Of a stretch of 64,000 bases of DNA, positions 1 to 64,000 are shown in pieces; position 1 is the first letter of the stretch; each line of letters begins with the position of its first letter. Both the position numbers and the translations under genes were made by a program. The stretch comes from an uncultured Methanoregulaceae archaeon (GTDB taxonomy: Archaea; Halobacteriota; Methanomicrobia; Methanomicrobiales; Methanospirillaceae). The notes under the pieces were generated by a model. The model saw only the letters and a list, made by a program, of their open reading frames with translations. It was not told where the DNA came from and searched no databases. Where the stretch lies: positions 640,001 to 704,000 of the forward strand of contig CAVTTL010000001.1 in assembly GCA_963737635.1 (NCBI GenBank), read 5' to 3'.

Positions 1-226
1 AAGGTGGGCTCCGAGATCCCCGAAGATCTTCGTGACCTCATGATAAAAGCGCTCGGGCTGCGGAAGCACTTGGGAGACAACGCTAAGGACCTGCACAACA
101 AAAGGCAGCTCCACCTTGTCGAAGCCAAGATCCGCCGTCTCGTGAAGTACTATACCGGCACCAAAAAGCTGCCCGCAGACTTCACCTACAGAGCCGGAGA
201 ACGCTGAGATCCTATTGTCCAGATAA
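1..226 (+). CDS. rps15: 30S ribosomal protein S15 (uS15), 5'-partial; apparent +1 frameshift near 191
   Basis: [41 protein letters not shown] is the archaeal S15 signature. Removing one base near 191 restores the C-terminus [12 protein letters not shown] (TAA 224-226). Confidence 0.93.
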
Positions 227-253
227 CTACAGATATGTCGTTCAAGGGTGCCC

Positions 254-1471
254 ATGTCGCTTGAAGAAGCCGCAAAAACCGTCGCGGATCAGATCCGCCG
301 TCAGCAGTTCGTTGAAGTGTACGCACACCATGATGCCGACGGTATCGCAGCTGGTGCTATTCTCTGCCATGCGATGCTCAGGGCGGGCATACAGTTCCGG
401 ATGAGAGTCTGCGCCGAAGTCCCTTCCGCCAGTCTTTCCCACGACACGGCCTCGCTTCTGTGCGATCTTGGGTCCGGCAGGGAGGATCTGCCCCCGGAAA
501 CGATGGTGGTGGACCACCACCTGCCAGTGTTTTCCGGCCAGTTCCATGTAAACCCCAGGCTTGAAAAGATCGATGGCGACCGGGAGCTTTCCGCCGCCGG
601 CGCTGCATATCTCGTCGCCCAGGAAATAGGGGACAACCGCGATCTTGCCGGCCTCGTCATACCCGGTATCATCGGCGACAGCCAGGAATTTGCCGGCAAA
701 AACCTTGAGATCTTCAACGAAAGCGTTGCAAACGGGATCATTGTCCCAGACAAGGGCGTGACCCTTGCCGGCCGCGACATGACAGAGAAGTGGTTGCTCG
801 CAACCCGCCCGTATCTCGACGGTATCAGCGGCGACGATTCGGCCGTCGCTGACCTGCTCTCCGGGGCACTAGGAGAAAAGGGCCTGCGCACCGATGTTCT
901 GATGAGCCTTGCAGTGCTTAAGTCCTCACCAGATACACCCGCTGACAGCCTTATGCTGCTCTACGGTGACACCATCCACCTCCAGCGCGAAGTAATTGAG
1001 GATGCCCATGCTCTTACTGCCGTTATTGACGCCTGCGGCAAATCCGGCCATGGCGACCTTGCAGTTGCACTCTGCCTACGGTCATCGGCCGAGATCGGCG
1101 ACGCTTGGGAAGCCGCCCGGAGGCATTACCTCGCAGTGATCAGTGCGCTCAAAACGGTGCACACTGTACAGGGTAGCGATGCGATCTATGAGTGTGGGGA
1201 TGCATCCCTTGCAAGTGATATTGCCGATGTACTCGCCAGGGACCGGGTGCACCTGACACCGGTGCTCGTCTATGCACGCACCGGGGAAGACTGCCGGGTC
1301 TCGGTACGTCTGCCCCATAACGTCAGGGGCGATCTCGGACCGCTTGTGCGGAACCTCGCCGCAGCATGTGGCGGAAACGGCGGAGGTCACCATACAAGGG
1401 CAGGGGCAACTATTCCTTGTGATCGGTTGGAGGCATTCGTGAAGGGATGGCAGGAGGGGATAACTGCATGA
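254..1471 (+). CDS. DHH/DHHA1 family phosphoesterase (RecJ-like)
   Basis: HHDADG, DLG, VVDHH and C-terminal GGGH motifs; conserved rps15-DHH-pcc1-rps3ae context. Confidence 0.88.
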   Translation: MSLEEAAKTVADQIRRQQFVEVYAHHDADGIAAGAILCHAMLRAGIQFRMRVCAEVPSASLSHDTASLLCDLGSGREDLPPETMVVDHHLPVFSGQFHVNPRLEKIDGDRELSAAGAAYLVAQEIGDNRDLAGLVIPGIIGDSQEFAGKNLEIFNESVANGIIVPDKGVTLAGRDMTEKWLLATRPYLDGISGDDSAVADLLSGALGEKGLRTDVLMSLAVLKSSPDTPADSLMLLYGDTIHLQREVIEDAHALTAVIDACGKSGHGDLAVALCLRSSAEIGDAWEAARRHYLAVISALKTVHTVQGSDAIYECGDASLASDIADVLARDRVHLTPVLVYARTGEDCRVSVRLPHNVRGDLGPLVRNLAAACGGNGGGHHTRAGATIPCDRLEAFVKGWQEGITA

Positions 1472-1719
1472 CACAGGTACACGGTCTCATCACAACGATT
1501 CATGCAGATGCTTCCCGCGTGGCCTCGTCCCTGGCACCGGATAACCTCATGAGTATGGTTACTACCGCAGACGGCGACAGAGTCACAACGGTGATCGAGG
1601 GGTCGCAGATCCGGTCGATCATTGCATCTGTGGACGACTATCTGATGAATCTGGCAATTGCGGATGAAACAACATCGCTCCCTTACCACAAACAGGGAAC
1701 AGAGGAAAAGAAAAACTAA
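1468..1719 (+). CDS. pcc1: KEOPS complex subunit Pcc1
   Basis: ASSLAPDN ... IRSIIASVDDYLMNLAIA; ATGA overlap with the DHH gene; synteny. Confidence 0.8.
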   Translation: MTQVHGLITTIHADASRVASSLAPDNLMSMVTTADGDRVTTVIEGSQIRSIIASVDDYLMNLAIADETTSLPYHKQGTEEKKN

Positions 1720-1737
1720 AAATCCAGAGTTGATACC

Positions 1738-2343
1738 ATGGCAAAGAAAAAACAGGTTGGAAGAAGAGTTGAAGGCTGGAAAGCCAAGAGCTGGTTCAAG
1801 GTATACACGCCCGATAACCTCGGCAAGGCGTATATCGGTGACACCGTTGCAAATGATATGGAGACCGTCAAGGGGAGGATCATGCAGTCCACTCTCGGCG
1901 AGATCACCAATGACTACGCCAAGCAGCATATCAAGATGAGCTTTAAGATCGCCGAGGTTACCGGGGATGCCGCATACACTGAGTTTGTCGGTCATGAAGT
2001 AACCCGCGATTACTTACGGTCCCTGGTCAAACGCCGCAGCTCCCGGGTGGACTGCCATGTGCAGATCGTCACTAAAGACAACAAGAAGGTCCGGCTCACG
2101 ATCAGCTGCTATACCTTTGCACGGGCAAATATCGCGCAGGAACATGCACTCAGGAACGCAATCATGGCAAGCCTCGCCACGCAGGCACAAGCGTGGGATC
2201 TGACGACACTTGTAAACGGGATCGTCTCGGGTGAAATCTCCCGCGACCTTTTCAAAGTCGTAAAGACCCTCTACCCCACCCGCCGTGTCGAGATCATCAA
2301 ATCAAAGGTTGAGCAGGTCGCAGCACCGGTTTCGACCAAGTAA
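1738..2343 (+). CDS. rps3ae: 30S ribosomal protein S3Ae (eS1)
   Basis: WKAKSWFKVYTP, GHEVTRDYLRSLVKRRSSRVD, YPTRRVEIIKS. Confidence 0.96.
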   Translation: MAKKKQVGRRVEGWKAKSWFKVYTPDNLGKAYIGDTVANDMETVKGRIMQSTLGEITNDYAKQHIKMSFKIAEVTGDAAYTEFVGHEVTRDYLRSLVKRRSSRVDCHVQIVTKDNKKVRLTISCYTFARANIAQEHALRNAIMASLATQAQAWDLTTLVNGIVSGEISRDLFKVVKTLYPTRRVEIIKSKVEQVAAPVSTK

Positions 2344-2472
2344 ATTTTTTTACCCTTTCTGAACTTCTCTACAGGGCCTGAAGGACGCTTATTTTAACCG
2401 GCGTATGCCATTTTCCGCTGCGATAAAAACCGGGAAACATAATTAATCCGCGCGTCCAACCATTCTTTAAGA

Positions 2473-3708
2473 ATGACCGCTCGAAAGATCCTGTTACTCA
2501 TTATTGATGGATTATCCGACCGGCCCTGCCCGGAACTGGACAACCTGACTCCTCTCGAAGCGGCTCACCATCCTGTGCTCAACCATCTGGCTGCAGGAGG
2601 TGTATGTGGAATCATGGATACGATAGCGACCGGCATCCGTCCCGGGTCTGACACAGCACATCTCGCTCTTTTGGGTTACGACCCCCATAAGTACTATACC
2701 GGCCGTGGCCCTCTCGAATGCGTGGGCTCGGGCATCGCGATGGAACCGGGCATGATCGGTTTCCGGTGCAACTATGCGACCGTCTCGTCGACCGGACTCG
2801 TTACTGACCGTCGTGCAGGGCGGATCCACGATACCTCAGCTCTCTCCCGGGCGGTCCAGGAGGGGGTCGATCTTTCGGAGTTTGGTGTAGAGTTTGTATT
2901 CAGGTCAGGAGCCGGTCACCGGGCAGCTCTCGCCCTCAAAGGAGTGGGACTCGGCCACTGTGTCTCCTCGAACGACCCAAAAAAGGATCATGTGGCTCCT
3001 CTCACCATCACACCGGTCAAAGATTGTGTACAGGACAAGAAAACAGCGGATGTCTGTAACGAATTCGTGCGGCAGTCAAAAAAGATCCTCCTTAACCACC
3101 CAGTAAACCGGGAGCGTAGCGCTCAGGGCCTGAGCCCGGCAAACATTATTTTGATGCGGGGGGCCGGCGAGATGGGGAACTTCGAGCCGTTCAACAAAAA
3201 GTACCAGCTGTCAGGAAGCGTTATTGCAGCTGCAAGCCTGATCTCCGGGATCGGTACAGCAGTCGGCCTTGCCCAGATCCCGGTCGAAGGGATCACCGGA
3301 TCGCAGGACAGCAATATCAAAGGAAAGATCACGGCAGCTATAAAGGAGCTTACAAGAAGGGATTTTGTGCTCGTCAACATCAAGGGGGCCGACGAATCGG
3401 GCCATGACGGTCTCGCCGATCAGAAAAAAACCTTCATCGAAAAAGTCGACGCTCAGCTCGAACCTCTTCTCAATCTGAGGGATACTATCATCGTCGTCTG
3501 CGCCGATCATTCCACACCCTGCGCAATAAAGGATCACAGCGCAGACCCGGTGCCGGTGCTGATCTACGGGGAAGGTGTGAGGGTGGATGAAGTAAAGGCG
3601 TTCGGGGAGCGATCGTGTGCACAGGGCGGCCTCTGCCGGATCACAGGTGCAGGATTGTTGCCCATTGCACTTGACCTGATAAACAAGGCACACAAGTACG
3701 GGGCATGA
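2473..3708 (+). CDS. apgM: 2,3-bisphosphoglycerate-independent phosphoglycerate mutase
   Basis: DGLSDRP, PGSDTAHLALLGY, YTGRGPLE, DESGHDG, ADHSTP, HSADPVP. Confidence 0.95.
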   Translation: MTARKILLLIIDGLSDRPCPELDNLTPLEAAHHPVLNHLAAGGVCGIMDTIATGIRPGSDTAHLALLGYDPHKYYTGRGPLECVGSGIAMEPGMIGFRCNYATVSSTGLVTDRRAGRIHDTSALSRAVQEGVDLSEFGVEFVFRSGAGHRAALALKGVGLGHCVSSNDPKKDHVAPLTITPVKDCVQDKKTADVCNEFVRQSKKILLNHPVNRERSAQGLSPANIILMRGAGEMGNFEPFNKKYQLSGSVIAAASLISGIGTAVGLAQIPVEGITGSQDSNIKGKITAAIKELTRRDFVLVNIKGADESGHDGLADQKKTFIEKVDAQLEPLLNLRDTIIVVCADHSTPCAIKDHSADPVPVLIYGEGVRVDEVKAFGERSCAQGGLCRITGAGLLPIALDLINKAHKYGA

Positions 3709-3739
3709 TGCAAATGAAAAGGGTACTCGCGGGGGATCG

Positions 3740-4585
3740 ATGAGAGGGGAATCGGTAAAAAACTGGCACAGGCACTGCCTCCTTCCTGACGGAACGGAGC
3801 TCCAGGAACACAGCATCAAGACCGACCGGGATATCGTCGTCGGGGAGTTCTGCCAGATCGATTACGGGCTGCGGGGCGCAGACGTCTACGTGGGCGAGTC
3901 GACCAAGATCCGCGAGTATGTCTGGGCTAACGGCGACGCACGGATCGGCAATCTCTGCGAGATAGGGAGCGATGTCGTCGCAAAACAGGACGCGTATATT
4001 GGCGAGGGTGTGAAGATTGCCGGCAAGCTCGTGGTGAACGGGGCGCTCGATATCGGAGAAAAAGTGGAAATTGGAGAAGGATTTGAAGCAACCGGTGAGA
4101 TTGCAGTACGAAACCCGATGCCGGTGCTGGTCTTCATCCTCATCTACCTCATGACAATGCTCAGGATAGAAAACGAGAGGGAACTCGACCGGATCCTTGA
4201 CAACCTTTTTACCGGGGATGAGGGAAAAGTGGAAGTGCCGCTCATGATCCCCGCCCGTTCACGGCTGAACATGAAGGTCTTCTCGGTCCCGTCTACGATG
4301 AAGATAGGGAGAAAATGCCGGCTGCACGGTAATATTCGCGCCGGTTCGATCGATGTTCTCGAAGGAACGGTTATATTCGGCAGCCTGAGATCAAGAGGCC
4401 CGGTCCGCGTCGCCGGCGGCGTAACGGTACATGGAAATGTCGAGAGCAGCGGGAAAGTGTACGTGAAAAAAGGCGCCCATATCCTCGGAGATGTGATCGC
4501 AAAGGAGATCTTCCTCCACGAAGATGCCAAGATCGACGGGATCATCGAAGCCCCCCATGGAATGCACATCGGGTGGGAGGGATAA
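3740..4585 (+). CDS. Beta-helix repeat protein (polymer-forming cytoskeletal/bactofilin-like)
   Basis: Two blocks of I/V-G-x repeats separated by a hydrophobic segment (RNPMPVLVFILIYL). Confidence 0.65.
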   Translation: MRGESVKNWHRHCLLPDGTELQEHSIKTDRDIVVGEFCQIDYGLRGADVYVGESTKIREYVWANGDARIGNLCEIGSDVVAKQDAYIGEGVKIAGKLVVNGALDIGEKVEIGEGFEATGEIAVRNPMPVLVFILIYLMTMLRIENERELDRILDNLFTGDEGKVEVPLMIPARSRLNMKVFSVPSTMKIGRKCRLHGNIRAGSIDVLEGTVIFGSLRSRGPVRVAGGVTVHGNVESSGKVYVKKGAHILGDVIAKEIFLHEDAKIDGIIEAPHGMHIGWEG

Positions 4586-4590
4586 AACCC

Positions 4591-5427
4591 GTGAACGCTG
4601 CGGCAATACTCGAAGTGAACGAGATCATGTTCATCGAGCCATCATTTGCCGCACTGTCTAATCCACTCTATACTGATCTGCTGGCTACAGATAACGGGGA
4701 TGAGGCGCGGATGCTCGTGGATGAGAACAGTGACCCAATCGCGGTCGCTTTCCATGAGAAGTCCGGATGGATTGCAGGCTCATTTCTCTGCCGGCACCCA
4801 AGCATCGCCCTGATCGATGCATTCGAGCAGGTAAACGGCGAGATCTACCAGGATGACCGGGCGATCTGGGAGGCGGCAGTCCGGGAATATTTTTCCCTGC
4901 AGCTGGCCGGGGAAGTACCAGCTGCGATGGAGGATCTCAACCCGGCCCGGAAGAGTATTCTCGCGGATGTTATCGCAGGAGTCTGGGGGAAGGGATCGAA
5001 CGAGACCTGCATTGACTGCGGCTGCGGCTCCGGTGTCGGTTCCTTGGTGCTCCGGGAGCTCGGGTATACCCCCCTCTCGTACGACAACGATCCGGCACTT
5101 CTTACACTCGGTTTGGAAAAGAGCCGGCTGCTTCCGGGTGAAACGATGTGCATCGATGCCACGCAGGTCTTTGCATATACCAGACCAGTGCCCAAAGGTA
5201 TCGGGATCATGATGGGGGAGATCAATTCCTTCTCAGCCGATATGTGGCACCAGATAGCGGCCGGGCTCTTTTCCGTGACAAAGGAGACGCTTATCACGGT
5301 GGGCACTGAACCGGAAGCACTCCTTATTATGGAATGGGGCAGCGAAGCCGGTCGTACCGTTGAAATTCAGGAAAATTCCGGCGATCCTTTCTACGACCAC
5401 TGGGTCTGTGTGGCCCGGGGGAAGTAA
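4591..5427 (+). CDS. Hypothetical protein with class I SAM-dependent methyltransferase-like motif
   Basis: CIDCGCGSGVGS glycine-rich motif; start uncertain (4573 or 4591). Confidence 0.6.
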   Translation: MNAAAILEVNEIMFIEPSFAALSNPLYTDLLATDNGDEARMLVDENSDPIAVAFHEKSGWIAGSFLCRHPSIALIDAFEQVNGEIYQDDRAIWEAAVREYFSLQLAGEVPAAMEDLNPARKSILADVIAGVWGKGSNETCIDCGCGSGVGSLVLRELGYTPLSYDNDPALLTLGLEKSRLLPGETMCIDATQVFAYTRPVPKGIGIMMGEINSFSADMWHQIAAGLFSVTKETLITVGTEPEALLIMEWGSEAGRTVEIQENSGDPFYDHWVCVARGK

Positions 5428-5578
5428 CGATTGCCCAAAAATCCTTATGACGGCCCGAATACACTGAGCCGGTTAACAGGCCGGGACCCGGCATTCCGGT
5501 TCAAACCTGCCGGGCTCTCTATTCCAAGATCTTCCCCGAGATACCCTCGTTTATTAGACGTCTCCTTTCCGTTCACGT

Positions 5579-6334
5579 TCACCCTCCGGGATTTTCAGCC
5601 ACACGGTACAGCCCTTGGGGAACATGGATCACAAATCGTGCACCCACCCCCGGTTCTCCGTTCTCAACAATCGTTATACCCTTGATACTCAGGAGTTCAC
5701 GGATGAGATAGAGACCAAGCCCGGTGTTTTTCCCGTACCCCTTAAGGAAAATTTTTTCTTTGACAGGTGCATCAACGCCACATCCATTGTCTTCGTATAT
5801 CACTCCCAGACCCGGACCCGGCGTTGTTTCTTCTGCGTGAATGGTAATAGTACTCGCCCACTTACCATGCATGAGGGAATTGACGATCAGGTTATAGAAC
5901 ACGCACTCAAACAGAGGATCCGCAGAGATTTCGATCCTGTCTGACCGGTAGTTCACGCGAATCTCTGGTGACAGGGGGATTTTGTCGATTACCCGTTGCA
6001 GAATTGTATCAAGATTCTGCCAGACCGGCTGCTTCATCCCGGTCTCCGGGAAATCCCTCATGAACAGAATCTGCGCCTGCAGGGTTTCAGCAATCCTCTG
6101 TTCCTTTCTGATATACTCCCTGATCTCAGGCGTTGTCTCTTCCAGTTCCGAGAGTGCAAGAAGCCCGTGCAGTGCGGTCAGCTGGTTGAGGATATCGTGA
6201 CAGAGGATACTCTTCAAAAGACGGAGTTCCTTGTTTATCCGTTTTTTCGCATGTTCTGTTCCTGCCGACCGGAACATCCTGCGCTTGGATCTCCGGCCCG
6301 TCCTAACAGGATCAACCGGCCTTTCATGTCTCAT
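5579..6334 (-). CDS. Histidine kinase (HisKA-like + HATPase_c) with no obvious sensor domain
   Basis: HDILNQL H-box, FYNLIVNS N-box, YEDNGCG, F-box, TGLGLY, GARF. Confidence 0.85.
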   Translation of the reverse strand: MRHERPVDPVRTGRRSKRRMFRSAGTEHAKKRINKELRLLKSILCHDILNQLTALHGLLALSELEETTPEIREYIRKEQRIAETLQAQILFMRDFPETGMKQPVWQNLDTILQRVIDKIPLSPEIRVNYRSDRIEISADPLFECVFYNLIVNSLMHGKWASTITIHAEETTPGPGLGVIYEDNGCGVDAPVKEKIFLKGYGKNTGLGLYLIRELLSIKGITIVENGEPGVGARFVIHVPQGLYRVAENPGG

Positions 6335-6451
6335 TTGCGAAAAACCTTCCTTTTTGATAGATCGAACGGTGAAGCATATAATTGTATCACAAAAGAATCC
6401 TTATGTATCACATTATTTCATTAGCCGGCGATACGATTTTCTTCAAGAATT

Positions 6452-6805
6452 ATGCGAGATGAGCATCCGAAAATAAAATTGAATTTTAGGGTTTCATCCA
6501 AAGTATTTGAAAAAATGCAGGCTCTTGTAGATAACGGAGAGTTTGAAGATATTTCGGATGTTATTGTATCGGCTCTCCACCAGCTGCTGGAGAGATCCGA
6601 AAAAAAGGAAGATATCGAAGATATTGTTCTGCACTATCTGGAATCCGAAAAGGGTCGCGAAATGATCCAGACAATTCTTCTCAGGGAAGAACAGCAGCTC
6701 AACGTAGCTGCGACAGGGGCCAGAATACCAACAGCAATCTCTGATATTGAACATACATATACCATAAAGCGCGGGAAAAAAACATCCGTGAAAAGAGATC
6801 GATAA
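6452..6805 (+). CDS. Ribbon-helix-helix (CopG/Arc/MetJ-like) DNA-binding protein
   Basis: KLNFRVS..MQALVDNGEFEDISDVIVSAL pattern. Confidence 0.7.
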   Translation: MRDEHPKIKLNFRVSSKVFEKMQALVDNGEFEDISDVIVSALHQLLERSEKKEDIEDIVLHYLESEKGREMIQTILLREEQQLNVAATGARIPTAISDIEHTYTIKRGKKTSVKRDR

Positions 6806-6924
6806 AAAAAACAGGTTAAATTCAAGCGGTGAATCTTCACCCGCCATATCTAGGAATGCTCTTTTGTAAATACCGGTTCGCCCTTACCGGATGCAACCGT
6901 TTCACCGGCACCGGCCGATTCTCT

Positions 6925-9003
6925 TCACCGCCTCCCGTGCCCTTTTTTGTGCCCGTGCGGCTTTCCGCCTGTGTCTTTTTTCTGTGCCTCTTCCTTTTCC
7001 ATCCCTTCGCTCTCCAGCTCTGCTATAATATCGAGGGAATCGTCCATCCCCCTTACAAGCCGCACGATTTCGAGCAATCGTTCGATGCCGATGAAATGCT
7101 CGGACATCACGCGGGCTAGCGGAGAGAGCTCGATCTTCGTGCCTTTCTTTTGCACGAGCCGATGGGCAACAAGTTCCGGAAGCACCGGTTCAAGGCTCCC
7201 CACCATCATCGTATTGATTCTGATAAGATCCGCTTCTTCGCCACCGCAGGCAACCGCATTTGCCACATACTCCTCAGAGCTTTGTTCGAGATCATGGACG
7301 GGCGCTACTTCCTCCATCTCTCCCTTAAGAAGGCGCATCGCAACTTCTTCCTCGGTAAACGGATTCTCGCGCGAGTAGCTTCCTCCGGGTTCCGCAAGGA
7401 GCACGACTTTCCCGAGGTCATGGAAGTCTGGCCGCCCGGCCCGGCCTGCCATCTGGTTAAATTCCTGGACGGAGAGCCAGTCCCGCCCCATTGCGAGGGC
7501 ATCGAAGATCACCTGCGATGCGGGAAAATCGACTCCCGCCCCAAGTGCCGCCGTAGTCACGACCGCCATCAGCTTGCCGCCTAGGAACTTGGTCTCGACC
7601 TCCCGGCGCTCCTGTGAGGAGAGTCCGGCGTGGTAGGCCGCTGCCCTCATCCCGAGTGCATCGGCGATCGTATGGCACCGGGCACGGGCGTTGGTGAAAA
7701 TGATCGTCTGGCCCCGGAATCCCTTTGAGGAGGTGTTCGTGTACTCCTCGGTTGTCAGCTTCTTGATCGTCGGGATCTTCTGCTTGCGTTCCGTAAAAAG
7801 GAGATATCGTTCCAATGCGACCGGCCGGTCGTCATATCGAACGAGCTGGCAGTTGAGTTTTTTTGCGAGCGTCTTTGGCGATCCGATAGTTGCGGAAAGA
7901 TACAGGAACTGTGCCTGCGGTGCAAGGTACTTGAGCCGGGCGATGAGCCCGTCGAGCCGGTGCCCCCGCTCCGGGTCCTCCAGCATCTGCACTTCATCAA
8001 TGACGACTGTTGCGATGTTTTGCATCTTCTGGCCACACCGGATCATATTGTCCACCCCTTCGTAGGTGCCGACAAGAATCGGGGCCTGCGGGTTCCGGTC
8101 ACCTACCTTCCGTGTCTCGGGAAGGTTAAGACGGGAGACACCAGTCAAAAGTCCGGTCTTTGCGAGGGCGCCATACCGCTCGGTGAACCGCTCGTACTTC
8201 TGGTTTGCAAGGGCTACCAGTGGCACTAAAAAAAGCATCCGGCCCCTCCCGGCAAGATAGTTTTTCATCCCGGCCATCTCGCCAATGAATGTCTTCCCGC
8301 TTGCGGTGGCCGCAACCACGAGAAGATCCTTTCCGTAAAGAAGACCCGCATCAACCGCGAGCTGCTGGGCGGGCATAAGAGCGTCTACCCGTGAGGCGGC
8401 GACAAACTCATGCGGAAGCGGCAGCTCGGTGAGCTTTGCAGTAGCAAGTACCGGGTGGGCATCGATCCGGTCAAAGAGCGCAGACTTCATCGAGAGTTTG
8501 TCGGGCTGGACAAGCGCGAGTACGCGGTCGAGGTTCCGGGTTGATATAAGAAGTTCCTCGAAGTGCCGGAGCGTATCCCGGCCCATATGCCCTATTGGCG
8601 CAAGCTCGCGCCTGAGCTCCCTGCGCCCGCATTCAAGGCAAATCTTCTCGTGTTTGCCAAAGATCACGAAATTGTCCTCGGTAATCGGTGTATACCGGTC
8701 ATCGAGCAGGCAGATCCGGCACGCGTTAACCGTACCGGCCCGGACCTGGAATGCATGCAAAAACTCCTCAAAAAGGGAGTCGGGCCTGACCATCCGGACA
8801 TCCGCTTCGCGAAGCTGGGCAATAAGATCCTTAGAGGGGGTAGCATGGTACTCTTTGCGGGAACCCCAGCGGACCCGGTACCTGACCGGACGGGGCCCTT
8901 TAGGGGTATCAGTCATTTCGGCAATACCGACGCCAAGAACATGCTTCCCATCGTAAAAGAGAAGTTTATAACTGCCTTTGACCGGTTGGACGAGGATCTT
9001 CAT
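6925..9003 (-). CDS. Archaeal SF2 DEAD/DEAH-box helicase with N-terminal Cys-rich domain
   Basis: ATASGKT, DEVQ, SAT, QMAGRAGRP; two CxxC pairs near the N-terminus. Confidence 0.9.
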   Translation of the reverse strand: MKILVQPVKGSYKLLFYDGKHVLGVGIAEMTDTPKGPRPVRYRVRWGSRKEYHATPSKDLIAQLREADVRMVRPDSLFEEFLHAFQVRAGTVNACRICLLDDRYTPITEDNFVIFGKHEKICLECGRRELRRELAPIGHMGRDTLRHFEELLISTRNLDRVLALVQPDKLSMKSALFDRIDAHPVLATAKLTELPLPHEFVAASRVDALMPAQQLAVDAGLLYGKDLLVVAATASGKTFIGEMAGMKNYLAGRGRMLFLVPLVALANQKYERFTERYGALAKTGLLTGVSRLNLPETRKVGDRNPQAPILVGTYEGVDNMIRCGQKMQNIATVVIDEVQMLEDPERGHRLDGLIARLKYLAPQAQFLYLSATIGSPKTLAKKLNCQLVRYDDRPVALERYLLFTERKQKIPTIKKLTTEEYTNTSSKGFRGQTIIFTNARARCHTIADALGMRAAAYHAGLSSQERREVETKFLGGKLMAVVTTAALGAGVDFPASQVIFDALAMGRDWLSVQEFNQMAGRAGRPDFHDLGKVVLLAEPGGSYSRENPFTEEEVAMRLLKGEMEEVAPVHDLEQSSEEYVANAVACGGEEADLIRINTMMVGSLEPVLPELVAHRLVQKKGTKIELSPLARVMSEHFIGIERLLEIVRLVRGMDDSLDIIAELESEGMEKEEAQKKDTGGKPHGHKKGHGRR

Positions 9004-9809
9004 GGGGCAATCAGATCGATGATACTGTACGAGAGGCCGACACCCTCAAGCCTTTTTAAGAAATCCGTAAACTCCTCGTCAACAATCACAATCACGCAGT
9101 CAATACCATGGAACGCTGCCTCGATGACGCCTTCCCGCGCACCGAAGAACAGATCGGGTTTATGCCCTGCGGCCTTGAGGGCAATGTACGCCTCGAGCCC
9201 GACTGCCGCCATCATACCGGCCGGGCGGACAAGGTCCCTTAACTGCTCTAACCGAACCTTGCGTGAACCCCCATGCTGGATACGGGGCACCTTGCAGATG
9301 GTGATGCTTCCTTCCCGGTGCTCAATGATGCCGTTGAGCCGGGCGACACCTACATCTTCGTCCTTTTTTGCATCCGCAACGACCGATCCGGTCGCCGGTT
9401 GCGGCTTCTTTGCTGCGTACAGGAAGCCACCTTTCATAAAGACCCCCACTTCATCGCCTGCCCTGAGATTTTCAGCGGCGATCGCGGTCCAGATAGAAAC
9501 CTGCTGGATGATATCGCGCCGGATATGCCGGGCATATGCCTCCAGCGATTCGGCATTCGCAAGCACCCACTCTATACCAGCTTTTGTGACCTCGTAATTG
9601 CCACGCCCGCTTGCCGAAACCATGCCTTCATCCGTGAGCTCCCGGATGTACTCTGATATTGCCTGAGGCGTAACTCCAAGTTTGGTTGCGATTTCCTGCT
9701 GACGCACCGCGGGCTGGTGCTCGGCGATCTCGACCAGAATCTGTAACCGGGATACTTCACGTTTGCTGCGCAGGATGGAATAGAGGGGATCCTTAGCGTC
9801 CTGTATCAA
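9000..9809 (-). CDS. Winged-helix transcriptional regulator (MarR-like, archaeal conserved)
   Basis: QQEIATKLGVTPQAISEYIREL HTH; overlaps both neighbouring genes. Confidence 0.85.
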   Translation of the reverse strand: MIQDAKDPLYSILRSKREVSRLQILVEIAEHQPAVRQQEIATKLGVTPQAISEYIRELTDEGMVSASGRGNYEVTKAGIEWVLANAESLEAYARHIRRDIIQQVSIWTAIAAENLRAGDEVGVFMKGGFLYAAKKPQPATGSVVADAKKDEDVGVARLNGIIEHREGSITICKVPRIQHGGSRKVRLEQLRDLVRPAGMMAAVGLEAYIALKAAGHKPDLFFGAREGVIEAAFHGIDCVIVIVDEEFTDFLKRLEGVGLSYSIIDLIAP

Positions 9810-10305
9810 GCAGCACCAATCCCTGTCCCTTCACATCAAGATACGGTATCCGTTTTGCAAGACCCCTGATGAACACCGGGCTGACACCGAATTTCCGCGA
9901 GAGATCACTGATAGATGTGTTGCCGTTCCCCAGTTCCGACTCGATCTGGCCGACAACATCGCGGAGGTTTTCGTCGTTTGAAAGCGAGATATAGAGAATG
10001 TCCGAGAGATCCTGAAGGTTGCACTGGAAATTTGCACGGAACTTGTTATAAGTTCCCCGGAATTCCCTCTGTGGTTTCTCGCCGGGTTTTGGCATTCGCC
10101 ATTGTTCCTCGATAAGGTTTCCTTTCTTTAATATCTGGAGGCAGACAGGAACCGCCTCATCTTTTACCTGCGCCTGGAGTTCTTCCACGGTCATCCACGA
10201 TTTGCTGAGCAGTTCATATACCTTCTTAAAGGCAGGACTGTTGAACGTCATGAGGAGCGGAACAAGTTCAACAGGATCGTTAACTATTCGGATATGACCC
10301 GGCAC
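9793..10305 (-). CDS. ArsR-like winged-helix regulator (methanogen conserved)
   Basis: LKKGNLIEEQWRMPKPGEKP plus a C-terminal HTH. Confidence 0.75.
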   Translation of the reverse strand: MPGHIRIVNDPVELVPLLMTFNSPAFKKVYELLSKSWMTVEELQAQVKDEAVPVCLQILKKGNLIEEQWRMPKPGEKPQREFRGTYNKFRANFQCNLQDLSDILYISLSNDENLRDVVGQIESELGNGNTSISDLSRKFGVSPVFIRGLAKRIPYLDVKGQGLVLLDTGR

Positions 10306-10363
10306 GGTAAAAACCCTATAGTTATATGGCGGTGTAATTCAATAAATTTTTGCGGCAAAAATT

Positions 10364-12598
10364 ATGCAGAAAAAGGGTAGAATTTCAGTTCGCGGCATCG
10401 TTCAGGGTGTCGGGTTCCGCCCTTTTGTTTATGCCCGGGCCTGCGAGTTCGGGATTTCAGGTTGGATACAGAATCTCGGGAGCGAGGTGGAGATCTACGC
10501 GCGTGGCGAACGGTTCGCCGATTTTCTTGCGGCAGTCTCCCGGGGCCCGCCAATGGCCCTGATAGATTCTATTGATGTGACCGAGACCACCTCCGACATT
10601 CCCGATGGTTTTTTCATCAAAGGTAGCGGGACCGGTTCTTTTTCCGGCATGATTCCCCCGGATATTGCGATCTGCGACGACTGTATCGCTGATATTTTCA
10701 CTTCCAGAGGGAGGTATGAGGGCTATTGGGCGACCTCCTGCGTGAACTGCGGGCCCCGGTACAGTATCATAGAAGCGATCCCTTACGACAGGGAGCGAAC
10801 GTCTATGGGCGAGTTTCCGATGTGTCCGGCCTGCGCTGGTGAGTACGCCGATCCTCGTTCCCGCCGCCACCATGCGCAAACGATCGCCTGTCAGACCTGC
10901 GGTCCCGGGCTTCGGCTCATGGACCGCACCGGGACCGATGTTCCGTGCGTCGATCCGGTCCGGGAGGCTGCAACACTGCTTGATGCAGGAAAGATCCTTG
11001 CAATACGAGGGATCGGAGGGTTCCATCTTGCCTGCATCGAGAAGTCTTCGGGCGAGCTTAAATCCCGCCTCGGCAGGGTCGAACAGCCTTTCGCAGTGAT
11101 GGTGCGACCGGGGTATATTGGCGAGATCGCGCATATATCACCGGAAGAGCGGCAACTGCTCGAAAGCCCCGTTCACCCGATCGTTGTGCTCGAAAAATGG
11201 GATCATTCGTCGTATGCCACTATCAGCAACCTCCATACTATCGGATGCATGCTGCCCTATACCGGGCTCCACCACCTGCTCTTCTCGTACTTACGCCATC
11301 CACTGCTTATCATGACAAGTGCGAACATGCCGGGTTATCCGATGATCACCGATATCGGCGAGGCTCTTGTAAAACTCGCAAAAGACGCGGATTATTTCCT
11401 TGTCCACAACCGCACCATACAAAACCGGGTCGACGACTCGGTTATCCGCGATGGTTACATCCTTCGCCTTTCCCGGGGAATTGCTCCGAAACGAACGGCA
11501 ATCGATCTTGGTTCGCGCTGCATTCTCGGTGTGGGCCCGGAGCTCAATGCAAACGCTACCATCTACAAAGCCGGCTTTGCCGTCACTTCCCCCCACGTAG
11601 GAAACGTCCGGAACCCGGCAACACTTGCTTACCTGAAGGAGACCGTTTCGAAACTCCAGCGATTGCTGGGTGCAAAATTCGACGTTGTCGCGCATGATCT
11701 TCACCCCCAGTTTCTCTCCACCCGGTTTGCTAAAGAGATTGCAGAAGAGCGGGGGATCGGGCTCGTACCGGTCCAGCATCACCGGGCACACATAGCAGCG
11801 ACAACGACCGAACCCTGCATCGGGATTGCGATCGACGGAGTGGGATACGGGGACGATGGTACGGTCTGGGGAGGTGAGGTGTTCTCCGGCCAGGTCCCGG
11901 ACCTTGCCCGGGTCGCCCATCTCGAACCGGTGGCGATGCCGGGCGGCGATCTTGCCACCCGATTCCCGGAGCGAATGCTGTACGGCATCCTTCCGGAAGA
12001 GGAATGCCTCGATCTCCTCCGGAATCGCGGCTGGTCCGGTATCGAACTTGGCGTACTCAAGAAACAGGTCGCAACCGGGTTCAACGTCACTATGACAAGC
12101 AGCACCGGCCGGGTGCTCGATGCCGCAAGCGCCCTTCTCGGGATATGCCGGGAGCGTACCTACGATGGGGAACCAGCAATGAAACTCGAATCAGCCGCGG
12201 CAGGCGGCAAAACAGAGACGTGGGAGCTGGTCTTTTCCCATACCGACGGATGCGAGGTCCTCTCCACCCGGGCACTCCTTAAAACAGCCCTTACCCGGCT
12301 GTCCCATTCACCTCATGATGACGGGATCACCATTCGGGACGTTGCGGCATCGATCCAGTATAACCTCGCCCGGGGAGTCGCCGCACTCGCCATCCATGCG
12401 GCGGAACGGGACGGTGTGACTCTCGTGGCCCTGAGCGGTGGCGTTGTCGCGAACCGGGCCATTCGTGAGACGATCCAAGCGGAAATTACCAGTGCCGGCC
12501 TTTCTCTTCTCATAAACAAAGCCTATCCGCCGGGCGATGGGTGTGTCTCTTTTGGCCAGTGCATCTGGGCGGGAAAACTCATTAAACCACAGAAATAA
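10364..12598 (+). CDS. hypF: [NiFe]-hydrogenase maturation carbamoyltransferase HypF
   Basis: GIVQGVGFRPFV acylphosphatase domain, CxxC zinc fingers, HDLHP, QHHRAH, DGVGYG, PPGDG. Confidence 0.97.
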   Translation: MQKKGRISVRGIVQGVGFRPFVYARACEFGISGWIQNLGSEVEIYARGERFADFLAAVSRGPPMALIDSIDVTETTSDIPDGFFIKGSGTGSFSGMIPPDIAICDDCIADIFTSRGRYEGYWATSCVNCGPRYSIIEAIPYDRERTSMGEFPMCPACAGEYADPRSRRHHAQTIACQTCGPGLRLMDRTGTDVPCVDPVREAATLLDAGKILAIRGIGGFHLACIEKSSGELKSRLGRVEQPFAVMVRPGYIGEIAHISPEERQLLESPVHPIVVLEKWDHSSYATISNLHTIGCMLPYTGLHHLLFSYLRHPLLIMTSANMPGYPMITDIGEALVKLAKDADYFLVHNRTIQNRVDDSVIRDGYILRLSRGIAPKRTAIDLGSRCILGVGPELNANATIYKAGFAVTSPHVGNVRNPATLAYLKETVSKLQRLLGAKFDVVAHDLHPQFLSTRFAKEIAEERGIGLVPVQHHRAHIAATTTEPCIGIAIDGVGYGDDGTVWGGEVFSGQVPDLARVAHLEPVAMPGGDLATRFPERMLYGILPEEECLDLLRNRGWSGIELGVLKKQVATGFNVTMTSSTGRVLDAASALLGICRERTYDGEPAMKLESAAAGGKTETWELVFSHTDGCEVLSTRALLKTALTRLSHSPHDDGITIRDVAASIQYNLARGVAALAIHAAERDGVTLVALSGGVVANRAIRETIQAEITSAGLSLLINKAYPPGDGCVSFGQCIWAGKLIKPQK

Positions 12599-12670
12599 AC
12601 AGCCGCCGACAAAATCCCAAAAAAACAAGCATTTTATCTTGGCGAAAGTACAAAGCTGAAATCAGCTGAT

Positions 12671-13081
12671 ATGTATCCGCAGAACATCGTTCAGGAACAG
12701 GAAAAGAGGATCAAGAGCCTGGAAAAGGAGCTTACCGAGCTCCGGGAGGGGCTCGCTTCTGTGCATGACTATTTCCTCCAGATAAAAGCTCAGGCTGACG
12801 AACAGAGCATCAGCGCGGAGCTCAACTTCGGGATTATCAGCCCCCTCAAAGATGAGGACGCGGAGTTCGAAGGAATATGGGATTTCCACCAGAAGATGCT
12901 CGTGAGCGATCCGTCTGGTTCCATCCCGCTCGATGTCATGTATGAAACCTATGCCCAGTTCTGCAGGATGACCGGGACAAAGCCGGTGGACAAGGATGCA
13001 TTCGAATATCTCCTCCCGCAAATGGACGACCCGCACCCGTTGATCTTCCGGGGAGACTGGCAGGGATGCAGGTTCCGGTAA
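12671..13081 (+). CDS. Hypothetical protein: coiled coil plus putative winged-helix domain
   Basis: N-terminal heptad pattern; C-terminal ..MYETYAQFC..DKDAF..WQGCRFR. Confidence 0.6.
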   Translation: MYPQNIVQEQEKRIKSLEKELTELREGLASVHDYFLQIKAQADEQSISAELNFGIISPLKDEDAEFEGIWDFHQKMLVSDPSGSIPLDVMYETYAQFCRMTGTKPVDKDAFEYLLPQMDDPHPLIFRGDWQGCRFR

Positions 13082-13112
13082 CTCGTTGGCCGTGCCGGGC
13101 TGGCATGAAGAC

Positions 13113-14171
13113 ATGACGCATGTCCGCATCACGGCCGATTCTGGCATTCCCCTTGTTGGCTCCCTCTATTTTGGCATTATTGACCGGGGCACAAGCCTCC
13201 TGCAGGTACGTCCGAGCTGTGGCTGCAACTTAAACTGCCCCTTCTGCTCGGTCGACGCCGGGCCGTGCTCGGTAACCCGTGCCACCAGTTACGAAGTCGA
13301 GCTGGAGTACCTTCTCTCGGCTGTTGAAGAGATCGCACCCTTCAAAGGTCCCGGCGTCGAATGCCACATCGATTCTCCGGGCGAACCACTCATGTACTCC
13401 CGGCTCCCTGAACTGGTCGCGGCGCTTAAGGCACTCGATTCCGTCGCTGTTGTTTCGCTCCAGACAAACGGTACCCTTCTGAGCTGAGAGGCACTCGATT
13501 CCGTCGCTGTTGTTTCGCTCCAGACAAACGGTACCCTTCTGAGCGATGCAATGATAGAAGCGCTTGCCCGGGCAGGTCTCGACCGGGTCAACCTCTCTCT
13601 CCATGCACTCGATCCAACGCTTGCCCGCACATTGGCCGGTGTGGACTGGTACGATATCGATAGGGTCTGCAGCGCAGCACAGGCTGTCGCAAAAAGTTCC
13701 ATGGATCTTCTTATTGCCCCGGTGTATATGCCGGGCATCAACGACGCCGAGATCCCGAAGCTGATCGATTTTGCCCGGGAATGCGGTGCTGGAAAACGGT
13801 TCCCGCCGCTCGGCATCCAGAAGTTCGAGCGGTACAGGTACGGCCGTACACCAAAAGGGGTCAAAGTCCAGAGCTGGTGGCAGTTTTTCAACCGGAGCAT
13901 CAAAGAGTGGGAAAAAACGTCAGGTCTTCCCCTCCGTCTCAACCCTGAAAGGGACTTTGGAACGGTCCGGCGTCCCTCGCTCCCGCAGGTGTTTAAAAAG
14001 GGCGAGAAGGCAACAGTCGAGATCATGGCCCCGGGCTGGATCCATGGCGAACAGTTGGGCATCGCACGAAACCGGGTGGTCTCGGTGTTTGGCTGTGACA
14101 AAACGTCAGGTCAGGTACGGGTCAGGATCGTAGCGACGAAGAACAACATCTACGTCGGCGTACCTATCTAG
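13113..14171 (+). pseudogene. Radical SAM protein (C-terminal TRAM-like region), interrupted by an in-frame TGA inside a 60-bp duplication
   Basis: CNLNCPFC motif, GEPL, SLQTNG; same reading frame on both sides of TGA 13485-13487. Confidence 0.75.
13429..13544 (+). repeat. Tandem duplication: two identical 56-bp copies separated by TGAG
   Basis: 13429-13484 is identical to 13489-13544. Confidence 0.97.
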
Positions 14172-14251
14172 GTGGGCGGACAGCGAAAACTGAGTGTAAA
14201 TAAGAAAACGACTGAAAAACAACACGGGAAAAGAAGAAAGGAAAAAAAGAT

Positions 14252-14563
14252 TTAGCCGAACAGGGCACCGAGCCCTGCCATGCCGCTCTCTTCTTCTGCT
14301 TTCTTATCCTCTTCCTTGTGCTCTTCCTTGGCGGGTGCCGCGGCTGCGTGGCCTGCTGCGGGCGCTGCGGCGGCAACTGCGACCGGTGCTGCTGCCTTGC
14401 TGATCGCCTCTTCAATGTTCACGCCGTCGAGGGCTGCAATGAGCGCCTTGATCCGTGACTCGTCTGCTGCTACACCTGCGGCGGTAAGGACTGCCTTGAC
14501 GCCGTTCTCGTCGATCTTCTTGCCTGCTTTGTGCAGGAGAAGTGCTGCATAGATATACTCCAT
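14252..14563 (-). CDS. rpl12: 50S ribosomal protein L12 (P1)
   Basis: [11 protein letters not shown] ... GLGALFG. Confidence 0.98.
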
Positions 14564-14589
14564 CTTAAATTCACCTCAAATACTCTCTT

Positions 14590-15438
14590 TTATTTAACCA
14601 GGGTCTTCAACACCTGGCTCTCTCTCTGGGCTTTACCAATAATCGCATCGATAACGTCTTTCTCGTAGACAGACGCCTCGATCGCAAGGCTGCGTGCTTC
14701 CCTGACCGCCTTAGTCAGGATCGGTGCCATGGTCTCCTTATTCGGGATTGCTGCATTCACCGACAGGTTGAACGCCTGCTGGCCGGCAAGCTGGAGCTGG
14801 GCAAGGAACTTTGTCTCATCCACAGCGAGCACGGACGGCTCGTAAAGATTGCCATCGTGGAAGGCTGCCTGAAGGGCAAGTCCCACGTCCATTGGCTTGA
14901 TATCGAGCTTGATGAGCACGTCCGCAAGCTTCGCGGAGATGACCGCGCCTTTCTTGACGACCGTCTTGGTCTCGCGGATCTTGACTTTGCCGCCTTCAAT
15001 CGCTGCGGGAATGCCGGCCTGCTGGAGTTCGCCGACAATCGGACCCGGCTTGAAGCTCGTGGGCCCCTTCTCGATAACGATGTCTTCAGGGGCGGTCTCG
15101 CCAGGCTTTGCAGCCATCTTGGTCTTGGTCTTCTCGAGCTGCTTGTAGAGCTTGAACGGATTGTCGTTGGAGAAGATCACTGCGGAATGGCCGGAGATGA
15201 ACTTCGTAAGTCCTTTTGCGTCCCCGCCAATCTCGCTGAGCGCGTGCTCAATCAAGGTGTTCCTCGTTACCTTGATGACTGCCTTGCCCCTAAGGTTCCT
15301 GCGGATCTGCTGCACCTGCTGAGCGGGGATACCATACATGTCTACAAGCCCGATCAGGGGGTATTCCTTTGCATGCTTCTTGATCTCCGCAACCTCGTCC
15401 TTTTTCCATGCGGGCAGGTGATGGGTATAGAGTGCCAT
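14590..15438 (-). CDS. rpl10: 50S ribosomal protein L10 (uL10/P0)
   Basis: PAWKKDEV, QQIRRNLRG, GPTSFKPGP. Confidence 0.97.
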   Translation of the reverse strand: MALYTHHLPAWKKDEVAEIKKHAKEYPLIGLVDMYGIPAQQVQQIRRNLRGKAVIKVTRNTLIEHALSEIGGDAKGLTKFISGHSAVIFSNDNPFKLYKQLEKTKTKMAAKPGETAPEDIVIEKGPTSFKPGPIVGELQQAGIPAAIEGGKVKIRETKTVVKKGAVISAKLADVLIKLDIKPMDVGLALQAAFHDGNLYEPSVLAVDETKFLAQLQLAGQQAFNLSVNAAIPNKETMAPILTKAVREARSLAIEASVYEKDVIDAIIGKAQRESQVLKTLVK

Positions 15439-16082
15439 TATACCAGCCTCACGGACGGACCCATGGTAGTCTTGACGTAGATCGAGCGGACGTTCAGGTG
15501 ACCCTGCTCGAGGACAGATTCGATACGTTTAACAACCGCGTCGATGTTCTCGGAGACCTGCTCCGGTGTCATTGCCGTTGATCCTACTTTTGTGGAAAAG
15601 ACCGTCTTGTCTTTGGTACGGATCTTAACCGAGTTTCTCAGGCGTTCGACAATCGGACGGATATCAGTCTGCCCGGGGATCGGCATCGGCATTCTGCCCC
15701 GCGGACCAAGCCGGGGACCTAAGAAACGACCGACCTGCGGCATGACCCCGGTCTCGGCAAGGAAGTACTTGTAGGTACTTGCAACCCTGCGTGCCTCGCG
15801 AGGTGCACCTCCAAGTCGTTCTACCTCTTCAGGACCGATAATCAGATCAACCTTGGCATCCTTTGCCTGCGTGACGATGTCCCCTTTCCCGATGACACAG
15901 ATACCGGTCTTTTCCCCGGTCCCGTTCGGGAGAAGAATCGTCTCGTCGATACGATTTTTCGGCTGCGCCATATCGATATTCTTGAGATTGATGGTAATAT
16001 CGATGCTTTCGGAGAATTTCCGCTTTGGCGCCTTTTCAATAGCCGTTTTTACAGCTTCCAGAATTTTGGCCCTTTCAACCAT
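15438..16082 (-). CDS. rpl1: 50S ribosomal protein L1
   Basis: KRKFSES, LGPRGRMP, VKTTMGP. Confidence 0.98.
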   Translation of the reverse strand: MVERAKILEAVKTAIEKAPKRKFSESIDITINLKNIDMAQPKNRIDETILLPNGTGEKTGICVIGKGDIVTQAKDAKVDLIIGPEEVERLGGAPREARRVASTYKYFLAETGVMPQVGRFLGPRLGPRGRMPMPIPGQTDIRPIVERLRNSVKIRTKDKTVFSTKVGSTAMTPEQVSENIDAVVKRIESVLEQGHLNVRSIYVKTTMGPSVRLV

Positions 16083-16091
16083 CAGATTCCT

Positions 16092-16127
16092 CCATAGTCT
16101 GCGACCGAACCCTTCGATCTCCTATGG
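16092..16127 (-). promoter_or_regulatory. Putative L1-binding autoregulatory RNA hairpin upstream of rpl1
   Basis: mRNA CCAUAG-GA-GAUCGAA-GGG-UUCGGUC-GCAGA-CUAUGG forms two helices with an asymmetric internal loop; the 3' arm overlaps the GGAGG Shine-Dalgarno of rpl1. Confidence 0.65.
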
Positions 16128-16139
16128 TTTTCTCCTGAT

Positions 16140-16616
16140 TTATTTCACAAGGACACTGTCATATTTGCCAGCAGCGATGTCAGCGAGCACTTCCTTGGGG
16201 CGCTTGCCGTCAACGTTGACTCCCATGCTAACGCACGTGCCCACGACCTCTTTTACCGCGGTCTTGAGCTCGTAAGAGAGCATGCCTTCGAGTTTCATGT
16301 TGGCAATCCTGACAGCGGCCTCGAATGACAGGTTTCCTGCCACTTTGGCGTTGGGCTCTGCGGAACCTTTCTCGATATTGGCCTCTTTTTTTATGAGTGC
16401 CGTCGTCGGTGGAATACCCACCGTGACCGTGAACTTTTTCTTGTCGTCAACTTCGACCTTGACCGGAACCTGCATTCCGTTGAAGGACGCAGTCTTCTGG
16501 TTGATCTCATCGACAACAGCTTTCACGTTGATACCGAGTGGTCCGAGCGCCGGTCCTAATGGCGGACCTGCGGTTGCCTTCCCGCCGGGTACTAAAACCT
16601 CGACCACTTCTGCCAT
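16140..16616 (-). CDS. rpl11: 50S ribosomal protein L11
   Basis: [25 protein letters not shown]. Confidence 0.98.
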
Positions 16617-16900
16617 AGTTTTGCACCATGCCGTCCCGTAGATATACGGGCACTCAGCTTGGGTCTGTTAAATTTGACGTAAGAGGACATAAAGGTGATC
16701 GTAAAAGAGATTTTCTCGGCGTTATGGAGAGATCACTCCTTGTGATCGTGCGTAACCCTCCCTGCTCATCGCGCGGTTGAATATCCCCCGGTAAGCCTCC
16801 CGGAACACCGGGTTGACCACCAGTGAAGCCGGGTGTATGCCGGGGACAAACAGATACCCTCATATGATTTCGCTCGGTAACGATGTATAGGAAACCTTAC

Positions 16901-17818
16901 ATGGACATTATTGAAGCAGATAATCTCAGCAAATCATTTGGATCTTTTAAGGCTGTTCATGATGTCAGTATTGATGTAAAAGAGGGGGAGATCTTTGGTT
17001 TTCTCGGGCCCAACGGTGCCGGGAAGACCACCACCATCCGGATGCTGACCGGGGTGCTGACACCGGATGCCGGCTCTGCCCGTATCTGCGGGATCGATAT
17101 TGGCAAACACCCGCTCGAAGCCAAACTGAAGATGGGGATCATCCCCGAGAACGGCACGGTTTACAGTGACCTGACTGCCGAACAGAATATTCTCTGGACG
17201 GCGAAATTCTACGGTCTGGACAGCGTCACCCGCAAAAAACGGGCCGATGAAATCCTCGCCCGGCTGGGACTGTCGGAACGCAAGGACGACATCGTCCGCA
17301 CCTTCTCAAAAGGGATGCGGCAGCGGATCAGCATCGCCTGTGCCATCGTCCCCTCGCCACCGGTCTTATTTCTGGACGAGCCCACAGGAGGGCTGGACGT
17401 GTTCAGCCGCCGGCTTGTGCTTGACACGATCCGCAGGATGAACGACGAGGGCAGTACGATCTTTCTTACCACGCACAACATCGAGGAGGCAAATGAGCTC
17501 TGCACGGTCATCAGCGTCATCAACAAAGGCAGGATCGTGGCAACGGGCAGCCCGGAGAGACTCAAAAAAACCTTCGATACCGCAAAATATGTGGAGATCG
17601 CGTTCGAGCAGCCGGTGAAAAAAGAGTGGCTGGAAGCGAGCGGAGTCTTCCGCGTAGAGAATCACGGCGACAAGTGGAGACTGTACACGGATGACCCGGA
17701 CCCTGCCGTCAAATACCTTGCCGCCCTTGCGGAACGGGAACATCTGAAAATAATCTCGGTTGCAACATCGAGCCCGACGCTCGAAGAAGCATTCGTCCAG
17801 CTCACGGAAGGTGCATGA
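16901..17818 (+). CDS. ABC transporter ATP-binding protein (DrrA-like)
   Basis: GPNGAGKTT, FSKGM, FLDEPT, TTH. Confidence 0.95.
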   Translation: MDIIEADNLSKSFGSFKAVHDVSIDVKEGEIFGFLGPNGAGKTTTIRMLTGVLTPDAGSARICGIDIGKHPLEAKLKMGIIPENGTVYSDLTAEQNILWTAKFYGLDSVTRKKRADEILARLGLSERKDDIVRTFSKGMRQRISIACAIVPSPPVLFLDEPTGGLDVFSRRLVLDTIRRMNDEGSTIFLTTHNIEEANELCTVISVINKGRIVATGSPERLKKTFDTAKYVEIAFEQPVKKEWLEASGVFRVENHGDKWRLYTDDPDPAVKYLAALAEREHLKIISVATSSPTLEEAFVQLTEGA

Positions 17819-18561
17819 TGGACCCCCGGCTTTTTGCCCGGAGCGTCCTTTTGGTCGCCGAGAAGAACATGCGGATTTACTACTACAAGGGGGCGGTCGT
17901 GATCTTCGGTCTCCTGTTTCCTTTCCTGATGTTCCTGACCTTTTTTATCGGACGGAACCTCAATCTCGTCCTCTTCTTCCCGGCATTCCTTGGCATGATG
18001 CTGTTCTTCTCTTCCTCTTCCACCGGGCCGCTTATCACGCCGTGGGAGAAACGGGAAAAGACATACGAGCGCCTCCTGTCCCTGCCAGTAACGCTGGAAA
18101 GCATCATTCTTGGTGACATCCTTGCAGGGGCGCTCTTCGGGATCGTCATCACTACGATCGTCTGGAGTGCAGGAACGTTTCTTCTCCACCTGCCCCTCGC
18201 CCACCCCCTGCTCCTGGCGGTCACATTAATCCTAGGGGGATTTACCTTTGCAGCTCTCGGGACCCTTCTCTCGTCCCCTGCCATGAGCAATCCTTCCAAC
18301 GTAATGATGGTCTCCAACCTGATCCGCCTGCCCCTGATCTTTGTCTCGGGGATCTTCATTCCGCTGAGTCAGCTCGGGAGCTGGGCATGGACAAACGAAA
18401 TGTCACCGCTCACCTACCTTGTCGACCTGTTCAACGGGGCGATCACCAACAATGGGGTCTACCCTCCGCTCGCCGACACGGTTATCCTTGGTATGGTTAT
18501 TGTGGTGTTTGTTGCGGCTGCAAAACTGATCCAGCAGTATAACCTTTCAAAAGGGATCTAG
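17815..18561 (+). CDS. ABC-2 type permease
   Basis: Several TM segments, FVSGIFIP, SPLTY; overlaps the ATPase gene. Confidence 0.9.
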   Translation: MMDPRLFARSVLLVAEKNMRIYYYKGAVVIFGLLFPFLMFLTFFIGRNLNLVLFFPAFLGMMLFFSSSSTGPLITPWEKREKTYERLLSLPVTLESIILGDILAGALFGIVITTIVWSAGTFLLHLPLAHPLLLAVTLILGGFTFAALGTLLSSPAMSNPSNVMMVSNLIRLPLIFVSGIFIPLSQLGSWAWTNEMSPLTYLVDLFNGAITNNGVYPPLADTVILGMVIVVFVAAAKLIQQYNLSKGI

Positions 18562-18757
18562 GAGAGGAGGCCCGTAAGAATATCCGGGTTAAACCCCGGT
18601 GTATCCCGGGGCGCATACCCGCTTACCGGTATCGGAGCCAGGTAAAGGGATTTTAGATGCGCTGATCTGGTGCAAAAGGTAGCATCTAAAGCTCTATTAG
18701 TTTCTTGTGAACATACCCGGGTATCTTCCTCAGGAATAAGGAGGATGTGAGAACGCT

Positions 18758-19495
18758 ATGACCGTACAATTCGAGCAGTTGCGGGGAAAAACCGCGATTG
18801 TCACCGGTGCCTCTTCAGGTATCGGACTTGCAACCGCCCGCCTCCTTGCAGAAAACGGCGTCAGGGTAGGGCTTGTCTCGCGATCGAAAGAAACGCTTGA
18901 AAAGATAGCAGGTACACTGCCTGGTTCCCGACCCAGTCCAGCCGATATGACCAGGATCCCGCAGATCAAAAAGATGGTCAGCCTGGCAGCGAAGTATTTT
19001 GGCAGGATCGATATCCTGATAAATAATGCAGGGCAGGGATACGATGCGCCGGTTGAGAAGACCGGGATCCAGACATTCCGGTATATTTATGACCTGAATG
19101 TAATTGGCCCGGTGGTCGCCATGCAACAGGTAATCCCGATCATGCGGACGCAGGGTGGAGGATCTATCATCAATATCAGCTCCGGCACTGCACTGATGCA
19201 CCTGCCGGGCATGAGCCCCTATTCATCGTCAAAGCGGGCCCTTGCTGGAATCAGCCTCGCCGCCCGGCAGGAGCTGCAGGCCGACCATATCGCCGTCAGC
19301 GTCGTCTATCCCTATATTACCCTTACCAATTTCGAGAAAAACACCATCCGCGCAGTCCCGGTTTCTGGCGACGACTACGAACCGACCGGCCCGTACCCTC
19401 CGGATTCTGCAGATTTTGTTGCCGTAAAGATTGTCGAGGGTATCGTGAGCGGCGAAGCGGAGATCTTTTCCCACGACTGGATGAAACCGTCATGA
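18758..19495 (+). CDS. Short-chain dehydrogenase/reductase
   Basis: TGASSGIG, NNAG, YSSSK. Confidence 0.93.
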   Translation: MTVQFEQLRGKTAIVTGASSGIGLATARLLAENGVRVGLVSRSKETLEKIAGTLPGSRPSPADMTRIPQIKKMVSLAAKYFGRIDILINNAGQGYDAPVEKTGIQTFRYIYDLNVIGPVVAMQQVIPIMRTQGGGSIINISSGTALMHLPGMSPYSSSKRALAGISLAARQELQADHIAVSVVYPYITLTNFEKNTIRAVPVSGDDYEPTGPYPPDSADFVAVKIVEGIVSGEAEIFSHDWMKPS

Positions 19496-19577
19496 ATGGG
19501 AATTAATGCAGTACAAACCGACTCTTCAGAGGAGCCTGTTTCCCCATTCGTTTTTTACTCCGGAAACACCCTGATAA

Positions 19578-21352
19578 TTACCCGATAATCTCCAGTCCTG
19601 CATCCTCCACGGTTTCCGGAGGTACTTCGGCATTTCCTTCGCGCTTCATAGTATCCTCATGGACAAAACGCGACCCGGTCATCGACGATAACACTGCCGC
19701 GATAACTGATAGCAGGGCACCGATGTAAAACGAGATCCGGAGCGAGGGCATGAAGGCATAGGCGAGCGTCGTTGGGAACCAAGAAGTTCCGGTCAGGGTC
19801 GCAATGGTCGCTGGATTGATCGACGCAACCACAGCCTGAGGTAGCGCAACAAGAATGGTATGGACCGGGTTATAGCCAAGGAATGCGGCAAATAACGCCC
19901 CGGTCGGGGGGATTGCGCTCATGGGAACGATAAGGCCCGGGCCCCGGCTGCCGAAAGAGATGTTGCCAGTTGCGGGGGGAAGAGCTGGGACAGGCTGACA
20001 ATGACGATGGTAAAGAACAGGGCCATGGAGATGACCATCCCACTGTTCTGGAGCATCGATCGCATACCTGATGCAACCCCGCGGTCTTCCGGGGGTACGG
20101 AGTTCATGATGGCCGCGACGTTGGGCGAACCGAACATGCCATTACCGAGTCCCATGATCAGGAGCGCGATGGCAAAGATCGGGTAATCGAAATTATAGGG
20201 TAAAGCGGCAAGCATCATGAACGAGAGAGCAATCAGGAGCAGACCTGACGTGGCAAACCATCGTGAGCCGTATTTGTCCGAGAGCCAGCCTGAGAGGGGG
20301 CCCATGACCACAAAACCGGCGGTAAGTGGCAGCATGAATATCCCGGCCCAGAACGGTGTTGATTCGTAGCTGTAACCATGGAGCGGCAGCCAGATGCCTT
20401 GGAGCATCAGGATCAGGATAAACATCATGCCGCCACGTGCAAGTGCGCTCAGGAACCCGGCAGTGTTGGCAAGGGAGAATACCTTGATCTTAAAGAGATT
20501 CAGCCGAAACATCGGGTCCTCGACCCGGCTCTCGATGAATGGGAATGCGATGAGGAACGCAACGCCAATGGCAATCGCGGCAAGTACCCACGGGTCACCC
20601 CAGCCCATAGGGTCGCTTCCGTAAGGTAGGAGTGCATAGGTAATCCCGATAAGGAGGATCGTGAGTCCTGCGACAAAGGTAACATTACCCCAGAGATCGA
20701 TCTTCCTTGCCCTTTTTGAGACTGAAGTTTCTTTAAGTTTGAAGAAGGCCCAGACCGTCCCGAGGATGCCGACCGGCACGCTGACCAGGAAGACGTACCG
20801 CCAGTTATAGAACGCGAGGATACCGCCGAGGATCAGGCCTACAAACTGGCCCGAGAGGAATGCAATCGTGTTAAGGCCCAGTGCCTTACCCCTCTCGTCA
20901 GGAGGGAAGGCATCGGTGAGGATGGCAGCGCTGTTGGAGAAGGTAAACGATGCCCCCACAGCCTGGACAAGGCGGAATGCAATGATCTCCAGCGCTCCTG
21001 CGTCGCCCTTGTCGGGCGTGAGGAAGAGCAGGATGGAGCCGAAGGTAAAGATGGCAAAACCGATGTTGTAGAGCCTTACCCTCCCGTACATATCTGAGAG
21101 CCGGCCGCAACTGAGGAGCAGGGTGGCTGTGACGAGGCTGTACCCCATGAGCACCCAGATGAGATACTGGAAAGAGGTAAGTGGATTGATATTGATGCCG
21201 TTGAAGATCGCGGGCAGCGATATAAGGGTTATGCTCCCGTTCACGGAGACCATGAACATCTCGATGGTCGTGATCGAGAGAACGATCCACTTGTAATCGA
21301 TCCCCTTTTTTATAACCCCTGCCCCGTTCTCTGGTGTCTTGGTGGTTTCCAT
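19578..21352 (-). CDS. MFS (DHA2-like) transporter with an apparent frameshift near 19940
   Basis: GRLSDMYGR motif A, many TM segments; the C-terminus continues in ORF 19578-19922 ([15 protein letters not shown]). Confidence 0.88.
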
Positions 21353-21534
21353 GTGCCCGTGCTGCCCCTAGTTCTCTCCGGGTATCGGCCGGAGGATGTA
21401 AAATCCAGGTTACAAAGTGGATCGTAGGGGACTATAATGTTAATAGTTCCCGCAGGGGAAGAAAAGGACTGGCCGGCAACAACCGGGCTTATCCGGTAAA
21501 AGAGGGGAGATTTTCACAAACCCGCTGTGGGGGT

Positions 21535-22317
21535 CTACCGGTCCTGCCGCGCAGCGTGCCGGGGAAAGGCCACCTGAGGTCGCCGGGTAATAAATGACGC
21601 ATCGAGATTGTCAACCATCCGCACGGCCATATCTGCGGGAATCCCGATCGCCATCATCTCTTGAGGGAGAGTATAGTTTTGTGTAGGATCCTGCGGCCCT
21701 ATGAACGCAGTGTCGTGAGGCGTATTTTCCGCAAGACCCGCCGGGAACGTAATAAATGTCGAGCATGATGACCCCCAGGGAACAATAACCGGCGCGAATG
21801 GATCGTCCCGGTCGAAATGGATGAGGGCGGCCATGTTCCGGATCTGCTCGCCAGTCCCAAAACAGCAGATAGACCTGACGGTGGGCAGGGTATTGGGCAG
21901 CGCCTCGCATGCCTGCACAACTAAGTATTTTCCCGGGGGATGGATTGGCCCTGCCGCCACCGTACAGCGCTCGACCAGCTCCGGACTCGCCTTCAGGTAC
22001 TCCGCTGCCCCGCCACGGATATCTTTCCTGCCGGTCGAAACAAAGTATTTGATGTCCTCGGGAACCGGGATGTACCCCACGTGATAAAGACCGCCCGGGC
22101 AACAACCTTCGCTGGTATCAGCACTGACGTAGATCCCCGACACCTCATGTCCTGCAGCCATCCGGTAGAGGGAAACGGCAAAACACCGGTTTACCCCGGC
22201 CATGGGAGGAATGCCCACCGGCAGGACATCCGATCCGTACACCGCAAGAGGGCGGGTGGAAAGCCTGAACGCCGACTTAAGTTTCGATCCAATCTCCCGG
22301 AAATCCACACTCGTCAT
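21535..22317 (-). CDS. DUF169 family protein
   Basis: RCFA..CCPGG..G, SSCS, GPQDP; paralog of the adjacent gene. Confidence 0.7.
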   Translation of the reverse strand: MTSVDFREIGSKLKSAFRLSTRPLAVYGSDVLPVGIPPMAGVNRCFAVSLYRMAAGHEVSGIYVSADTSEGCCPGGLYHVGYIPVPEDIKYFVSTGRKDIRGGAAEYLKASPELVERCTVAAGPIHPPGKYLVVQACEALPNTLPTVRSICCFGTGEQIRNMAALIHFDRDDPFAPVIVPWGSSCSTFITFPAGLAENTPHDTAFIGPQDPTQNYTLPQEMMAIGIPADMAVRMVDNLDASFITRRPQVAFPRHAARQDR

Positions 22318-23153
22318 GACAGCACTCCTTTCTTTTCTGCAACAAGTCCTTTCCAGATCGGACCATCGAACACGCCGTCTTTTGCCTCAACCTCCATTTC
22401 AAGAAAGAGCGAGTAGGGCACCGCAAACGTGAACATGTGTTCGGGGATGGTTTTTCCTACATTCGCCCGTGCAGCAAGGTCAGTATACCCAAGCACGGCC
22501 CGGGGGTGTTCCTTTCGTGCCTCATCATACACGAATGCCCCTATCTGCTGGCAGGCTGCCATGGGCGGAACCCGAATGGGATCTGTGCCCTCGCGGACAG
22601 CACCGACCAGCGTAACAAGCCCGGTGACCTGGAGGGGATCGGCAAGGAACACAACAACAACCGGCTGCTCTCCCTCTCCTACCTTGCTTAAGGGCGTGAA
22701 GATCACGTATTTCTCAGCGATATCGGTGATCGGCAGCTCCGCGGTCATGAACCGCTTTGCCTTCTCCGGATCCTTATGGAGGCGCTCACCGTGGATGAAC
22801 TTCTCCCGCTCCCGTTCAGGGATGTGCTGGACGGTCGCACAATAGGCTGCCGGGTCTTTGCTGCTCGCTGCACCTTTCGCAAAGAAGGCAGACATGAAGT
22901 CCACACCGGCGCCGCCGAAGGCATCGTAGTACCCGTTACCAAAACCAAGCCCGGCCCGGGCGCCGGGGCAGCCATAGCTTTCCCGGTCGAATACCGCGGT
23001 TTTTCCTTTCGTCGCGACCTGTGCAAAAAATGGCATAATGCAGGTCTGCCCGTGCGGTTTTATCTGCAGCGCTCCTTCGGGTTTAGTATTGCTCCAGAGG
23101 ATAGCCACAGGTTCGTACGCAAGCCCGAGTTTATCAGCGGTGACGCTTTTCAT
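22314..23153 (-). CDS. DUF169 family protein
   Basis: EPVAI, CIM, GCPGARAGLGF, AAC, GYTDLAAR, TFAVP. Confidence 0.8.
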   Translation of the reverse strand: MKSVTADKLGLAYEPVAILWSNTKPEGALQIKPHGQTCIMPFFAQVATKGKTAVFDRESYGCPGARAGLGFGNGYYDAFGGAGVDFMSAFFAKGAASSKDPAAYCATVQHIPEREREKFIHGERLHKDPEKAKRFMTAELPITDIAEKYVIFTPLSKVGEGEQPVVVVFLADPLQVTGLVTLVGAVREGTDPIRVPPMAACQQIGAFVYDEARKEHPRAVLGYTDLAARANVGKTIPEHMFTFAVPYSLFLEMEVEAKDGVFDGPIWKGLVAEKKGVLS

Positions 23154-23169
23154 GGTTGTTTTCCCGGGC

Positions 23170-23838
23170 TTACTTCATCCAGCCCATCTGTTCATACCAT
23201 TCATATTCATGGGCGAACCGGTCCTTGTTGTACTTCACCAGCTGGCAGAAGTACTCCCGTTTTTGTTTATGAAGCGCATCCTGATCAGGATAGGTGAGTT
23301 CGCCCCGGATGGCCTGTACAAGCGTCTTTCCCAGTTTGTGGGCGTCTCCTTCAGCCTTTCCAAGAGCGGCCGGGTCATGCCCAATCGCGACCCCGATCCC
23401 GCCCACGATGTTTGCGCCAAGCGTCGAGAGGACTTTGTTCATGTACCCGACTACTTCGGATTCACCGCTTCCACCTGCAGTGCAGACGGAGCACCCGAAC
23501 TTCCCGGTCATCATCTGACAGTGGATGGCGTCCGCCATGCGGTCGAAGAACGCTTTCAACGGTGCCGGAACAGAATCGATATAATTGGGGGCACCGAGAA
23601 CGATCCCGTCGGCATTCATCATCCGGTCAAAGAGGTCGGAAAAATCGTCAAGCAGGGTGCACTCCCCGGTGGCATAGCAGGTTCCGCAGGCTGTGCAGTA
23701 CTCGATGCGCAACGTGTAGAGATCAATGAATTCTGTTTCTGCCCCCTCATCCTTTGCCCCGGTGAGCACGGCATTCGTGAGCCGGAGGGTGTTGCTGTCT
23801 TTCCCGCGGGGGCTTGCGTTTATTCCAATGACTTTCAT
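23170..23838 (-). CDS. Iron-sulfur flavoprotein / NADPH-dependent FMN reductase family
   Basis: ASPRG..SNT, CTACGTC....GEC, GAPNY. Confidence 0.9.
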   Translation of the reverse strand: MKVIGINASPRGKDSNTLRLTNAVLTGAKDEGAETEFIDLYTLRIEYCTACGTCYATGECTLLDDFSDLFDRMMNADGIVLGAPNYIDSVPAPLKAFFDRMADAIHCQMMTGKFGCSVCTAGGSGESEVVGYMNKVLSTLGANIVGGIGVAIGHDPAALGKAEGDAHKLGKTLVQAIRGELTYPDQDALHKQKREYFCQLVKYNKDRFAHEYEWYEQMGWMK

Positions 23839-23958
23839 ATGCGATTGCTCCTGTAGGATGGGAGTCGGAGAATAACGCTAATAAAGGTATTGACTTGACC
23901 GGCCTTTTGCAATGGACCAGAACACCAAAAAAAGGAAAACCGGGGCCGTATGGTTCCA

Positions 23959-24423
23959 TTACTGCCCGGATGCTAGCGTCATCATGGGCATAGTACGGTT
24001 CCCGCGATAGCCCCCTGCAGGGAATCCCAGAGCTGTCCGTAGCTGCTGCGGAGTGACGTTAAGCTGCTGTGCCGCAGCGGTGAAGTTCATGCGGGTTCCG
24101 TTCACCGGTGTAAGGGCATTCTGGAGATCCTGTTCAGATACACCCAGCTGGCCTGCCGCCGCGTTAAGGAGGGTAGTGTTGCTCAGGAGATTCTGCATCA
24201 TTGAGTATTGGTGGTTTCCGTACGTCCCGTTGCCGTTATATGTTCCGCTTGGTGAACCGCTATTACCCGAAGACTGGCTGTTTCCTGTCCCGGCAGGCGA
24301 AGCCTGTTGACTGCCTGAAGCTGAACTGCTGCCGTTGTCCTGCGTGCATCCTGCGATAAGAACCCCGGCAAGAACCATCACCATTGCGAGGATGGTCATT
24401 AGAGTGAACATCGTTTTTTTCAT
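23959..24423 (-). CDS. Putative secreted lipoprotein
   Basis: Signal peptide ending IAGC, S/G-rich linker, repeated AAxQLxV..QxL..AL. Confidence 0.7.
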   Translation of the reverse strand: MKKTMFTLMTILAMVMVLAGVLIAGCTQDNGSSSASGSQQASPAGTGNSQSSGNSGSPSGTYNGNGTYGNHQYSMMQNLLSNTTLLNAAAGQLGVSEQDLQNALTPVNGTRMNFTAAAQQLNVTPQQLRTALGFPAGGYRGNRTMPMMTLASGQ

Positions 24424-24624
24424 TGATTATATCCTCCATGAAATATCTGTTCGAAATGCGGGTTGCGTGGGGCAACTACACATTGTAATGTTTACATTAC
24501 ATTTTGTAATATTAAAACTATAGGTTTATCAACATTTGTTGAAAACACCGGCAAGAGCCACCCCACTACAGACGCACCGGACAACAAATGATGGGTGATT
24601 GATAATAAGAAGGGAAAAAAAGAG

Positions 24625-25149
24625 CTACCGGTCGCTGATCTTTTCAACGACCCTCACGTTGTCGCCCCGCACCGTAATCGGGATGGGAACAACACTCTCA
24701 TACAGTTCGACCGTGATCTCTTCTTTTGCCGAGTCTACGCGCTTGACCACGGCTTTTTCACCTTTGAACGGTCCCGCGATCAATTCGACAATGGTGCCTT
24801 CATCGATCCCGGAAACCACGGGCTTAGGTATCAGGAAATGCCCCACTTCAGCGAGCGTTGTCTGGCCTTTTGCAACTGCCCGGGCATGAGCGATCATCTC
24901 GACGAGCTGTTCGATCCTGTTTCGCTGTTCGGGGGTCTCGATAAGGACGTATCCCTGCAATTCGTTGGGTACGATAATTGCCGTGACCTTGATATCAGTC
25001 GCCTTTGTCTCTATCGCCTTTAAAATATTATCAGCAACGGTCCGCTCCTGCTTGGAGGTCGTTTTGATCGCGAATATCCTGTTATTGAAGACCTCAGGGG
25101 CAGTTGGTACCGATGGTGCCGGCGATGCAGTCGTAGGTTCCGGTGTCAT
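24625..25149 (-). CDS. spt5: Transcription elongation factor Spt5 (NusG)
   Basis: NGN domain (FAIKTT..QE, GYVLIE) plus KOW motif (GPFKGE). Confidence 0.95.
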   Translation of the reverse strand: MTPEPTTASPAPSVPTAPEVFNNRIFAIKTTSKQERTVADNILKAIETKATDIKVTAIIVPNELQGYVLIETPEQRNRIEQLVEMIAHARAVAKGQTTLAEVGHFLIPKPVVSGIDEGTIVELIAGPFKGEKAVVKRVDSAKEEITVELYESVVPIPITVRGDNVRVVEKISDR

Positions 25150-25160
25150 GACAATCAGGA

Positions 25161-25367
25161 TCAGAATCCCAGCATTTTCTTGTGTTCGAAGAACAGGTAG
25201 ATGATAAATCCAATCAGTCCGATGAGAAGAATCCCTGCCGCCGCTACTGTCGCAATCTTAGAGAACTCCTCCCGGGTTGGGGTGCGCGCGAGTTTCAGTA
25301 CACGGAAGTACTTCCGGAATAACTCCTCATGCACGTCGACTTTGATATCAGGTTTTGAAATATCCAT
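25161..25367 (-). CDS. secE: Protein translocase subunit SecE (Sec61-gamma)
   Basis: YFRVLKLARTPTREEF followed by a TM helix. Confidence 0.93.
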   Translation of the reverse strand: MDISKPDIKVDVHEELFRKYFRVLKLARTPTREEFSKIATVAAAGILLIGLIGFIIYLFFEHKKMLGF

Positions 25368-25373
25368 AACTGC

Positions 25374-26465
25374 TCACTTGAGAAAATCGATCTCATATTG
25401 TTTCTGTACTTTGGGGGTAAGCTTCTCATTGCGACCATATATTTGTGGCGACCGAACACCCGTGACCACAAGCAATGTCCGCATCTTATTTGCCATTGTC
25501 GGGTCGATCTGCGCACCCCAGATGATCCGCGCACTCTGGTCGACACGGGAGTAGACTTCCTGCACTACTCCCTCTGCCTCAGCCATTGTCATGTCCGGAC
25601 CACCAACCACGTTTACGAGTGCAGCGGTCGCGCCGGAGATATCCACATCGAGAAGCGGGGAGCGGATAGCCTTTTTCACCGAGTCTGCAGCCTTATCTTC
25701 GCTGTCACTCTCGCCCATGCCGATCATGGCGACGCCGCCGCGTTCCATCACGGTGCGCACATCGGCAAAGTCAAGATTCACAAGGCCCGGCATCGTGATA
25801 AGCTCCGTGATGCCTTTAACCGCACGCATGAGAACCTCGTCGGAGACCTTGAACGCCGCAGAGAGGGGAAGCTTGGGAACGACCTCGAGCAGACGATCGT
25901 TGGGAACTACAATGACCGTATCCGCCACATCCCGGAGGCGTTCGAGGCCGGCTTCTGCATTTTCCATCCGGATCGCACCCTCGGAGGCAAAAGGCAGGGT
26001 GACCACCGCAATCGTGAGCGCGCCTTCTTCCCGGGCAGCCTTCGCCACGACCGGGGCGGAGCCGGTACCGGTGCCACCGCCAAGGCCGACGGTAATAAAG
26101 ACCATGTCGCATCCGGAGACTACCGCTCTGATATCCTGTTCATTCTCAAGCGCAGCTTCCTCACCGATTTGCGGGATGGATCCGGCACCAAGACCCCGGG
26201 TTCGCTGCCGGCCGATCAGCATACGCTGGTCAGCATGGGTCCGGATCAGGTGCTGGGCATCTGTGTTGACAGCGACCAGTTTTGCGCCATGGATGCCCTC
26301 CTCCATCATGCGCGTGATCGTGTTGGAACCGCTGCCCCCACAACCAATTACGGTGATCTCGGTCTTGAGTTCGCTTAAGATCTGATCAAGATCCTCGTTA
26401 TTCTGCGAAGACGATGCTGTCTCGTCTCTCGCCTTGGTAAGTGCCTCTTCAACAATCGATCTCAT
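25374..26465 (-). CDS. ftsZ: Cell division protein FtsZ
   Basis: [23 protein letters not shown]. Confidence 0.98.
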
Positions 26466-27778
26466 GAGTAGTTCTCCAGTCCCGGGATGTGGATCCTGGT
26501 CTCACTGGTAACGGATACCTGATCAGGTGTAATTACCCGACCGTCATGTTCTATAGCCTGCCCGGCAGCAAGCTGACGATAGGCAGGTCCGGCCGGCACC
26601 CCGAGTTCGCGCGCTTTTCCGGGGTCGAACCTGACCTTTCTGATGACCAGGCAATCGTTCTCCGTCGCAGTGTTTTCCCTTTTACGTATGATTTTCACGC
26701 ACAATGTATTTAAAGCATTTATTAATTCCGCAGAATCCTTGCGAAAAACCACGAATTGTGGGAGCAGTACGTTGTCTTCATTCGTCAGGTGTACCACGGC
26801 AAGAGACCCGAAATCGTGAATCAGGGCAGATTCATCGCATCTTTTTGCTTCTGCAAGAAGCACCGGGTCGATGGAGATAACCGTAAGCGGGCCGGAGCCA
26901 TCAAGAGCGTGGACATAACACCGTACGCCCGGGCAGACAGTCGCAGCCAAGTCCCGGATCGAACGGTACATATCCCATGAGAGATGCCCGAGTGCAGCAA
27001 TTTCTGTCTCGGAAAGACGAAGGATACCTAATGAAGCAAGGATCCCGGTCAGCCGTTCAAAATCCGGATGCGAAACTGCCTTCCGGTCAATATAGGCGGC
27101 AACAGCTCCGCTCTGCACCACCATCTCCTGAACCATTTCCTTGTCCAGTACGGCAACCTGTCGCAGAGAGCTCGCAATATGACCGAACGCTCCCCGGGTT
27201 GAAAGGGCGATAGTGGTCTCGCGGGGAGCGTAATGAGTTCCCCCAATACCTATCAAGGGTATGGCATCGATCGGCGCTGCACTGAGCACGGCTTTAGCGA
27301 CCGCAAGGCCGGCTGCCGGGTCAGCCCATTCTTTCTGGGTGCTTCCGATCTCGACAAAGAACGATGGATGAATCAGTCCTGTAGGGCCGTGATGGGTAAC
27401 CTCGTACGAAACCCGGTACCCTTCCGGGCAATTCCGGGCAAGCGCCCGCAGGACTGCCTGCATCATCACGGGAGCAGCCGGGGCAAGTGTCCGGGGGCTT
27501 CCACCCAGTTCCGCAGCTCCGAAGTTCCCGGTGACATGAACCGTCAGGACCGGTACCGGGTTCACACTGGAGTGACGTGAAAGGAAGATAATAAGATCGG
27601 CATCGATACCGGTATCGATGCCCTCTGCATGGATGAGTCTTCCACTGACCTCAAAAAACTCGTAGATCCTCTCATTCCCCGGTGCAGGAGATGCCGAGAG
27701 GCACTGTTCGATATGGCGCCTGATAGTGCATCCCGCAACATCATCGCGGGAGTTGATCAGTGCTACCTTCATGATCAT
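26462..27778 (-). CDS. dtdA: D-aminoacyl-tRNA deacylase (DTD2) with C-terminal extension
   Basis: [37 protein letters not shown]. Confidence 0.92.
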
Positions 27779-27877
27779 TCAATATGCCGCGATCCACCAA
27801 AAGCTTCGCGAAGTGAAAAAGAGTGTGGGACTTGTTCAGAAACGCTATGACATATGAATGTCAACCATTCTGGTACT

Positions 27878-28054
27878 ATGGACGATAAAAAGATTGAAAT
27901 GGCATTTGCCGAGGAGAAGATTGCAAAAGTAATCACCTGCCCGCAGGCATTTGCAATTGCAGAAAAACACAATATCCCCAAAAATGAGATCAGCGAGTAC
28001 TGCAATACACACGGGATCAAGATCAAGGCATGCCAGCTGGGCTGCTTCAAATAA
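27878..28054 (+). CDS. Small Cys-rich conserved hypothetical protein
   Basis: ITCPQAFAIAE..C...IKIKACQLGCF. Confidence 0.75.
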   Translation: MDDKKIEMAFAEEKIAKVITCPQAFAIAEKHNIPKNEISEYCNTHGIKIKACQLGCFK

Positions 28055-28336
28055 TCCGGTTCATCTTCTCATTCGTGCTTCCCTCAATTCCCTGATCTTC
28101 GAGTGGCCCCTCAAAGATTTCCCGCTTTTTCCTAGTCAGCTGAAATTATTCGTTGCAGCACCAGCGCAGGATGGATCGGATCGCTAAACTACGTAAATGC
28201 ATACCGGAGACAGATGAGTAAACACGCAAACGGACTATCCCAAATAAACAGGAAAGTATTAGAAAACTAATTTGTCCTCAAGAGCCAACATACATCGATA
28301 CGTTTGGGCATCCCGCCACCGTAACAGAGGGATTGT

Positions 28337-31300
28337 GTGAAAGAAGTCACCGCGAACTTCAATGCAAAGGATATTGAGCGCAAAGTGCAGGACTCCTGGC
28401 GTACCGAGGGAACCTACAAGGCAGTAAAGGAGCTCCGGAGTGCCGGCAAGACCTTCTTTTTTGTCGATGGCCCGCCGTACACCACGGGACAGATCCATCT
28501 CGGCACCGCGTGGAACAAAATTATAAAAGACTCGCTTCTCCGGTTCCACCGGATGAACGGGCGGAACGTGATCGACCGTGCGGGGTACGATATGCACGGT
28601 CTTCCTATAGAGGTCAAAGTCGAACAGACCCTTGGGTTCTCCTCGAAAAAGGATATCGAGACATTTGGGATACAGGAATTTATCGATAAGTGCCGGGATT
28701 TCGCAGTAAAGAATAAGCAATTGATGGACGCCCAATTCGAGAGTCTGGGTATCTGGATGAATTTCCCGGGTGCATACCAGACGATTACCCCGGGGTATGT
28801 GGAGGCGGCCTGGTGGACCCTGGCCCGGGCCGAAGAGAAGGGGATGCTGGAGAGGGGGTACCGGGTTGTGAACTGGTGTCCCCGGTGTGAAACGGCAATC
28901 GCGGATGCCGAGGTCGAATACTGGGACGAGACCGATCCATCGGTATTTGTCAAATTCCCCATTAAGGGAAAGACGGATGAGTTTCTCGTGATCTGGACGA
29001 CAACTCCCTGGACGTTGCCGGCCAATGTCGCGGTGGCGGTGGCAAAAGATTTTGTCTATGCGAAGGTTCGGGCGGAGAAAGACGGGAATTCGGAATACCT
29101 CTGGCTGGCAGAACCGCTGGTAAAACCCGTGCTCAAGAAAGGGCGATACCAGAAATTCGAGGTGTTAGGGATAAAAAAAGGCTCAGAACTGGTGGGGTGG
29201 GAATACGATTCTCCCCTTGCCAACCATGTCCCGCTCCAACGTGAGATTGCACACCGGGTCGTAGCCGCGGATTTTGTGGCGATGGAAAATACCGGTCTTG
29301 TGCATATTGCACCCGGTCACGGCTGGGACGACTACGTTCTCGGTATGAAAGAAAAACTCGCCGTGGTATGCCCGGTCGACGGCGCAGGGAGGTTCAGGCC
29401 CGAGGCCGGTGTATTTGCCGGAAAGGTAGTCCGGAATGCCAATAACGAGGTGCTCGATACCCTCGGGAGCTGCCTGCTGGCGACCGATACGATCGTCCAC
29501 CGGTACGGGCACTGCTGGCGCTGCAAGACACCGATTATCTTCCGGGCGACCTCGCAGTGGTTCCTCAAGGCCTCGGAGATCCGCGACCTCATGCTTGCTG
29601 AAGTGGAGAAGGTTACGTGGTATCCCGAATGGGCGGGAAGCGCCCGGTTTTATGACTGGATCAAGGAGGCCCGGGACTGGTGCATCTCCCGGCAGCGGTA
29701 CTGGGGCATTCCGATCCCGGTCTGGATCTGCGATACCTGTGACCACTATCGGGTTATAGGCACAATCGCTGAGCTCGAAAAGGCGAGCGGCCAAGCTGTC
29801 CCCGATCCCCACCGCCCGTTTGTGGACGACGTAACGATCCCTTGTACGTGTGGCGGCACCATGCACCGGGTCGAGGACATCTTCGATGTCTGGTTCGATT
29901 CGGCGGTCGCTTCATGGGCCACGCTTGGTTTCCCGGCAGAGACTGCTGGTTTTGAAAAACACTGGCCGGCAGATTTTATCACTGAAGGACAGGATCAGAC
30001 CCGGGGCTGGTTCTACTCGCAGCTCGGTGCAAGCACCATCGCGTTTGGAAAAGCACCGTACAAGAGTGTCTGCATGCATGGATTCGCGCTCGACGCTGAG
30101 GGAAAGAAGATGTCAAAGAGCCTCGGCAACGTCGTGACACCCGAGGAGGTAATCGCAAAAGTGGGGGTAGACGTCCTCCGTTTCTACGTGCTCTCATCTT
30201 CGGCCCCGTGGGACGATCTGAAGTTCAACTGGGACGGGGTCGCGACGGTCAACCGTGCGGTAAATATCCTCTGGAACGTGTACCGGTTCCCCATCCCGTA
30301 TATGATCCTTGATAGCTTCGAGCCCCAAACAAAGAACGGGATCTGGGACGCTGCGTTCATCACCACCCGCATCCGCCAGCTCCCGGACGAGGATCGCTGG
30401 ATAATCTCCCGGATAAATTCAGTCGCCGGCATCGTTGATGTGGCAACCCGGGAATGCCAGCTTCACCGGGCGACCCGGGAACTGATCAATTTCATTCTCG
30501 AAGATCTCTCGCGCTGGTACGTCCAGCTGGTCAGGCCCCGGATGTGGCTCGAGGGGGAATCACAGGAGAAACTGTTTGCCTACGAGACGATCTATTACGT
30601 GATGCGTCGGCTTATGGGTCTTATGGCTCCCTTCTGCCCTCACATCACGGAGGAGATCTATGGTAATATCCGGTGCAGGAACGACCCGGCAAGCGTTCAT
30701 ATGCTCGACTGGCAGGGTCGAGATGATATACTGGTCAATGCCGAACTGGAGCACGCGATGGAACTTGTCCGTTCTTTCGACGACGCGGTCCAGAACGCCC
30801 GGCAGGCAGGAAAAAGGAAACTCCGCTGGCCGGTAGAAGAGGTGGTCATCGTTACAGATCAGCCTGCGGTAAAGGATGCGGTGGCCCGGCTCAACGAGAT
30901 CTGCCGGGACCGGGCGAATGCCCGCAAGGTCACGATAGTGATGGGCCGGTGGGACCGGATCGGCTGGCACGCGGAGCCGGTGATGAAGGCACTCGGGAAA
31001 GGGTTTGGCAAAAATTCATTCAAAATCAAGGGGCTCATCGAGGCTGCGGATGGCAACGCGATCAAGGCGGCAGTCAATACCGGACGGACATATACGCTGA
31101 CCAACGATGGGGAGGTCTTTGAGATCGGTGGGGAGCATGTGACCTTTACGGAAAAACTACCAACGGATATCTTCTCCGCTCCTATGGAAGACGCAACCGT
31201 ATACGTCGATGTGGCGCTCACGCCGGATCTTGAGGCGGAAGGCTACGCCCGGGAAGTGATCCGCCGTATCCAGGAGATGCGCCGGCAGCTTGATCTTGCA

Positions 31301-31516
31301 GTCGAAGATTTCATTTCTGCCGATGTGGCCATTGCCGACGAGCGGATCTGCGGGCTCCTCAGCGCCGGCTGGAAGACGGGGATCGCAGACGAAGTGAGGG
31401 CAAAAGAGTTATCGCTCCACCTTGCCGGGGCCTGCGAGTCGCGGTCATACAAACTCGTGAAAGACTGGGATGTCGAAGGCGTCATGATGACCATCGGCAT
31501 CTCAAAAGCGATATGA
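28337..31516 (+). CDS. ileS: Isoleucine--tRNA ligase
   Basis: DGPPY, HLGT (HIGH), WTTTPWTLP, DWCISRQR, DQTRGWF, KMSKS; GTG start. Confidence 0.98.
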   Translation: MKEVTANFNAKDIERKVQDSWRTEGTYKAVKELRSAGKTFFFVDGPPYTTGQIHLGTAWNKIIKDSLLRFHRMNGRNVIDRAGYDMHGLPIEVKVEQTLGFSSKKDIETFGIQEFIDKCRDFAVKNKQLMDAQFESLGIWMNFPGAYQTITPGYVEAAWWTLARAEEKGMLERGYRVVNWCPRCETAIADAEVEYWDETDPSVFVKFPIKGKTDEFLVIWTTTPWTLPANVAVAVAKDFVYAKVRAEKDGNSEYLWLAEPLVKPVLKKGRYQKFEVLGIKKGSELVGWEYDSPLANHVPLQREIAHRVVAADFVAMENTGLVHIAPGHGWDDYVLGMKEKLAVVCPVDGAGRFRPEAGVFAGKVVRNANNEVLDTLGSCLLATDTIVHRYGHCWRCKTPIIFRATSQWFLKASEIRDLMLAEVEKVTWYPEWAGSARFYDWIKEARDWCISRQRYWGIPIPVWICDTCDHYRVIGTIAELEKASGQAVPDPHRPFVDDVTIPCTCGGTMHRVEDIFDVWFDSAVASWATLGFPAETAGFEKHWPADFITEGQDQTRGWFYSQLGASTIAFGKAPYKSVCMHGFALDAEGKKMSKSLGNVVTPEEVIAKVGVDVLRFYVLSSSAPWDDLKFNWDGVATVNRAVNILWNVYRFPIPYMILDSFEPQTKNGIWDAAFITTRIRQLPDEDRWIISRINSVAGIVDVATRECQLHRATRELINFILEDLSRWYVQLVRPRMWLEGESQEKLFAYETIYYVMRRLMGLMAPFCPHITEEIYGNIRCRNDPASVHMLDWQGRDDILVNAELEHAMELVRSFDDAVQNARQAGKRKLRWPVEEVVIVTDQPAVKDAVARLNEICRDRANARKVTIVMGRWDRIGWHAEPVMKALGKGFGKNSFKIKGLIEAADGNAIKAAVNTGRTYTLTNDGEVFEIGGEHVTFTEKLPTDIFSAPMEDATVYVDVALTPDLEAEGYAREVIRRIQEMRRQLDLAVEDFISADVAIADERICGLLSAGWKTGIADEVRAKELSLHLAGACESRSYKLVKDWDVEGVMMTIGISKAI

Positions 31517-31571
31517 TCGGGTTTGGGTTTAACCTAGCCGAAATTCTTCTCTTTTTTCAGAGGGAAAATAT

Positions 31572-32309
31572 TCAGGGATCGATTCCGCCAACCAGTTTCC
31601 TCACAAACGCCTGCCCCTCCGGCGTCGAAAAGAGCGGCAGGTTGCGATCGGCCGCTACAACGCTCCGGGCAACCGTAACGTGCTCGTTTGTGACCGGATT
31701 ATAGCCCTCTTTCTGTACCTCTTTTTTACAGACCAGAACCCCCCGGCGCTGCCAGGCCGGCGTCTTTGCGAGGTTGACGCCACGCTTGTGCATCATCTCG
31801 TGGAGCTCCTGCGCCGGCATGCCTTTAAGCTGTCTTGCGGCGTCAGTGGCATCTAATCCTTCCTCAATTAATGCATGCTGGCAGTAGGCGTTCAGGTGAT
31901 TGCGCCATGCCTCGTCCTGCCGGCCGGTCATGTAAAGAACCGCGAATTCCGGCGTAGCCTGCACGATCCGGGCATCGAAAGCGAGCGGCTCGTCTGCACC
32001 CAGGGCAAGCGTGAGGGCACTTGCCGCGTACGAGGCTGTCACCGAATCGATCTTTTCCACCCGGCCTGAAAACGGAAGATCGGTGAAGTACAGGCTGATC
32101 TCATCCGAGAACGTATACGCAAAAACCGGCGCAAGACCGCTGTCGGCAACAAGCATTCTGGAGACCTCAACCATCGCCGTGCAGAACCGGTCGTCAAAAG
32201 GCTTTGCAAACCCAAACCTGCGGGTCAGGGCGTGGAATGCCCGTCCGTCAATCCGGACAAAAACCGGGGAGATTGTGGCAAGGTTTGCGAAGATCTCATA
32301 GTTGTCCAT
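31572..32309 (-). CDS. thg1: tRNA(His) guanylyltransferase Thg1-like protein
   Basis: VRIDGRAFH, YTFSDEIS, FDAR, RQDEAWRN, WQRRG. Confidence 0.93.
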   Translation of the reverse strand: MDNYEIFANLATISPVFVRIDGRAFHALTRRFGFAKPFDDRFCTAMVEVSRMLVADSGLAPVFAYTFSDEISLYFTDLPFSGRVEKIDSVTASYAASALTLALGADEPLAFDARIVQATPEFAVLYMTGRQDEAWRNHLNAYCQHALIEEGLDATDAARQLKGMPAQELHEMMHKRGVNLAKTPAWQRRGVLVCKKEVQKEGYNPVTNEHVTVARSVVAADRNLPLFSTPEGQAFVRKLVGGIDP

Positions 32310-32399
32310 GGAACACCCCGTTTTCACGGGAGAAAAATAAAACGGCGGGGGGCCCGCACCACCCGATGATCGCACCAGATTTAAAAAAAATCTGTCTTA

Positions 32400-32668
32400 T
32401 TATTCTTCCTCAGTCGCGCCGGACCCGGCAAAAGCACCCGGCAGGTGGCGGATGAGAACGATATCGTCAATGGCGCTGATGATCCGGTAGGGTATCTTGA
32501 GCCCTTTGTAGTTCTTGAGCTCGAAAGCTGGTCATTTACCTTGCCCACAACAAGCGCCTCGATCTTCTTTGAATCGACATCGATGACAACATCGTCGACT
32601 TCTCCGATGAACATGCCCTTGTCTGTGTAAATCGCAAGCCCGAATAGATCCGTAATCTGGGTTTCCAT
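32400..32668 (-). CDS. PRC-barrel domain protein (frameshift near 32525)
   Basis: IYTDKGMFIGEVDDVVID; the alternate frame gives IPYRIISAIDDIVLI. Confidence 0.85.
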
Positions 32669-32722
32669 CGTTATCAGATGAAAGTATATACCATATGGGT
32701 TAAAAAGATAATCCTTACTTTT

Positions 32723-33895
32723 ATGGATGGATCCATTCGGATTGGACGTCTTCTCGGTATCCCGATCCTGCTTCACTGGACATTCCTGATCATCGTCCCC
32801 TTCTTTGCCTGGGTCATCGGTATCCAGATCTCGGAGACCGCAGTTACCTTCGGGAGCCTGTTTGGGTGGCCGGTGGATGGGCTGGTTACGTGGCTGGGAC
32901 TGGCTCAAATCCAGATTGATACCTCCCTGCTGACGGCAGGTTATGTCCCGTGGATTCTCGGCACTATCGTCGCCCTCGGCCTCTTCTTCGGGGTGCTCGT
33001 CCACGAGCTTGCACATTCCCTGGTTGCCAAGTCAAAGGGAATAAAGATCCAGAGCATCACGCTTTTGATGTTCGGCGGCGTCTCACAGATGGAGGAGGGG
33101 ATGCCGGAACCACGGACAGAGCTTCCCATGGCGCTTGCCGGGCCGATAACAAGTCTTCTCTTTGGTCTTCTCTGCTGTGGACTTGTTTACCTCACACCGG
33201 CCATCACACCGGACCCTTCCCTGCAGGGCGTCCTTATCTTTCTCTTCGGGTATATCGGTGTACTCAACATTATCCTCTTTGCGTTCAACCTGATTCCTGC
33301 CTTTCCCATGGACGGGGGACGCGTGCTCCGGGCGGTGCTTGCAGCCCGGATGCCCCTCGATCGTGCAACACGAATCGCAGCAAACATCGGTAAAGGCTTC
33401 GCTATTATTTTCGGTATTGTTGGCCTGTTCTATTCGCCGTTATTGATCCTGATCGCTCTCTTTGTTTTCATCGGGGCGGGATTAGAGTCGACCGCAGTCC
33501 AGTACAACGTCCTGCTGCGGGATGTGACCGTGGGCGATATGATGAGCTCCCCGGTAATCACCGTACCCACAACCATGCCCGTGGTAAAAGTGATCGAAAT
33601 GATGTACGCAAGCAAGCACCTTGGGTTTCCTGTCGTTGAACGCGATACCCTTGTGGGTATGGTGACGCTCGTAGATGTGAATCGTACCTCGCCGATAGAC
33701 CGCGAAGCAATGCAGGTAAAGGATGTTATGAGCCGGAATATTGTCACCCTTCCGCCTACGGCATCGGTCATAGATGCTCTCCGGATCATGTCAATCCACA
33801 ACATCGGCCGGATACCCATCGTGCACGAAGACCGGATCGTCGGGATCGTCACCCGCACCGATATCCTGAAAGTCACTGAGTTGAAAAAGATCTAA
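32723..33895 (+). CDS. Site-2 protease (M50) with CBS domains
   Basis: HELAH, NLIPAFPMDGG, tandem CBS domains. Confidence 0.95.
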   Translation: MDGSIRIGRLLGIPILLHWTFLIIVPFFAWVIGIQISETAVTFGSLFGWPVDGLVTWLGLAQIQIDTSLLTAGYVPWILGTIVALGLFFGVLVHELAHSLVAKSKGIKIQSITLLMFGGVSQMEEGMPEPRTELPMALAGPITSLLFGLLCCGLVYLTPAITPDPSLQGVLIFLFGYIGVLNIILFAFNLIPAFPMDGGRVLRAVLAARMPLDRATRIAANIGKGFAIIFGIVGLFYSPLLILIALFVFIGAGLESTAVQYNVLLRDVTVGDMMSSPVITVPTTMPVVKVIEMMYASKHLGFPVVERDTLVGMVTLVDVNRTSPIDREAMQVKDVMSRNIVTLPPTASVIDALRIMSIHNIGRIPIVHEDRIVGIVTRTDILKVTELKKI

Positions 33896-33905
33896 CTACC
33901 GGCTT

Positions 33906-35568
33906 TTACCATTCGAGGAGAAGATCAAGCGGCGAACTTCCCGCGATTTTTTTGAATGCTGCCACATCCGCAAACGGGCGCTTTGCCATGACAGCCGCCA
34001 CCCGTTTCTTCCCGACTCCGGGCATCCACCGGAGGGCAGACGCTGACAGGGTATTGACATTGAGCGGGAGCGAGAGGGCTGTTACGGAACGCATGCCCCA
34101 GTCAACGACAACGGCATCGACGACCGTCCGGACCGGGATCTGCACCGGGATGCCAACGAGAATCGGGTACGAGCCGGGTTGCCGGCCGAACGAGAGGTCC
34201 CCGGATATCTCAATCCGCACGTCACGGAGTACCGTCCCGATCGGGAATACACGCTGGAGCATCGGCAGATCGATCTTCTGGCGGACAAACTCCTTGAACG
34301 CCTTGAAACGCCGGTCGTTTTTTCCGAGGGTGTTGTTGGTATATACCGGTGTTCCTTCAAACGGCATCACCTGCCGGATGTTGATGCGCCGGATCATCAG
34401 CCCGGCGTCAAGCACACGGGTCAGGAAATGCTCATTTTTCTCATAGGTCGCCTGCGTTTCCCCGGCAAGTCCACAGACAAAGTTAAGGCCGGGCAGCAGT
34501 TCCGGAATCCCCTCCCGGCGCTTCCCGCCGATCTCGTTAACAATCTCGATGGCCCGGAAGACCTCGTCCGGCTGCGCCTTGAGGTTGTTTGCCGTGATTA
34601 CCGCCGGGTCGGCAGTTTCCATACCGAAAGCGGCGACATCCCCCGGTGTGTGATACCGGATAATTGCGGCGAGCGCCTCCCGGCTTTTTTCTTCGTGCCG
34701 GGCAATGGTTGCCGGATTCGTGTTGTCGATATGGAGCGTTTTGAGCGCTGGTGCCGAGACGCGAATCGCGGAAAAGAGGTCTTCAAGGAGATCCGGGCGT
34801 GGTGTCGGGTATTCACCTTCTCCTGCACCGTATGTCAGAATATCCGGCTGCCGGCCGACCCGGAAGTGCAGCGCTCCGTTCGCGGCGAGAGCGGCAACCT
34901 CGGCGGCGATGCCAGTTACCGATCGGTATCTCGGCCTGCCGTAGAATGATTCGGTGCAGAACGAGCACCCGCCGGTCACCCCGTGGGAGCAGCCCCGGGC
35001 AGTCTCGAGCTCGCACATCACATACGGAAAGTCAGGGTGCTGCGTAATGATACCGGCTCCTGCAACACTCCACGGATCGGTCAGTGAGTAATCGAAGATC
35101 CCGGCGGGCTCATCCCCGTTGAGAAACCGATCGAGTGCAACGGCCGGATCGCCGGTGAGCAGACTATCAAACCCGGTGATCTGTTCCCGGATTGCCTTTT
35201 TTCCTCCTTCACCCGCATACCCGAACCCTATGGGACCGCCGATCAGTTTTTGCGGGCCGCGAATCATATGTCCCACCTGGTGGAGCTCGGTAAGCGTCGC
35301 TGGCGTGCCGCCAAGGTACTTTCCCGGCACCGTTACCCCTGCTATCACGACAACAAGGCCGGCCCGGTCCATAACGGGAAGCAGATCCGGATCGTTCCTG
35401 AGCTGGTCGATGGTGATGTACCTGATGGCAAAACCATGGCTCATGAGGGCCCCGGCGACCGTCCGGATATAGGGTGAAATATACGGCGGGACACCAAGGC
35501 ATGCGGGTTCATCGACATACCCGTCGAGGATGACGGCAGTTTTGCCCTGGTCTGCGTCAGTCTGTCAT
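33906..35568 (-). CDS. Radical SAM protein (archaeal family); start codon out of frame by one base
   Basis: [12 protein letters not shown]; the upstream in-frame segment [21 protein letters not shown] is the family N-terminus. Confidence 0.85.
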
Positions 35569-36184
35569 GGCCGATCAGGGCAAGAAGTCTCTTTGCCCAC
35601 ATAAGTTTTCCCCGTTTGACCGGGTCAACATTCAAGTCATCAAGATCAAAGCCGACCAAGGTGATCGTTCCTGCGCCAAGAGCGTCTGCAGCGAAGACCG
35701 CCCGGTCACCATCAGAAAAGCCGCCGAAATTATGGACGTGGGCTAACGGCCTGCTTTGCGTTGTGGCAACAACAGGTCCGGGGAGCCGTTTTACCCAGTG
35801 CCGGAGGAGCGGCATATTGTCGCCATGTGCATGCACTACGACGATAGTACCGGCCCGGTTCATTTCGATCAGCAGATCGGTCGCTCCGTCAAGGTCGGTA
35901 AATATTGCATCGGGCCGGATGCCGTGCGTAAAAAGAACATCGGCAGCCGCGTCCGCAGCGAATATCACGCTACCTTTTGGGATACGATCAAGATCCCGTT
36001 CTAAGGACGGCCCATTCCCGCAGATGGTAACAGAGTGACCCTTCACCAGTTTCGAAAGTGCAGGAAGGTCATCGCGATCGACCAAGGTGGCAAGGAGTGC
36101 CGCGGCTTTCTCATCGTCCTCACGGGAAAATCCGAAGTACGCAAGGATCTCGCAATAATGAGGCTCCCATGTGGCAAAATCCAT
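35555..36184 (-). CDS. mptE: 6-hydroxymethyl-7,8-dihydropterin pyrophosphokinase MptE (DUF115)
   Basis: GNGPSL, AAD, TDLDG, HAHGDN, NFGGFSDGDRA; the ORF-track end at 35441 probably reflects an indel near 35560. Confidence 0.85.
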
Positions 36185-36227
36185 AGTTTACCGGGATCCT
36201 TCCCGGAAATACGGGGCACCAGAAGAG

Positions 36228-37698
36228 TTATTCTTCATTTTTCCTGTCCTCGTTTTCGAGACCGACGAGGTTTTTGAACTTCTGGAGAATAGGTTCGATG
36301 GTGATCTCAAGGAGCGCTACTTTGTCCGAGACATTCCCGAAATAATGGAGTGGCAGGTTTGCTGCTGCCATATTCGGGTGTCCCCCCGCGTCTCCCATGT
36401 CCCCGAACGCCTCGGCAAGAGCGTTCCCTACGTGGAGCCGGATGTCGCGGTTCCGGGCCGAGATGACGATCGAGGTATCGGTGATACCGTATACGAGAGC
36501 TCGTGTTCACCCCTTCGAGCGTAATGAGCAGATCGGCTGCCTGGGGAAGGGCATCGCGGTTCATGACGTAGCCGACATTCGAAAAAAGATACCCGCTCTG
36601 GATCTTCCGGTTCTGGATCGCTTTTCCCATCACGTCGATGGTCTCCTGCGACATGGACGGCGACATGATCTTGTCGAGAAGATCCGAGTCTGTAAGGGGA
36701 AGGAGAAAACCGGCGTTCCCGAGGTCCTGGGGGGTGACGTTCCGCTTGAATTCCTTGGTATCCGTCCTGATGCCGTACAGGAGCGCGGTAGCCACCCTTT
36801 TGTCGACCGGGATATCGAGCTCCTGGAGGTACTGGGTCATGATGCTTGCCGTCGCACCGATACCCGGCCTGATATCCGTGAATGTACCCTGGCCGGCTGC
36901 GTGGCTCCCGTCTTTGTGATGGTCGATGATAATCTGGATTTTCGTCTGGGGGGGAACGTCATTATTCGCTCCCGGGCCCGAACAGTCCACCATAGCAAGG
37001 TACGAACATTTCTGGAGTGCTTCCGGCGTCAGGTGCTCCATCTTGATATCGAGGAGGTTAACGAACGTCCGGTTCTCCTGGTGCCCGATGTTGCCTTCGT
37101 AGAATATCCGGGTCGTAAGGGTCTTTGAGTTCGCGTGGCGTGCGATCTCGGCAAGAGCCATAGCGCTTGCAATGGCATCCGGGTCCGGGTTTTTATGAGT
37201 GATGATCCCGAGGATGCCGTCCCAGCCGGCGAGGAGCGAGAAGAGTCTTTGTGAGATCCGGCTCGCGTGCTGTTTTTTGATCTGGAAGACCGCGGTCTTT
37301 GCAACCACTTCCTGTGGGTAGAGGACGAGATCTGCCCCGGCGGCCGTGAGCTTGCCACCGGTTACCGGGTCAATCGCCCGGGCGATTACCTGAACAGACG
37401 GGTACCGTTTTTTGATGGTGGTGACTGCGGCGAGGTTCGTGTCTGCGTCGCCGGTCATCACAAACGCGATCTCGAATGCCGGGAGCCCGATAAGCATATC
37501 CGGTGATAAAATGTCCCGCGTGTACGCGTCGTACTTCTGGTCGCGGAGGTGACGGACCCTCGTCTCGTCGCGGTCAATGACAATCACGCGTTCGTTTTCC
37601 TTTGCGAGTTCGAGGATGATATTGTACCCGTTGGTCCCGCACCCGAAGATGCAGTACTTTATCGGGGCTGCTGACTCAAGACCGGCAGTGTCAGGCAT
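36228..37698 (-). CDS. TrkA-N + DHH/DHHA1 phosphoesterase (frameshift near 36500)
   Basis: GCGTNG Rossmann motif, HKNPDPD, IIDHH; the alternate frame continues ALVYG..SARNRD..GGH. Confidence 0.87.
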
Positions 37699-37806
37699 GT
37701 AAGAAAAAGATGGGCATGCCCACGTATAAAGGGATTCTCCAGGCATCTGGGATTAGGAGTTCCAAAACATTTATTCGGCCGTAACGGCCACATTATTAGG
37801 CTACGT

Positions 37807-37881
37807 GGGTCTGTCAGCTCAGTTCGGCATAGCGGCGGACTCTTAATCCGCAGGTCAAGGGTTCAAATCCCTTCAGGCCCG
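37807..37881 (+). tRNA. tRNA-Lys (CTT)
   Basis: Acceptor stem GGGTCTG/CAGGCCC, anticodon arm GCGGA-CT-CTT-AA-TCCGC, T arm AAGGG-TTCAAAT-CCCTT; irregular D arm. Confidence 0.9.
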
Positions 37882-37957
37882 CTTCTTTTGTATTTTGATG
37901 TGCAATATCTTGTAATCGCAGCTGGTGCGTTGCCGTGACTTAAGGTGAATGACTTCA

Positions 37958-38282
37958 TCACAATACTAAGTTAGTATTTAAGGTCACCGATATCGCACTC
38001 GTACCTTTTGTCAGAAACGTGCCGAGCTTATCCAGCTGTTGATTAAAGCCCCCTTGCATTCCTTGTACCGCCATACCGGCTTTTGGTCCGGTTGCGTTTA
38101 TCGTGACTTTCAGTTTCAGTTTGGTCTTGCCATTCTCAGGGATCGGGGTAAGTTCGGTCACCTGATCGATTTCTGTGGCTTCTTTTTGTCCCTCAGTCCA
38201 GGCTTTGGCCGCGTATGACAGCTTCGAATTCGTCTCCACCACCGTAAACGTGCCTTCCATCGGCCATCTCGTTCCTTTGTAG
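37958..38282 (-). pseudogene. 5'-truncated SRPBCC/AHSA1-like gene remnant
   Basis: YKGTRWPMEGTFTVVE..KLSY..ENGKTKL..GMQGGFNQQLDKL; the frame runs straight into the terminal CRISPR repeat. Confidence 0.65.
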
Positions 38283-41200
38283 TTTAGTCCGATTCAAACG
38301 TAAGCTGGTGAACGTACCCAATCGAGTATGCACCGTATTTCAATCCTAATTTAGTCCGATTCAAACCACCGGTCCACTTCCTCAACCATATGGTAACGGT
38401 TCTTTGATTTCAATCCTAATTTAGTCCGATTCAAACGATAACAAGATCACCGTCCAGCGTATGCGGATTATTCATTTCAATCCTAATTTAGTCCGATTCA
38501 AACGGGCAAAATCCCACATTGCCGATATTTATCCGGGGATTTCAATCCTAATTTAGTCCGATTCAAACGCCCGAAATCGTCCGAGTAGGACATCTGATTG
38601 TTTATTTCAATCCTAATTTAGTCCGATTCAAACTTTCTCTGAGGCATTGATCTGCAGTGCGGTATTGTTATTTCAATCCTAATTTAGTCCGATTCAAACG
38701 TATCTCGCCGAAGGCGTGCTCGTAGGATGCGATCTCAGATTTCAATCCTAATTTAGTCCGATTCAAACCTTATGACCCGGGTCCTGCCCGGGAGGGCCCT
38801 GTTGATTTCAATCCTAATTTAGTCCGATTCAAACTCCAGGATTCCGCCTCACCTCATGGCGATGATTCCCCATTTCAATCCTAATTTAGTCCGATTCAAA
38901 CCCGTCTACCGGACCGTTTGCTCTGGCACCGGGTTTATTTCAATCCTAATTTAGTCCGATTCAAACACGTACCTCCTCTCGCACACGGCAGTTCCGCCGG
39001 GAAATTTCAATCCTAATTTAGTCCGATTCAAACCGTTGGTCGCTGGGCGTTTCCCCGCTGAACGATGTTATTTCAATCCTAATTTAGTCCGATTCAAACA
39101 CGGCACGGTGAATCAGACCTGCATCGGGCCGTTGTGCATTTCAATCCTAATTTAGTCCGATTCAAACTCAAGGATTCAACGATGCAAACGAAATCCTCCA
39201 CACCATTTCAATCCTAATTTAGTCCGATTCAAACCAGCGATGTGCTTCTTGCGTTGGGGGGTATCATCCTATTTCAATCCTAATTTAGTCCGATTCAAAC
39301 TTGAAAAGACAGATTATAAAAAGGACGGTTAACGAAATTTCAATCCTAATTTAGTCCGATTCAAACTGCTTGAGGCTCGCGGGTTTACCTGTGTTCCTCA
39401 AAATTTCAATCCTAATTTAGTCCGATTCAAACGACCATCACTCACCTCCCACGGCTTTCAGGTACGGCATTTCAATCCTAATTTAGTCCGATTCAAACCG
39501 ACGGTCTGGCTTTCTTCAGGATCCGTGATACCGATTTCAATCCTAATTTAGTCCGATTCAAACTGCCCGAAGGTGCCGGGGAAGTCAGCGAAGATACCAT
39601 TTCAATCCTAATTTAGTCCGATTCAAACATCATGGCGCCACGATCGATGAGATCGTCCAGAAGAATTTCAATCCTAATTTAGTCCGATTCAAACCTCAGC
39701 CAGGCGCAGTCCGCATACTCGTACGCGACATTTCAATCCTAATTTAGTCCGATTCAAACCACGAGCGTTTTCACGTCACTGGTGATGCCCGTCGTATTTC
39801 AATCCTAATTTAGTCCGATTCAAACATTCCCCGGGCTCGGCACGACGACGGTGATATTCTCATTTCAATCCTAATTTAGTCCGATTCAAACGTTATCGTG
39901 GTTTTCTCGGTCGCGGTGAACTGTTTGATTTCAATCCTAATTTAGTCCGATTCAAACCCCCGGCGATGGCATCGTGCGACATCAGGAAATATAATTTCAA
40001 TCCTAATTTAGTCCGATTCAAACCGTTGTCCTTGATCTTCTGGCAGTGGACCATGGCTCATTTCAATCCTAATTTAGTCCGATTCAAACCCTCAGTCATC
40101 TGAAGAGAGGACTTCATGGCTTCCCATTTCAATCCTAATTTAGTCCGATTCAAACCGTGGTGAGTCGGCAGCGTCTCCGACCGGGGGCTCGTATTTCAAT
40201 CCTAATTTAGTCCGATTCAAACTTGATTCAGGTCGATCGGAGTGGTGCAGGATATTGTTATTTCAATCCTAATTTAGTCCGATTCAAACGCCGGGTATAT
40301 GCCGAACAATTCACTAGCTACGGAATTTCAATCCTAATTTAGTCCGATTCAAACACCTCGTCGGGATCTGCCCGAAAACCCAGATATTTTATTTCAATCC
40401 TAATTTAGTCCGATTCAAACCCATCGTTCAGACCCCCATGAGGACTGGACGCATCTCATTTCAATCCTAATTTAGTCCGATTCAAACGATGCCGACCTCA
40501 CGGGTGCCAACCTCAAGCGTGCCGACCTCAATTTCAATCCTAATTTAGTCCGATTCAAACGTGGTGGTATTGCACAGCAGGATCCGACGTTACTAAACCC
40601 ATTTCAATCCTAATTTAGTCCGATTCAAACAGAGCAAGGGCAGCACATTCGCTTCCGCCAACATCTATTTCAATCCTAATTTAGTCCGATTCAAACCCGG
40701 ATCGGTTTGCCTGCGAAGGCCTCTGCGAAGGCATTTCAATCCTAATTTAGTCCGATTCAAACACCATGGGATGTCATACACAAGACGTTCTGTTTCACAG
40801 ATTTCAATCCTAATTTAGTCCGATTCAAACTTTATATGGTCGCACCGAAAAAAGAATCTGTGGCACATTTCAATCCTAATTTAGTCCGATTCAAACTTTA
40901 TATGGTCGCACCGAAAAAAGAATCTGTGGCACATTTCAATCCTAATTTAGTCCGATTCAAACACCCGTCACGGCTCAGGCTGTGGCATCTGATGCGACAT
41001 TTCAATCCTAATTTAGTCCGATTCAAACTGGCGAAACCCCAATTCACATCTTCGAGCTTCTTGATCATTTCAATCCTAATTTAGTCCGATTCAAACAGTA
41101 GGTGCCGCTGCGCAACAGGCCGAACAAGCCATATTTCAATCCTAATTTAGTCCGATTCAAACAATGTCTCGGTAATAGCAAAAGGTGCCCCAGTTGATAT

Positions 41201-41463
41201 TTCAATCCTAATTTAGTCCGATTCAAACCGGAGAGCAATGCATGGCACTCTGATTCGAATTTCAATCCTAATTTAGTCCGATTCAAACCGTGCTGTAAAC
41301 GATTCTGCAGTCCGGATTTCAATCCTAATTTAGTCCGATTCAAACTACTGAGATCTTGTCGTGGCAAGTATTTCAATCCTAATTTAGTCCGATTCAAACC
41401 ATACTCTCGCATCCGACCGGATATGCCATAGTTATTTCAATCCTAATTTAGTCCGATTCAAAC
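38283..41463 (-). CRISPR. CRISPR array, 30-bp repeat GTTTGAATCGGACTAAATTAGGATTGAAAT, 48 full repeats plus one truncated, 48 spacers (24-43 nt, mostly 35-38)
   Basis: Identical repeats counted by eye. Orientation from the ATTGAAAT 3' end, the leader next to cas2 and the degenerate repeat at the low-coordinate end. Confidence 0.99.
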
Positions 41464-41649
41464 ACGCCCCAAAATTGGGCCTTTTTCCCAGCAAAGTATG
41501 GAACTCTGCAGGTAGCGGGCTGAGAGGATGCTGTCGACGACAGACTTTTTCCCAGCAAAGTATGGAACTCTGGTGGTTCGATCATAGATAATCTGGGATC
41601 GGTAATAACGTTTTCACTATAAGAAGATCCCCGACAATCGAGGGAGAGA
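41464..41649 (-). promoter_or_regulatory. CRISPR leader
   Basis: Non-coding region between the cas2 stop and the first repeat. Confidence 0.8.
41481..41572. repeat. Perfect 28-bp direct repeat flanking a 36-bp unique insert in the leader
   Basis: CTTTTTCCCAGCAAAGTATGGAACTCTG at 41481-41508 and 41545-41572. Confidence 0.95.
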
Positions 41650-41913
41650 CTAGATAATAGAACACTGATCGGCCTTTTCAATTCCCATATTGTCGATCTT
41701 CACCAGATCCTGCGATCTGATCACATAAAAACGAACCGAATCCTCATCCTTTTTGATAATTTTTTTCAACCCGTATTCGATATCGGCAAACTGCCGGTCA
41801 GTCAGCTCTCCTTCAAACACCGAGTTCTGTACCCGGACAAGGTACCGGCGGAGATACTTGCAGACTTTTGCAACGCGCTCCACCGAGACATCGTAGACAA
41901 TAATCACGTACAT
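41650..41913 (-). CDS. cas2: CRISPR-associated endonuclease Cas2
   Basis: MYVIIVYDV, VQNSVFEG, DSVRFY. Confidence 0.97.
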   Translation of the reverse strand: MYVIIVYDVSVERVAKVCKYLRRYLVRVQNSVFEGELTDRQFADIEYGLKKIIKKDEDSVRFYVIRSQDLVKIDNMGIEKADQCSII

Positions 41914-41920
41914 CAGGGAA

Positions 41921-43024
41921 TCACCACCAGATTGCAAACGGCTTGTAATCCTTCATGCCGGTAAACTGCTTCCCGAGTTTGATGCACTCAAGATACACCA
42001 ATCGCTGGTACGAGACGTTTCTCCCAAGATCCCGGTGTTTGATAGTCGTCTCCAGTTTCTCGTTGAACTCGGTCAGGAAGACCCGTTTTCCCTTATCGTT
42101 GAGCAGGCACGAGCCGAGATCGGTCCGGAAATCCTCAGGCGAGATCATATCCTTGTTGACTAATTTGAAGATCACGCGGTCGACCAGCAGTGGTTTGAAA
42201 ATTTCAGAGACATCAAGCGAAAGCGAAAAACGTCGTTCCGACGGCTCGTGAAGGAACGAGATCGTCTGGTCGAGCTGGGTCTTGTAGATAGCGTTGATCG
42301 TCAGACCGTACACCAGTGAGTTCCCGAAACTGATCATGGCATTGAGCGGATTTGCCGGTGGTTGCCGGCTCCGGCCGCCAAACGAGAATCCGTTCTTGAG
42401 AATCTTGTCGAAGGTGCTGTAATAGAGGGAGCGGATGTTCCCTTCCGCGGCAAGCAGCTGCCCGACATTGTTGATCGTCTCTGCCTGCTCCACGAACGCC
42501 AGGATGTCCGCGATCTCCCGCTCGACCGGTTTTCCCTCGTTCCGGTAATATTCGAGATTTTTGAGGATATTTGCTGCCGAACCGGTCACGAACTTCTTTG
42601 CGAGAGCGAGCCGCTTCTTTGGGTCGAGATACCACGAGGCCTGCCGTATGTGCATCTCACCGGAGAGCAATGAATCCTTCGGGATGAGCGTACTCTCGTA
42701 GTGCCCGTAATAGCCAAAGAAATGGATCGGCACCGAATATTTCGAAAAGAACGATATCACCCCTGATGTAAGCGAGATCCTTCCGAAGGCAAAGATCGCA
42801 TCGGTCTGTTCTATCGGGAGCGGGCGCTTCTCATATTCCGGTGCATCGGAAATATCGTCCGGCTCAAGCGGGGATTCCTCACCCTCGTATTCCTCCACGA
42901 ACTCCGGTTTCTGCGCGGTGCCGGGTGTTTTCTCCGGGATTTCCTCCTTTTTGCTGACAAAATAGAGCGTGTTCTGTTTCCGGATCAGTTTCCCGTTCTT
43001 GATGAGGTAGAGGTTCTTTTTCAT
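41921..43024 (-). CDS. cas1: Cas1 (type I-B)
   Basis: AEGNIR..YY, NAMISFGNSLVY, FLHEP..RRFSLSLDVSEIFKP. Confidence 0.97.
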   Translation of the reverse strand: MKKNLYLIKNGKLIRKQNTLYFVSKKEEIPEKTPGTAQKPEFVEEYEGEESPLEPDDISDAPEYEKRPLPIEQTDAIFAFGRISLTSGVISFFSKYSVPIHFFGYYGHYESTLIPKDSLLSGEMHIRQASWYLDPKKRLALAKKFVTGSAANILKNLEYYRNEGKPVEREIADILAFVEQAETINNVGQLLAAEGNIRSLYYSTFDKILKNGFSFGGRSRQPPANPLNAMISFGNSLVYGLTINAIYKTQLDQTISFLHEPSERRFSLSLDVSEIFKPLLVDRVIFKLVNKDMISPEDFRTDLGSCLLNDKGKRVFLTEFNEKLETTIKHRDLGRNVSYQRLVYLECIKLGKQFTGMKDYKPFAIWW

Positions 43025-43026
43025 GA

Positions 43027-43542
43027 TCACACCCAGCAGAATTCCATGTACGCACATTTCCGGCAGTAGGTCTTTTTTTCCGGGGGCGGCGGGCTTTCGA
43101 GACTGATGATACCGGGAATGGCTGAAAGGATCCCTTCGAGTTCGGCCCGGGCGGCATCGGTGAGCTCAACATGCACCCGTTCCCGGCTCTCCGGGTAATC
43201 GAGGACGCCATCGACGTTCTGGAGCCCTTTGACGGTCACGAGATAATAGATGTAATACAGGAGCTGGTACCGGTGCGCGCGCTCCAGTTTCCTGGATTTT
43301 TTTACTTCGTGGACGGTGATCGTATCGCCGGTTTTGATAAAATCGATGCCGACCCGGTTGTCGATGATCACGTCCTTTTTCTCCCGCTCGTAGGATGTTT
43401 CGTGGATGAATCTTCCCATGGCAACGAGATCCGAGCCGGACTCCATGGTGATGTGATGCGTAAACAGCCAGAGTTTGGTTGTGCAGATGATGTAGTAGTT
43501 GACCTGCGTGCCGGTGAAAAGTTCCTGCGATGAGATGTCCAC
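43027..43542 (-). CDS. cas4: Cas4
   Basis: GTQVNYYIIC..KLWLF, IDF, HEVKKS, QLLYY, CRKCAY.EFC. Confidence 0.96.
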   Translation of the reverse strand: MDISSQELFTGTQVNYYIICTTKLWLFTHHITMESGSDLVAMGRFIHETSYEREKKDVIIDNRVGIDFIKTGDTITVHEVKKSRKLERAHRYQLLYYIYYLVTVKGLQNVDGVLDYPESRERVHVELTDAARAELEGILSAIPGIISLESPPPPEKKTYCRKCAYMEFCWV

Positions 43543-43603
43543 GAAGAGAGCGTGGGAGTGTGGGGGGATAAGGTTTGTGTGAGGAGGGAGCGCCAGGAGG
43601 CGA

Positions 43604-43889
43604 TTACAGCCACTTATACTTTTTATGAGCTTGCTCGATGGGTCATTATCTCGTTAACGAAAACAACGGCACCTTCGATTTCGTAAAAAGCGGTGAATGT
43701 GCGTCCGATATGGAACCGGTAAATTCTCACGCCCGGCGGAGGTTCAGGAGTTCCTTGTCTCCCCTTTTTTCCGGGGAACGGATCATATTCAAGGGATTTC
43801 AGGTAGGTTTCGATGATCCTTATGCTCTTGTCTCTTTGAAAATTGACGAATCCGATCGCATCGATATCGATGCTGACCTCAAACGTCAC
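43604..43889 (-). CDS. RelE/ParE-family toxin (several apparent indels)
   Basis: DPFPG..YRFHIGRTFTAFYEI; alternate frames restore GDKELL and IEQAHKKY. Confidence 0.75.
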
Positions 43890-44092
43890 TTCCTGATCTC
43901 CGAGAGCGGGACGTATCTGTTCCGTTTCCTGATGCGCCCAGTCTCTTCAATCAGCCGGGTCTCGGAATCTCTCCTGATGAGATTCCCGATGGCATCGTCA
44001 TAGGTCTCTCCCGGTTTTCTGAGCTGGTGGACAGTCTCCCACGTGCTGAGGGATACGGGAATCCTTTTCGTGGCGCACTCCTGTCCGGTCAT
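43886..44092 (-). CDS. Putative antitoxin (archaeal RHH/VapB-like)
   Basis: KRIPVS..TW..L..GETYDDAI..YVPLSE; overlaps the toxin start. Confidence 0.75.
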   Translation of the reverse strand: MTGQECATKRIPVSLSTWETVHQLRKPGETYDDAIGNLIRRDSETRLIEETGRIRKRNRYVPLSEIRK

Positions 44093-44159
44093 GAGAAGAT
44101 AGTAGGCACTGGATTTATTTACAATTTCCGGAGAGGACAGGGGCGGCACGGGTAATCGG

Positions 44160-44325
44160 TCCGCGCAGGCCGGTGATGGCGACGGCCTGTTTGAGGGAAA
44201 GCCACGGCCCGATCTCATCGTACAGATCGCGGCCGGGTCGGGGGAACGTCAAACGTCCGCCCTTCAAGCCCGGGATTGAATTCCCGGATGAGCCGGATCA
44301 GGTGGTCTGTATCTACAGTATAGTG
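44160..44325 (-). pseudogene. Remnant of the 5' end of an AAA+ (COG1373-like) ATPase
   Basis: HLIRLIREFNP..VPPTR, then in a shifted frame DLYDEIGPWLSLKQAVAITGLR; truncated at Walker A. Confidence 0.6.
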
Positions 44326-44456
44326 GGGTTAATCCCGGGAATTAATAGGATTGTGGTGGTGGGAAATAACAAAAACGGAATCTGTCAGAAGGATTGAATC
44401 AATTCACATTCATCATGAATATCAAAAAATAATGAATTATTTTGTTGCGATCCCTA

Positions 44457-45302
44457 TCAATTGATCTCAATCGAAACCTTCCCGCCACCCTTGCTTTTCT
44501 GGCCACCAAGTACAGTGATATTGTTCAATGCCGGGATGAGAATTTCATTGATTAATAGAAGCTGTGCATCTTGAACGGGTTTGGATGCAATTCCATCTAA
44601 CCAGAGATCGACTTTTTCTCCGCCGATAAACCGGGGTTTCCCAAATTCAAAATCGCTCTGTTTTACAACAATTTCCAAATCGCCTTTGAATATCGTCCCC
44701 GGTTTAACTTGTTCACCGGTAATAATCGCACCTTTGGCTGCTGTCCCGCTCTTCCGATCAATGCGGATACTTGTTTGGTCAATTCGATATTCACCGACTT
44801 CCGGCCAGAAATTGGGTGCACGAAGACATCCCATCAACCCAGCTGCACCGAAGAAATAGCAGACCGGGCAAAGACCAATCGAATTGTTATGGTTCTTCGG
44901 GATTTCAACTCTATTTTCTTCAATTTTTATCTCACAATTATGTTGACGATATTCAGATGGAGACAATTTCTTTTCAGCCAGTGATGGTCTTGATGCTGGA
45001 ATGCATGGTTTGAGAAAATCATCTGCGGGAGTCGCAAATTTTGACTTTAGATCGTTCTTCCTGGCAATAAGAATTTGTTCAACCTGATATCTGAATGCCC
45101 CTTTGAAACTAGATGCCGGAATCGCGGGTTTTCCATCTACAGAAAAGACCGGCCCCTTCTTTTCAGTGAGTGGGGAAGGCGTACCTCCGATATGGAGAAA
45201 TGATCCCTGCCTGACTGTAATTTTCAGAGGTATCTGGAATATTTGAATGATACCCTGATGCTTAATTTCAGGCAATGTGTTAATATGCTCTATGCTACTC
45301 AT
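44457..45302 (-). CDS. Cas7-group RAMP (Csm3-like), type III-F-like
   Basis: LHIGG, PAIPASSFKGAFR, CPVCYFFG, IRIDRKSGTA, LGGQKSKGGGKV G-loop. Confidence 0.9.
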   Translation of the reverse strand: MSSIEHINTLPEIKHQGIIQIFQIPLKITVRQGSFLHIGGTPSPLTEKKGPVFSVDGKPAIPASSFKGAFRYQVEQILIARKNDLKSKFATPADDFLKPCIPASRPSLAEKKLSPSEYRQHNCEIKIEENRVEIPKNHNNSIGLCPVCYFFGAAGLMGCLRAPNFWPEVGEYRIDQTSIRIDRKSGTAAKGAIITGEQVKPGTIFKGDLEIVVKQSDFEFGKPRFIGGEKVDLWLDGIASKPVQDAQLLLINEILIPALNNITVLGGQKSKGGGKVSIEIN

Positions 45303-45888
45303 TTTTAACCATCTCCGTATAATGCGTCAAAGAATTTACTTTTCGGATGAAGAATGCAATCTCAATGATGTCCTGTTTCATATCATACAACACCTTCACG
45401 TATTCAAAAATCTTCTTGAGCGCTGCTCTTTCAAATCTATTGGCCTTATCGATTTTGTATAAAAAATATTCCTCAACAATGGGAAAATTATGATTCTCAA
45501 TCACTTTTCCATAATCCTCCATATTCGGCAAATTGCATTTGATAATACTGAAGTGATCGAGTGTTAAAAACATTTGATTGATGGTGTAGGGTTTTTTAAT
45601 CAGCGATTCTTTTAATGCATTAGTTAATTCTCCCGCTTCCTGAATTGCGTTTTGTCGTTTAGAATCCCTTTCAGATTGTTGATATTCCTTCCGTAAGTCG
45701 CTGATTTTATCATCGATCTTCTTATTTACGCTAACAATGTCATTATTCTGAAATTTTGTTTTGAGATCCTTCCATTCGTTATGGTCAAAAATCTTGAATT
45801 TTATGAAGAAAATATCCGGGTCGTTTAATACACGTTTCATTACATCGTCCAGCGGGACACTAACAGTCATACTCATATTTCTCACCAA
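45295..45888 (-). CDS. Putative divergent Cas11 small subunit
   Basis: Apparently all-helical protein of about 195 aa between cas5 and cas7, overlapping both; assigned by position only. Confidence 0.6.
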   Translation of the reverse strand: MVRNMSMTVSVPLDDVMKRVLNDPDIFFIKFKIFDHNEWKDLKTKFQNNDIVSVNKKIDDKISDLRKEYQQSERDSKRQNAIQEAGELTNALKESLIKKPYTINQMFLTLDHFSIIKCNLPNMEDYGKVIENHNFPIVEEYFLYKIDKANRFERAALKKIFEYVKVLYDMKQDIIEIAFFIRKVNSLTHYTEMVKNE

Positions 45889-46504
45889 TAAGGAGTTCAG
45901 GACCTTCTACAATACTATCTTCAAATAATGCTCTTTTATAGACTCCCCCAATTTTAGAAGTAGGATAGAATAAGTATCCATAACAAGGTTTTATAATTCT
46001 ATTGATGCCAAAGGAATGACATTCCTCTTCAAGGAGACGGCCATTCAAATAACCTGTAATTGTTTTCGGCTTGATTTCATCGATAAACGATAATTCACAT
46101 CTTCCAAATCCTTTGCTTTTCAGAGCACCAAGAACGATTTCTGTTTGTTTATTGGGGGGAAGATTCTCCGCTGCTTCATTTCTCAAGATGTAAATATCTC
46201 CAAGAACCGCTGCATTATATTGCGTCGGTTTGAGATATTCCAAAAAGATTGGCAATTTTGCAGTACCGGTAATTGCATCAAACGGTGCATAGGTAAAAAT
46301 GGCTTTTTCATATGTCCCTATTCTGAAAAAACCGATTGCCTGAATATCATGAAATCCAAAATATTCCTTGAAACACCCTTTCAGCGTGGATGTCGGAATA
46401 TTTTCAATACATGGCCGGAAAGTTCCCCCTTTGACCCGCTCTCCGATTGCAATTGCCGATGTACTTATGCAGTAATGAAGAAAACTGAGGGAGGCTTGGG
46501 TCAT
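45860..46504 (-). CDS. Cas5-group RAMP, type III-F-like
   Basis: IAIGER..IPTSTLKG and LGALKSKGFGRC G-loop. Confidence 0.8.
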   Translation of the reverse strand: MTQASLSFLHYCISTSAIAIGERVKGGTFRPCIENIPTSTLKGCFKEYFGFHDIQAIGFFRIGTYEKAIFTYAPFDAITGTAKLPIFLEYLKPTQYNAAVLGDIYILRNEAAENLPPNKQTEIVLGALKSKGFGRCELSFIDEIKPKTITGYLNGRLLEEECHSFGINRIIKPCYGYLFYPTSKIGGVYKRALFEDSIVEGPELLIGEKYEYDC

Positions 46505-48459
46505 GTACCTCTCACCTCATTGATCAACTTGTGAAAATCCAGAATCTGACGGATGGACAGCCCCTGCTGCATCAGGTCGGTTATGAAAGAGTAATGTGAG
46601 GGATCTTTCATTATTTCGAGTTGGACTACCATTTTACTTTGGGTTTTTTGATCAATATCCGACAACCGGTGAATCCAATGACTTGTTCTTTGATCGTCAT
46701 CTTGTAACTTTTTTCTAAGGGATCGATATTGTTGTACAGTAAGTGAAAGAAGACTGCTTCCTGCAATCTGAATGTTAATATCCTTCTTTGGTTTTGACAG
46801 GAATTCCCAGTGATTCCGGTAAGGGTATTTGGTACGGGCAATGCTCATGGAAAATTTGATAGGGGAACTGTCAAGACATTCTGGAAAATGAGCTTCCAGA
46901 AGGTCATAAAATAAATCAAGCACCGGCAGGATTTCTTCACTGGATTTGACTTTGAATATCCCGAATTCGTTATATCCTTCGATGGGGAAAAGAAATGAAT
47001 CATCCGTATATAGGGGTGATTGATCCCGTTGTTTTATGGTAAAGATCTGAGCGGAAAAATCATCCAGGAAAGATTGATAATCACGAATAAAACTCATTTG
47101 AACTGCAAGGGGCCTGAACATCTCTATCAGAATCTTCTTATCACCAGCTTGAACCGGTTGCATTGTAGGATGAGAATAGACATACTTTTTGAATAATGTA
47201 CGAATTGTTTCATCCAGATGTTGTTGATCAAGGGAGATTTTCAGCCATGCGGCCTTTACATCCTCTTCATCCCACTTGGCATAAACAGCTGCGGGCTCAC
47301 CAATTTCCCGAATGTTATAGCAATCATCACATAAATGCTCATGAATTTTGTCTTTGATCCTCTCTTGACCGGGTCTTACCTGGCAGGAATCACATAAGGG
47401 TGGTGAAATTTCTGCCGGAATTTCAGGACCGAGCCGTTTTTCAAATAATTTGAGATTTCTGTTAGTCCGTTTTTCATGAAATGTTTTGTATTGGCGACCT
47501 ATTGACGAAGTCAGGAGATTTAATTCCGCTTCCAGTTCCTTGTAATCGAGGATGAGACCGGAATCAATAAATGGTTTCATTAATATCTGGAGTGGAAGTT
47601 CCTCCTCTTTGGGAACAAAAAGACACAGAAAATCAGCCGTGGAGAATAAAACATAATCTCTCGTATTTTCATTTTCTGAAAATGCCTTGATTATATCAAT
47701 TCGTTTTTGGAATACATTGAGATCCTGAAGCCGTATCAATTCATTGGAGAATTTTACTTGACAAAAAACAAGACGGTAAATCCATTTTCCTTTTTGATTA
47801 ATCTGGTCAATTCTTCCCCCTGTCGCTTCGTTGATAGAGTTTATTTCATTGCCGCAGTAGATCAGCTTATTTTTTTGTTGATCAAACCAGGAATGTTTTT
47901 TCAAAATCCTGAATATCTTTCCAGTCAGATCTAAATGAGTGTATAGGTCGGTAATATTGAATGGTGCTGATTTATCCTCGGCGGTAAGCAGAAGATTGTC
48001 TTCATATGTTTTAAGAAATTCTTCGGAAAATGAACACTTATCAATAAAGCGAAACATTTCCTTTAATTTTTCTGGTGTATCAAATACAGCCCACTTTTTC
48101 CCGGCATTCATTTCATTTTGATAAAACTTTGGATTCCAAAGAACAAATATACCGTCGGATACTTGACCCTTTTTACCCCAAGTGCGGGAAATCGAGGCTG
48201 CGATTTCATCTGCGATATTCGTAAGAAGCACATCGGAAAGATGCTCTTTTGGGATTTTTTTGGTTGAAGAAAGAGATCTTATTTCATCGCTGAACTGCCC
48301 CCACCAACTCGGGGATGTAGGTGGGGCAATTCCAATTTGAGAAAAGTCAAAATTATGAAATGTATGGCCGGTAAATTGAATATTCTGATTTTTTAAAGAA
48401 TCTTTATCCACGAGCTTCCCGATATCATGCAGCTCTGCGATGAAAGCCCGATCATTCAT
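46501..48459 (-). CDS. cas10: Cas10-like large subunit, HD nuclease motifs intact, no GGDD
   Basis: AELHDIGK, IADEIAAS, LYTHLDLT, CDSC..LCDDC zinc finger; no GGDD anywhere in the protein. Confidence 0.85.
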   Translation of the reverse strand: MNDRAFIAELHDIGKLVDKDSLKNQNIQFTGHTFHNFDFSQIGIAPPTSPSWWGQFSDEIRSLSSTKKIPKEHLSDVLLTNIADEIAASISRTWGKKGQVSDGIFVLWNPKFYQNEMNAGKKWAVFDTPEKLKEMFRFIDKCSFSEEFLKTYEDNLLLTAEDKSAPFNITDLYTHLDLTGKIFRILKKHSWFDQQKNKLIYCGNEINSINEATGGRIDQINQKGKWIYRLVFCQVKFSNELIRLQDLNVFQKRIDIIKAFSENENTRDYVLFSTADFLCLFVPKEEELPLQILMKPFIDSGLILDYKELEAELNLLTSSIGRQYKTFHEKRTNRNLKLFEKRLGPEIPAEISPPLCDSCQVRPGQERIKDKIHEHLCDDCYNIREIGEPAAVYAKWDEEDVKAAWLKISLDQQHLDETIRTLFKKYVYSHPTMQPVQAGDKKILIEMFRPLAVQMSFIRDYQSFLDDFSAQIFTIKQRDQSPLYTDDSFLFPIEGYNEFGIFKVKSSEEILPVLDLFYDLLEAHFPECLDSSPIKFSMSIARTKYPYRNHWEFLSKPKKDINIQIAGSSLLSLTVQQYRSLRKKLQDDDQRTSHWIHRLSDIDQKTQSKMVVQLEIMKDPSHYSFITDLMQQGLSIRQILDFHKLINEVRGT

Positions 48460-48529
48460 ATGTCTATTCTCTACTTCTTGGATATAAGGTAGATCCGCAC
48501 ATCAAATGAAAGAATGTCCCCTTAACGTA

Positions 48530-48645
48530 TCGCTCCGTTTAAGGTGGCGTCGGAACACCGGGACGGTAACGGGACGGTCGCCCAGCTGCGGGTTTTATTC
48601 ATAGATGAGCCGGATCAGGTATTGATTATCCCCAGTGTAGTACAA
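48530..48645 (-). pseudogene. Second remnant of the same ATPase 5' end
   Basis: DNQYLIRLIYE*NPQL..VPVFRRHL; shares GATGAGCCGGATCAGGT with 44287-44303. Confidence 0.5.
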
Positions 48646-48754
48646 TTTAAGAGTGTATAGTTTCAATAAAGTTAGCTTTGTAATTTTCATAACATTTTCA
48701 TGATTCTTACACAAGATTTATGCTTCCATTTGTATATGGATCATCTGTGATGGA

Positions 48755-50192
48755 ATGATCCCTTCGGGAAGTCCGGTCTCAACACAACTGGCTAACATAG
48801 ATTCTTCTGTACGATTCACCTTCTCGTTGACCGGGGATCCTTTTGTTGACGCACGGCATTACTGCAATAGAACTGATGACCGGAAAATCCTGGCCGGACA
48901 TTCAGGATGAGGATTTCAAAAAAGCAGCGGAATCTCTTGTTGATCTCTACCTGACACCAGCCTGGTCAAAGGAACTCAATTCGCTTTTTCCAAACAGCAG
49001 TTACATCCAGTATGCAAAGGGGTATAACAGAAATGAAAAATCCCGGGAATTTCTCTTCGAACTGATTCAAGGACTGGAGAATCTACAGACAACTCTCGAC
49101 TACTGCGTCTTTTGTGGCGCACCTGCCTTCAGAAGAAAAGATCACTCACCATTCGTGAAATCCCAGATTCCCCTTGTGGGATCATCAAGTTTCACTAATT
49201 ATTTTCCTTCGTTCCATAATGGCGTAAGTATTTGTGCCAAGTGTGCACTCGCCATCCAGTTCGCTCCACTCGTATCATACAAAGCCGGAGGAAAACCCTG
49301 CATCGTTTCAAGCAACAACCCCTGTGTGATTCAGGAGTTGGGACGCGAAGCAATGCATTACATTCACGAACAGAAACTTCTCGGTGCGTACCAGCTGAAG
49401 GAAACCTCAGGTATTCTTGATGAGAAGTTCCGGTCGCCACAGAACGCAATCTTCCATCTTGCATACAAGGTTACCCGACTTTACCGTACAAAAGGCATCA
49501 GCAGTGAGAATGAAGAAATTACTCTCTATCATATCGACAACTACAACCAGAATCCAAAAGGTATCGCAATATATACACTCCCGAACAATGTTTTCCGTTT
49601 TGTCGCAGTGGTCATGAGCAGTCCGGAGTACCGGGCCGCGTGGTTTGCCTTATTGTCACGCCACTATTCAAAATCAAAAAAGGAAACGGAAGATGTCCCC
49701 CTCTGGAAAGTGGCATCGAACCTGATTCATAACCAGCTGTTGAATAACCAGAGTATCCTCTGGGCGTTTAAGGATGATGAAAGAAAAACCCTGACGATTC
49801 CGTTCATCGTTGTCGAACGGTATATGGAACTGGTGAAAGGCATGAACAAGCAACGAATTGAAAAGATCAAAACACTCGCGGACAGAATAGCCGAATGCAT
49901 CGAAAAAAGCGGAGATAAAAAACGGGTCAATGCCTTACAATCTGCAAGAGATCTCGTCTCCTTCCGCAACCAGCTTCGGCTGATCCTTAAGGACTGGCAG
50001 AAACAGGGACGCGACAAACCCTTGATTGAATTTGATGATTATATCGAAGTTCTCATTCCTGGGGATTATGCCGGCTGGACAGAGGTCCGGGACCTCATCG
50101 TGATCAGGTTATATGAAAAACTTCATCCCCTGCTTGCACGGACAGCGGATGAAGATGATATGGATGACTCAGAAAAAGGTGGAAATAAATGA
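48755..50192 (+). CDS. cas8: Type I-B Cas8 (Cst1/CXXC-CXXC family), +1 frameshift near 48854
   Basis: TGDPFVDAG motif split across frames, FPNS, CVFCG, PLVGS...NYF, CAKC..AIQFAP. Confidence 0.88.
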
Positions 50193-51250
50193 AAACAATC
50201 ATTGGAGCATATCTTATTGACGCACCGTTCTCTGCGCTCAACAACAGCGGAATCGACCAGAGAGCTGCAAATGAAAATGAAGTTGCGACAAAAACGATCA
50301 AATCTCCCGAAGGTGTCCGGCCGTATGTGTCGGCGCAGGCGCTCAGGTACTGGTGGAGAAATGTGCTGGTAAGTAAATATGACTGGAAGTGTTCTCCGGT
50401 AACAAAACTGGATAAGAACCAAGCCATCACCCAAGCCGATCCACTCACTTATCCTGATGATGATATTTTCGGGTATATGAGTGCCCGGCGCGAACCGACC
50501 GGAAAAATTGACAAAAAAGGAAACCCGGTCTTGGAAAATGTAACGGTTACACGGGTTTCCCCCCTGAAATGCTCGCCGGCTATCGGTCTGCCGATTGCCC
50601 CGAAATCGGATTTTGGCGTAATGAACCGGCACCCGGAAGGCGATCCCGTTCTCTATAACCACCAGTTCTACAGCAATATCCTCAAAGGGATATTTGCTCT
50701 CGATATCGATCTTGCAGGAACTTTTACTTCCCTTGACAAGCCCGGTGCAAAAAACCTCTCGGAAGATCTTCGTAAAATCTGCGAAGAAAAAGGCATGAAA
50801 AAAGTCGATCCTGAGAATAAGAGCAAAGAATGGTACATTCTTCCTGAAGCACAGAAAAAAACCAGAATTATCCAGACAATATCTGCATTAAAATATCTCA
50901 ACGGTGGGGCGATGCAGACCCTGCATCACACGGATGTAACCCCGAAGCTGATCATTCTTGCCGTTCTCAATGGCGGGAATAATATCTTCATGGACGTCTT
51001 CCCCCACCGCAGGTACGATGAAGGTCTCATCAACCTTGACGCACTCAGCGAAGTGCTGACCGATTACAAACAAGATCTCTTGTCCGGGGTCTATATCGGG
51101 AGAATGGCAGGTTTTGGATCCGACAAAGACAAAGAACTGGATTCCTTCAAGGCTCCCGAAGGGATAAACCTGACCCTTGCCACACCGGCACAGGCAATCG
51201 ACGGATTTGTTAAAGAAATTTCCCAGAGTAAGAAAATCTTCGGTGCCTGA
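50189..51250 (+). CDS. cas7: Type I-B Cas7 (Cst2/DevR)
   Basis: ALNNSG, PYVSAQALRYWWR, DDDIFGYM, TRVSPLK, GGAMQT..TDVTP. Confidence 0.95.
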   Translation: MKTIIGAYLIDAPFSALNNSGIDQRAANENEVATKTIKSPEGVRPYVSAQALRYWWRNVLVSKYDWKCSPVTKLDKNQAITQADPLTYPDDDIFGYMSARREPTGKIDKKGNPVLENVTVTRVSPLKCSPAIGLPIAPKSDFGVMNRHPEGDPVLYNHQFYSNILKGIFALDIDLAGTFTSLDKPGAKNLSEDLRKICEEKGMKKVDPENKSKEWYILPEAQKKTRIIQTISALKYLNGGAMQTLHHTDVTPKLIILAVLNGGNNIFMDVFPHRRYDEGLINLDALSEVLTDYKQDLLSGVYIGRMAGFGSDKDKELDSFKAPEGINLTLATPAQAIDGFVKEISQSKKIFGA

Positions 51251-51252
51251 AT

Positions 51253-51912
51253 ATGGAATTCCTGCGCGTGGAGATATCGGCGATGACTGCGTCATTCCGG
51301 TATCCCATGTTCGTTGTTTCCTACCAGCCGACCTATCCGGTTCCACCGGTCTCTACACTCTACGGCCTTTTGTCTGCGGCCAAAGGATCAAAGGTTGCTC
51401 TTGATGAAGTCAACATCGGGTATTCGTTCACATCAGAAGGGAAAGGAATCGATCTTGAACGAATCTATGAATATGGCGATGAGAGCGAGAAAAAACCCGT
51501 GCACAGTCTCGGGACAAACATTGTCCAGAGAGAGTTTCTGTATAACTGTTATCTGACGCTTTACCTGTCGGATACCCGGTTTGCAGAATATTTCCAGAAC
51601 CCGGCGTACACCCTGCTCATGGGGAGGCAGACCGATCTGGCATACATAAAATGCATCAGGACCGTGGAACTTGATAAGAGACCGGATGTCGAAATCAATC
51701 ACACCATGGTTCCCTTCACCGGAGAAATTCCCGGTCAGATCATTTCCCTCCCATCCGATTTCACGGATACCGCACAGAGAAAACCCCTGAATGTAAAGAG
51801 TTATGCGATAATCACATCGCCACAACACATTCATGACGGTTTTTTCGATGCGGAAAAAGAGTGTGGGGTATTTATTCATGATTTCACCGGTGCTGGCAAA
51901 GAAAAACGGTGA
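51253..51912 (+). CDS. cas5: Type I-B Cas5
   Basis: TASFRYP..QPTYPVPPVSTLYGLLSAA, REFL, MGRQTDL. Confidence 0.95.
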   Translation: MEFLRVEISAMTASFRYPMFVVSYQPTYPVPPVSTLYGLLSAAKGSKVALDEVNIGYSFTSEGKGIDLERIYEYGDESEKKPVHSLGTNIVQREFLYNCYLTLYLSDTRFAEYFQNPAYTLLMGRQTDLAYIKCIRTVELDKRPDVEINHTMVPFTGEIPGQIISLPSDFTDTAQRKPLNVKSYAIITSPQHIHDGFFDAEKECGVFIHDFTGAGKEKR

Positions 51913-54082
51913 GACGCTCCGCGATCATACCCAGAACTGTCTTGAACTTTTTGTCTTTTTCAAAGATTTGTTTCCCGGGCTGGATCAGAAATGCGGATAC
52001 CCTGAATTTTATGATGATATCGCCACAGCATTGTTCTTTCATGATTTCGGGAAAGCCTCAACCGGATTTCAGCGCCAGTTCCAGCCAAATAATCCCCAAT
52101 ATCATTATCGTCATGAAATCCTTTCAGTGCCGTTTGTTGAATCACTCCATTGGGGCGATACGGAATTTATTAAAGAACTGGTGCTGACTCATCACAAAAC
52201 CTTGGATCAGCTCAGCGATTATGTTGAACAGGAAGATTCACTTGATCCCGGTTTTGCTGATCGTTTATCTGAGATCAAAGAAAACCTCCCATACCTTAAT
52301 GACCTCATTGAGGATTTTCAACAACTCCCTGCTTGCAGTGAACTACCGCATAAGCCGCAAAAAATGGCCAGCCTCGATGTTTCAAAAGAGTGCTGGGAAA
52401 ATGTTTTACGGACAATGTACCGGGAAAACCGGGAGTCGTCCGATAAAAATGCCCGGTTAAGAAGAATTTTTGGCAAGGGCTTTGTCAACAGCTGCGATTA
52501 CATGGCATCTGCCGGGATCCGTACCGTACTAAAGCCGCTTGCCGATATTCACCCGGTATTTCCGTTTCAAAATCTTACAACCGTTCAGGATATCGTCGGC
52601 AGGACAAAAGGCAATGCGATCATTACTGCGCCGACCGGGTCGGGAAAAACCGAGGCTGCGTTGTTCTGGGCTACCTGCAACCTGGACGCAAACCGTGGAA
52701 ACAGGATATTTTACACTCTTCCCTATACAGCAAGCATCAATGCCATGTACGTCCGTTTGAAAAATGCATTATCTCCTAAGTACGCGGGTGAGGAGACCTG
52801 TGTCTCGCTGATGCACGGTAAAGCCTCGTACTATCTCTGGAAATTTTACGAAGAGACGGAACGCTTCGATTTTGTAAAATCCGTTTCAAAAAGGATTTAC
52901 AGTCCGTACAAAGTGATGACCCCTTTCCAGTCGATAAAACATTTTTTCTCGCTCAAAGGATACGAGATGGGGCTGCTGGAAACGTACCGGGGATTATTCA
53001 TCTTTGATGAGATCCATGCATATGATGCAAAAAATACAGCACTTATCCTTGGCATGACCGATTTTCTGGTCAATACACTTGATGCAAAAGTCCTCGTCAT
53101 GTCTGCAACATTGCCCACCTTCATCCGTTCCCGGTTCGCCGAATGTCTCGATGTGTCCGAAGAGATTCGAATGACAGCTCCTGAACTGTCGAAATATCTT
53201 AGGCACCGGTGCACAATCCTCGATGGAGATATTTTTGATCATATCGATCTGATCAAACAAAATCTCCGTGAAAAGAGAAAAGTCCTCATTGTCTGCAATA
53301 CCGTCAAGCGGGCTCAGGACGTTTATGAATTATTAAAAAATGAGACCGGCAACCGTGCACTTCTCCATGGTAAATATACCTTGAATGATAGGGAGAAAAT
53401 CGAAGGAACACTTGGGGAACGGAAATTGCTGGTCGGCACCCAGACCATCGAAGTCTCACTTGATATCGATTACGATATCTGTTTTACCGAGCCCGCCCCG
53501 ATTGATGCCCTCATCCAGCGGTTCGGACGGGTGAACAGGAGAAAGAACGCGGACGGAACCCCGCAGAAAGGGATTTGCCCGGTCTTCGTGTTCACGAAAG
53601 GATCGGAGAATGATCGCTTTATCTATAATGAACAGAAGGTTTCAAAAACTCTCGATCTCCTGTCCGGCCTCGATCTGCTCCATGAAAATCTCCTGCAGGA
53701 TATCACCGACAAAGTCTATGACGACGGCTTCGGCTCGCAGGAAACAGAGTTCAACGAGACCCAAACCCTCTTCCTGCACCTGATTGACGAACAACAACCC
53801 TACTGTAGTTCGAATCGGAGCGAATCAGATTTTTACCGGCTGTTCAGTGCAGTCGAAGCCGTTCCCTTGTGTTACGCTGCTGTATATGATGAGTGCATAC
53901 AGTCCGGAAGAATTTACGACGCAATGAAGTACGTCGTGCCCCTCACGCTCGGGCAGTACCACAAACTGAAATCAGAAAACCGGGTGAGTGAGAATAAAGA
54001 ACGAATTGTTATCGATGCAAAATATGACATGGAAACAGGACTGCTGATCGGCCAGCGGGATCCGTCAGCGATGACCATGTAA
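51878..54082 (+). CDS. cas3: Cas3 HD nuclease-helicase
   Basis: TLRDH, HDFGK, RHE, HH, APTGSGKT, DEIH, SAT, QRFGRVNR. Confidence 0.97.
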   Translation: MISPVLAKKNGETLRDHTQNCLELFVFFKDLFPGLDQKCGYPEFYDDIATALFFHDFGKASTGFQRQFQPNNPQYHYRHEILSVPFVESLHWGDTEFIKELVLTHHKTLDQLSDYVEQEDSLDPGFADRLSEIKENLPYLNDLIEDFQQLPACSELPHKPQKMASLDVSKECWENVLRTMYRENRESSDKNARLRRIFGKGFVNSCDYMASAGIRTVLKPLADIHPVFPFQNLTTVQDIVGRTKGNAIITAPTGSGKTEAALFWATCNLDANRGNRIFYTLPYTASINAMYVRLKNALSPKYAGEETCVSLMHGKASYYLWKFYEETERFDFVKSVSKRIYSPYKVMTPFQSIKHFFSLKGYEMGLLETYRGLFIFDEIHAYDAKNTALILGMTDFLVNTLDAKVLVMSATLPTFIRSRFAECLDVSEEIRMTAPELSKYLRHRCTILDGDIFDHIDLIKQNLREKRKVLIVCNTVKRAQDVYELLKNETGNRALLHGKYTLNDREKIEGTLGERKLLVGTQTIEVSLDIDYDICFTEPAPIDALIQRFGRVNRRKNADGTPQKGICPVFVFTKGSENDRFIYNEQKVSKTLDLLSGLDLLHENLLQDITDKVYDDGFGSQETEFNETQTLFLHLIDEQQPYCSSNRSESDFYRLFSAVEAVPLCYAAVYDECIQSGRIYDAMKYVVPLTLGQYHKLKSENRVSENKERIVIDAKYDMETGLLIGQRDPSAMTM

Positions 54083-54192
54083 GGCTGGTCTTTTCCGGGA
54101 ATCCGGCACTTATTCACGCATCCGCCGGATACTGCACGAGAATCTTCTCCAGTTCCTGCTTTAAGGGAGGGATATTTACATGGACAACCATG

Positions 54193-54583
54193 TCAGATAT
54201 CTTTTGGATGCATCCGCCCGGCAGGAATACGATCAAAATCGTGGTCAAGGCTGACCAGTTTCAGGTTGTTTGCATCAGCTGCGACATACTGGTACGCGTC
54301 ATCAAAATCCATATCGTATTTTGTGCACACGGCGGGAACCTGCTTCAGTTCATCCGGGGAAAGGGAGAGGATTCCGATATCCCGCTCTTCAAGATCCTCA
54401 AGAAACCGGGTGTACTGTTCAGACTGTTTTTTGTGAATCAGGAATATACCGATTGAATACAGAGAAAAATCAGTCATAAAAAAAAGAAGTGTCGATCTCG
54501 CGGTTCAGGATTTCCCGGATCACCGGAGAATATTCCCTGTTCAGGAGTACTTCAAGAAAAATGTTGGTATCCAGAAGATACAC
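54193..54583 (-). CDS. PIN-domain (VapC) toxin, frameshift in an 8-base homopolymer at 54478-54485
   Basis: YLLDTNIFLE, DFDDAYQY, SLDHDFD. Confidence 0.85.
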
Positions 54584-54584
54584 T

Positions 54585-54797
54585 TCATTTCCACCAGTCG
54601 AGAATTTTTTTCTGGAGTTGTACAGAAGTGTATTCATTGTTCATATCTGCGCAACAGCCTGCCCATGCAAATTTCATCGTGCCATGACGCTTCTCAGGGG
54701 TCCGTGCTGAAAGGGCCTCGATGTACTTCAGCACCTTGCGCTGCACATCGGGACGCATTTTTTTCAGAACAGGTTCAACAGCATCAATTGACAGCAT
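54585..54797 (-). CDS. Antitoxin (DUF2281-like)
   Basis: MKFAWAG..YTSVQLQKKILDWW; immediately upstream of the PIN gene. Confidence 0.8.
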   Translation of the reverse strand: MLSIDAVEPVLKKMRPDVQRKVLKYIEALSARTPEKRHGTMKFAWAGCCADMNNEYTSVQLQKKILDWWK

Positions 54798-54818
54798 GGG
54801 CGCACCTTGTACCCCTCA

Positions 54819-54861
54819 TATTGTTTTTCCGGTTTATTGTTTTTCCGGTTTATTGTTTTTC
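54819..54861. repeat. 16-bp tandem repeat (TATTGTTTTTCCGGTT, about 2.7 copies)
   Basis: Directly visible. Confidence 0.9.
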
Positions 54862-55248
54862 TCATGGTACTGGCTCATGCAAGGGATTGTACCCGTTTTT
54901 CGTATGGACTCTTGCCCTGTGTCCGGAAAACTCAAAGCATGTCCACTCACATAAGGGAACCGCTTCCGAGACAACCCGCGTACGGATCGATTCCCGCAGC
55001 AGGGGTACGGTACAGACATCCACCGGCCGTCCCAGGAGTTTCTCAAGATCGTACCCAAATCCGCCAAGATCAAAGAGGGTTCTTCCCGGCTCCAACTCGA
55101 CAAGAAAATCGATATCGCTCTTTTCATCGGCGGTGTGATGCGCGACTGAGCCGAAGATCCGGATGTGGGAAGCGCCGTACTTTCCAGCGAGACGAATAAT
55201 TTCTTCTCTCTTCAGATGGATCAGCTGATAAATATCCGATTGCACCAT
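54862..55248 (-). CDS. Minimal nucleotidyltransferase (MNT antitoxin), orphan; probably reads through its original stop
   Basis: IFGSVA..SDIDFLV, LGRPVDV, ..EAVPL. Confidence 0.85.
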   Translation of the reverse strand: MVQSDIYQLIHLKREEIIRLAGKYGASHIRIFGSVAHHTADEKSDIDFLVELEPGRTLFDLGGFGYDLEKLLGRPVDVCTVPLLRESIRTRVVSEAVPLCEWTCFEFSGHRARVHTKNGYNPLHEPVP

Positions 55249-55413
55249 ATACCTGAAAAGATAGTGAGGATGTGAGACCTAAAAAGGATTCCCCCATAGT
55301 ATGGGGAGAATAGATCAGGGACATTAATCGTTCTCCCCTCTTTCTCCAGACATTTACACCTAAAGTTATGCCATTCTTCAATCTCGGCAGTCTGTCACAT
55401 CAGCCTTGGGGCA

Positions 55414-55644
55414 TCACACCTCATCAAGCAGCGAGAAATACTCTTCCCTAGAAATCCCGGCAGACTTCAGGTTACTCTTGACAATAAAAACAGGGACATC
55501 ATCCCAGTCCGGAATGACCAGAGGCCGTTTCACACCGGGTTTTGAAAAAACATAATGATCACCTTCAATTCTCCGGCAGGTAAAACCGGCACGCTCGAAT
55601 ACTTTTCGCAACCGCTTTGCCGGTACCGGAACAATCCTCGGCAT
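55414..55644 (-). CDS. hicA: HicA-family toxin
   Basis: RAGF..RIEGDHYVF.KPG..PLVIP. Confidence 0.85.
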   Translation of the reverse strand: MPRIVPVPAKRLRKVFERAGFTCRRIEGDHYVFSKPGVKRPLVIPDWDDVPVFIVKSNLKSAGISREEYFSLLDEV

Positions 55645-55647
55645 TGA

Positions 55648-55911
55648 TCAGAGGCTGACTTCTTCTGCCGCGATAATTTTCGGGGGAACATACCGCCCAT
55701 CATGGTTTACGGTATAGTGAACTTCAGAAAGGATTTCCTCAAGGGTTCCCATTTTTTCAGCTTCTTCAAGGAACAATCGGATTGCGGTCCTGAGCATCTC
55801 CTTAGCGTGCTCAATGGAATTTCCGCAGCTCGAAAGGTCCAGCTCCGGACAATACGCCACATAAGTCTTTCCTTCCAAAAAGACGATCATATCGAAATTC
55901 ATTTTAATCAT
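55648..55911 (-). CDS. hicB: HicB-family antitoxin
   Basis: YVAYCPEL..SSCGNSIEHAKEML..AI. Confidence 0.85.
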   Translation of the reverse strand: MIKMNFDMIVFLEGKTYVAYCPELDLSSCGNSIEHAKEMLRTAIRLFLEEAEKMGTLEEILSEVHYTVNHDGRYVPPKIIAAEEVSL

Positions 55912-56145
55912 AATGTGCCACCGTTCCGGCCATTGCAGGCTATCATTACCTTGTCTTTTGTTGATGATAATTTCTCTCTCATTCGCACGTGGACATGGTC
56001 ATCCTGATCGAAGGGCCGGTATTCCTGCTGACGAACCTTTTCAATCTTTTTTATGGACTTTTTGCCATGTTCCTGAGCTATTATCGGAAGTGACAGATTC
56101 TCATGCACACTCATAACACCCCATCCGGCGAAAAGATCCAATCTA

Positions 56146-56827
56146 TCATCTCCGCGTCCTTTTCCGGGACCGGAGAGAAGAATCCACCGAATCCATCCAT
56201 GCAAGAGCATCCGGGGTCTCCTCCCAGGCCCGGCGGTTGTCAAGGGCATAGACCACCGCCTCGCTCCTGTCTCCCCGGCTCATATACTCCGGGTGACGGG
56301 CAGGGAGCTTCTTTGTTCCCAGCAGGTACTGCGGGACAAACGGGTTCTCATCAACTGCTATCCGGAGGCAGGCATCCGCTGCCGGGCCCCGGCCCTCCTG
56401 CCGGAATTTCAGGAGCGCCCGGGAATACAGCCAGACAGCGGAACCGTCCTCTTCATACTCCTTAAGGAGATTCCCCAGCGCTTCGTTATCATCCTGTTCC
56501 AGCAGGCAGGTCGCCAGTTCGTACCTGGCCCCCTGGTTTGTCGTTCGGGTTGAGCCCGAGGAGATCGGTAAAAACGTCAATTGCCCGTGACCGCTCGCCC
56601 ATGAAGTGAAGCTGGAGCCCGAGCATGAACCGTGCACGCACTCCCTCCTCAAGAAGCCGGAGGGCCTCATTCTTATCAGGCATCGCTTCCTCAGCGAGAA
56701 TGACATATGCATCCGCACAGTCCCTTGAGATCGAAAGAGCCCGGCGGACCAGCTCAACCCGCTTTTTCCCCCGAGCATCAAACGCATCACAGATGATGTC
56801 CTGAGCCTCCGCGAGCGGCAATCTCAT
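56146..56827 (-). pseudogene. TPR-like helical protein, frameshifted near 56540
   Basis: RRALSISRDCADAYVILAE..LNPND|NQGARY..WLYSRAL..NPFVPQYL. Confidence 0.7.
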
Positions 56828-57595
56828 CGGTCATCCCTCCCTTTTACCACATTCACAAACCCGAACCCGAAACTGTTCCTCTCGCCAAACCCGGCATCGA
56901 GCCCGAACCCGACAATCTTCCGCTGCATGTCGTTCATATGGCTCCAGGAAAATTCCCAGAGGCTTCCTGCCGCCCCGTAACTCTTCCCGTCAATGATGTA
57001 CCGGGTATGCACGGTTTTTTTGAACAGGAATTCCTGGAAGAGCGGGAGCGTGCCAACCGAGGTCCCATACGCATCGTTGTATTTTTTGATCATGTTTTCT
57101 GAAAGCTGCTTAATGAATGCCTCAAACGAGATCTGCGGACGCCAGTACACGTTACCGGGGCCGGCGTTCATCAGCCGGCACCGCATAGAGATCGTAATTG
57201 TACTCCGGGATACGCAGCAGGATCGGCGTCGCGCAGATGATCCGGACCGGACCCTGGCCGAGTGAGGTCTCAACCGCTCTTACTCCATCGAGCGCAAACG
57301 CGCAGTCACCGATATGAATTTCTTTTTCAGCGTGACTCGTGGTAAGGTACTGCGCGAGGTGTTCAATGATCGTGCTGCCCGGCGATGCGATCATGAAGTG
57401 GCGCACGTCTCCCGTTTTCATATCGCCGAACGGGAAAATGTTCGAAAAACAGAACTGCTTGTAGCCGGGCTTGTCGTGCAGCAGGGGAAAACCCGCTTCC
57501 GCGATAAGTGAATAAACAAAACCCTGGAGCTTGTGGTACTCAAGCGAGACATCCTTCTGATCGTTTTTCGATATGAGCCGGAGCAGGAGGCGCAT
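56824..57595 (-). CDS. cas6: Cas6 endoribonuclease (+1 frameshift near 57152)
   Basis: YHKLQGFVY, LHD..GYKQFCFSNIFP, TPI, AGFGERNSFGFG G-loop. Confidence 0.92.
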
Positions 57596-57991
57596 AGTTA
57601 TGGGAATATTCTATTGATACTGGATAATCCCACCGAAATGTGTGTCGAATCTCTCCACCAGACGGTCTTCCTGAAGAGTCCTGTTAACGTGGAGAGGAAT
57701 AGTATATTTTTTTAAGCATGGAATTGATTATCGCCCAACAAGTTAACAAAGCCTTTTTATTGCCTTTCTAGCCCTATCGTGGCGCGGGCATACTAACCGA
57801 CCGGAAACGTTCTCCCTTCCAATTCCCAAAAATCGGAAAAATGATCTCTCGCGGTTTGAAACGAACGATAATGTTGATTACGCTAGACCACTATCGTTCT
57901 CGTAAACGGGCTGATGCAGGAATACCTATGACAGGCCTTTCGTGGTCACGTGGTTCGTTCCTTAAGGCCTTTGACAGAGGATGTGGTGAAC

Positions 57992-58564
57992 ATGGAACTT
58001 AAAGGGAGTAAGACAGAGAAAAATGTCCTTGCGGCATTTGCCGGGGAGTCTCAAGCCCGGAACCGGTACAGCTATTTTGGTAAGGTTGCAAAACAGGAAG
58101 GGTACGAGCAGATCGGAGCAGTCTTTTTACAGACCGCCGAAGAAGAAAAAGAGCATGCGAAATTGTTCTTTTCGCACCTCAAAGGGGGAATGGTTGAGAT
58201 TACTGCAGCGTACCCGGCCGGGGTGATTGGGAATACCAAGGAGAACCTCAAAGCTGCGGCAGACGGTGAGATGCTGGAGTGGGGTACGCTCTACCCGACC
58301 TTTGCCGGGACGGCAAAAGACGAGGGTTTTATCCCGATAGCCAATCTCTTCAAACAAGTAGCGATTGTCGAGAAGTACCATGAACAGAGATACAACCGGC
58401 TCCTGGCAAACCTGGAAAAGGGAACAGTGTTCCGGCGGGAGACACCGGTCAAATGGTACTGCCGGGAATGCGGGTACGTGTATGAAGGGACCAGTGCACC
58501 GCTGAACTGCCCGGCATGCAACAAACCCCAGGCGTATTTTGAGATGTACGCAGAGAATTTCTGA
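57992..58564 (+). CDS. rbr: Rubrerythrin
   Basis: AFAGESQARNRY, EKEHA, EKYHE, WYCRECGY..CPAC. Confidence 0.95.
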   Translation: MELKGSKTEKNVLAAFAGESQARNRYSYFGKVAKQEGYEQIGAVFLQTAEEEKEHAKLFFSHLKGGMVEITAAYPAGVIGNTKENLKAAADGEMLEWGTLYPTFAGTAKDEGFIPIANLFKQVAIVEKYHEQRYNRLLANLEKGTVFRRETPVKWYCRECGYVYEGTSAPLNCPACNKPQAYFEMYAENF

Positions 58565-58591
58565 GATCCACCCTTTTTTCGGGTGAGTGCC

Positions 58592-59260
58592 TTACCGGAT
58601 CCAGCCCATCCGGACCCATCGGTCGTACTCATCCGTCCGCAGATCCCGGTTCTCTTCAACGATAGATCTGAAGGAAGCACGGTTGTCCGCGAAGATCGCT
58701 TCCTGCGCCGGATCAGAGTACCCATGCCAAACCGCGTCCACGAGTTTTTTCCCAAGCGCCAGAGCGGCAGGTCTCGACGTTTCAACGGATTCCGGTACCC
58801 CTCCGGTAGCGATGCCGATACCACCAACAGACATAACACCGAGATAATTGAGGACATGGTTGAGATAGGCAATCACTTCATCGCCGCCGGATTCAGCCGT
58901 CGTCGCGACTGAGCACCCGTGCTTTCCGAAGAGAATCTGGTAATGGATCGCATCCGCCAGCCGGTCAAAAAACACTTTCATCTGTCCGGTCACGTTGTCA
59001 ATATAGACCGGTGAACCAAAGACCAGAGCGTCCGCCTCTCTCATCCGGGCCACGAGTGCCGGGAAATCGTCATCATTGACGCAGATGCCGTTGAGGGTAC
59101 ACGCTTCGCAGGCAGTGCAGGGAATGATATGATAGTCGGCAAGGTCGATCATTTCGGTATCTGCACCGGTGTCCGCAGCGCCTTCGAGAACAAAACCGGC
59201 CAACCGGCGGGTAGTACTCCGGATCGTGCGGGGGCTTCCGTGGATTGCAAGGATCTTCAT
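58592..59260 (-). CDS. Iron-sulfur flavoprotein / flavodoxin family (paralog of 23170-23838)
   Basis: HGSPR, CTACEAC....C, GSPVY, FFDRLADAIH. Confidence 0.9.
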   Translation of the reverse strand: MKILAIHGSPRTIRSTTRRLAGFVLEGAADTGADTEMIDLADYHIIPCTACEACTLNGICVNDDDFPALVARMREADALVFGSPVYIDNVTGQMKVFFDRLADAIHYQILFGKHGCSVATTAESGGDEVIAYLNHVLNYLGVMSVGGIGIATGGVPESVETSRPAALALGKKLVDAVWHGYSDPAQEAIFADNRASFRSIVEENRDLRTDEYDRWVRMGWIR

Positions 59261-60009
59261 ATCTGGCATCCCTTCTTTGTCGTGCAAAATTCAAAGACGA
59301 CTTTCCTGTCGCCCGGACCGTGTGCCACATGGTCGCGCCTGACCAGTTCCGGAGGAGTAAAGCCGGCAGTGACCAAGTGCCGGATCAGGTCAGAGCGGGG
59401 TATCACCCGCGGTGGGCCCCGTTGATCAGGGTCACACGTATCACCGTCTTCGATCCCGAGCGTGGATCCAAAGAGGATCCCCCCGGGCCGAAGTACCCGC
59501 CACGCATGTGCCAGGTATTCATCGAGTTCGGCATCGTCAGCGATGACATGGATAACCGAGCCGGAATAGATCGTATCAAAGGTCTCCGACTCAAACGGGA
59601 AGGTATCGTTTACCGTGAAGAGATCGTACAGCTCATCCCGATCCAGGTACAGGTCGAACCCGAGATTGATACTCTCCCATGTGAGATCGAAACCGGTGAT
59701 CTGCACCCGGGGAAAACCATCCCGGAGAAGCTGCCGGATATTGTCACCGGTTCCGCAGCCATAATCAAGAAACGGGCCGGTGCGTTTCAGGGCATGTGCA
59801 TAAAAAAAATGGCCCCAGATCCGCGGTTCGCCAAGGATCGTTAGGATGTGTGGATAGGGAACACTGTCTTTTTCGTACTTCGCGACAAGCGTCTCATAGT
59901 AATGCTCCGGGTACGTAACGCCGAGCGCCCCGACCCGGTGCATCGCGGCAGAAAGTTCACCTTCAAGGGTTTTCCCGTTCTGGAACCTGAGGGAATGTAC
60001 GGCTGGCAT
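59257..60009 (-). CDS. Class I SAM-dependent methyltransferase
   Basis: LDYGCGTG, FPFESETFD, RVLRPGG. Confidence 0.88.
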   Translation of the reverse strand: MPAVHSLRFQNGKTLEGELSAAMHRVGALGVTYPEHYYETLVAKYEKDSVPYPHILTILGEPRIWGHFFYAHALKRTGPFLDYGCGTGDNIRQLLRDGFPRVQITGFDLTWESINLGFDLYLDRDELYDLFTVNDTFPFESETFDTIYSGSVIHVIADDAELDEYLAHAWRVLRPGGILFGSTLGIEDGDTCDPDQRGPPRVIPRSDLIRHLVTAGFTPPELVRRDHVAHGPGDRKVVFEFCTTKKGCQI

Positions 60010-60074
60010 GCTTCAATGAGATATGATGCGGTACCTTTTCTAGGATGTGGCAGGACCGGGCAGGTGCCCCAGAA

Positions 60075-61118
60075 TCAGCAGAAATCCTCGGTGATGTACA
60101 CCTTGTCATCAGATGAGATGGCAACCCCGATTCCCTCGCTGTCGTAGGTGGATGTCAGGATATTTTTCCGGTGCCCGGCGCTGTTCATCCAACCGGTGAC
60201 CGTGGACTGCGCAATCGCTTCCTGGGTACTCCACGCGTAAGAATACACACCGTTTGTGTACGTTACCGAGGTGTAGAGGTTATTCTGGAAGATGTTCTCA
60301 GCGATCCCATAGGTATAGTAGGAGCCATAGTTCTTGACACAGGTGTACCCGCTCGCGTTTCCCCGGGCAGTCGGGTCTTCTCCCGAGAGATCCGTATGCG
60401 AGAAGTAATGGTTCTGTGCCATGTCCGTGCTGTGGTTGAGCGCAAGCGCAGCAAGCGCCGGGTCTGCAGTGAGCGGAGCAAGGCCGTCTGCCGCCCGATT
60501 ATCGTTTATCAGTTCATGGATCCGGCTGGCGAGCGACAGGGTCGAGATCGGGTAGGGGTCATCCGAGAGTTTACCCGGGATCAAGGGGACGGGTGGCGTG
60601 GCAGTCACGGGTACGGTGGTTTGCTCAAGAACAGTCGGCGTTGAGGAGGGCAGGGGGGTTATCGCGGCGGGGACGGGCGTCACCAGGGTGATGGACACCG
60701 TCGCGGTAGGAATCGGCGTTGCCGTAGCAACGGGAGAAAAAGAAGACGTAATTTGGCTGGAAACCTCCAGTGTCGCATGGGTGCCAGAAGCAGGGTGCCC
60801 GGTCAGTACGATGAAAAGAATGACAAGAAGAATGATGACGACGATCGCCACCGCGATCTTCAGGTACGGGATGCCCCGGCCCGGAAGACGGGGTGGCTTT
60901 TTATCGTGCGGTGCCACTGCATAGCCACCGCCGTAAGCGCTTGCCCCACCCGCGCCATACCGGATGCCCACACCCGGGGCCGGGGTCTTTTTCCATGCTG
61001 CAAGGCCTGCGCACTCGTGGTTTGGCGGCAACCGGTGATCGTCACAGAAATTTTTCCCGCAATACTGGCAATGGAACGGAAGTGAGACCTTTTTCCCGCA
61101 GAAGTCGCAGCGTGGCAT
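60075..61118 (-). CDS. AN1 zinc finger - TM - Thr/Pro linker - CAP (SCP) domain protein
   Basis: CDFC..CQYCG..FC..HRLP..H.C; HSTDMA..YFSH, AENI, WMNSAGHRKNIL. Confidence 0.88.
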   Translation of the reverse strand: MPRCDFCGKKVSLPFHCQYCGKNFCDDHRLPPNHECAGLAAWKKTPAPGVGIRYGAGGASAYGGGYAVAPHDKKPPRLPGRGIPYLKIAVAIVVIILLVILFIVLTGHPASGTHATLEVSSQITSSFSPVATATPIPTATVSITLVTPVPAAITPLPSSTPTVLEQTTVPVTATPPVPLIPGKLSDDPYPISTLSLASRIHELINDNRAADGLAPLTADPALAALALNHSTDMAQNHYFSHTDLSGEDPTARGNASGYTCVKNYGSYYTYGIAENIFQNNLYTSVTYTNGVYSYAWSTQEAIAQSTVTGWMNSAGHRKNILTSTYDSEGIGVAISSDDKVYITEDFC

Positions 61119-61372
61119 TTCTCTTTCTCACTCTTGCCCGGAAACTCATAAGGGCTCCGGTCAGGATGCTCCGGAGACGCATGGAAACAACTTCTTCCGG
61201 CACTGTTAATGTGTCATGAGATAGAAAATGCCAAATTCAAAAAAACGATTTAAATGACTTAATTGCTCATTCCGACCATTTTTCCTGAAGAATAAAGAGG
61301 CCATATTTTCATCCCACACTCGGATAACAAAACCAGAAAAAGAATGATTCTATTCACGTTGAGTCTCATGAT

Positions 61373-61690
61373 CTAATTCAATTGTCTCCATCGAATATCA
61401 CCGATTATATCCAAATTTGTATTTAAGATAACTTTTGCCTCCCACGCGATAGCACCAATTCTCGTCGCTCGTGATTTTATATTCCGTTGCTCTTCAGCGG
61501 ATAAATCTGAGGGTTCATCCGTAATAGCCGATTTTACCTGGACAAGTATTTTACTCTCTTTACTATGCGCTTCGATGTCCGCTGAACCCGATGCGTGAGT
61601 ATCCCATTTATCAATAGTGAAACCTTTTCCTTTTAAAAATTCGACGGCATATCCCTCTCCGGCATTTCCTATTTCATATGGTGTTGGCAT
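61373..61690 (-). CDS. Small PD-(D/E)XK nuclease-fold protein (YraN/Hjc-like)
   Basis: GNAGE..A..FL..KGF, ADI.A, LVQVKS; AT-rich. Confidence 0.7.
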   Translation of the reverse strand: MPTPYEIGNAGEGYAVEFLKGKGFTIDKWDTHASGSADIEAHSKESKILVQVKSAITDEPSDLSAEEQRNIKSRATRIGAIAWEAKVILNTNLDIIGDIRWRQLN

Positions 61691-61881
61691 TACGTTCCCT
61701 CCACATTCTGTGATTTACTTAAATGCAATTAAACGGCAATAATCTATAAAGGATTTACGATAATAATGGTTAAAAAAAACGCTATCTCTCTTTTCATGGC
61801 ATCTTACAACCCACGGATCTCTTTTTTATGGATACGGATAATTCGGGAGATTTTCGGTCATAGTATGTCAACTACCGATCA

Positions 61882-62298
61882 ATGGCCTTATTCACTAAAA
61901 CGCCGGATAATCCGGGCATGGGATCGTATACCCGGGGCGATGTGATCCTCGCCACGGTTCCGTTTGACGAGCGACACGGCGCAAAGACCCGGCCTGCCGT
62001 GGTAGTGTCGGTGAGGGAAAACGGGGATCTTTGTGTCTGCCCGGTCAGCAGCAGGCCTCCCTCATATGCTCCGTGCGTCCCCATCGGGCTTGACGATTTT
62101 TCCGAGGGCGGGCTCGATCTTTTCACCGAAAGTTTTGTCCTCACCACGAAGGTCAGCATGATCCGGCCCGGTGACGTCATCGGCCTGAAAGGTCGACTCA
62201 CCCCGGGTGTCATCGCTGAAATTGGCGCACAGGTGCAGTTTGATAGATCCACCTCCCGAACCGGAAAGGATCTCCGAAAACCACCCGCACGACGCTGA
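61882..62298 (+). CDS. PemK/MazF-family toxin
   Basis: RGDVILA.VPF..KTRPAVVV, PVSS. Confidence 0.85.
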   Translation: MALFTKTPDNPGMGSYTRGDVILATVPFDERHGAKTRPAVVVSVRENGDLCVCPVSSRPPSYAPCVPIGLDDFSEGGLDLFTESFVLTTKVSMIRPGDVIGLKGRLTPGVIAEIGAQVQFDRSTSRTGKDLRKPPARR

Positions 62299-62368
62299 AT
62301 ACCGTCTCGGGCAGTAATCCCACGATTGAATCCGTAACCTTAAGTCATCGGGAACGGAGGTTGTGTAA

Positions 62369-63895
62369 ATGGATATTGCATACTGTTTCAAAGAGATTGA
62401 GGGCCAGGTGGGCAAGCTCTCCCCGCTCCAGAAGATTCTTCTTGGTACTGACGGATCGGTCACCCAGCTCCTGGAATCAGTCACCGGACATCCGATCTCA
62501 GTCCGGACCCGCACACAGGAACTCGTGAAAGCTGATGCCGATGCCGTTGAACAGCTTAGTATAGCACCTGGTGATTCGGTGAATCACCGGATCGTGGAAC
62601 TTCTTGACGCTGCGACCGGGGAGGTCCTGGTCTACGCGAAATCACTGACACCGGTAGCCCGGCTGGCACCGGCATTCCGGGACGATCTTATGAGAGCCGA
62701 TATTCCCATCGGAAAGATCATTGAGCGCCACCATATCGAGGCCCGTAGGGAGATTCTCACGGCCCGGGTAACTCCCGATGATACCGGCGGGATCTTTCCG
62801 ATCTGCAGGAATGAACCGCTGCTGATGCGGCAGTACCGGATTATTCATGGCGGAAAGCCACTCATCTTCATCCAGGAGCAGTTTCCGTACAACCAGTTTC
62901 TCGATGAACGCAGGGTAATTGTGAGGACACCGTCGCGCATCCATGTGACCCTGCTTGACATGAACGGCGGTCTCGGGAGGGTCGATGGTGGTATCGGAAT
63001 CGCACTCGATGATCCCGCGATCCTCCTCGAGGCAAAAGCAAGCCCTACCCTGGAAGTCTGCGGCTGTGACGGCCGCACCGCCGCACAGATCGGAGAGTGC
63101 GCACAAAAGGTACTCGCTGGCCTCCGGGTCGGTGGCAGTGTCTCCATTACCGTGCGGGAAGAGTTCCCGGCCCATCACGGTCTCGGGAGCGGTTCCCAGC
63201 TTGCGCTTGCCACCGCCCGGGCCTGTGCAGAACTGTATGGTAAAGACCTGCCCACGGCAGAGCTGGCCCGGATAGCGGGACGGGGTGGGACCTCCGGTAT
63301 CGGGACGGCAGCGTTTGACCATGGGGGGTTCATTATAGACGGCGGGCACCGGTTCGGGCCGGGCCGCGAAAAGACCGGTTTTGCTCCTTCATCGGCGTCG
63401 AAAGGTATAAGGCCACCGCCGGTCCTCGTACGGCATGATTTTCCCGGTGACTGGCGCATCCTTCTTGCGACCCCGGCACGTTCAGAGGGAGCAAGCGGGA
63501 CACGGGAGCATGAGATCTTCAGGACCTGCTGCCCCGTACCGGTCGGAGAAGTAAGAATGCTCTGTCACGAGGTCCTTATGCGGATGCTTCCCGGCATTGC
63601 GGAAAAAGACCTCGACCAGTTCGGTACGTCCATCAACGCCATTCAGTCACTGGGGTTCAAGAAGATCGAGCTTTCGTTTCAGCCCCCTGAAGTCACCGGC
63701 CTCCTTGATACTATGCGGGCAGCCGGCGCGGCAGGGGCCGGCATGAGCTCATTTGGCCCGACCCTGTATGCAATCGGCGATACAGGAATGCAGGAAATCG
63801 AGAATGCAGCGCAGTCGTACCTGAAGGAAATCGGGGGAGGGACAACGCTCATTACCGCCGCACGCAATCGTGGTGCAGCGATCAGGACAGCATAG
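62369..63895 (+). CDS. Fusion of a UbiC-like chorismate lyase (DUF98) and beta-RFAP synthase (GHMP family)
   Basis: N-terminal ILLGTDGSVTQLLE..IPIGK..R.Y.I..E.F; C-terminal PSRIH..LDM.G..GR.DGG.G, H.GLGSGSQ, GRGGTSGIG, SSFGPT. Confidence 0.9.
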   Translation: MDIAYCFKEIEGQVGKLSPLQKILLGTDGSVTQLLESVTGHPISVRTRTQELVKADADAVEQLSIAPGDSVNHRIVELLDAATGEVLVYAKSLTPVARLAPAFRDDLMRADIPIGKIIERHHIEARREILTARVTPDDTGGIFPICRNEPLLMRQYRIIHGGKPLIFIQEQFPYNQFLDERRVIVRTPSRIHVTLLDMNGGLGRVDGGIGIALDDPAILLEAKASPTLEVCGCDGRTAAQIGECAQKVLAGLRVGGSVSITVREEFPAHHGLGSGSQLALATARACAELYGKDLPTAELARIAGRGGTSGIGTAAFDHGGFIIDGGHRFGPGREKTGFAPSSASKGIRPPPVLVRHDFPGDWRILLATPARSEGASGTREHEIFRTCCPVPVGEVRMLCHEVLMRMLPGIAEKDLDQFGTSINAIQSLGFKKIELSFQPPEVTGLLDTMRAAGAAGAGMSSFGPTLYAIGDTGMQEIENAAQSYLKEIGGGTTLITAARNRGAAIRTA

Positions 63896-64000
63896 CGGAG
63901 TCGTATATACTGCTGTGAGTCCTGAACTAGAGCGCTTCCTGATCTAAAAATGCTCTATTTTTTTACTCCCCGACTGTCATCAGCATCTCTTCCAGGGACG

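What the first reader, a model, noticed from the sequence alone, without database searches (positions are those of the whole stretch)
41481..41572. Apparent off-target spacer integration in the CRISPR leader (nascent mini-array)
Seen: 17 bp beyond the first repeat, a 28-bp sequence unrelated to the CRISPR repeat is perfectly duplicated around a unique 36-nt insert (41509-41544), a typical spacer length in this array. Known: Cas1-Cas2 integration duplicates a repeat-length target, and ectopic integrations have been reported in experiments. Inference: this is a natural mis-integration, or a new repeat-spacer-repeat unit. It would lengthen the leader by 64 bp and could alter array transcription or acquisition.
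Basis: partly seen in the sequence, partly recalled or inferred. Interest (0 to 1): 0.8.

Follow-up and report, generated by a model that had tools for sequence, protein, structure and literature searches.

The report
Self-derived spacer misinserted in CRISPR leader
A methanogen's CRISPR machinery put a 36-base copy of the cell's own ribonucleotide reductase gene into the leader next to its CRISPR array, duplicating 28 bases of leader, which leaves a rare natural record of off-target spacer integration.

Summary
A perfect 28-bp direct repeat (41481-41508 and 41545-41572) flanks a 36-nt insert (41509-41544), 17 bp from the leader-proximal repeat of a 48-repeat array next to cas4-cas1-cas2 in a Methanoregula genome.

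Three results decide it.
- **Donor found:** the insert is a 36/36 copy of the start of the host's own nrdJ gene, 211 kb away. The match stops at the insert borders.
- **Empty site:** five orthologous leaders, two from close Methanoregula relatives, carry one 28-mer and lack exactly these 64 bp.
- **Not an assembly error:** Logan contigs of four public runs (four coded studies) cover at least one junction.

A genome-wide scan found one more structure of this kind. It is a perfect 30-bp duplication around a unique 36-nt insert in a surface-protein paralogue, with empty sites in two paralogues and in relatives.

The 28-mer does not resemble the CRISPR repeat. The unit is therefore probably a silent mis-integration rather than a working mini-array, which would explain why a self-derived spacer is tolerated. 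The PAM could not be determined. This is a natural archaeal example of the known off-target ("neo-CRISPR") integration.

The parts
38270..41463 (-). CRISPR array: 48 identical 30-nt repeats (plus strand ATTTCAATCC...TTCAAAC; read on the minus strand GTTTGAATCGGACTAAATTAGGATTGAAAT), a degenerate terminal repeat at 38270-38299, and 47 spacers.
   Evidence: It is the only array with this repeat in the genome. The degenerate repeat lies at the end far from cas2.
41434..41463 (-). Leader-proximal (first) CRISPR repeat. It is intact.
41464..41480 (-). 17-nt leader element next to the first repeat (minus strand GCCCAATTTTGGGGCGT). It is largely conserved in the three Methanoregula leaders compared and is unchanged by the insertion.
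   Evidence: Alignment A2.
41481..41508 (.). Repeat-proximal copy of the 28-bp duplicated leader target (pseudo-repeat). The G at 41508 could belong to the insert instead.
41509..41544 (-). 36-nt ectopic spacer. It is an exact copy of codons about 4-15 of the host nrdJ gene (G000:C1:892459-892494). Read on the minus strand (the array direction) it has the sense sequence of nrdJ.
   Evidence: and (BLAST E 1.3e-14, 36/36).
41545..41572 (.). Repeat-distal copy of the 28-bp duplicated leader target.
41573..41649 (-). Rest of the leader up to the cas2 stop codon. It holds a block conserved among relatives (about 41588-41633) with a TATA-like TTATAG (about 41618-41623). I infer that this is the array promoter, now 64 bp further from the first repeat.
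   Evidence: Alignment A2. The promoter assignment is inference only.
41650..41937 (-). cas2
   Evidence: Pfam PF09827, E 9.7e-23. Aligns along its length with orthologues.
41921..43057 (-). cas1
   Evidence: Pfam PF01867, E 5e-83. 97% and 90% identical to two Methanoregula orthologues.
43027..43542 (-). cas4
   Evidence: Pfam PF01930, E 5.1e-59 and TIGR00372. The conserved C-terminal cysteines are present.
44457..48459 (-). Type III-F-like effector genes: cas10 (46501-48459), cas5 (45860-46504), cas11 (45295-45888) and cas7 (44457-45302).
   Evidence: PADLOC models Cas10a|Cas10f 2.1e-115, Cas5_IIIf 1.1e-54, Cas11f 2e-37, Cas7_IIIf 9.7e-77.
48843..54082 (+). Type I-B effector genes: cas8b (48843-50192), cas7 (50189-51250), cas5 (51253-51912) and cas3 (51833-54082).
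   Evidence: PADLOC models Cas8b 2.2e-44, Cas7b 5.7e-51, Cas5b 1.1e-63, Cas3b 8.4e-198.

Best explanation
This is a natural off-target (non-canonical) spacer integration.

**Proposed mechanism.** The adaptation module encoded beside the array is cas4-cas1-cas2. It serves a 30-nt-repeat array shared by type I-B and type III-F-like effector genes. It captured a 36-37-bp fragment from the 5' end of the cell's own nrdJ gene (B12-dependent ribonucleotide reductase). [quoted passage not shown] Here they fell 27-28 bp apart inside the leader, at positions -18 to -45 upstream of that repeat. Repair of the two single-stranded gaps duplicated the 28-bp target. The result is 28-mer / 36-mer / 28-mer, and the leader is 64 bp longer.

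**Likely consequence.** The flanking 28-mers are not CRISPR repeats, so Cas6 should not cut there. The insert would yield no mature crRNA and be immunologically silent. That would explain why a spacer matching an essential-type host gene persists, while none of the 47 canonical spacers matches the host genome.

**Shown here:**
- the insertion and its exact borders;
- the donor sequence;
- the target duplication;
- the empty site in relatives;
- an intact cas4-cas1-cas2 next to the site;
- a second event of the same geometry elsewhere in the genome.

**Inferred:**
- which enzyme did it;
- that the unit is transcribed within the pre-crRNA leader;
- that it is not processed;
- that it is selectively neutral.
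For: 1. **Geometry.** A perfect 28-bp direct repeat flanks a 36-nt insert. No such match is expected by chance. The array's repeat is 30 nt and its modal spacer is 36 nt, held by 22 of 47 spacers.

2. **Donor.** The insert matches G000:C1:892459-892494 at 36/36 (37/37 with the ambiguous G). The 60-nt flanks on both sides do not align (BLAST E 1.3e-14). The donor lies at the start of nrdJ (NCBIfam NF006417, E 9.6e-37 and 9.5e-191 for the two pieces), among housekeeping genes. Nine listed same-genus genomes hold the same stretch at 90-95% identity. I take these hits to be their nrdJ genes; this was checked for four of them, L013, L014, L018 and L023. So nrdJ is the source and the leader copy is derived.

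3. **Empty site.** In G167 the two query halves map to coordinates that overlap by exactly the 28-mer. Alignment A1 shows one clean 64-column gap. In alignment A2, 5 of 5 orthologous leaders lack the 64 bp. The two window copies are identical to each other. They differ from both close relatives at 41491/41555, where the window has G and the relatives have A on the + strand. This fits a duplication within this lineage.

4. **Self-match is confined to the ectopic spacer.** Of 49 queries (47 spacers, the terminal one and the insert), only the insert matches the genome outside the array. The best other match is 21 nt with 2 mismatches.

5. **Support from public runs.** X1 record 5 (41437-41537) and records X1-8, X5-18 and X3-14 (from 41515 or 41508 to 42100) carry the junctions without differences. 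No contig skips the 64 bp.

6. **Second event.** Outside the two CRISPR arrays, a genome-wide scan found only one other locus of this kind. At C1:1607137-1607232 a perfect 30-bp duplication flanks a unique 36-nt insert. Two paralogues and the relatives' homologues have the site empty.

7. **Intact adaptation genes.** Cas4, Cas1 and Cas2 align along their whole length with orthologues.

8. **Literature.** Off-target integration by Cas1-Cas2 is documented. For P. furiosus, which has a 30-bp repeat and 37-bp spacers, the sections I read of PMC6698737 report paired sites 30-31 bp apart at non-CRISPR DNA. A preferred site there was only 43% identical to the repeat (passage). In a type I-B system, duplication sizes of 29-33 bp arise when the ruler anchors are altered (abstract of PMC4872114).
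Against: - The duplication is 27-28 bp, not the 30 bp of the canonical repeat.
- The target shares only 6-11 of 30 positions with the repeat, which is not above background. Why this site was chosen is therefore unexplained.
- The system's PAM could not be determined, so the protospacer flanks (5'-CCA in the array direction, 5'-CCG on the other strand) cannot be judged.
- No enzyme assay exists. The genome holds two further cas1 genes.
- The empty sites come from other species, not from the same population.
That contig continues upstream into nrdJ flank, so it is a path through the shared 37-mer. The other contigs reach 29-30 letters into the insert, which is the limit set by a 37-nt sequence present twice in a k=31 graph. 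One run may also be the sample the genome was assembled from.
- Rfam's CRISPR-DR2 model matches the repeats weakly on the plus strand (20.6 bits against a gathering score of 37). This gives no support for my minus-strand orientation. That orientation rests on the cas gene direction, the degenerate far-end repeat and the conserved region between cas2 and the array.
Confidence: 0.9

Rival explanations
1. The integration is real, but a different integrase did it. Candidates are the Cas1-Cas2 of the second CRISPR locus (37-nt repeats, C1:1686857-1688480) and the stand-alone Cas1 at C1:1447778-1448596.
For: Three cas1 genes score above the Pfam cut-off in the genome. The solo Cas1 has no array within 9 kb on either side, and none of its three neighbouring ORFs matched a PADLOC model, so its role is open.
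Against: Duplications of 27-28 and 30 bp with 36-nt inserts fit the 30-nt repeat and modal 36-nt spacer of the window's array. They do not fit a 37-nt repeat. The event also lies in the leader of the 30-nt array, next to its own cas1-cas2. From recall: casposase-type Cas1 enzymes make duplications of about 14-15 bp.
Confidence: 0.06
2. A replication or repair error without Cas proteins, such as template switching or microhomology-mediated insertion, copied 36 nt of nrdJ into the leader and duplicated 28 bp.
For: One base (G at 41508) is shared between the target and the donor flank. Such errors can insert short ectopic copies.
Against: No known repair error gives a clean 28-bp or 30-bp target duplication around an insert of exactly the array's modal spacer length, and it happened twice in one genome. 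Outside the arrays, only these two loci show the pattern in 2.46 Mb. Donor and target share no flanking homology.
Confidence: 0.03
3. The two 28-mers are a conserved pair of protein-binding sites in the leader, and the middle is a spacer-like linker.
For: CRISPR leaders do hold conserved motifs. The 3' part of the 28-mer (TGGGAAAAAG on the minus strand) is conserved in Methanoregula leaders.
Against: 5 of 5 orthologous leaders have one copy, not two, and none has the middle. The middle is an exact copy of nrdJ.
Confidence: 0.005
4. Assembly artefact. The genome shows several apparent frameshifts and may come from error-prone reads, so the duplication could be a mis-join through the nrdJ 37-mer.
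For: nrdJ, an H+-pyrophosphatase gene, cas6 and the surface-protein gene all appear split. One Logan contig (X3 record 14) runs from nrdJ flank through the 37-mer into the leader.
Against: Independent Logan contigs of runs from different coded studies carry leader sequence on both sides of the insert without differences: X1 record 5 on the left, and X1-8 and X5-18 on the right. In X1 the shared 37-mer unitig has about twice the depth of its flanks, 21 against 10.8. A mis-join would not create a perfect 28-bp duplication.
Confidence: 0.01

Closest known systems
Off-target ('non-canonical') Cas1-Cas2 spacer integration giving neo-CRISPR units (Nivala, Shipman and Church 2018, E. coli type I-E). 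I could not open the paper. I know it only from how PMC6698737, PMC7054753 and bioRxiv 10.1101/148544 describe it.
   Same: A spacer-length insert sits at a non-repeat site, flanked by a duplication of about repeat length. A cognate integrase is present. The result is formally a repeat-spacer-repeat unit.
   Different: This case is natural rather than driven by over-expression. It is in an archaeon (Methanoregula) with a cas4-containing module. It lies inside the CRISPR leader itself, 17 bp from the first repeat. The donor is identified as a host housekeeping gene, and the empty site is preserved in sister species. According to the preprint passage, natural evidence in that study was 'circumstantial' in two other species.
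In vitro off-target integration by Pyrococcus furiosus Cas1-Cas2 (Grainy et al. 2019, PMC6698737; sections read, passages).
   Same: The repeat is 30 bp and spacers are about 36-37 bp. Paired attacks occur on opposite strands about 30 bp apart at non-CRISPR DNA that resembles the repeat only loosely. G, then C, is preferred at the attacked positions. Here both attacked positions are C if the duplication is 28 bp. In the array direction there is a C at -3 (ACCAC|CAGAG), as in their leader motif.
   Different: Their sites were on plasmids in vitro and retained some repeat-like positions (43% identity for a preferred site). Here identity to the repeat is 6-11 of 30, the spacing is 27-28 bp in the leader event (30 bp in the second event), and the product is fixed in a natural genome.
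Ectopic spacer acquisition inside arrays of type II-A systems (Streptococcus thermophilus: PMC5338259, PMC7999890; seen only in the search listing and abstract starts).
   Same: A spacer is inserted somewhere other than the leader-repeat junction.
   Different: Those events use a genuine internal CRISPR repeat as target and give functional units. Here the target is non-repeat leader DNA.
Aberrant repeat duplication in type I-B Haloarcula hispanica when ruler anchor motifs are altered (Wang et al. 2016, PMC4872114; abstract read).
   Same: It is a type I-B system with a 30-bp repeat. The duplication size departs from 30 bp when the mid-repeat anchor motifs are not in place.
   Different: Their sizes were 29, 31, 32 or 33 bp at an engineered repeat. 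Here the size is 27-28 bp at a site with no repeat motifs at all.

Membership tests
Off-target Cas1-Cas2 spacer integration (neo-CRISPR unit) | The insert has the length of the system's spacers. | tested here: met
   36 nt (or 37). The array mode is 36 nt, held by 22 of 47 spacers. The 421 distinct spacers of relatives are 32-43 nt.
Off-target Cas1-Cas2 spacer integration (neo-CRISPR unit) | The insert is flanked by a direct duplication of the target, about one repeat long. | tested here: met
   A perfect 28-bp duplication (27 if the G at 41508 belongs to the insert) against a 30-nt repeat. It is 2-3 bp short. The second event has exactly 30 bp.
Off-target Cas1-Cas2 spacer integration (neo-CRISPR unit) | An unoccupied (empty) target site exists in related sequences. 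| tested here: met
   5 of 5 orthologous leaders have one copy of the target and lack the 64 bp.
Off-target Cas1-Cas2 spacer integration (neo-CRISPR unit) | The insert is a copy of DNA from elsewhere (a protospacer), and the identity ends at the insert borders. | tested here: met
   36/36 match to nrdJ at G000:C1:892459-892494. The flanks are unrelated.
Off-target Cas1-Cas2 spacer integration (neo-CRISPR unit) | A cognate, apparently intact cas1-cas2 is present in the genome. | tested here: met
   cas4-cas1-cas2 lie at 41650-43542, next to the site. They align fully with orthologues.
Off-target Cas1-Cas2 spacer integration (neo-CRISPR unit) | The protospacer is flanked by the PAM used by the system's other spacers. 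| tested here: inconclusive
   No protospacer was found for any canonical spacer, so the PAM is unknown. The flanks of the nrdJ protospacer are 5'-CCA and, on the other strand, 5'-CCG.
Off-target Cas1-Cas2 spacer integration (neo-CRISPR unit) | Catalysis by Cas1-Cas2 has been demonstrated. | not testable with these tools
   This needs an integration assay with the purified proteins on the empty leader.
Functional CRISPR repeat-spacer unit (nascent mini-array) | The flanking repeats belong to the CRISPR repeat family that the system's Cas6 and effectors recognise. | tested here: not met
   6-11 of 30 identities to the repeat in six registers. No Rfam CRISPR-DR hit on 41481-41572, although all 7 true repeats in the scanned stretch were hit.
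Functional CRISPR repeat-spacer unit (nascent mini-array) | Further spacers have been added at the new repeat (array growth). | tested here: not met
   There is a single unit only.
Functional CRISPR repeat-spacer unit (nascent mini-array) | A mature crRNA is produced from the unit. | not testable with these tools
   No small-RNA data were available.
Conserved leader motif pair (protein-binding sites) | Both copies and their spacing are conserved in orthologous leaders. | tested here: not met
   0 of 5 orthologous leaders have two copies.
Tandem duplication by slippage | The whole period, including the middle, derives from local sequence. | tested here: not met
   The middle 36 nt are absent from the orthologous leaders and identical to a distant gene.
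Transposable element or MITE insertion | An element with its own ends, and a short target duplication (2-15 bp, a figure from recall). | tested here: not met
   The insert is 36 nt of nrdJ coding sequence and the duplication is 28 bp.

The most novel reading that the evidence does not exclude
The adaptation machinery of this Methanoregula lineage may have gone through a recent error-prone phase, and the leader event may be both a product and a cause of it.

- Two off-target integrations are fixed in one genome.
- Three of the four leader-proximal canonical spacers are abnormally short (30, 27 and 24 nt). None of the other 43 spacers in the array, and none of 421 spacers in relatives, is 30 nt or shorter.
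- The repeat-side cut of the leader event falls exactly at the upstream edge of the conserved 17-nt element next to the first repeat.

The third point suggests that Cas1-Cas2 can dock on the 'wrong' side of a factor-bound (possibly histone-bound) leader element. The resulting 64-bp displacement of the upstream leader motifs could then disturb later acquisitions.

If so, natural genomes hold a readable record of how leader architecture sets integration fidelity in archaea, and of how new repeat-spacer units arise beside existing arrays.
Probability: 0.15. Interest if true: 0.75.

Novelty: new member of a known kind. Interest (0 to 1): 0.58.

Why it matters
Off-target spacer integration is known mainly from over-expression experiments and in vitro assays. 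By the one description I could read, natural evidence was circumstantial.

This locus preserves every element of a natural event. The donor is in the same genome. The target duplication is perfect. The empty site survives in sister species, and a second independent event lies in the same genome.

What it shows or makes testable:
- An archaeal cas4-containing module with a 30-bp ruler can integrate into DNA that does not resemble its repeat, with 27-30-bp spacing.
- A self-derived spacer can persist at such a site, probably because it is not processed there into a crRNA.
- The leader itself can be hit, which bears on how leader-proximal motifs and host factors position the integrase.
- The same simple scan (a repeat-length duplication around a spacer-length unique insert) could be run across genomes to measure how often CRISPR integrases damage host genes or seed new arrays.

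Tried and rejected
**PAM.**
- Own genome: 49 queries, best off-array hit 21 nt with 2 mismatches.
- Genome plus all loci held: 256 distinct spacers from the loci held at that point (own-genome loci included), 0 hits of 26 nt or more outside arrays.
- 108 genomes of the genus and 401 of the order: every hit was a related array or an orphan repeat.
- Phage records: no match.
- Plasmid records: only a weak 44-nt, 86% match of one spacer to pentapeptide-repeat genes.

I did not scan IMG/VR with canonical spacers. That would have meant typing several neighbouring pieces of the array.

**Same-species empty allele.**
- An exact scan of JGI metagenome contigs with the 28-mer found nothing.
- No Logan contig joins 41508 to 41573. 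Contigs drop rare variants, so this does not show that the empty allele is absent.
- Stretches without cover (for example 41000-41036 in all four runs) say nothing.

**Origin of the second insert.** No match in phages, plasmids, IMG/VR by exact scan, JGI metagenomes by exact scan, or 400 other genomes of the order with up to 3 mismatches.

**Resemblance of the target to the repeat.** Rejected: 6-11 of 30 identities. I saw no motif shared by the two off-target sites, but n = 2 and I judged this by eye.

**Other candidates from the genome scan.** C1:1482817, C1:1399585, C1:1517870, C1:1653468 and C1:653429 were set aside as ordinary tandem repeats. For the first, second and fourth, the 'insert' or the repeat itself recurs in the neighbouring period. 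The other two were judged from their listed dimensions only.

**Adaptation-gene defect.** I considered a defect in Cas4, Cas1 or Cas2 as the cause of the short new spacers. No truncation or loss of conserved residues was seen.

**Tools and papers not available.**
- Nivala et al. 2018 is not held. What I say about it comes from passages in three other papers.
- No supplements were opened. Those of PMC6698737 and PMC13748974 may list off-target sites inside leaders.
- Two statements come from recall and no call here: that P. furiosus uses a CCN-type PAM, and that the 8-nt crRNA tag is ATTGAAA(G/C)-like.
Full report
**Setting.**
The window is G000:C1:640001-704000 of a 2.46-Mb, four-contig genome. 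Its closest Cas1 relatives are records titled Methanoregula sp..

A CRISPR array of 48 identical 30-nt repeats runs from 38337 to 41463, with a degenerate repeat at 38270-38299. It is the only array with this repeat in the genome.

Immediately to the right, on the minus strand, lie cas2 (41650-41937), cas1 (41921-43057) and cas4 (43027-43542). Further along come a type III-F-like effector module (44457-48459, minus strand) and a divergently oriented type I-B module (48843-54082, plus strand).

I take 41464-41649 as the leader and the minus strand as the array direction, for three reasons:
- the cas genes run in that direction;
- the degenerate repeat is at the far end;
- the region between cas2 and the array is conserved in relatives.

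Rfam gives only weak, sub-threshold plus-strand matches of CRISPR-DR2 to the repeats (20.6 bits against a gathering score of 37). That does not support my orientation, though I give it little weight.

The 28-mer CTTTTTCCCAGCAAAGTATGGAACTCTG stands at 41481-41508 and 41545-41572. It has no mismatch and no other copy in the window with up to 3 mismatches, and none is expected by chance. It has no other copy in the genome with up to 6 substitutions.

The 36 nt between the copies (41509-41544) match the modal spacer length, held by 22 of 47 spacers. The first copy begins 17 nt from the first repeat.

The 28-mer is not a diverged CRISPR repeat. It shares 6-11 of 30 positions in six registers, within the bulk of the background distribution. 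Rfam hit all 7 true repeats in the scanned stretch but nothing in 41481-41572.

**The insert has a donor.**
A search of the laid genome found the 36-mer once more, reverse-complemented, at C1:892459-892494, with 0 mismatches (BLAST E 1.3e-14). The match extends by one ambiguous base (the G at 41508) and then stops. Sixty nucleotides of flank on either side do not align.

The donor lies 9 nt after the ATG of a B12-dependent ribonucleotide reductase gene, nrdJ. Its neighbours are ordinary chromosomal genes: a CMD-family protein, FMN reductases, a fasciclin-domain protein and an H+-pyrophosphatase.

Nine listed genomes of the genus hold the same stretch at 90-95% identity. For four of them I confirmed that it lies in their nrdJ. 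The gene is therefore the source, and the leader copy, which is identical to this genome's own allele, is derived.

Read in the array direction, the insert has the sense sequence of nrdJ. Its protospacer flanks are 5'-CCA upstream and, on the opposite strand, 5'-CCG.

**The empty site exists.**
In same-genus genome G167, the query piece 'first repeat + 17 nt + 28-mer' maps to C27:17979-18053. The piece '28-mer to cas2' maps to C27:18026-18421. The two overlap by exactly 28 nt, and the pairwise alignment has one clean 64-column gap.

I then aligned the leaders of five different genomes. Their Cas1 identities to the window are 97%, 90% and 74% (Methanoregula) and 63% and 66% (Methanoculleus). 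All five lack the 64 bp. L011/L030, L043/L031 and L012/L033 proved to be the same DNA and are counted once.

The two window copies are identical to each other but differ from both close relatives at 41491/41555, where the window has G and the relatives have A on the + strand. This is what a duplication within this lineage predicts.

The leader alignment also shows two conserved features:
- a 17-nt element next to the repeat, unchanged by the insertion;
- an upstream block (about 41588-41633) with a TATA-like TTATAG, now 64 bp further from the repeat.

Calling that block the promoter is my inference.

**Public assemblies.**
Twenty of 24 listed runs hold part of 41200-41900, and six hold half or more of the sampled words. 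I laid the Logan contigs of four runs from four coded studies.

- X1 record 5 covers 41437-41537 without a difference: first repeat, 17 nt, the proximal 28-mer and 29 nt of the insert.
- X1 record 8 and X5 record 18 cover 41515-42100 without a difference: 30 nt of the insert, the distal 28-mer, the leader and cas2.
- X3 record 14 covers 41508-42100 and continues upstream into nrdJ flank. It is a path through the shared 37-mer.
- A 37-nt unitig (41508-41544) in X1 has depth 21 against 10.8 for the flank, as expected for a sequence present at two loci.
- X8 record 26 (41527-41692) carries 18 nt of the insert next to the distal 28-mer, with 8 differences near the cas2 end. This is a weak hint that a diverged strain shares the insertion.

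By the tool's 31-letter rule only X3 record 14 strictly bridges a junction. The other contigs stop 29-30 letters into the insert, which is the limit a k=31 graph sets for a repeated 37-mer. No contig skips the 64 bp. One of the runs may be the sample the genome was assembled from.

**Self-match is confined to the ectopic spacer.**
None of the 47 canonical spacers, nor the terminal one, matches the genome outside the array. The best is 21 nt with 2 mismatches. This fits selection against self-targeting spacers at the functional position, and tolerance at a position whose flanks Cas6 should not recognise.

A Cas6 C-terminal domain is encoded at 56848-57204. I did not test processing.

**A second event.**
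I scanned the whole genome for direct repeats flanking a non-repeated insert. One pass looked for perfect repeats of 20 nt or more with periods of 44-90 nt. A second pass allowed 2 mismatches in 26 nt.

Outside the two CRISPR arrays only two loci fit. One is the leader. The other is C1:1607137-1607232, where a perfect 30-bp duplication flanks a unique 36-nt insert.

This target lies in the signal-peptide region of a surface-protein gene (DUF3821 domain; the C-terminus looks PGF-CTERM-like to me, with no model hit) that has two paralogues. Both paralogues carry the 30-mer once, with 1 mismatch each, and no insert.

In the homologues of same-genus genomes, the two query halves again overlap by about 30 nt. 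Nothing in 108 genomes matches the insert.

Read from the ATG, the insert brings an in-frame TGA (sequence). An ORF restarts at a TTG inside the distal copy.

The insert has no match in:
- the own genome;
- phage or plasmid records;
- IMG/VR or JGI metagenomes by exact scan;
- 400 other genomes of the order with up to 3 mismatches.

**Which integrase?**
The genome has three cas1 genes:
- the window's;
- one beside a second array with 37-nt repeats (C1:1686857-1688480);
- a solo cas1 with no array within 9 kb on either side and no PADLOC match for its three neighbouring ORFs.

Duplications of 27-28 and 30 bp with 36-nt inserts fit the 30-nt/36-nt system of the window, not a 37-nt repeat. Cas4, Cas1 and Cas2 of the window align over their full length with orthologues, and the conserved cysteines and nuclease motif are in place.

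**How it compares with what is known.**
P. furiosus has 30-bp repeats and 37-bp spacers. Its Cas1-Cas2 makes paired attacks 30-31 bp apart at non-CRISPR DNA. It prefers G, then C, at the attacked base and a C at leader position -3, and one preferred site is only 43% identical to the repeat (PMC6698737: sections read, passage).

In the leader event both attacked bases are C if the duplication is 28 bp. In the array direction the upstream context ACCAC|CAGAG has C at -3. With a single case this is suggestive only.

In type I-B Haloarcula, moving the mid-repeat anchor motifs changes the duplication to 29-33 bp (PMC4872114, abstract). A 27-28-bp duplication at a site with no anchors is therefore plausible slack of the ruler.

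Archaeal histones lower off-target integration and need leader base pairs -4 to -19 (PMC13748974: abstract and passages). The repeat-side cut of the leader event falls at -17/-18, at the edge of the conserved element. I note this as a lead, not a result.

Off-target integration that seeds new arrays was reported for E. coli by Nivala et al. 2018. I could not open that paper. I rely on passages in three papers that cite it, one of which calls the natural evidence circumstantial.

My searches listed no report of a natural integration inside a leader with an identified self donor. Those searches cover only the held library.

**Verdict.**
It is a fixed, recent off-target spacer integration in the CRISPR leader. 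'Recent' rests on zero differences between the two 28-mers and between insert and donor.

The spacer came from the host's own nrdJ. The unit is probably silent rather than a working mini-array.

It is a new, unusually complete natural member of a known kind. The second event, and the run of short leader-proximal spacers, raise the possibility of a broader loss of fidelity in this lineage, which I could not test.

Noticed in passing
G000:C1:1607137-1607232 (outside the window; L060:4138-4233): A second structure like an off-target integration. A perfect 30-bp duplication flanks a unique 36-nt insert in the signal-peptide region of a DUF3821 surface-protein paralogue. The site is empty in two paralogues and in relatives. 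The insert brings an in-frame TGA, and its origin is unknown.
   Followed up: yes
window 41229-41433: The four spacers nearest the leader are 30, 27, 24 and 34 nt long. The other 43 spacers of the array are 35-43 nt, and none of 421 distinct spacers in relatives' arrays is 30 nt or shorter. Not confirmed in reads, and the cause is unknown.
   Followed up: partly
window 40831-40866 and 40897-40932: Two adjacent spacers are identical 36-mers, so a repeat-spacer unit is duplicated.
   Followed up: no
window 44457-54082: A type III-F-like effector module and a type I-B effector module lie back to back beside one cas4-cas1-cas2 set and one array. Two small ORFs at 43623-44218 match no family.
   Followed up: partly
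window 56824-57595: cas6 appears split. The Cas6 C-terminal domain is in ORF 56824-57273, and an overlapping ORF 57152-57595 in another frame matches no family. This could be a frameshift or an assembly indel.
   Followed up: no
L009:8415-10663 and L009:10822-12069 (G000:C1, outside the window): nrdJ carries a 1-nt deletion relative to a relative's gene near L009:8779, which splits the ORF. The neighbouring H+-pyrophosphatase ORF covers only profile positions 267-645. Together with cas6 and the surface-protein gene, this suggests indel errors in the assembly, or several pseudogenes.
   Followed up: partly
G000:C1:1447778-1448596 (L073): A stand-alone cas1 (310 aa) with no CRISPR array within 9 kb on either side. 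None of its three neighbouring ORFs matched a PADLOC model.
   Followed up: partly
G000:C1:1686857-1688480 and 1689632-1690495: A second CRISPR array with 37-nt repeats, about 23 repeats, and spacers mostly 33-38 nt. It has its own cas1 nearby. One interval of 67 nt suggests a degenerate repeat.
   Followed up: no
window 40488-40530: The longest spacer (43 nt) gives a weak 44-nt, 86% match that includes 1 nt of the adjacent repeat. The hits are pentapeptide-repeat protein genes on two Acaryochloris plasmids (E 2e-3). This is probably a repeat-coding sequence rather than a true protospacer.
   Followed up: no
window 13429-13548: A 56-nt perfect direct repeat with a 60-nt period, so a tandem repeat (G000:C1:653429).
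   Followed up: no
window 41508-42100 in run X3: Logan contig X3 record 14 joins 194 nt of nrdJ flank, from a variant allele, to the leader and cas2 through the shared 37-mer. I read this as a graph path through the repeat, not a rearrangement.
   Followed up: no

Follow-up and report, generated by a model that had tools for sequence, protein, structure and literature searches.

Positions 44457 to 48459 of the window (the whole 64,000-nt stretch of archaeal DNA analyzed here) carry a subtype III-F effector cassette, cas10f-cas5f-cas11f-cas7f, within a type I-B CRISPR-Cas locus, with the adaptation genes on one side and the divergently oriented effector operon on the other (Table 1). We consider it reasonably likely that the cassette shares type I crRNAs and acts through the HD nuclease of Cas10f without cyclic oligoadenylate (cOA). 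Subtype III-F has been in the CRISPR catalogue since 2020; to our knowledge it is rare, catalogued, and without an experimental study. The locus is a further example of this known subtype, with a soil archaeon as host. New observations here are the replacement at K49 of Cas7f, the direct repeat that brackets the cassette, the assembly error in cas6, and the in-operon habit of the relatives.

Table 1. Features of the III-F cassette and the surrounding type I-B locus (window coordinates).
Feature	Position	Strand	Match or remark
CRISPR array, 48 identical 30-nt repeats, 47 spacers	38270-41463	-	
Degenerate terminal repeat of array	38270-38299		
cas2	41650-41937	-	PADLOC Cas2b 1.6e-28
cas1	41921-43057	-	PADLOC Cas1b 1.8e-128
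cas4	43027-43542	-	PADLOC Cas4b 1.4e-57
Two small ORFs (88 and 110 aa), cas4-cas7f gap	43623-44218	-	
Imperfect 52-nt direct repeat, left copy	44273-44324	.	132 nt past cas7f stop
cas7f, single backbone RAMP, 281 aa	44457-45302	-	PADLOC Cas7_IIIf 9.7e-77; Pfam RAMPs 8e-15
cas11f, small helical subunit, 197 aa	45295-45888	-	PADLOC Cas11f 2e-37, residues 13-194
cas5f, 214 aa	45860-46504	-	PADLOC Cas5_IIIf 1.1e-54, residues 8-213
cas10f, large subunit, 652 aa	46501-48459	-	PADLOC Cas10a/Cas10f 2.1e-115
Imperfect 52-nt direct repeat, right copy	48590-48641	.	130 nt upstream of cas10f start, divergent intergenic region
cas8b (as assembled)	48843-50192	+	PADLOC Cas8b 2.2e-44
cas7b	50189-51250	+	PADLOC Cas7b 5.7e-51
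cas5b	51253-51912	+	PADLOC Cas5b 1.1e-63
cas3 with HD	51833-54082	+	PADLOC Cas3b 8.4e-198
cas6b, in two frames as assembled	56824-57595	-	PADLOC Cas6b

The four overlapping minus-strand genes that a sequence-only reading had described, in the order cas10, cas5, small helical protein and cas7, appear in the ORF list at exactly the same positions and overlap by 4, 29, and 8 nt. The start called for cas11f is a TTG, with ATG codons 4 and 6 codons in, either of which may be the real start. That reading had also assigned the genes to subtype III-F or a related reduced type III variant and proposed HMM searches as a check. Each of the four proteins matched a III-F-specific PADLOC profile along its whole length, with E values lower by tens of orders of magnitude than those for the III-A, III-D, and type IV models; Cas10f (residues 5 to 645) aligned with positions 3 to 581 of the 585 in PDLC01558, a profile whose label is common to III-F and III-A. 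Grouping with III-A, III-D, or IV-C, the outcome that the reading had named as counting against its assignment, was not seen. Canonical Cas10/Csm1 models of Pfam and NCBIfam did not match Cas10f, and subtype III-A (Csm) was rejected on the unmatched NCBIfam Csm1 model, the lack of GGDD, Lys in place of Asp at position 49 of Cas7f, and the single Cas7 gene. Cas7f scored 1e-76 against Cas7_IIIf, 8e-18 against the next best model, Csm3, and 2e-3 against typeIV_Cas7; type IV-C by a Csf2 backbone was rejected on this comparison (E = 0.0023, no single stretch passing, versus 9.7e-77). Subtype III-H, which has no separate cas11 and carries a diverged Cas11 in place of the Cas10 C-terminal domain (PMC12669027), was rejected by the presence of a separate Cas11f gene. 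Structure prediction agreed with these assignments: the top Foldseek matches of the Cas10f AF2 model (pLDDT of 90.2) were Csm1 chains (best, 8e-12), and the Cas7f model (pLDDT of 81.9) was nearest to Csm3, III-D Cas7, and type VII Cas7.

Cas10f consists of an N-terminal HD nuclease, palm 1, a four-Cys finger, a degenerate palm 2, and a C-terminal helical domain. Its HD stretch aligns with that of the III-D Cas10 8bmw_K. The HD motif, H11 D12, is kept in 39 of 40 relatives (alignment of 40 rows), and D84 and H175 are present in all 40, as are the four cysteines of the finger (C356-x2-C359...C377-x2-C380). The sequence-only reading had noted a kept HD, a zinc finger, and no GGDD, with FPIEGYNEF roughly where that motif would be expected, and each of these points holds. 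FPIEGYNEF spans residues 491 to 499; in the AF2 model, it lies in the loop that leads directly into strand 499-503 of the second palm. We take residues 495 to 498 (G495-Y-N-E498) to be the GGDD site, by fold position and the motif itself, not by residue-level structural alignment. GGDD itself occurs in none of the 40 relatives, which at this site have G in 16, Y in 39, a variable third position, and E in all 40; elsewhere in palm 2, D411 is found in 31 of 40. Judged from these residues, the cyclase palm of Cas10f is inactivated. The Cas10f tree is within-family only. The 2.46-Mb genome (90% complete), which holds one Cas10f, one RAMP gene, one cas6, and one array, yielded no match to Csx1-HEPN; SAVED and Csm6-HEPN searches of the genome also found nothing but were uninformative, as their controls were silent too.

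Cas7f, the sole Pfam RAMP match in the whole genome, has K49 opposite the Asp of TDNP in the III-D Cas7 8bmw_G (profile alignment). Among 28 relatives this column is K in 18, D in 8, and E in 2. The catalytic Asp, or a Glu in its place, is found in all 8 rows of the divergent III-F clade, and two members of the main clade still have Asp. RNA cutting by Cas7f has probably been lost because Lys49 replaces the catalytic Asp of Csm3. Loss of this residue is a departure from type III practice.

The type I-B set (Cas8b, Cas7b, Cas5b, Cas3, Cas6b, Cas4-Cas1-Cas2, and the array) is complete with 1-nt corrections in cas6 and at the start of cas8b. The claim of the sequence-only reading that the cassette sits between cas4-1-2 and the I-B operon with one array and one cas6 stands, with one correction: cas6 is split into two frames as assembled, which cover positions 1 to 140 and 144 to 254 of the 257-position Cas6b profile. 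The base at 57152 is absent in both of the independent runs that cover it (X3 and X5), and its removal gives one 257-aa ORF, so the split is an apparent 1-nt assembly error. This gene was the sole match in a Cas6 profile search of the genome. Similarly, the base at 48853 is absent in all three runs that cover the site; without it, cas8b starts at an ATG at 48755 and encodes 478 aa. The leader of the array is at the cas2 side, and the array is therefore read on the minus strand, on which the last 8 nt of the repeat are ATTGAAAT. Of its 47 spacers, 22 are 36 nt long. The repeat is found in no other array of the genome (48 forward matches, 0 reverse).

The cassette is visibly more AT-rich than the host genes, as the sequence-only reading had remarked: its GC content is 39.0%, compared to 46.6% for the I-B effector genes, 51.8% for cas2-cas1-cas4, and 55% for the rest of the window. 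It is divergent from the I-B effector operon and lies outside it, with its own upstream region of 295 nt. Similarity of the cas10f upstream region to that of the closest relative (L063) stops ∼85 nt upstream of the ATG. The cassette is bracketed by two copies of a direct repeat with 73% identity over 52 nt and a 17-nt exact core (repeat search). The 2.46-Mb genome has exactly two copies of this core, those that bracket the cassette, and none of the related loci contains it. The direct repeat and low GC content suggest recent insertion, and Cas10f was not found in any of 40 relatives of the host, 24 of them of the same genus. The cassette was probably acquired horizontally; its low GC content suggests that it came in recently and perhaps without functional integration. 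Several independent metagenomes carry the cassette genes in intact form, and a comparison with contigs of four runs from four studies lists no indel within them.

The sequence-only reading had presented the arrangement as exceptional. This was not borne out by a sample of 42 bona fide III-F modules, 17 of which have at least 5 kb on both sides; the retrieved loci leave out the III-F prototype, Thermotoga lettingae. Lodging in type I loci is the commonest state in the sample, with type I effector genes or cas3 in 11 of the 17 fully flanked loci (any cas gene or array in 13 of 17) and in the available flank of 20 of the 42 modules; the context HMMs were seeded from the same loci, and these counts are thus lower bounds and not independent annotation. 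Four of the 17 fully flanked loci (L011, L022, L035, and L044) have no cas gene within 8 to 10 kb, and their genomes carry cas1 elsewhere in 4/4 cases and cas6 elsewhere in 3/4. In relatives, the cassette is found co-oriented inside I-A, I-B, or I-D operons. Junctions with type I genes measure 0 to 25 nt in L015, L019, L023, L026, L029, and L034; junctions of this size on one side only are found downstream in L013, upstream (to cas6) in L018, and with cas1/cas2 in L049. Every related locus in which all four genes were found has the order cas10-cas5-cas11-cas7. An array lies in the available flank of 17 of the 42 modules, whereas the figure legend of the 2025 update describes most III-F loci as arrayless. 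Repeats of the arrays beside relatives end in a ...TTGAAA(C/G/T) or ...CTGAAA(C/G) handle, the same kind of 8-nt handle as here.

We infer crRNA sharing, the makeup of the complex, the type of target, and the nuclease activity as follows. Cas6b would process the transcript of the 48-repeat array, leaving an 8-nt 5' handle on each crRNA, and these crRNAs would load into both the I-B Cascade and a Csm-like III-F complex. In the latter, a single Cas10f would be joined by one Cas5f bound at the handle and by several Cas7f and Cas11f subunits lined up along the guide. The guide RNAs are most likely borrowed from I-B, which fits the single array and single cas6 here as well as the co-oriented cassettes and matching handles in relatives. 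The complementary target is most likely a transcript, by analogy with other type III systems, and its binding would turn on the Cas10f HD nuclease, which would cut nearby single-stranded DNA and perhaps RNA; III-F is predicted to target DNA (PMC8036902). The backbone would probably leave the bound RNA uncut, and no cyclic oligoadenylate would be made because palm 2 lacks GGDD. The likely benefit would be that one spacer set is used a second time without dependence on a PAM.

Use of type I crRNAs by a type III effector has a precedent. The III-B effector of Marinomonas mediterranea works on crRNAs of a co-resident type I-F system as a back-up against escape from type I (PMC5576922). The cassette here differs in subtype and lies in an operon, whereas the Marinomonas system is a separate locus that has an active cyclase and adaptation genes. 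Within this locus, the cassette is divergent from the I-B operon, as stated above. No defining feature of subtype III-F differs here: the locus has the same four genes and order, an HD domain with a dead palm, a single Cas7, and a separate Cas11, and has no cas6 or adaptation genes of its own; of the cOA effectors, Csx1-HEPN had no match in the genome. What sets this locus apart is that its host is a soil archaeon, that it runs divergent from a complete I-B operon, and that a direct repeat brackets it. The nearest solved folds are those of III-A Csm (e.g., Streptococcus thermophilus 6ifn and Thermococcus onnurineus 6o7e; Cas10f with Csm1 at a TM of ∼0.5, and Cas7f with Csm3), which shares the complex logic of Cas10, Cas5, multicopy Cas11, and Cas7. 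In contrast to Csm, Cas10 identity is ∼10 to 12%, GGDD is absent, the Cas7 catalytic Asp is replaced, there is one Cas7 gene where Csm has both Csm3 and Csm5, and no Csm6 was found. Type IV-C of Thermococcus onnurineus and Pyrococcus abyssi (PMC13676074) is likewise a minimal class 1 effector, built from Cas5, Cas7, Cas11, and a Cas10-like large subunit that bears an HD domain; it has neither cOA nor Cas7 RNase and takes crRNAs from other systems. However, Cas7f is not a Csf2-type protein. IV-C loci are mostly away from other cas genes, with a minority that co-localize according to that paper, whereas the sampled III-F modules are mostly inside type I operons. PAM-dependent double-stranded DNA recognition has been demonstrated for IV-C.

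The likeness to IV-C raises the alternative that the III-F complex binds double-stranded DNA in a PAM-dependent manner through the shared crRNAs, forming an R-loop. Type IV-C works in this way with crRNAs drawn from other loci, and its authors propose that type IV stems from III-F, with Cas10f similarly built (PMC13676074); the main III-F clade has lost both cOA synthesis and the Cas7 catalytic Asp, the two losses named for IV-C, and the cassette lodges with type I systems, which target DNA and have spacers selected by PAM. We nevertheless regard this mode as unlikely. Cas7f is far nearer to type III Cas7 than to Csf2 (1e-76 versus 2e-3), and the top 50 fold matches of Cas10f and of Cas7f include no type IV chain, although IV-C structures may postdate the library. 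Furthermore, retention of Asp or Glu in the divergent clade (8/8) and in two main-clade members points to RNA binding in the family, and it is less obvious what a further PAM-dependent DNA-binding complex would add next to type I. It is extremely improbable that the cassette is a canonical cOA-signaling III-A or III-D system with a palm motif that is unusual in sequence only: the overall Cas10f fold is closest to Csm1, with E498 invariant and D411 common (31/40) in palm 2, but GGDD is found in 0/40 relatives, the third position varies, Y496 takes the place of the second Gly, no Csx1-HEPN was found in the genome, and the NCBIfam and Pfam Csm1/Cas10 models gave no match. Surveys agree on this point, and PMC11229360 describes III-F generally as retaining HD without cyclase motifs or effectors.

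Intact genes with conserved catalytic and structural residues argue against a passenger or decaying cassette, a recent foreign insertion that would be functionless because it is unexpressed or unassembled with host crRNAs. Such a state would agree with a GC content 16 points below the flanks, the bracketing repeat, the absence of Cas10f from the 40 host relatives, and the splitting of cas10f into two ORFs in four relatives (L040, L042, L045, and L048), but we judge it improbable, given also that the same sequence recurs in contigs of four runs and four studies and that the 48 repeats are identical beside an I-B set that is complete allowing for assembly errors. It is more improbable still that the complex only binds its RNA or DNA target to block or regulate, for example by silencing transcripts or tuning type I. 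The cyclase and Cas7 RNase sites are both gone, and tight insertion into type I operons could mirror a regulatory link; the near-invariant HD residues in 40 relatives are hard to explain without catalysis.

A wider reading, which we hold tentatively and with more doubt than belief, is that III-F is a mobile four-gene cassette specialized for type I operons (I-A, I-B of both kinds, and I-D). Repeated insertion would have placed it at various sites in these operons, joined almost seamlessly to the neighboring genes; it would be co-transcribed with the host system and load the crRNAs of that system, with the main clade, including this locus, having lost cOA synthesis and Cas7 RNase. If so, III-F would not be a CRISPR subtype that stands by itself but a living link from type III to type IV-C, and its main clade may already sense double-stranded DNA instead of RNA.

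Within 19.5 kb, the assembly of the window is off by one nucleotide at no fewer than four sites. The contigs of all four runs have an additional base at 43736 and another at 44162, and the models of the two small ORFs between cas4 and cas7f are unsure because of these bases. The ORFs had no PADLOC match and only a subthreshold Pfam match; they are possibly a toxin-antitoxin pair.

The module belongs to subtype III-F, because all four of its proteins match III-F profiles over their full length in PADLOC, a set of subtype-specific CRISPR profiles, and a grouping with III-A, III-D, or IV-C, which the sequence-only reading had named as the contrary outcome, was not seen in the PADLOC profiles. The ORF listing places four overlapping minus-strand genes at 44457-48459, exactly where that reading had put its III-F-like effector, and neighboring ORFs overlap by 4, 29, and 8 nt. 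The runner-up PADLOC Cas7 models for Cas7f were Csm3 (8e-18) and type IV Cas7 (2e-3). In Pfam and NCBIfam, RAMPs/Csx7 on Cas7f was the sole match, and no significant match was found for Cas10f, Cas5f, or Cas11f. The prototype of III-F is Tlet_0097-0100 of Thermotoga lettingae, and its predicted target is DNA (PMC8036902).

Features of the III-F module, of its surroundings, and of the places occupied by related cassettes in other genomes
Feature	Position or locus	Strand	Length	Detail
cas10f	46501-48459	minus	652 aa	ORF call + PADLOC Cas10a/Cas10f, 2.1e-115
cas5f	45860-46504	minus	214 aa	ORF call + PADLOC Cas5_IIIf, 1.1e-54
cas11f	45295-45888	minus	197 aa	TTG start; ORF call + PADLOC Cas11f, 2e-37
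cas7f	44457-45302	minus	281 aa	ORF call + PADLOC Cas7_IIIf, 9.7e-77
Two small ORFs, cas4-cas7f gap	43623-44218	minus		No significant family match; gene models unsure (indel discrepancies with independent contigs)
Imperfect direct repeat, left copy	44273-44324		52 nt	132 nt past cas7f stop
Imperfect direct repeat, right copy	48590-48641		52 nt	130 nt upstream of cas10f start
Indel vs independent contigs	43736		1 nt	4/4 runs
Indel vs independent contigs	44162		1 nt	4/4 runs
Indel vs independent contigs	48853		1 nt	3/3 runs covering site
Indel vs independent contigs	57152		1 nt	2/2 runs covering site
Cassette in cas7b-cas5b gap	L015, L034			Junctions 25 and 3 nt; 2 and 0 nt
Cassette in cas5b-cas3 gap	L029, L013			7-8 nt downstream
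Cassette in cas3''-cas8a gap, I-A	L019, L023, L026			0 nt upstream, 3-11 nt downstream
Cassette in cas5d-cas3d gap, I-D	L017, L040			Not tight
Cassette after cas3	L012, L059, L063			Not tight
Cassette in cas1-cas2 gap	L049			21 and 6 nt

The motif states of Cas10f were examined in an alignment of the sequences of 40 relatives. The HD site is kept, as the sequence-only reading had claimed: H11 and D12 are present in the window protein and in 39 of the 40 rows, D84 and H175 are found in all 40, and the four-Cys finger has all four Cys in every row. At the expected place of GGDD, the loop before strand 499-503, the window Cas10f reads G495-Y496-N497-E498. Across the family, these four columns hold G (16/40), Y (39/40), a variable residue, and E (40/40), and GGDD occurs in none of the 40 members aligned, in line with the claim that the motif is missing. 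The AlphaFold model requested by the earlier reading was confident (pLDDT 90.2, pTM 0.91), and its nearest solved folds are III-A Csm1 chains (E 8e-12, TM ~0.5, 10 to 12% identity), with III-D Cas10 ranking lower. A search of PDB sequences with the Cas10f profile returned only weak local matches, to III-D Cas10 (8bmw_K), and no III-F structure was present among the PDB entries searched. Published work on III-F describes the HD nuclease as generally present and cyclase motifs and effectors as absent from all members (PMC11229360). No Csx1-HEPN protein was found in the host genome, which is 90% complete; SAVED and Csm6-HEPN searches of the genome also gave no matches, with controls that were equally silent.

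The Cas7f model (pLDDT 81.9) has Csm3, III-D Cas7 paralogues, and type VII Cas7 as its nearest folds, and no type IV chain appears among its top 50 fold matches. In the family profile alignment, K49 of Cas7f is aligned with the Asp of the TDNP stretch of III-D Cas7 (8bmw_G). A single-sequence alignment to Csm3 (4qts_C) agrees, with K49 opposite an Asp that we take to be the Csm3 catalytic residue. Among 28 Cas7f family members, this column holds K in 18, D in 8, and E in 2. The main clade, which has a separate Cas11f and includes the window, carries K in 18 of 20 members, the exceptions being D in L028 and L034. The divergent clade (L036, L039, L041, L043, L044, L047, L049, and L053) is acidic in all eight, with D in six and E in L044 and L049. 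Together, the alignments and the split of this column suggest that, besides cOA synthesis, the ability to cut RNA has most likely disappeared at the window locus. The Methanoperedens-type members of the divergent clade (L039, L041, L047, and L053) encode a Cas5 of 339 to 347 aa and no separate Cas11, and this long Cas5 is probably a Cas5-Cas11 fusion.

The host is an archaeon, with a 16S that scores 1579 bits on the archaeal small-subunit model, and its genome assembly comprises 2.46 Mb in 4 contigs. The minus strand of the window carries, in this order, the four III-F genes from cas10f to cas7f, two small ORFs, cas4, cas1, cas2, the leader, and the array; the divergent cas8b-cas7b-cas5b-cas3 occupies the plus strand, with cas6b back on the minus strand 2.7 kb past cas3. 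By sequence pattern, the first small ORF may encode an antitoxin and the second a RelE/ParE-like toxin. Genome-wide there is one Cas10f, one cas6, and one RAMP gene, and the array, with 48 identical 30-nt repeats and, at the far end, a degenerate one, is the sole array with this repeat, in line with the single array and single cas6 proposed from the window. Spacers are mostly 36 nt long, and none of the 47 matches the genome outside the array, beyond one 17-nt chance match. An identical spacer occupies two adjacent spacer-repeat units at 40798-40929, a duplication, and the three spacers nearest the leader but one (41199-41463) are short, at 30, 27, and 24 nt versus the mode of 36 nt. The leader (41464-41649) contains a 33-nt direct repeat at 41481-41513 and 41545-41577, 64 nt apart.

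DNA of the window was found in thirteen metagenome runs (soil or unspecified) of six studies, and contigs of four runs from four studies were compared with it. None of the 18 runs listed for this DNA is an RNA run. Because the contigs differ by single-nucleotide indels at four places within 19.5 kb, none of them listed inside the III-F genes, the window assembly contains isolated 1-nt errors, and its I-B gene set is complete. The indels at 48853 and 57152 create false gene breaks. Removal of base 48853 gives cas8b a start at ATG 48755 (478 aa), and removal of base 57152 joins cas6b, which lies in two frames as assembled, into one 257-aa Cas6. A reading of cas6 as a real pseudogene was rejected, since the independent contigs restore the frame at 57152. 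Caution is warranted for any further frameshift in this genome. Contigs of all four runs also break in the leader, at 41508 and 41541-41544, with unrelated sequence beyond, which suggests population variation or a second place with a shared piece. In one run (X6), two contigs share only ~50 nt with the window inside cas11f (45489-45540), with unrelated sequence on either side, and another contig spans the same stretch unchanged; the deviating contigs probably come from a distant relative or are chimeric.

The effector is rare, as had been proposed. Relatives of Cas10f at E ≤ 0.001 numbered 149 among 8000 candidates scored, from 5.8 billion 90%-identity clusters, and 298 clusters (50% identity) among 1.84 billion representatives. 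One genome from each of 185,579 species yielded 51 loci, and plasmid and phage collections held no relatives. Sixty loci in other genomes were annotated with HMMs seeded from the window genes and from PADLOC-named clusters; 18 with only a piece of Cas10f were left out, and the 42 kept encode Cas10f plus Cas5f or Cas7f. In their available flanks, type I effector genes or cas3 accompany 20 of these modules, cas6 22, adaptation genes 16, and an array 17, with at least one of these in 27 of the 42. Flanks of 5 kb or more on each side were available for 17 loci, of which 11 carry type I genes and 13 carry a cas gene of any kind or an array. The four with none of these (L011, L022, L035, and L044) belong to genomes that encode cas1 elsewhere in every case and cas6 in three. 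In arrays next to related cassettes, the repeats terminate in TTGAAA(C/G/T) or CTGAAA(C/G), an 8-nt handle of the type found in the window.

Cassettes are co-oriented with the type I genes and sit at many operon positions. On a quick maximum-likelihood tree of Cas10f (IQ-TREE), L062/L063 form the sister group of the window (81% identity), and L063 lies in a Hmari-like I-B locus, another kind than that of the window. L012, in a Hmari-like I-B locus, pairs as sister with L013, in a Tneap-like I-B locus, on branches 0.08 and 0.10 long, and six I-A loci group together. Context labels require 20 changes on this tree versus a minimum of 8. Because close cassettes occupy different type I backgrounds, these results point to repeated movement of the cassette and not only to coinheritance. 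Where the context is I-D or Hmari-like I-B, the part of the type I operon that precedes the cassette repeatedly includes a gene of the PADLOC candidate defense family PDC-S05 (L015:1259-1489, L017:836-1120, L017:9023-9607, and L040:3702-4247; match E 9e-62 for the L017 copy), and one L017 copy lies between cas5d and cas10f. In L040, L042, L045, and L048, cas10f is in two or more ORFs, as are cas7f, cas10d, cas3d, and cas6 in L040; either the loci are decaying or their assemblies contain indel errors of the kind seen in the window.

Beyond the observed gene identities, motif states, context, and integrity of the module, we propose that the III-F effector would share the crRNAs of the I-B system and that its proteins would form a Csm-like complex. 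Target binding would activate the HD nuclease, no cOA would be produced, and the backbone would not cut RNA. We lean toward RNA as the target, because the family is type III-like, because the divergent clade and two members of the main clade retain an acidic residue at the Cas7 site, and because there is a published precedent for backing up type I without a PAM requirement (PMC5576922). The same resemblance and retained residue weigh against an effector that, like IV-C, senses dsDNA rather than RNA. Evidence from IV-C points the other way: this very similar stripped-down effector was shown to bind PAM-flanked dsDNA and to fire collateral HD cleavage, in a 2026 study that also proposes descent of type IV from III-F (PMC13676074). 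An RNA-sensing effector, which we favor, would serve as a minimal back-up that needs no PAM; sensing of dsDNA would instead shift the origin of type IV behavior back into type III.

The subtype itself is already catalogued, and our literature search found III-F in classifications, surveys, and reviews only, with no experimental paper. To our knowledge, it is among the few class 1 subtypes without published biochemistry. Our search found no description of III-F lodging inside type I operons, which may already be tabulated in the 2020 classification or its supplements. Because cassettes are inserted in I-A, I-B, and I-D operons at many positions, with close relatives in different type I variants, the question is what benefit an HD effector without cOA or RNase activity brings to a type I system with the same guides. 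The window locus is a clean test case: its four effector genes are intact, a single array and a single cas6 go with a complete I-B partner, and several soil metagenomes carry the same sequence. For experiments on this unstudied subtype, it is a good place to start.

The module is more AT-rich than the host genes, as had been noted: GC content is 39.0% in the III-F genes, 46.6% in the I-B effector genes, 51.8% in cas2-cas1-cas4, 53.8% in cas6, and ~55% in the rest of the window. The drop coincides with the span bracketed by the imperfect direct repeat, whose copies are 73% identical with a 17-nt exact core. This core occurs exactly twice in the genome and is absent from all related loci. Similarity upstream of cas10f to L063, the closest relative with context, stops ~85 nt upstream of the ATG. 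Taken together, the repeat core, the limit of similarity, and the GC drop suggest that the repeat may have been left by an insertion or by duplication of part of a promoter. A split-gene remnant was considered for the repeat and rejected: both copies give a similar 16-aa plus-strand stretch, but stops surround it and there is no ORF, and the repeat is treated as noncoding. Contigs of the four runs contain no cassette-free joint; contigs drop rare variants, so a cassette-free strain may still exist. Cas10f was found in none of 40 host-related genomes, 24 from the host's genus and 16 from its order, and the best same-genus match of the I-B Cas3 has 35% identity, compared with 53% for a match from another family of the order. 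The entire CRISPR island therefore looks foreign to the lineage and horizontally acquired.
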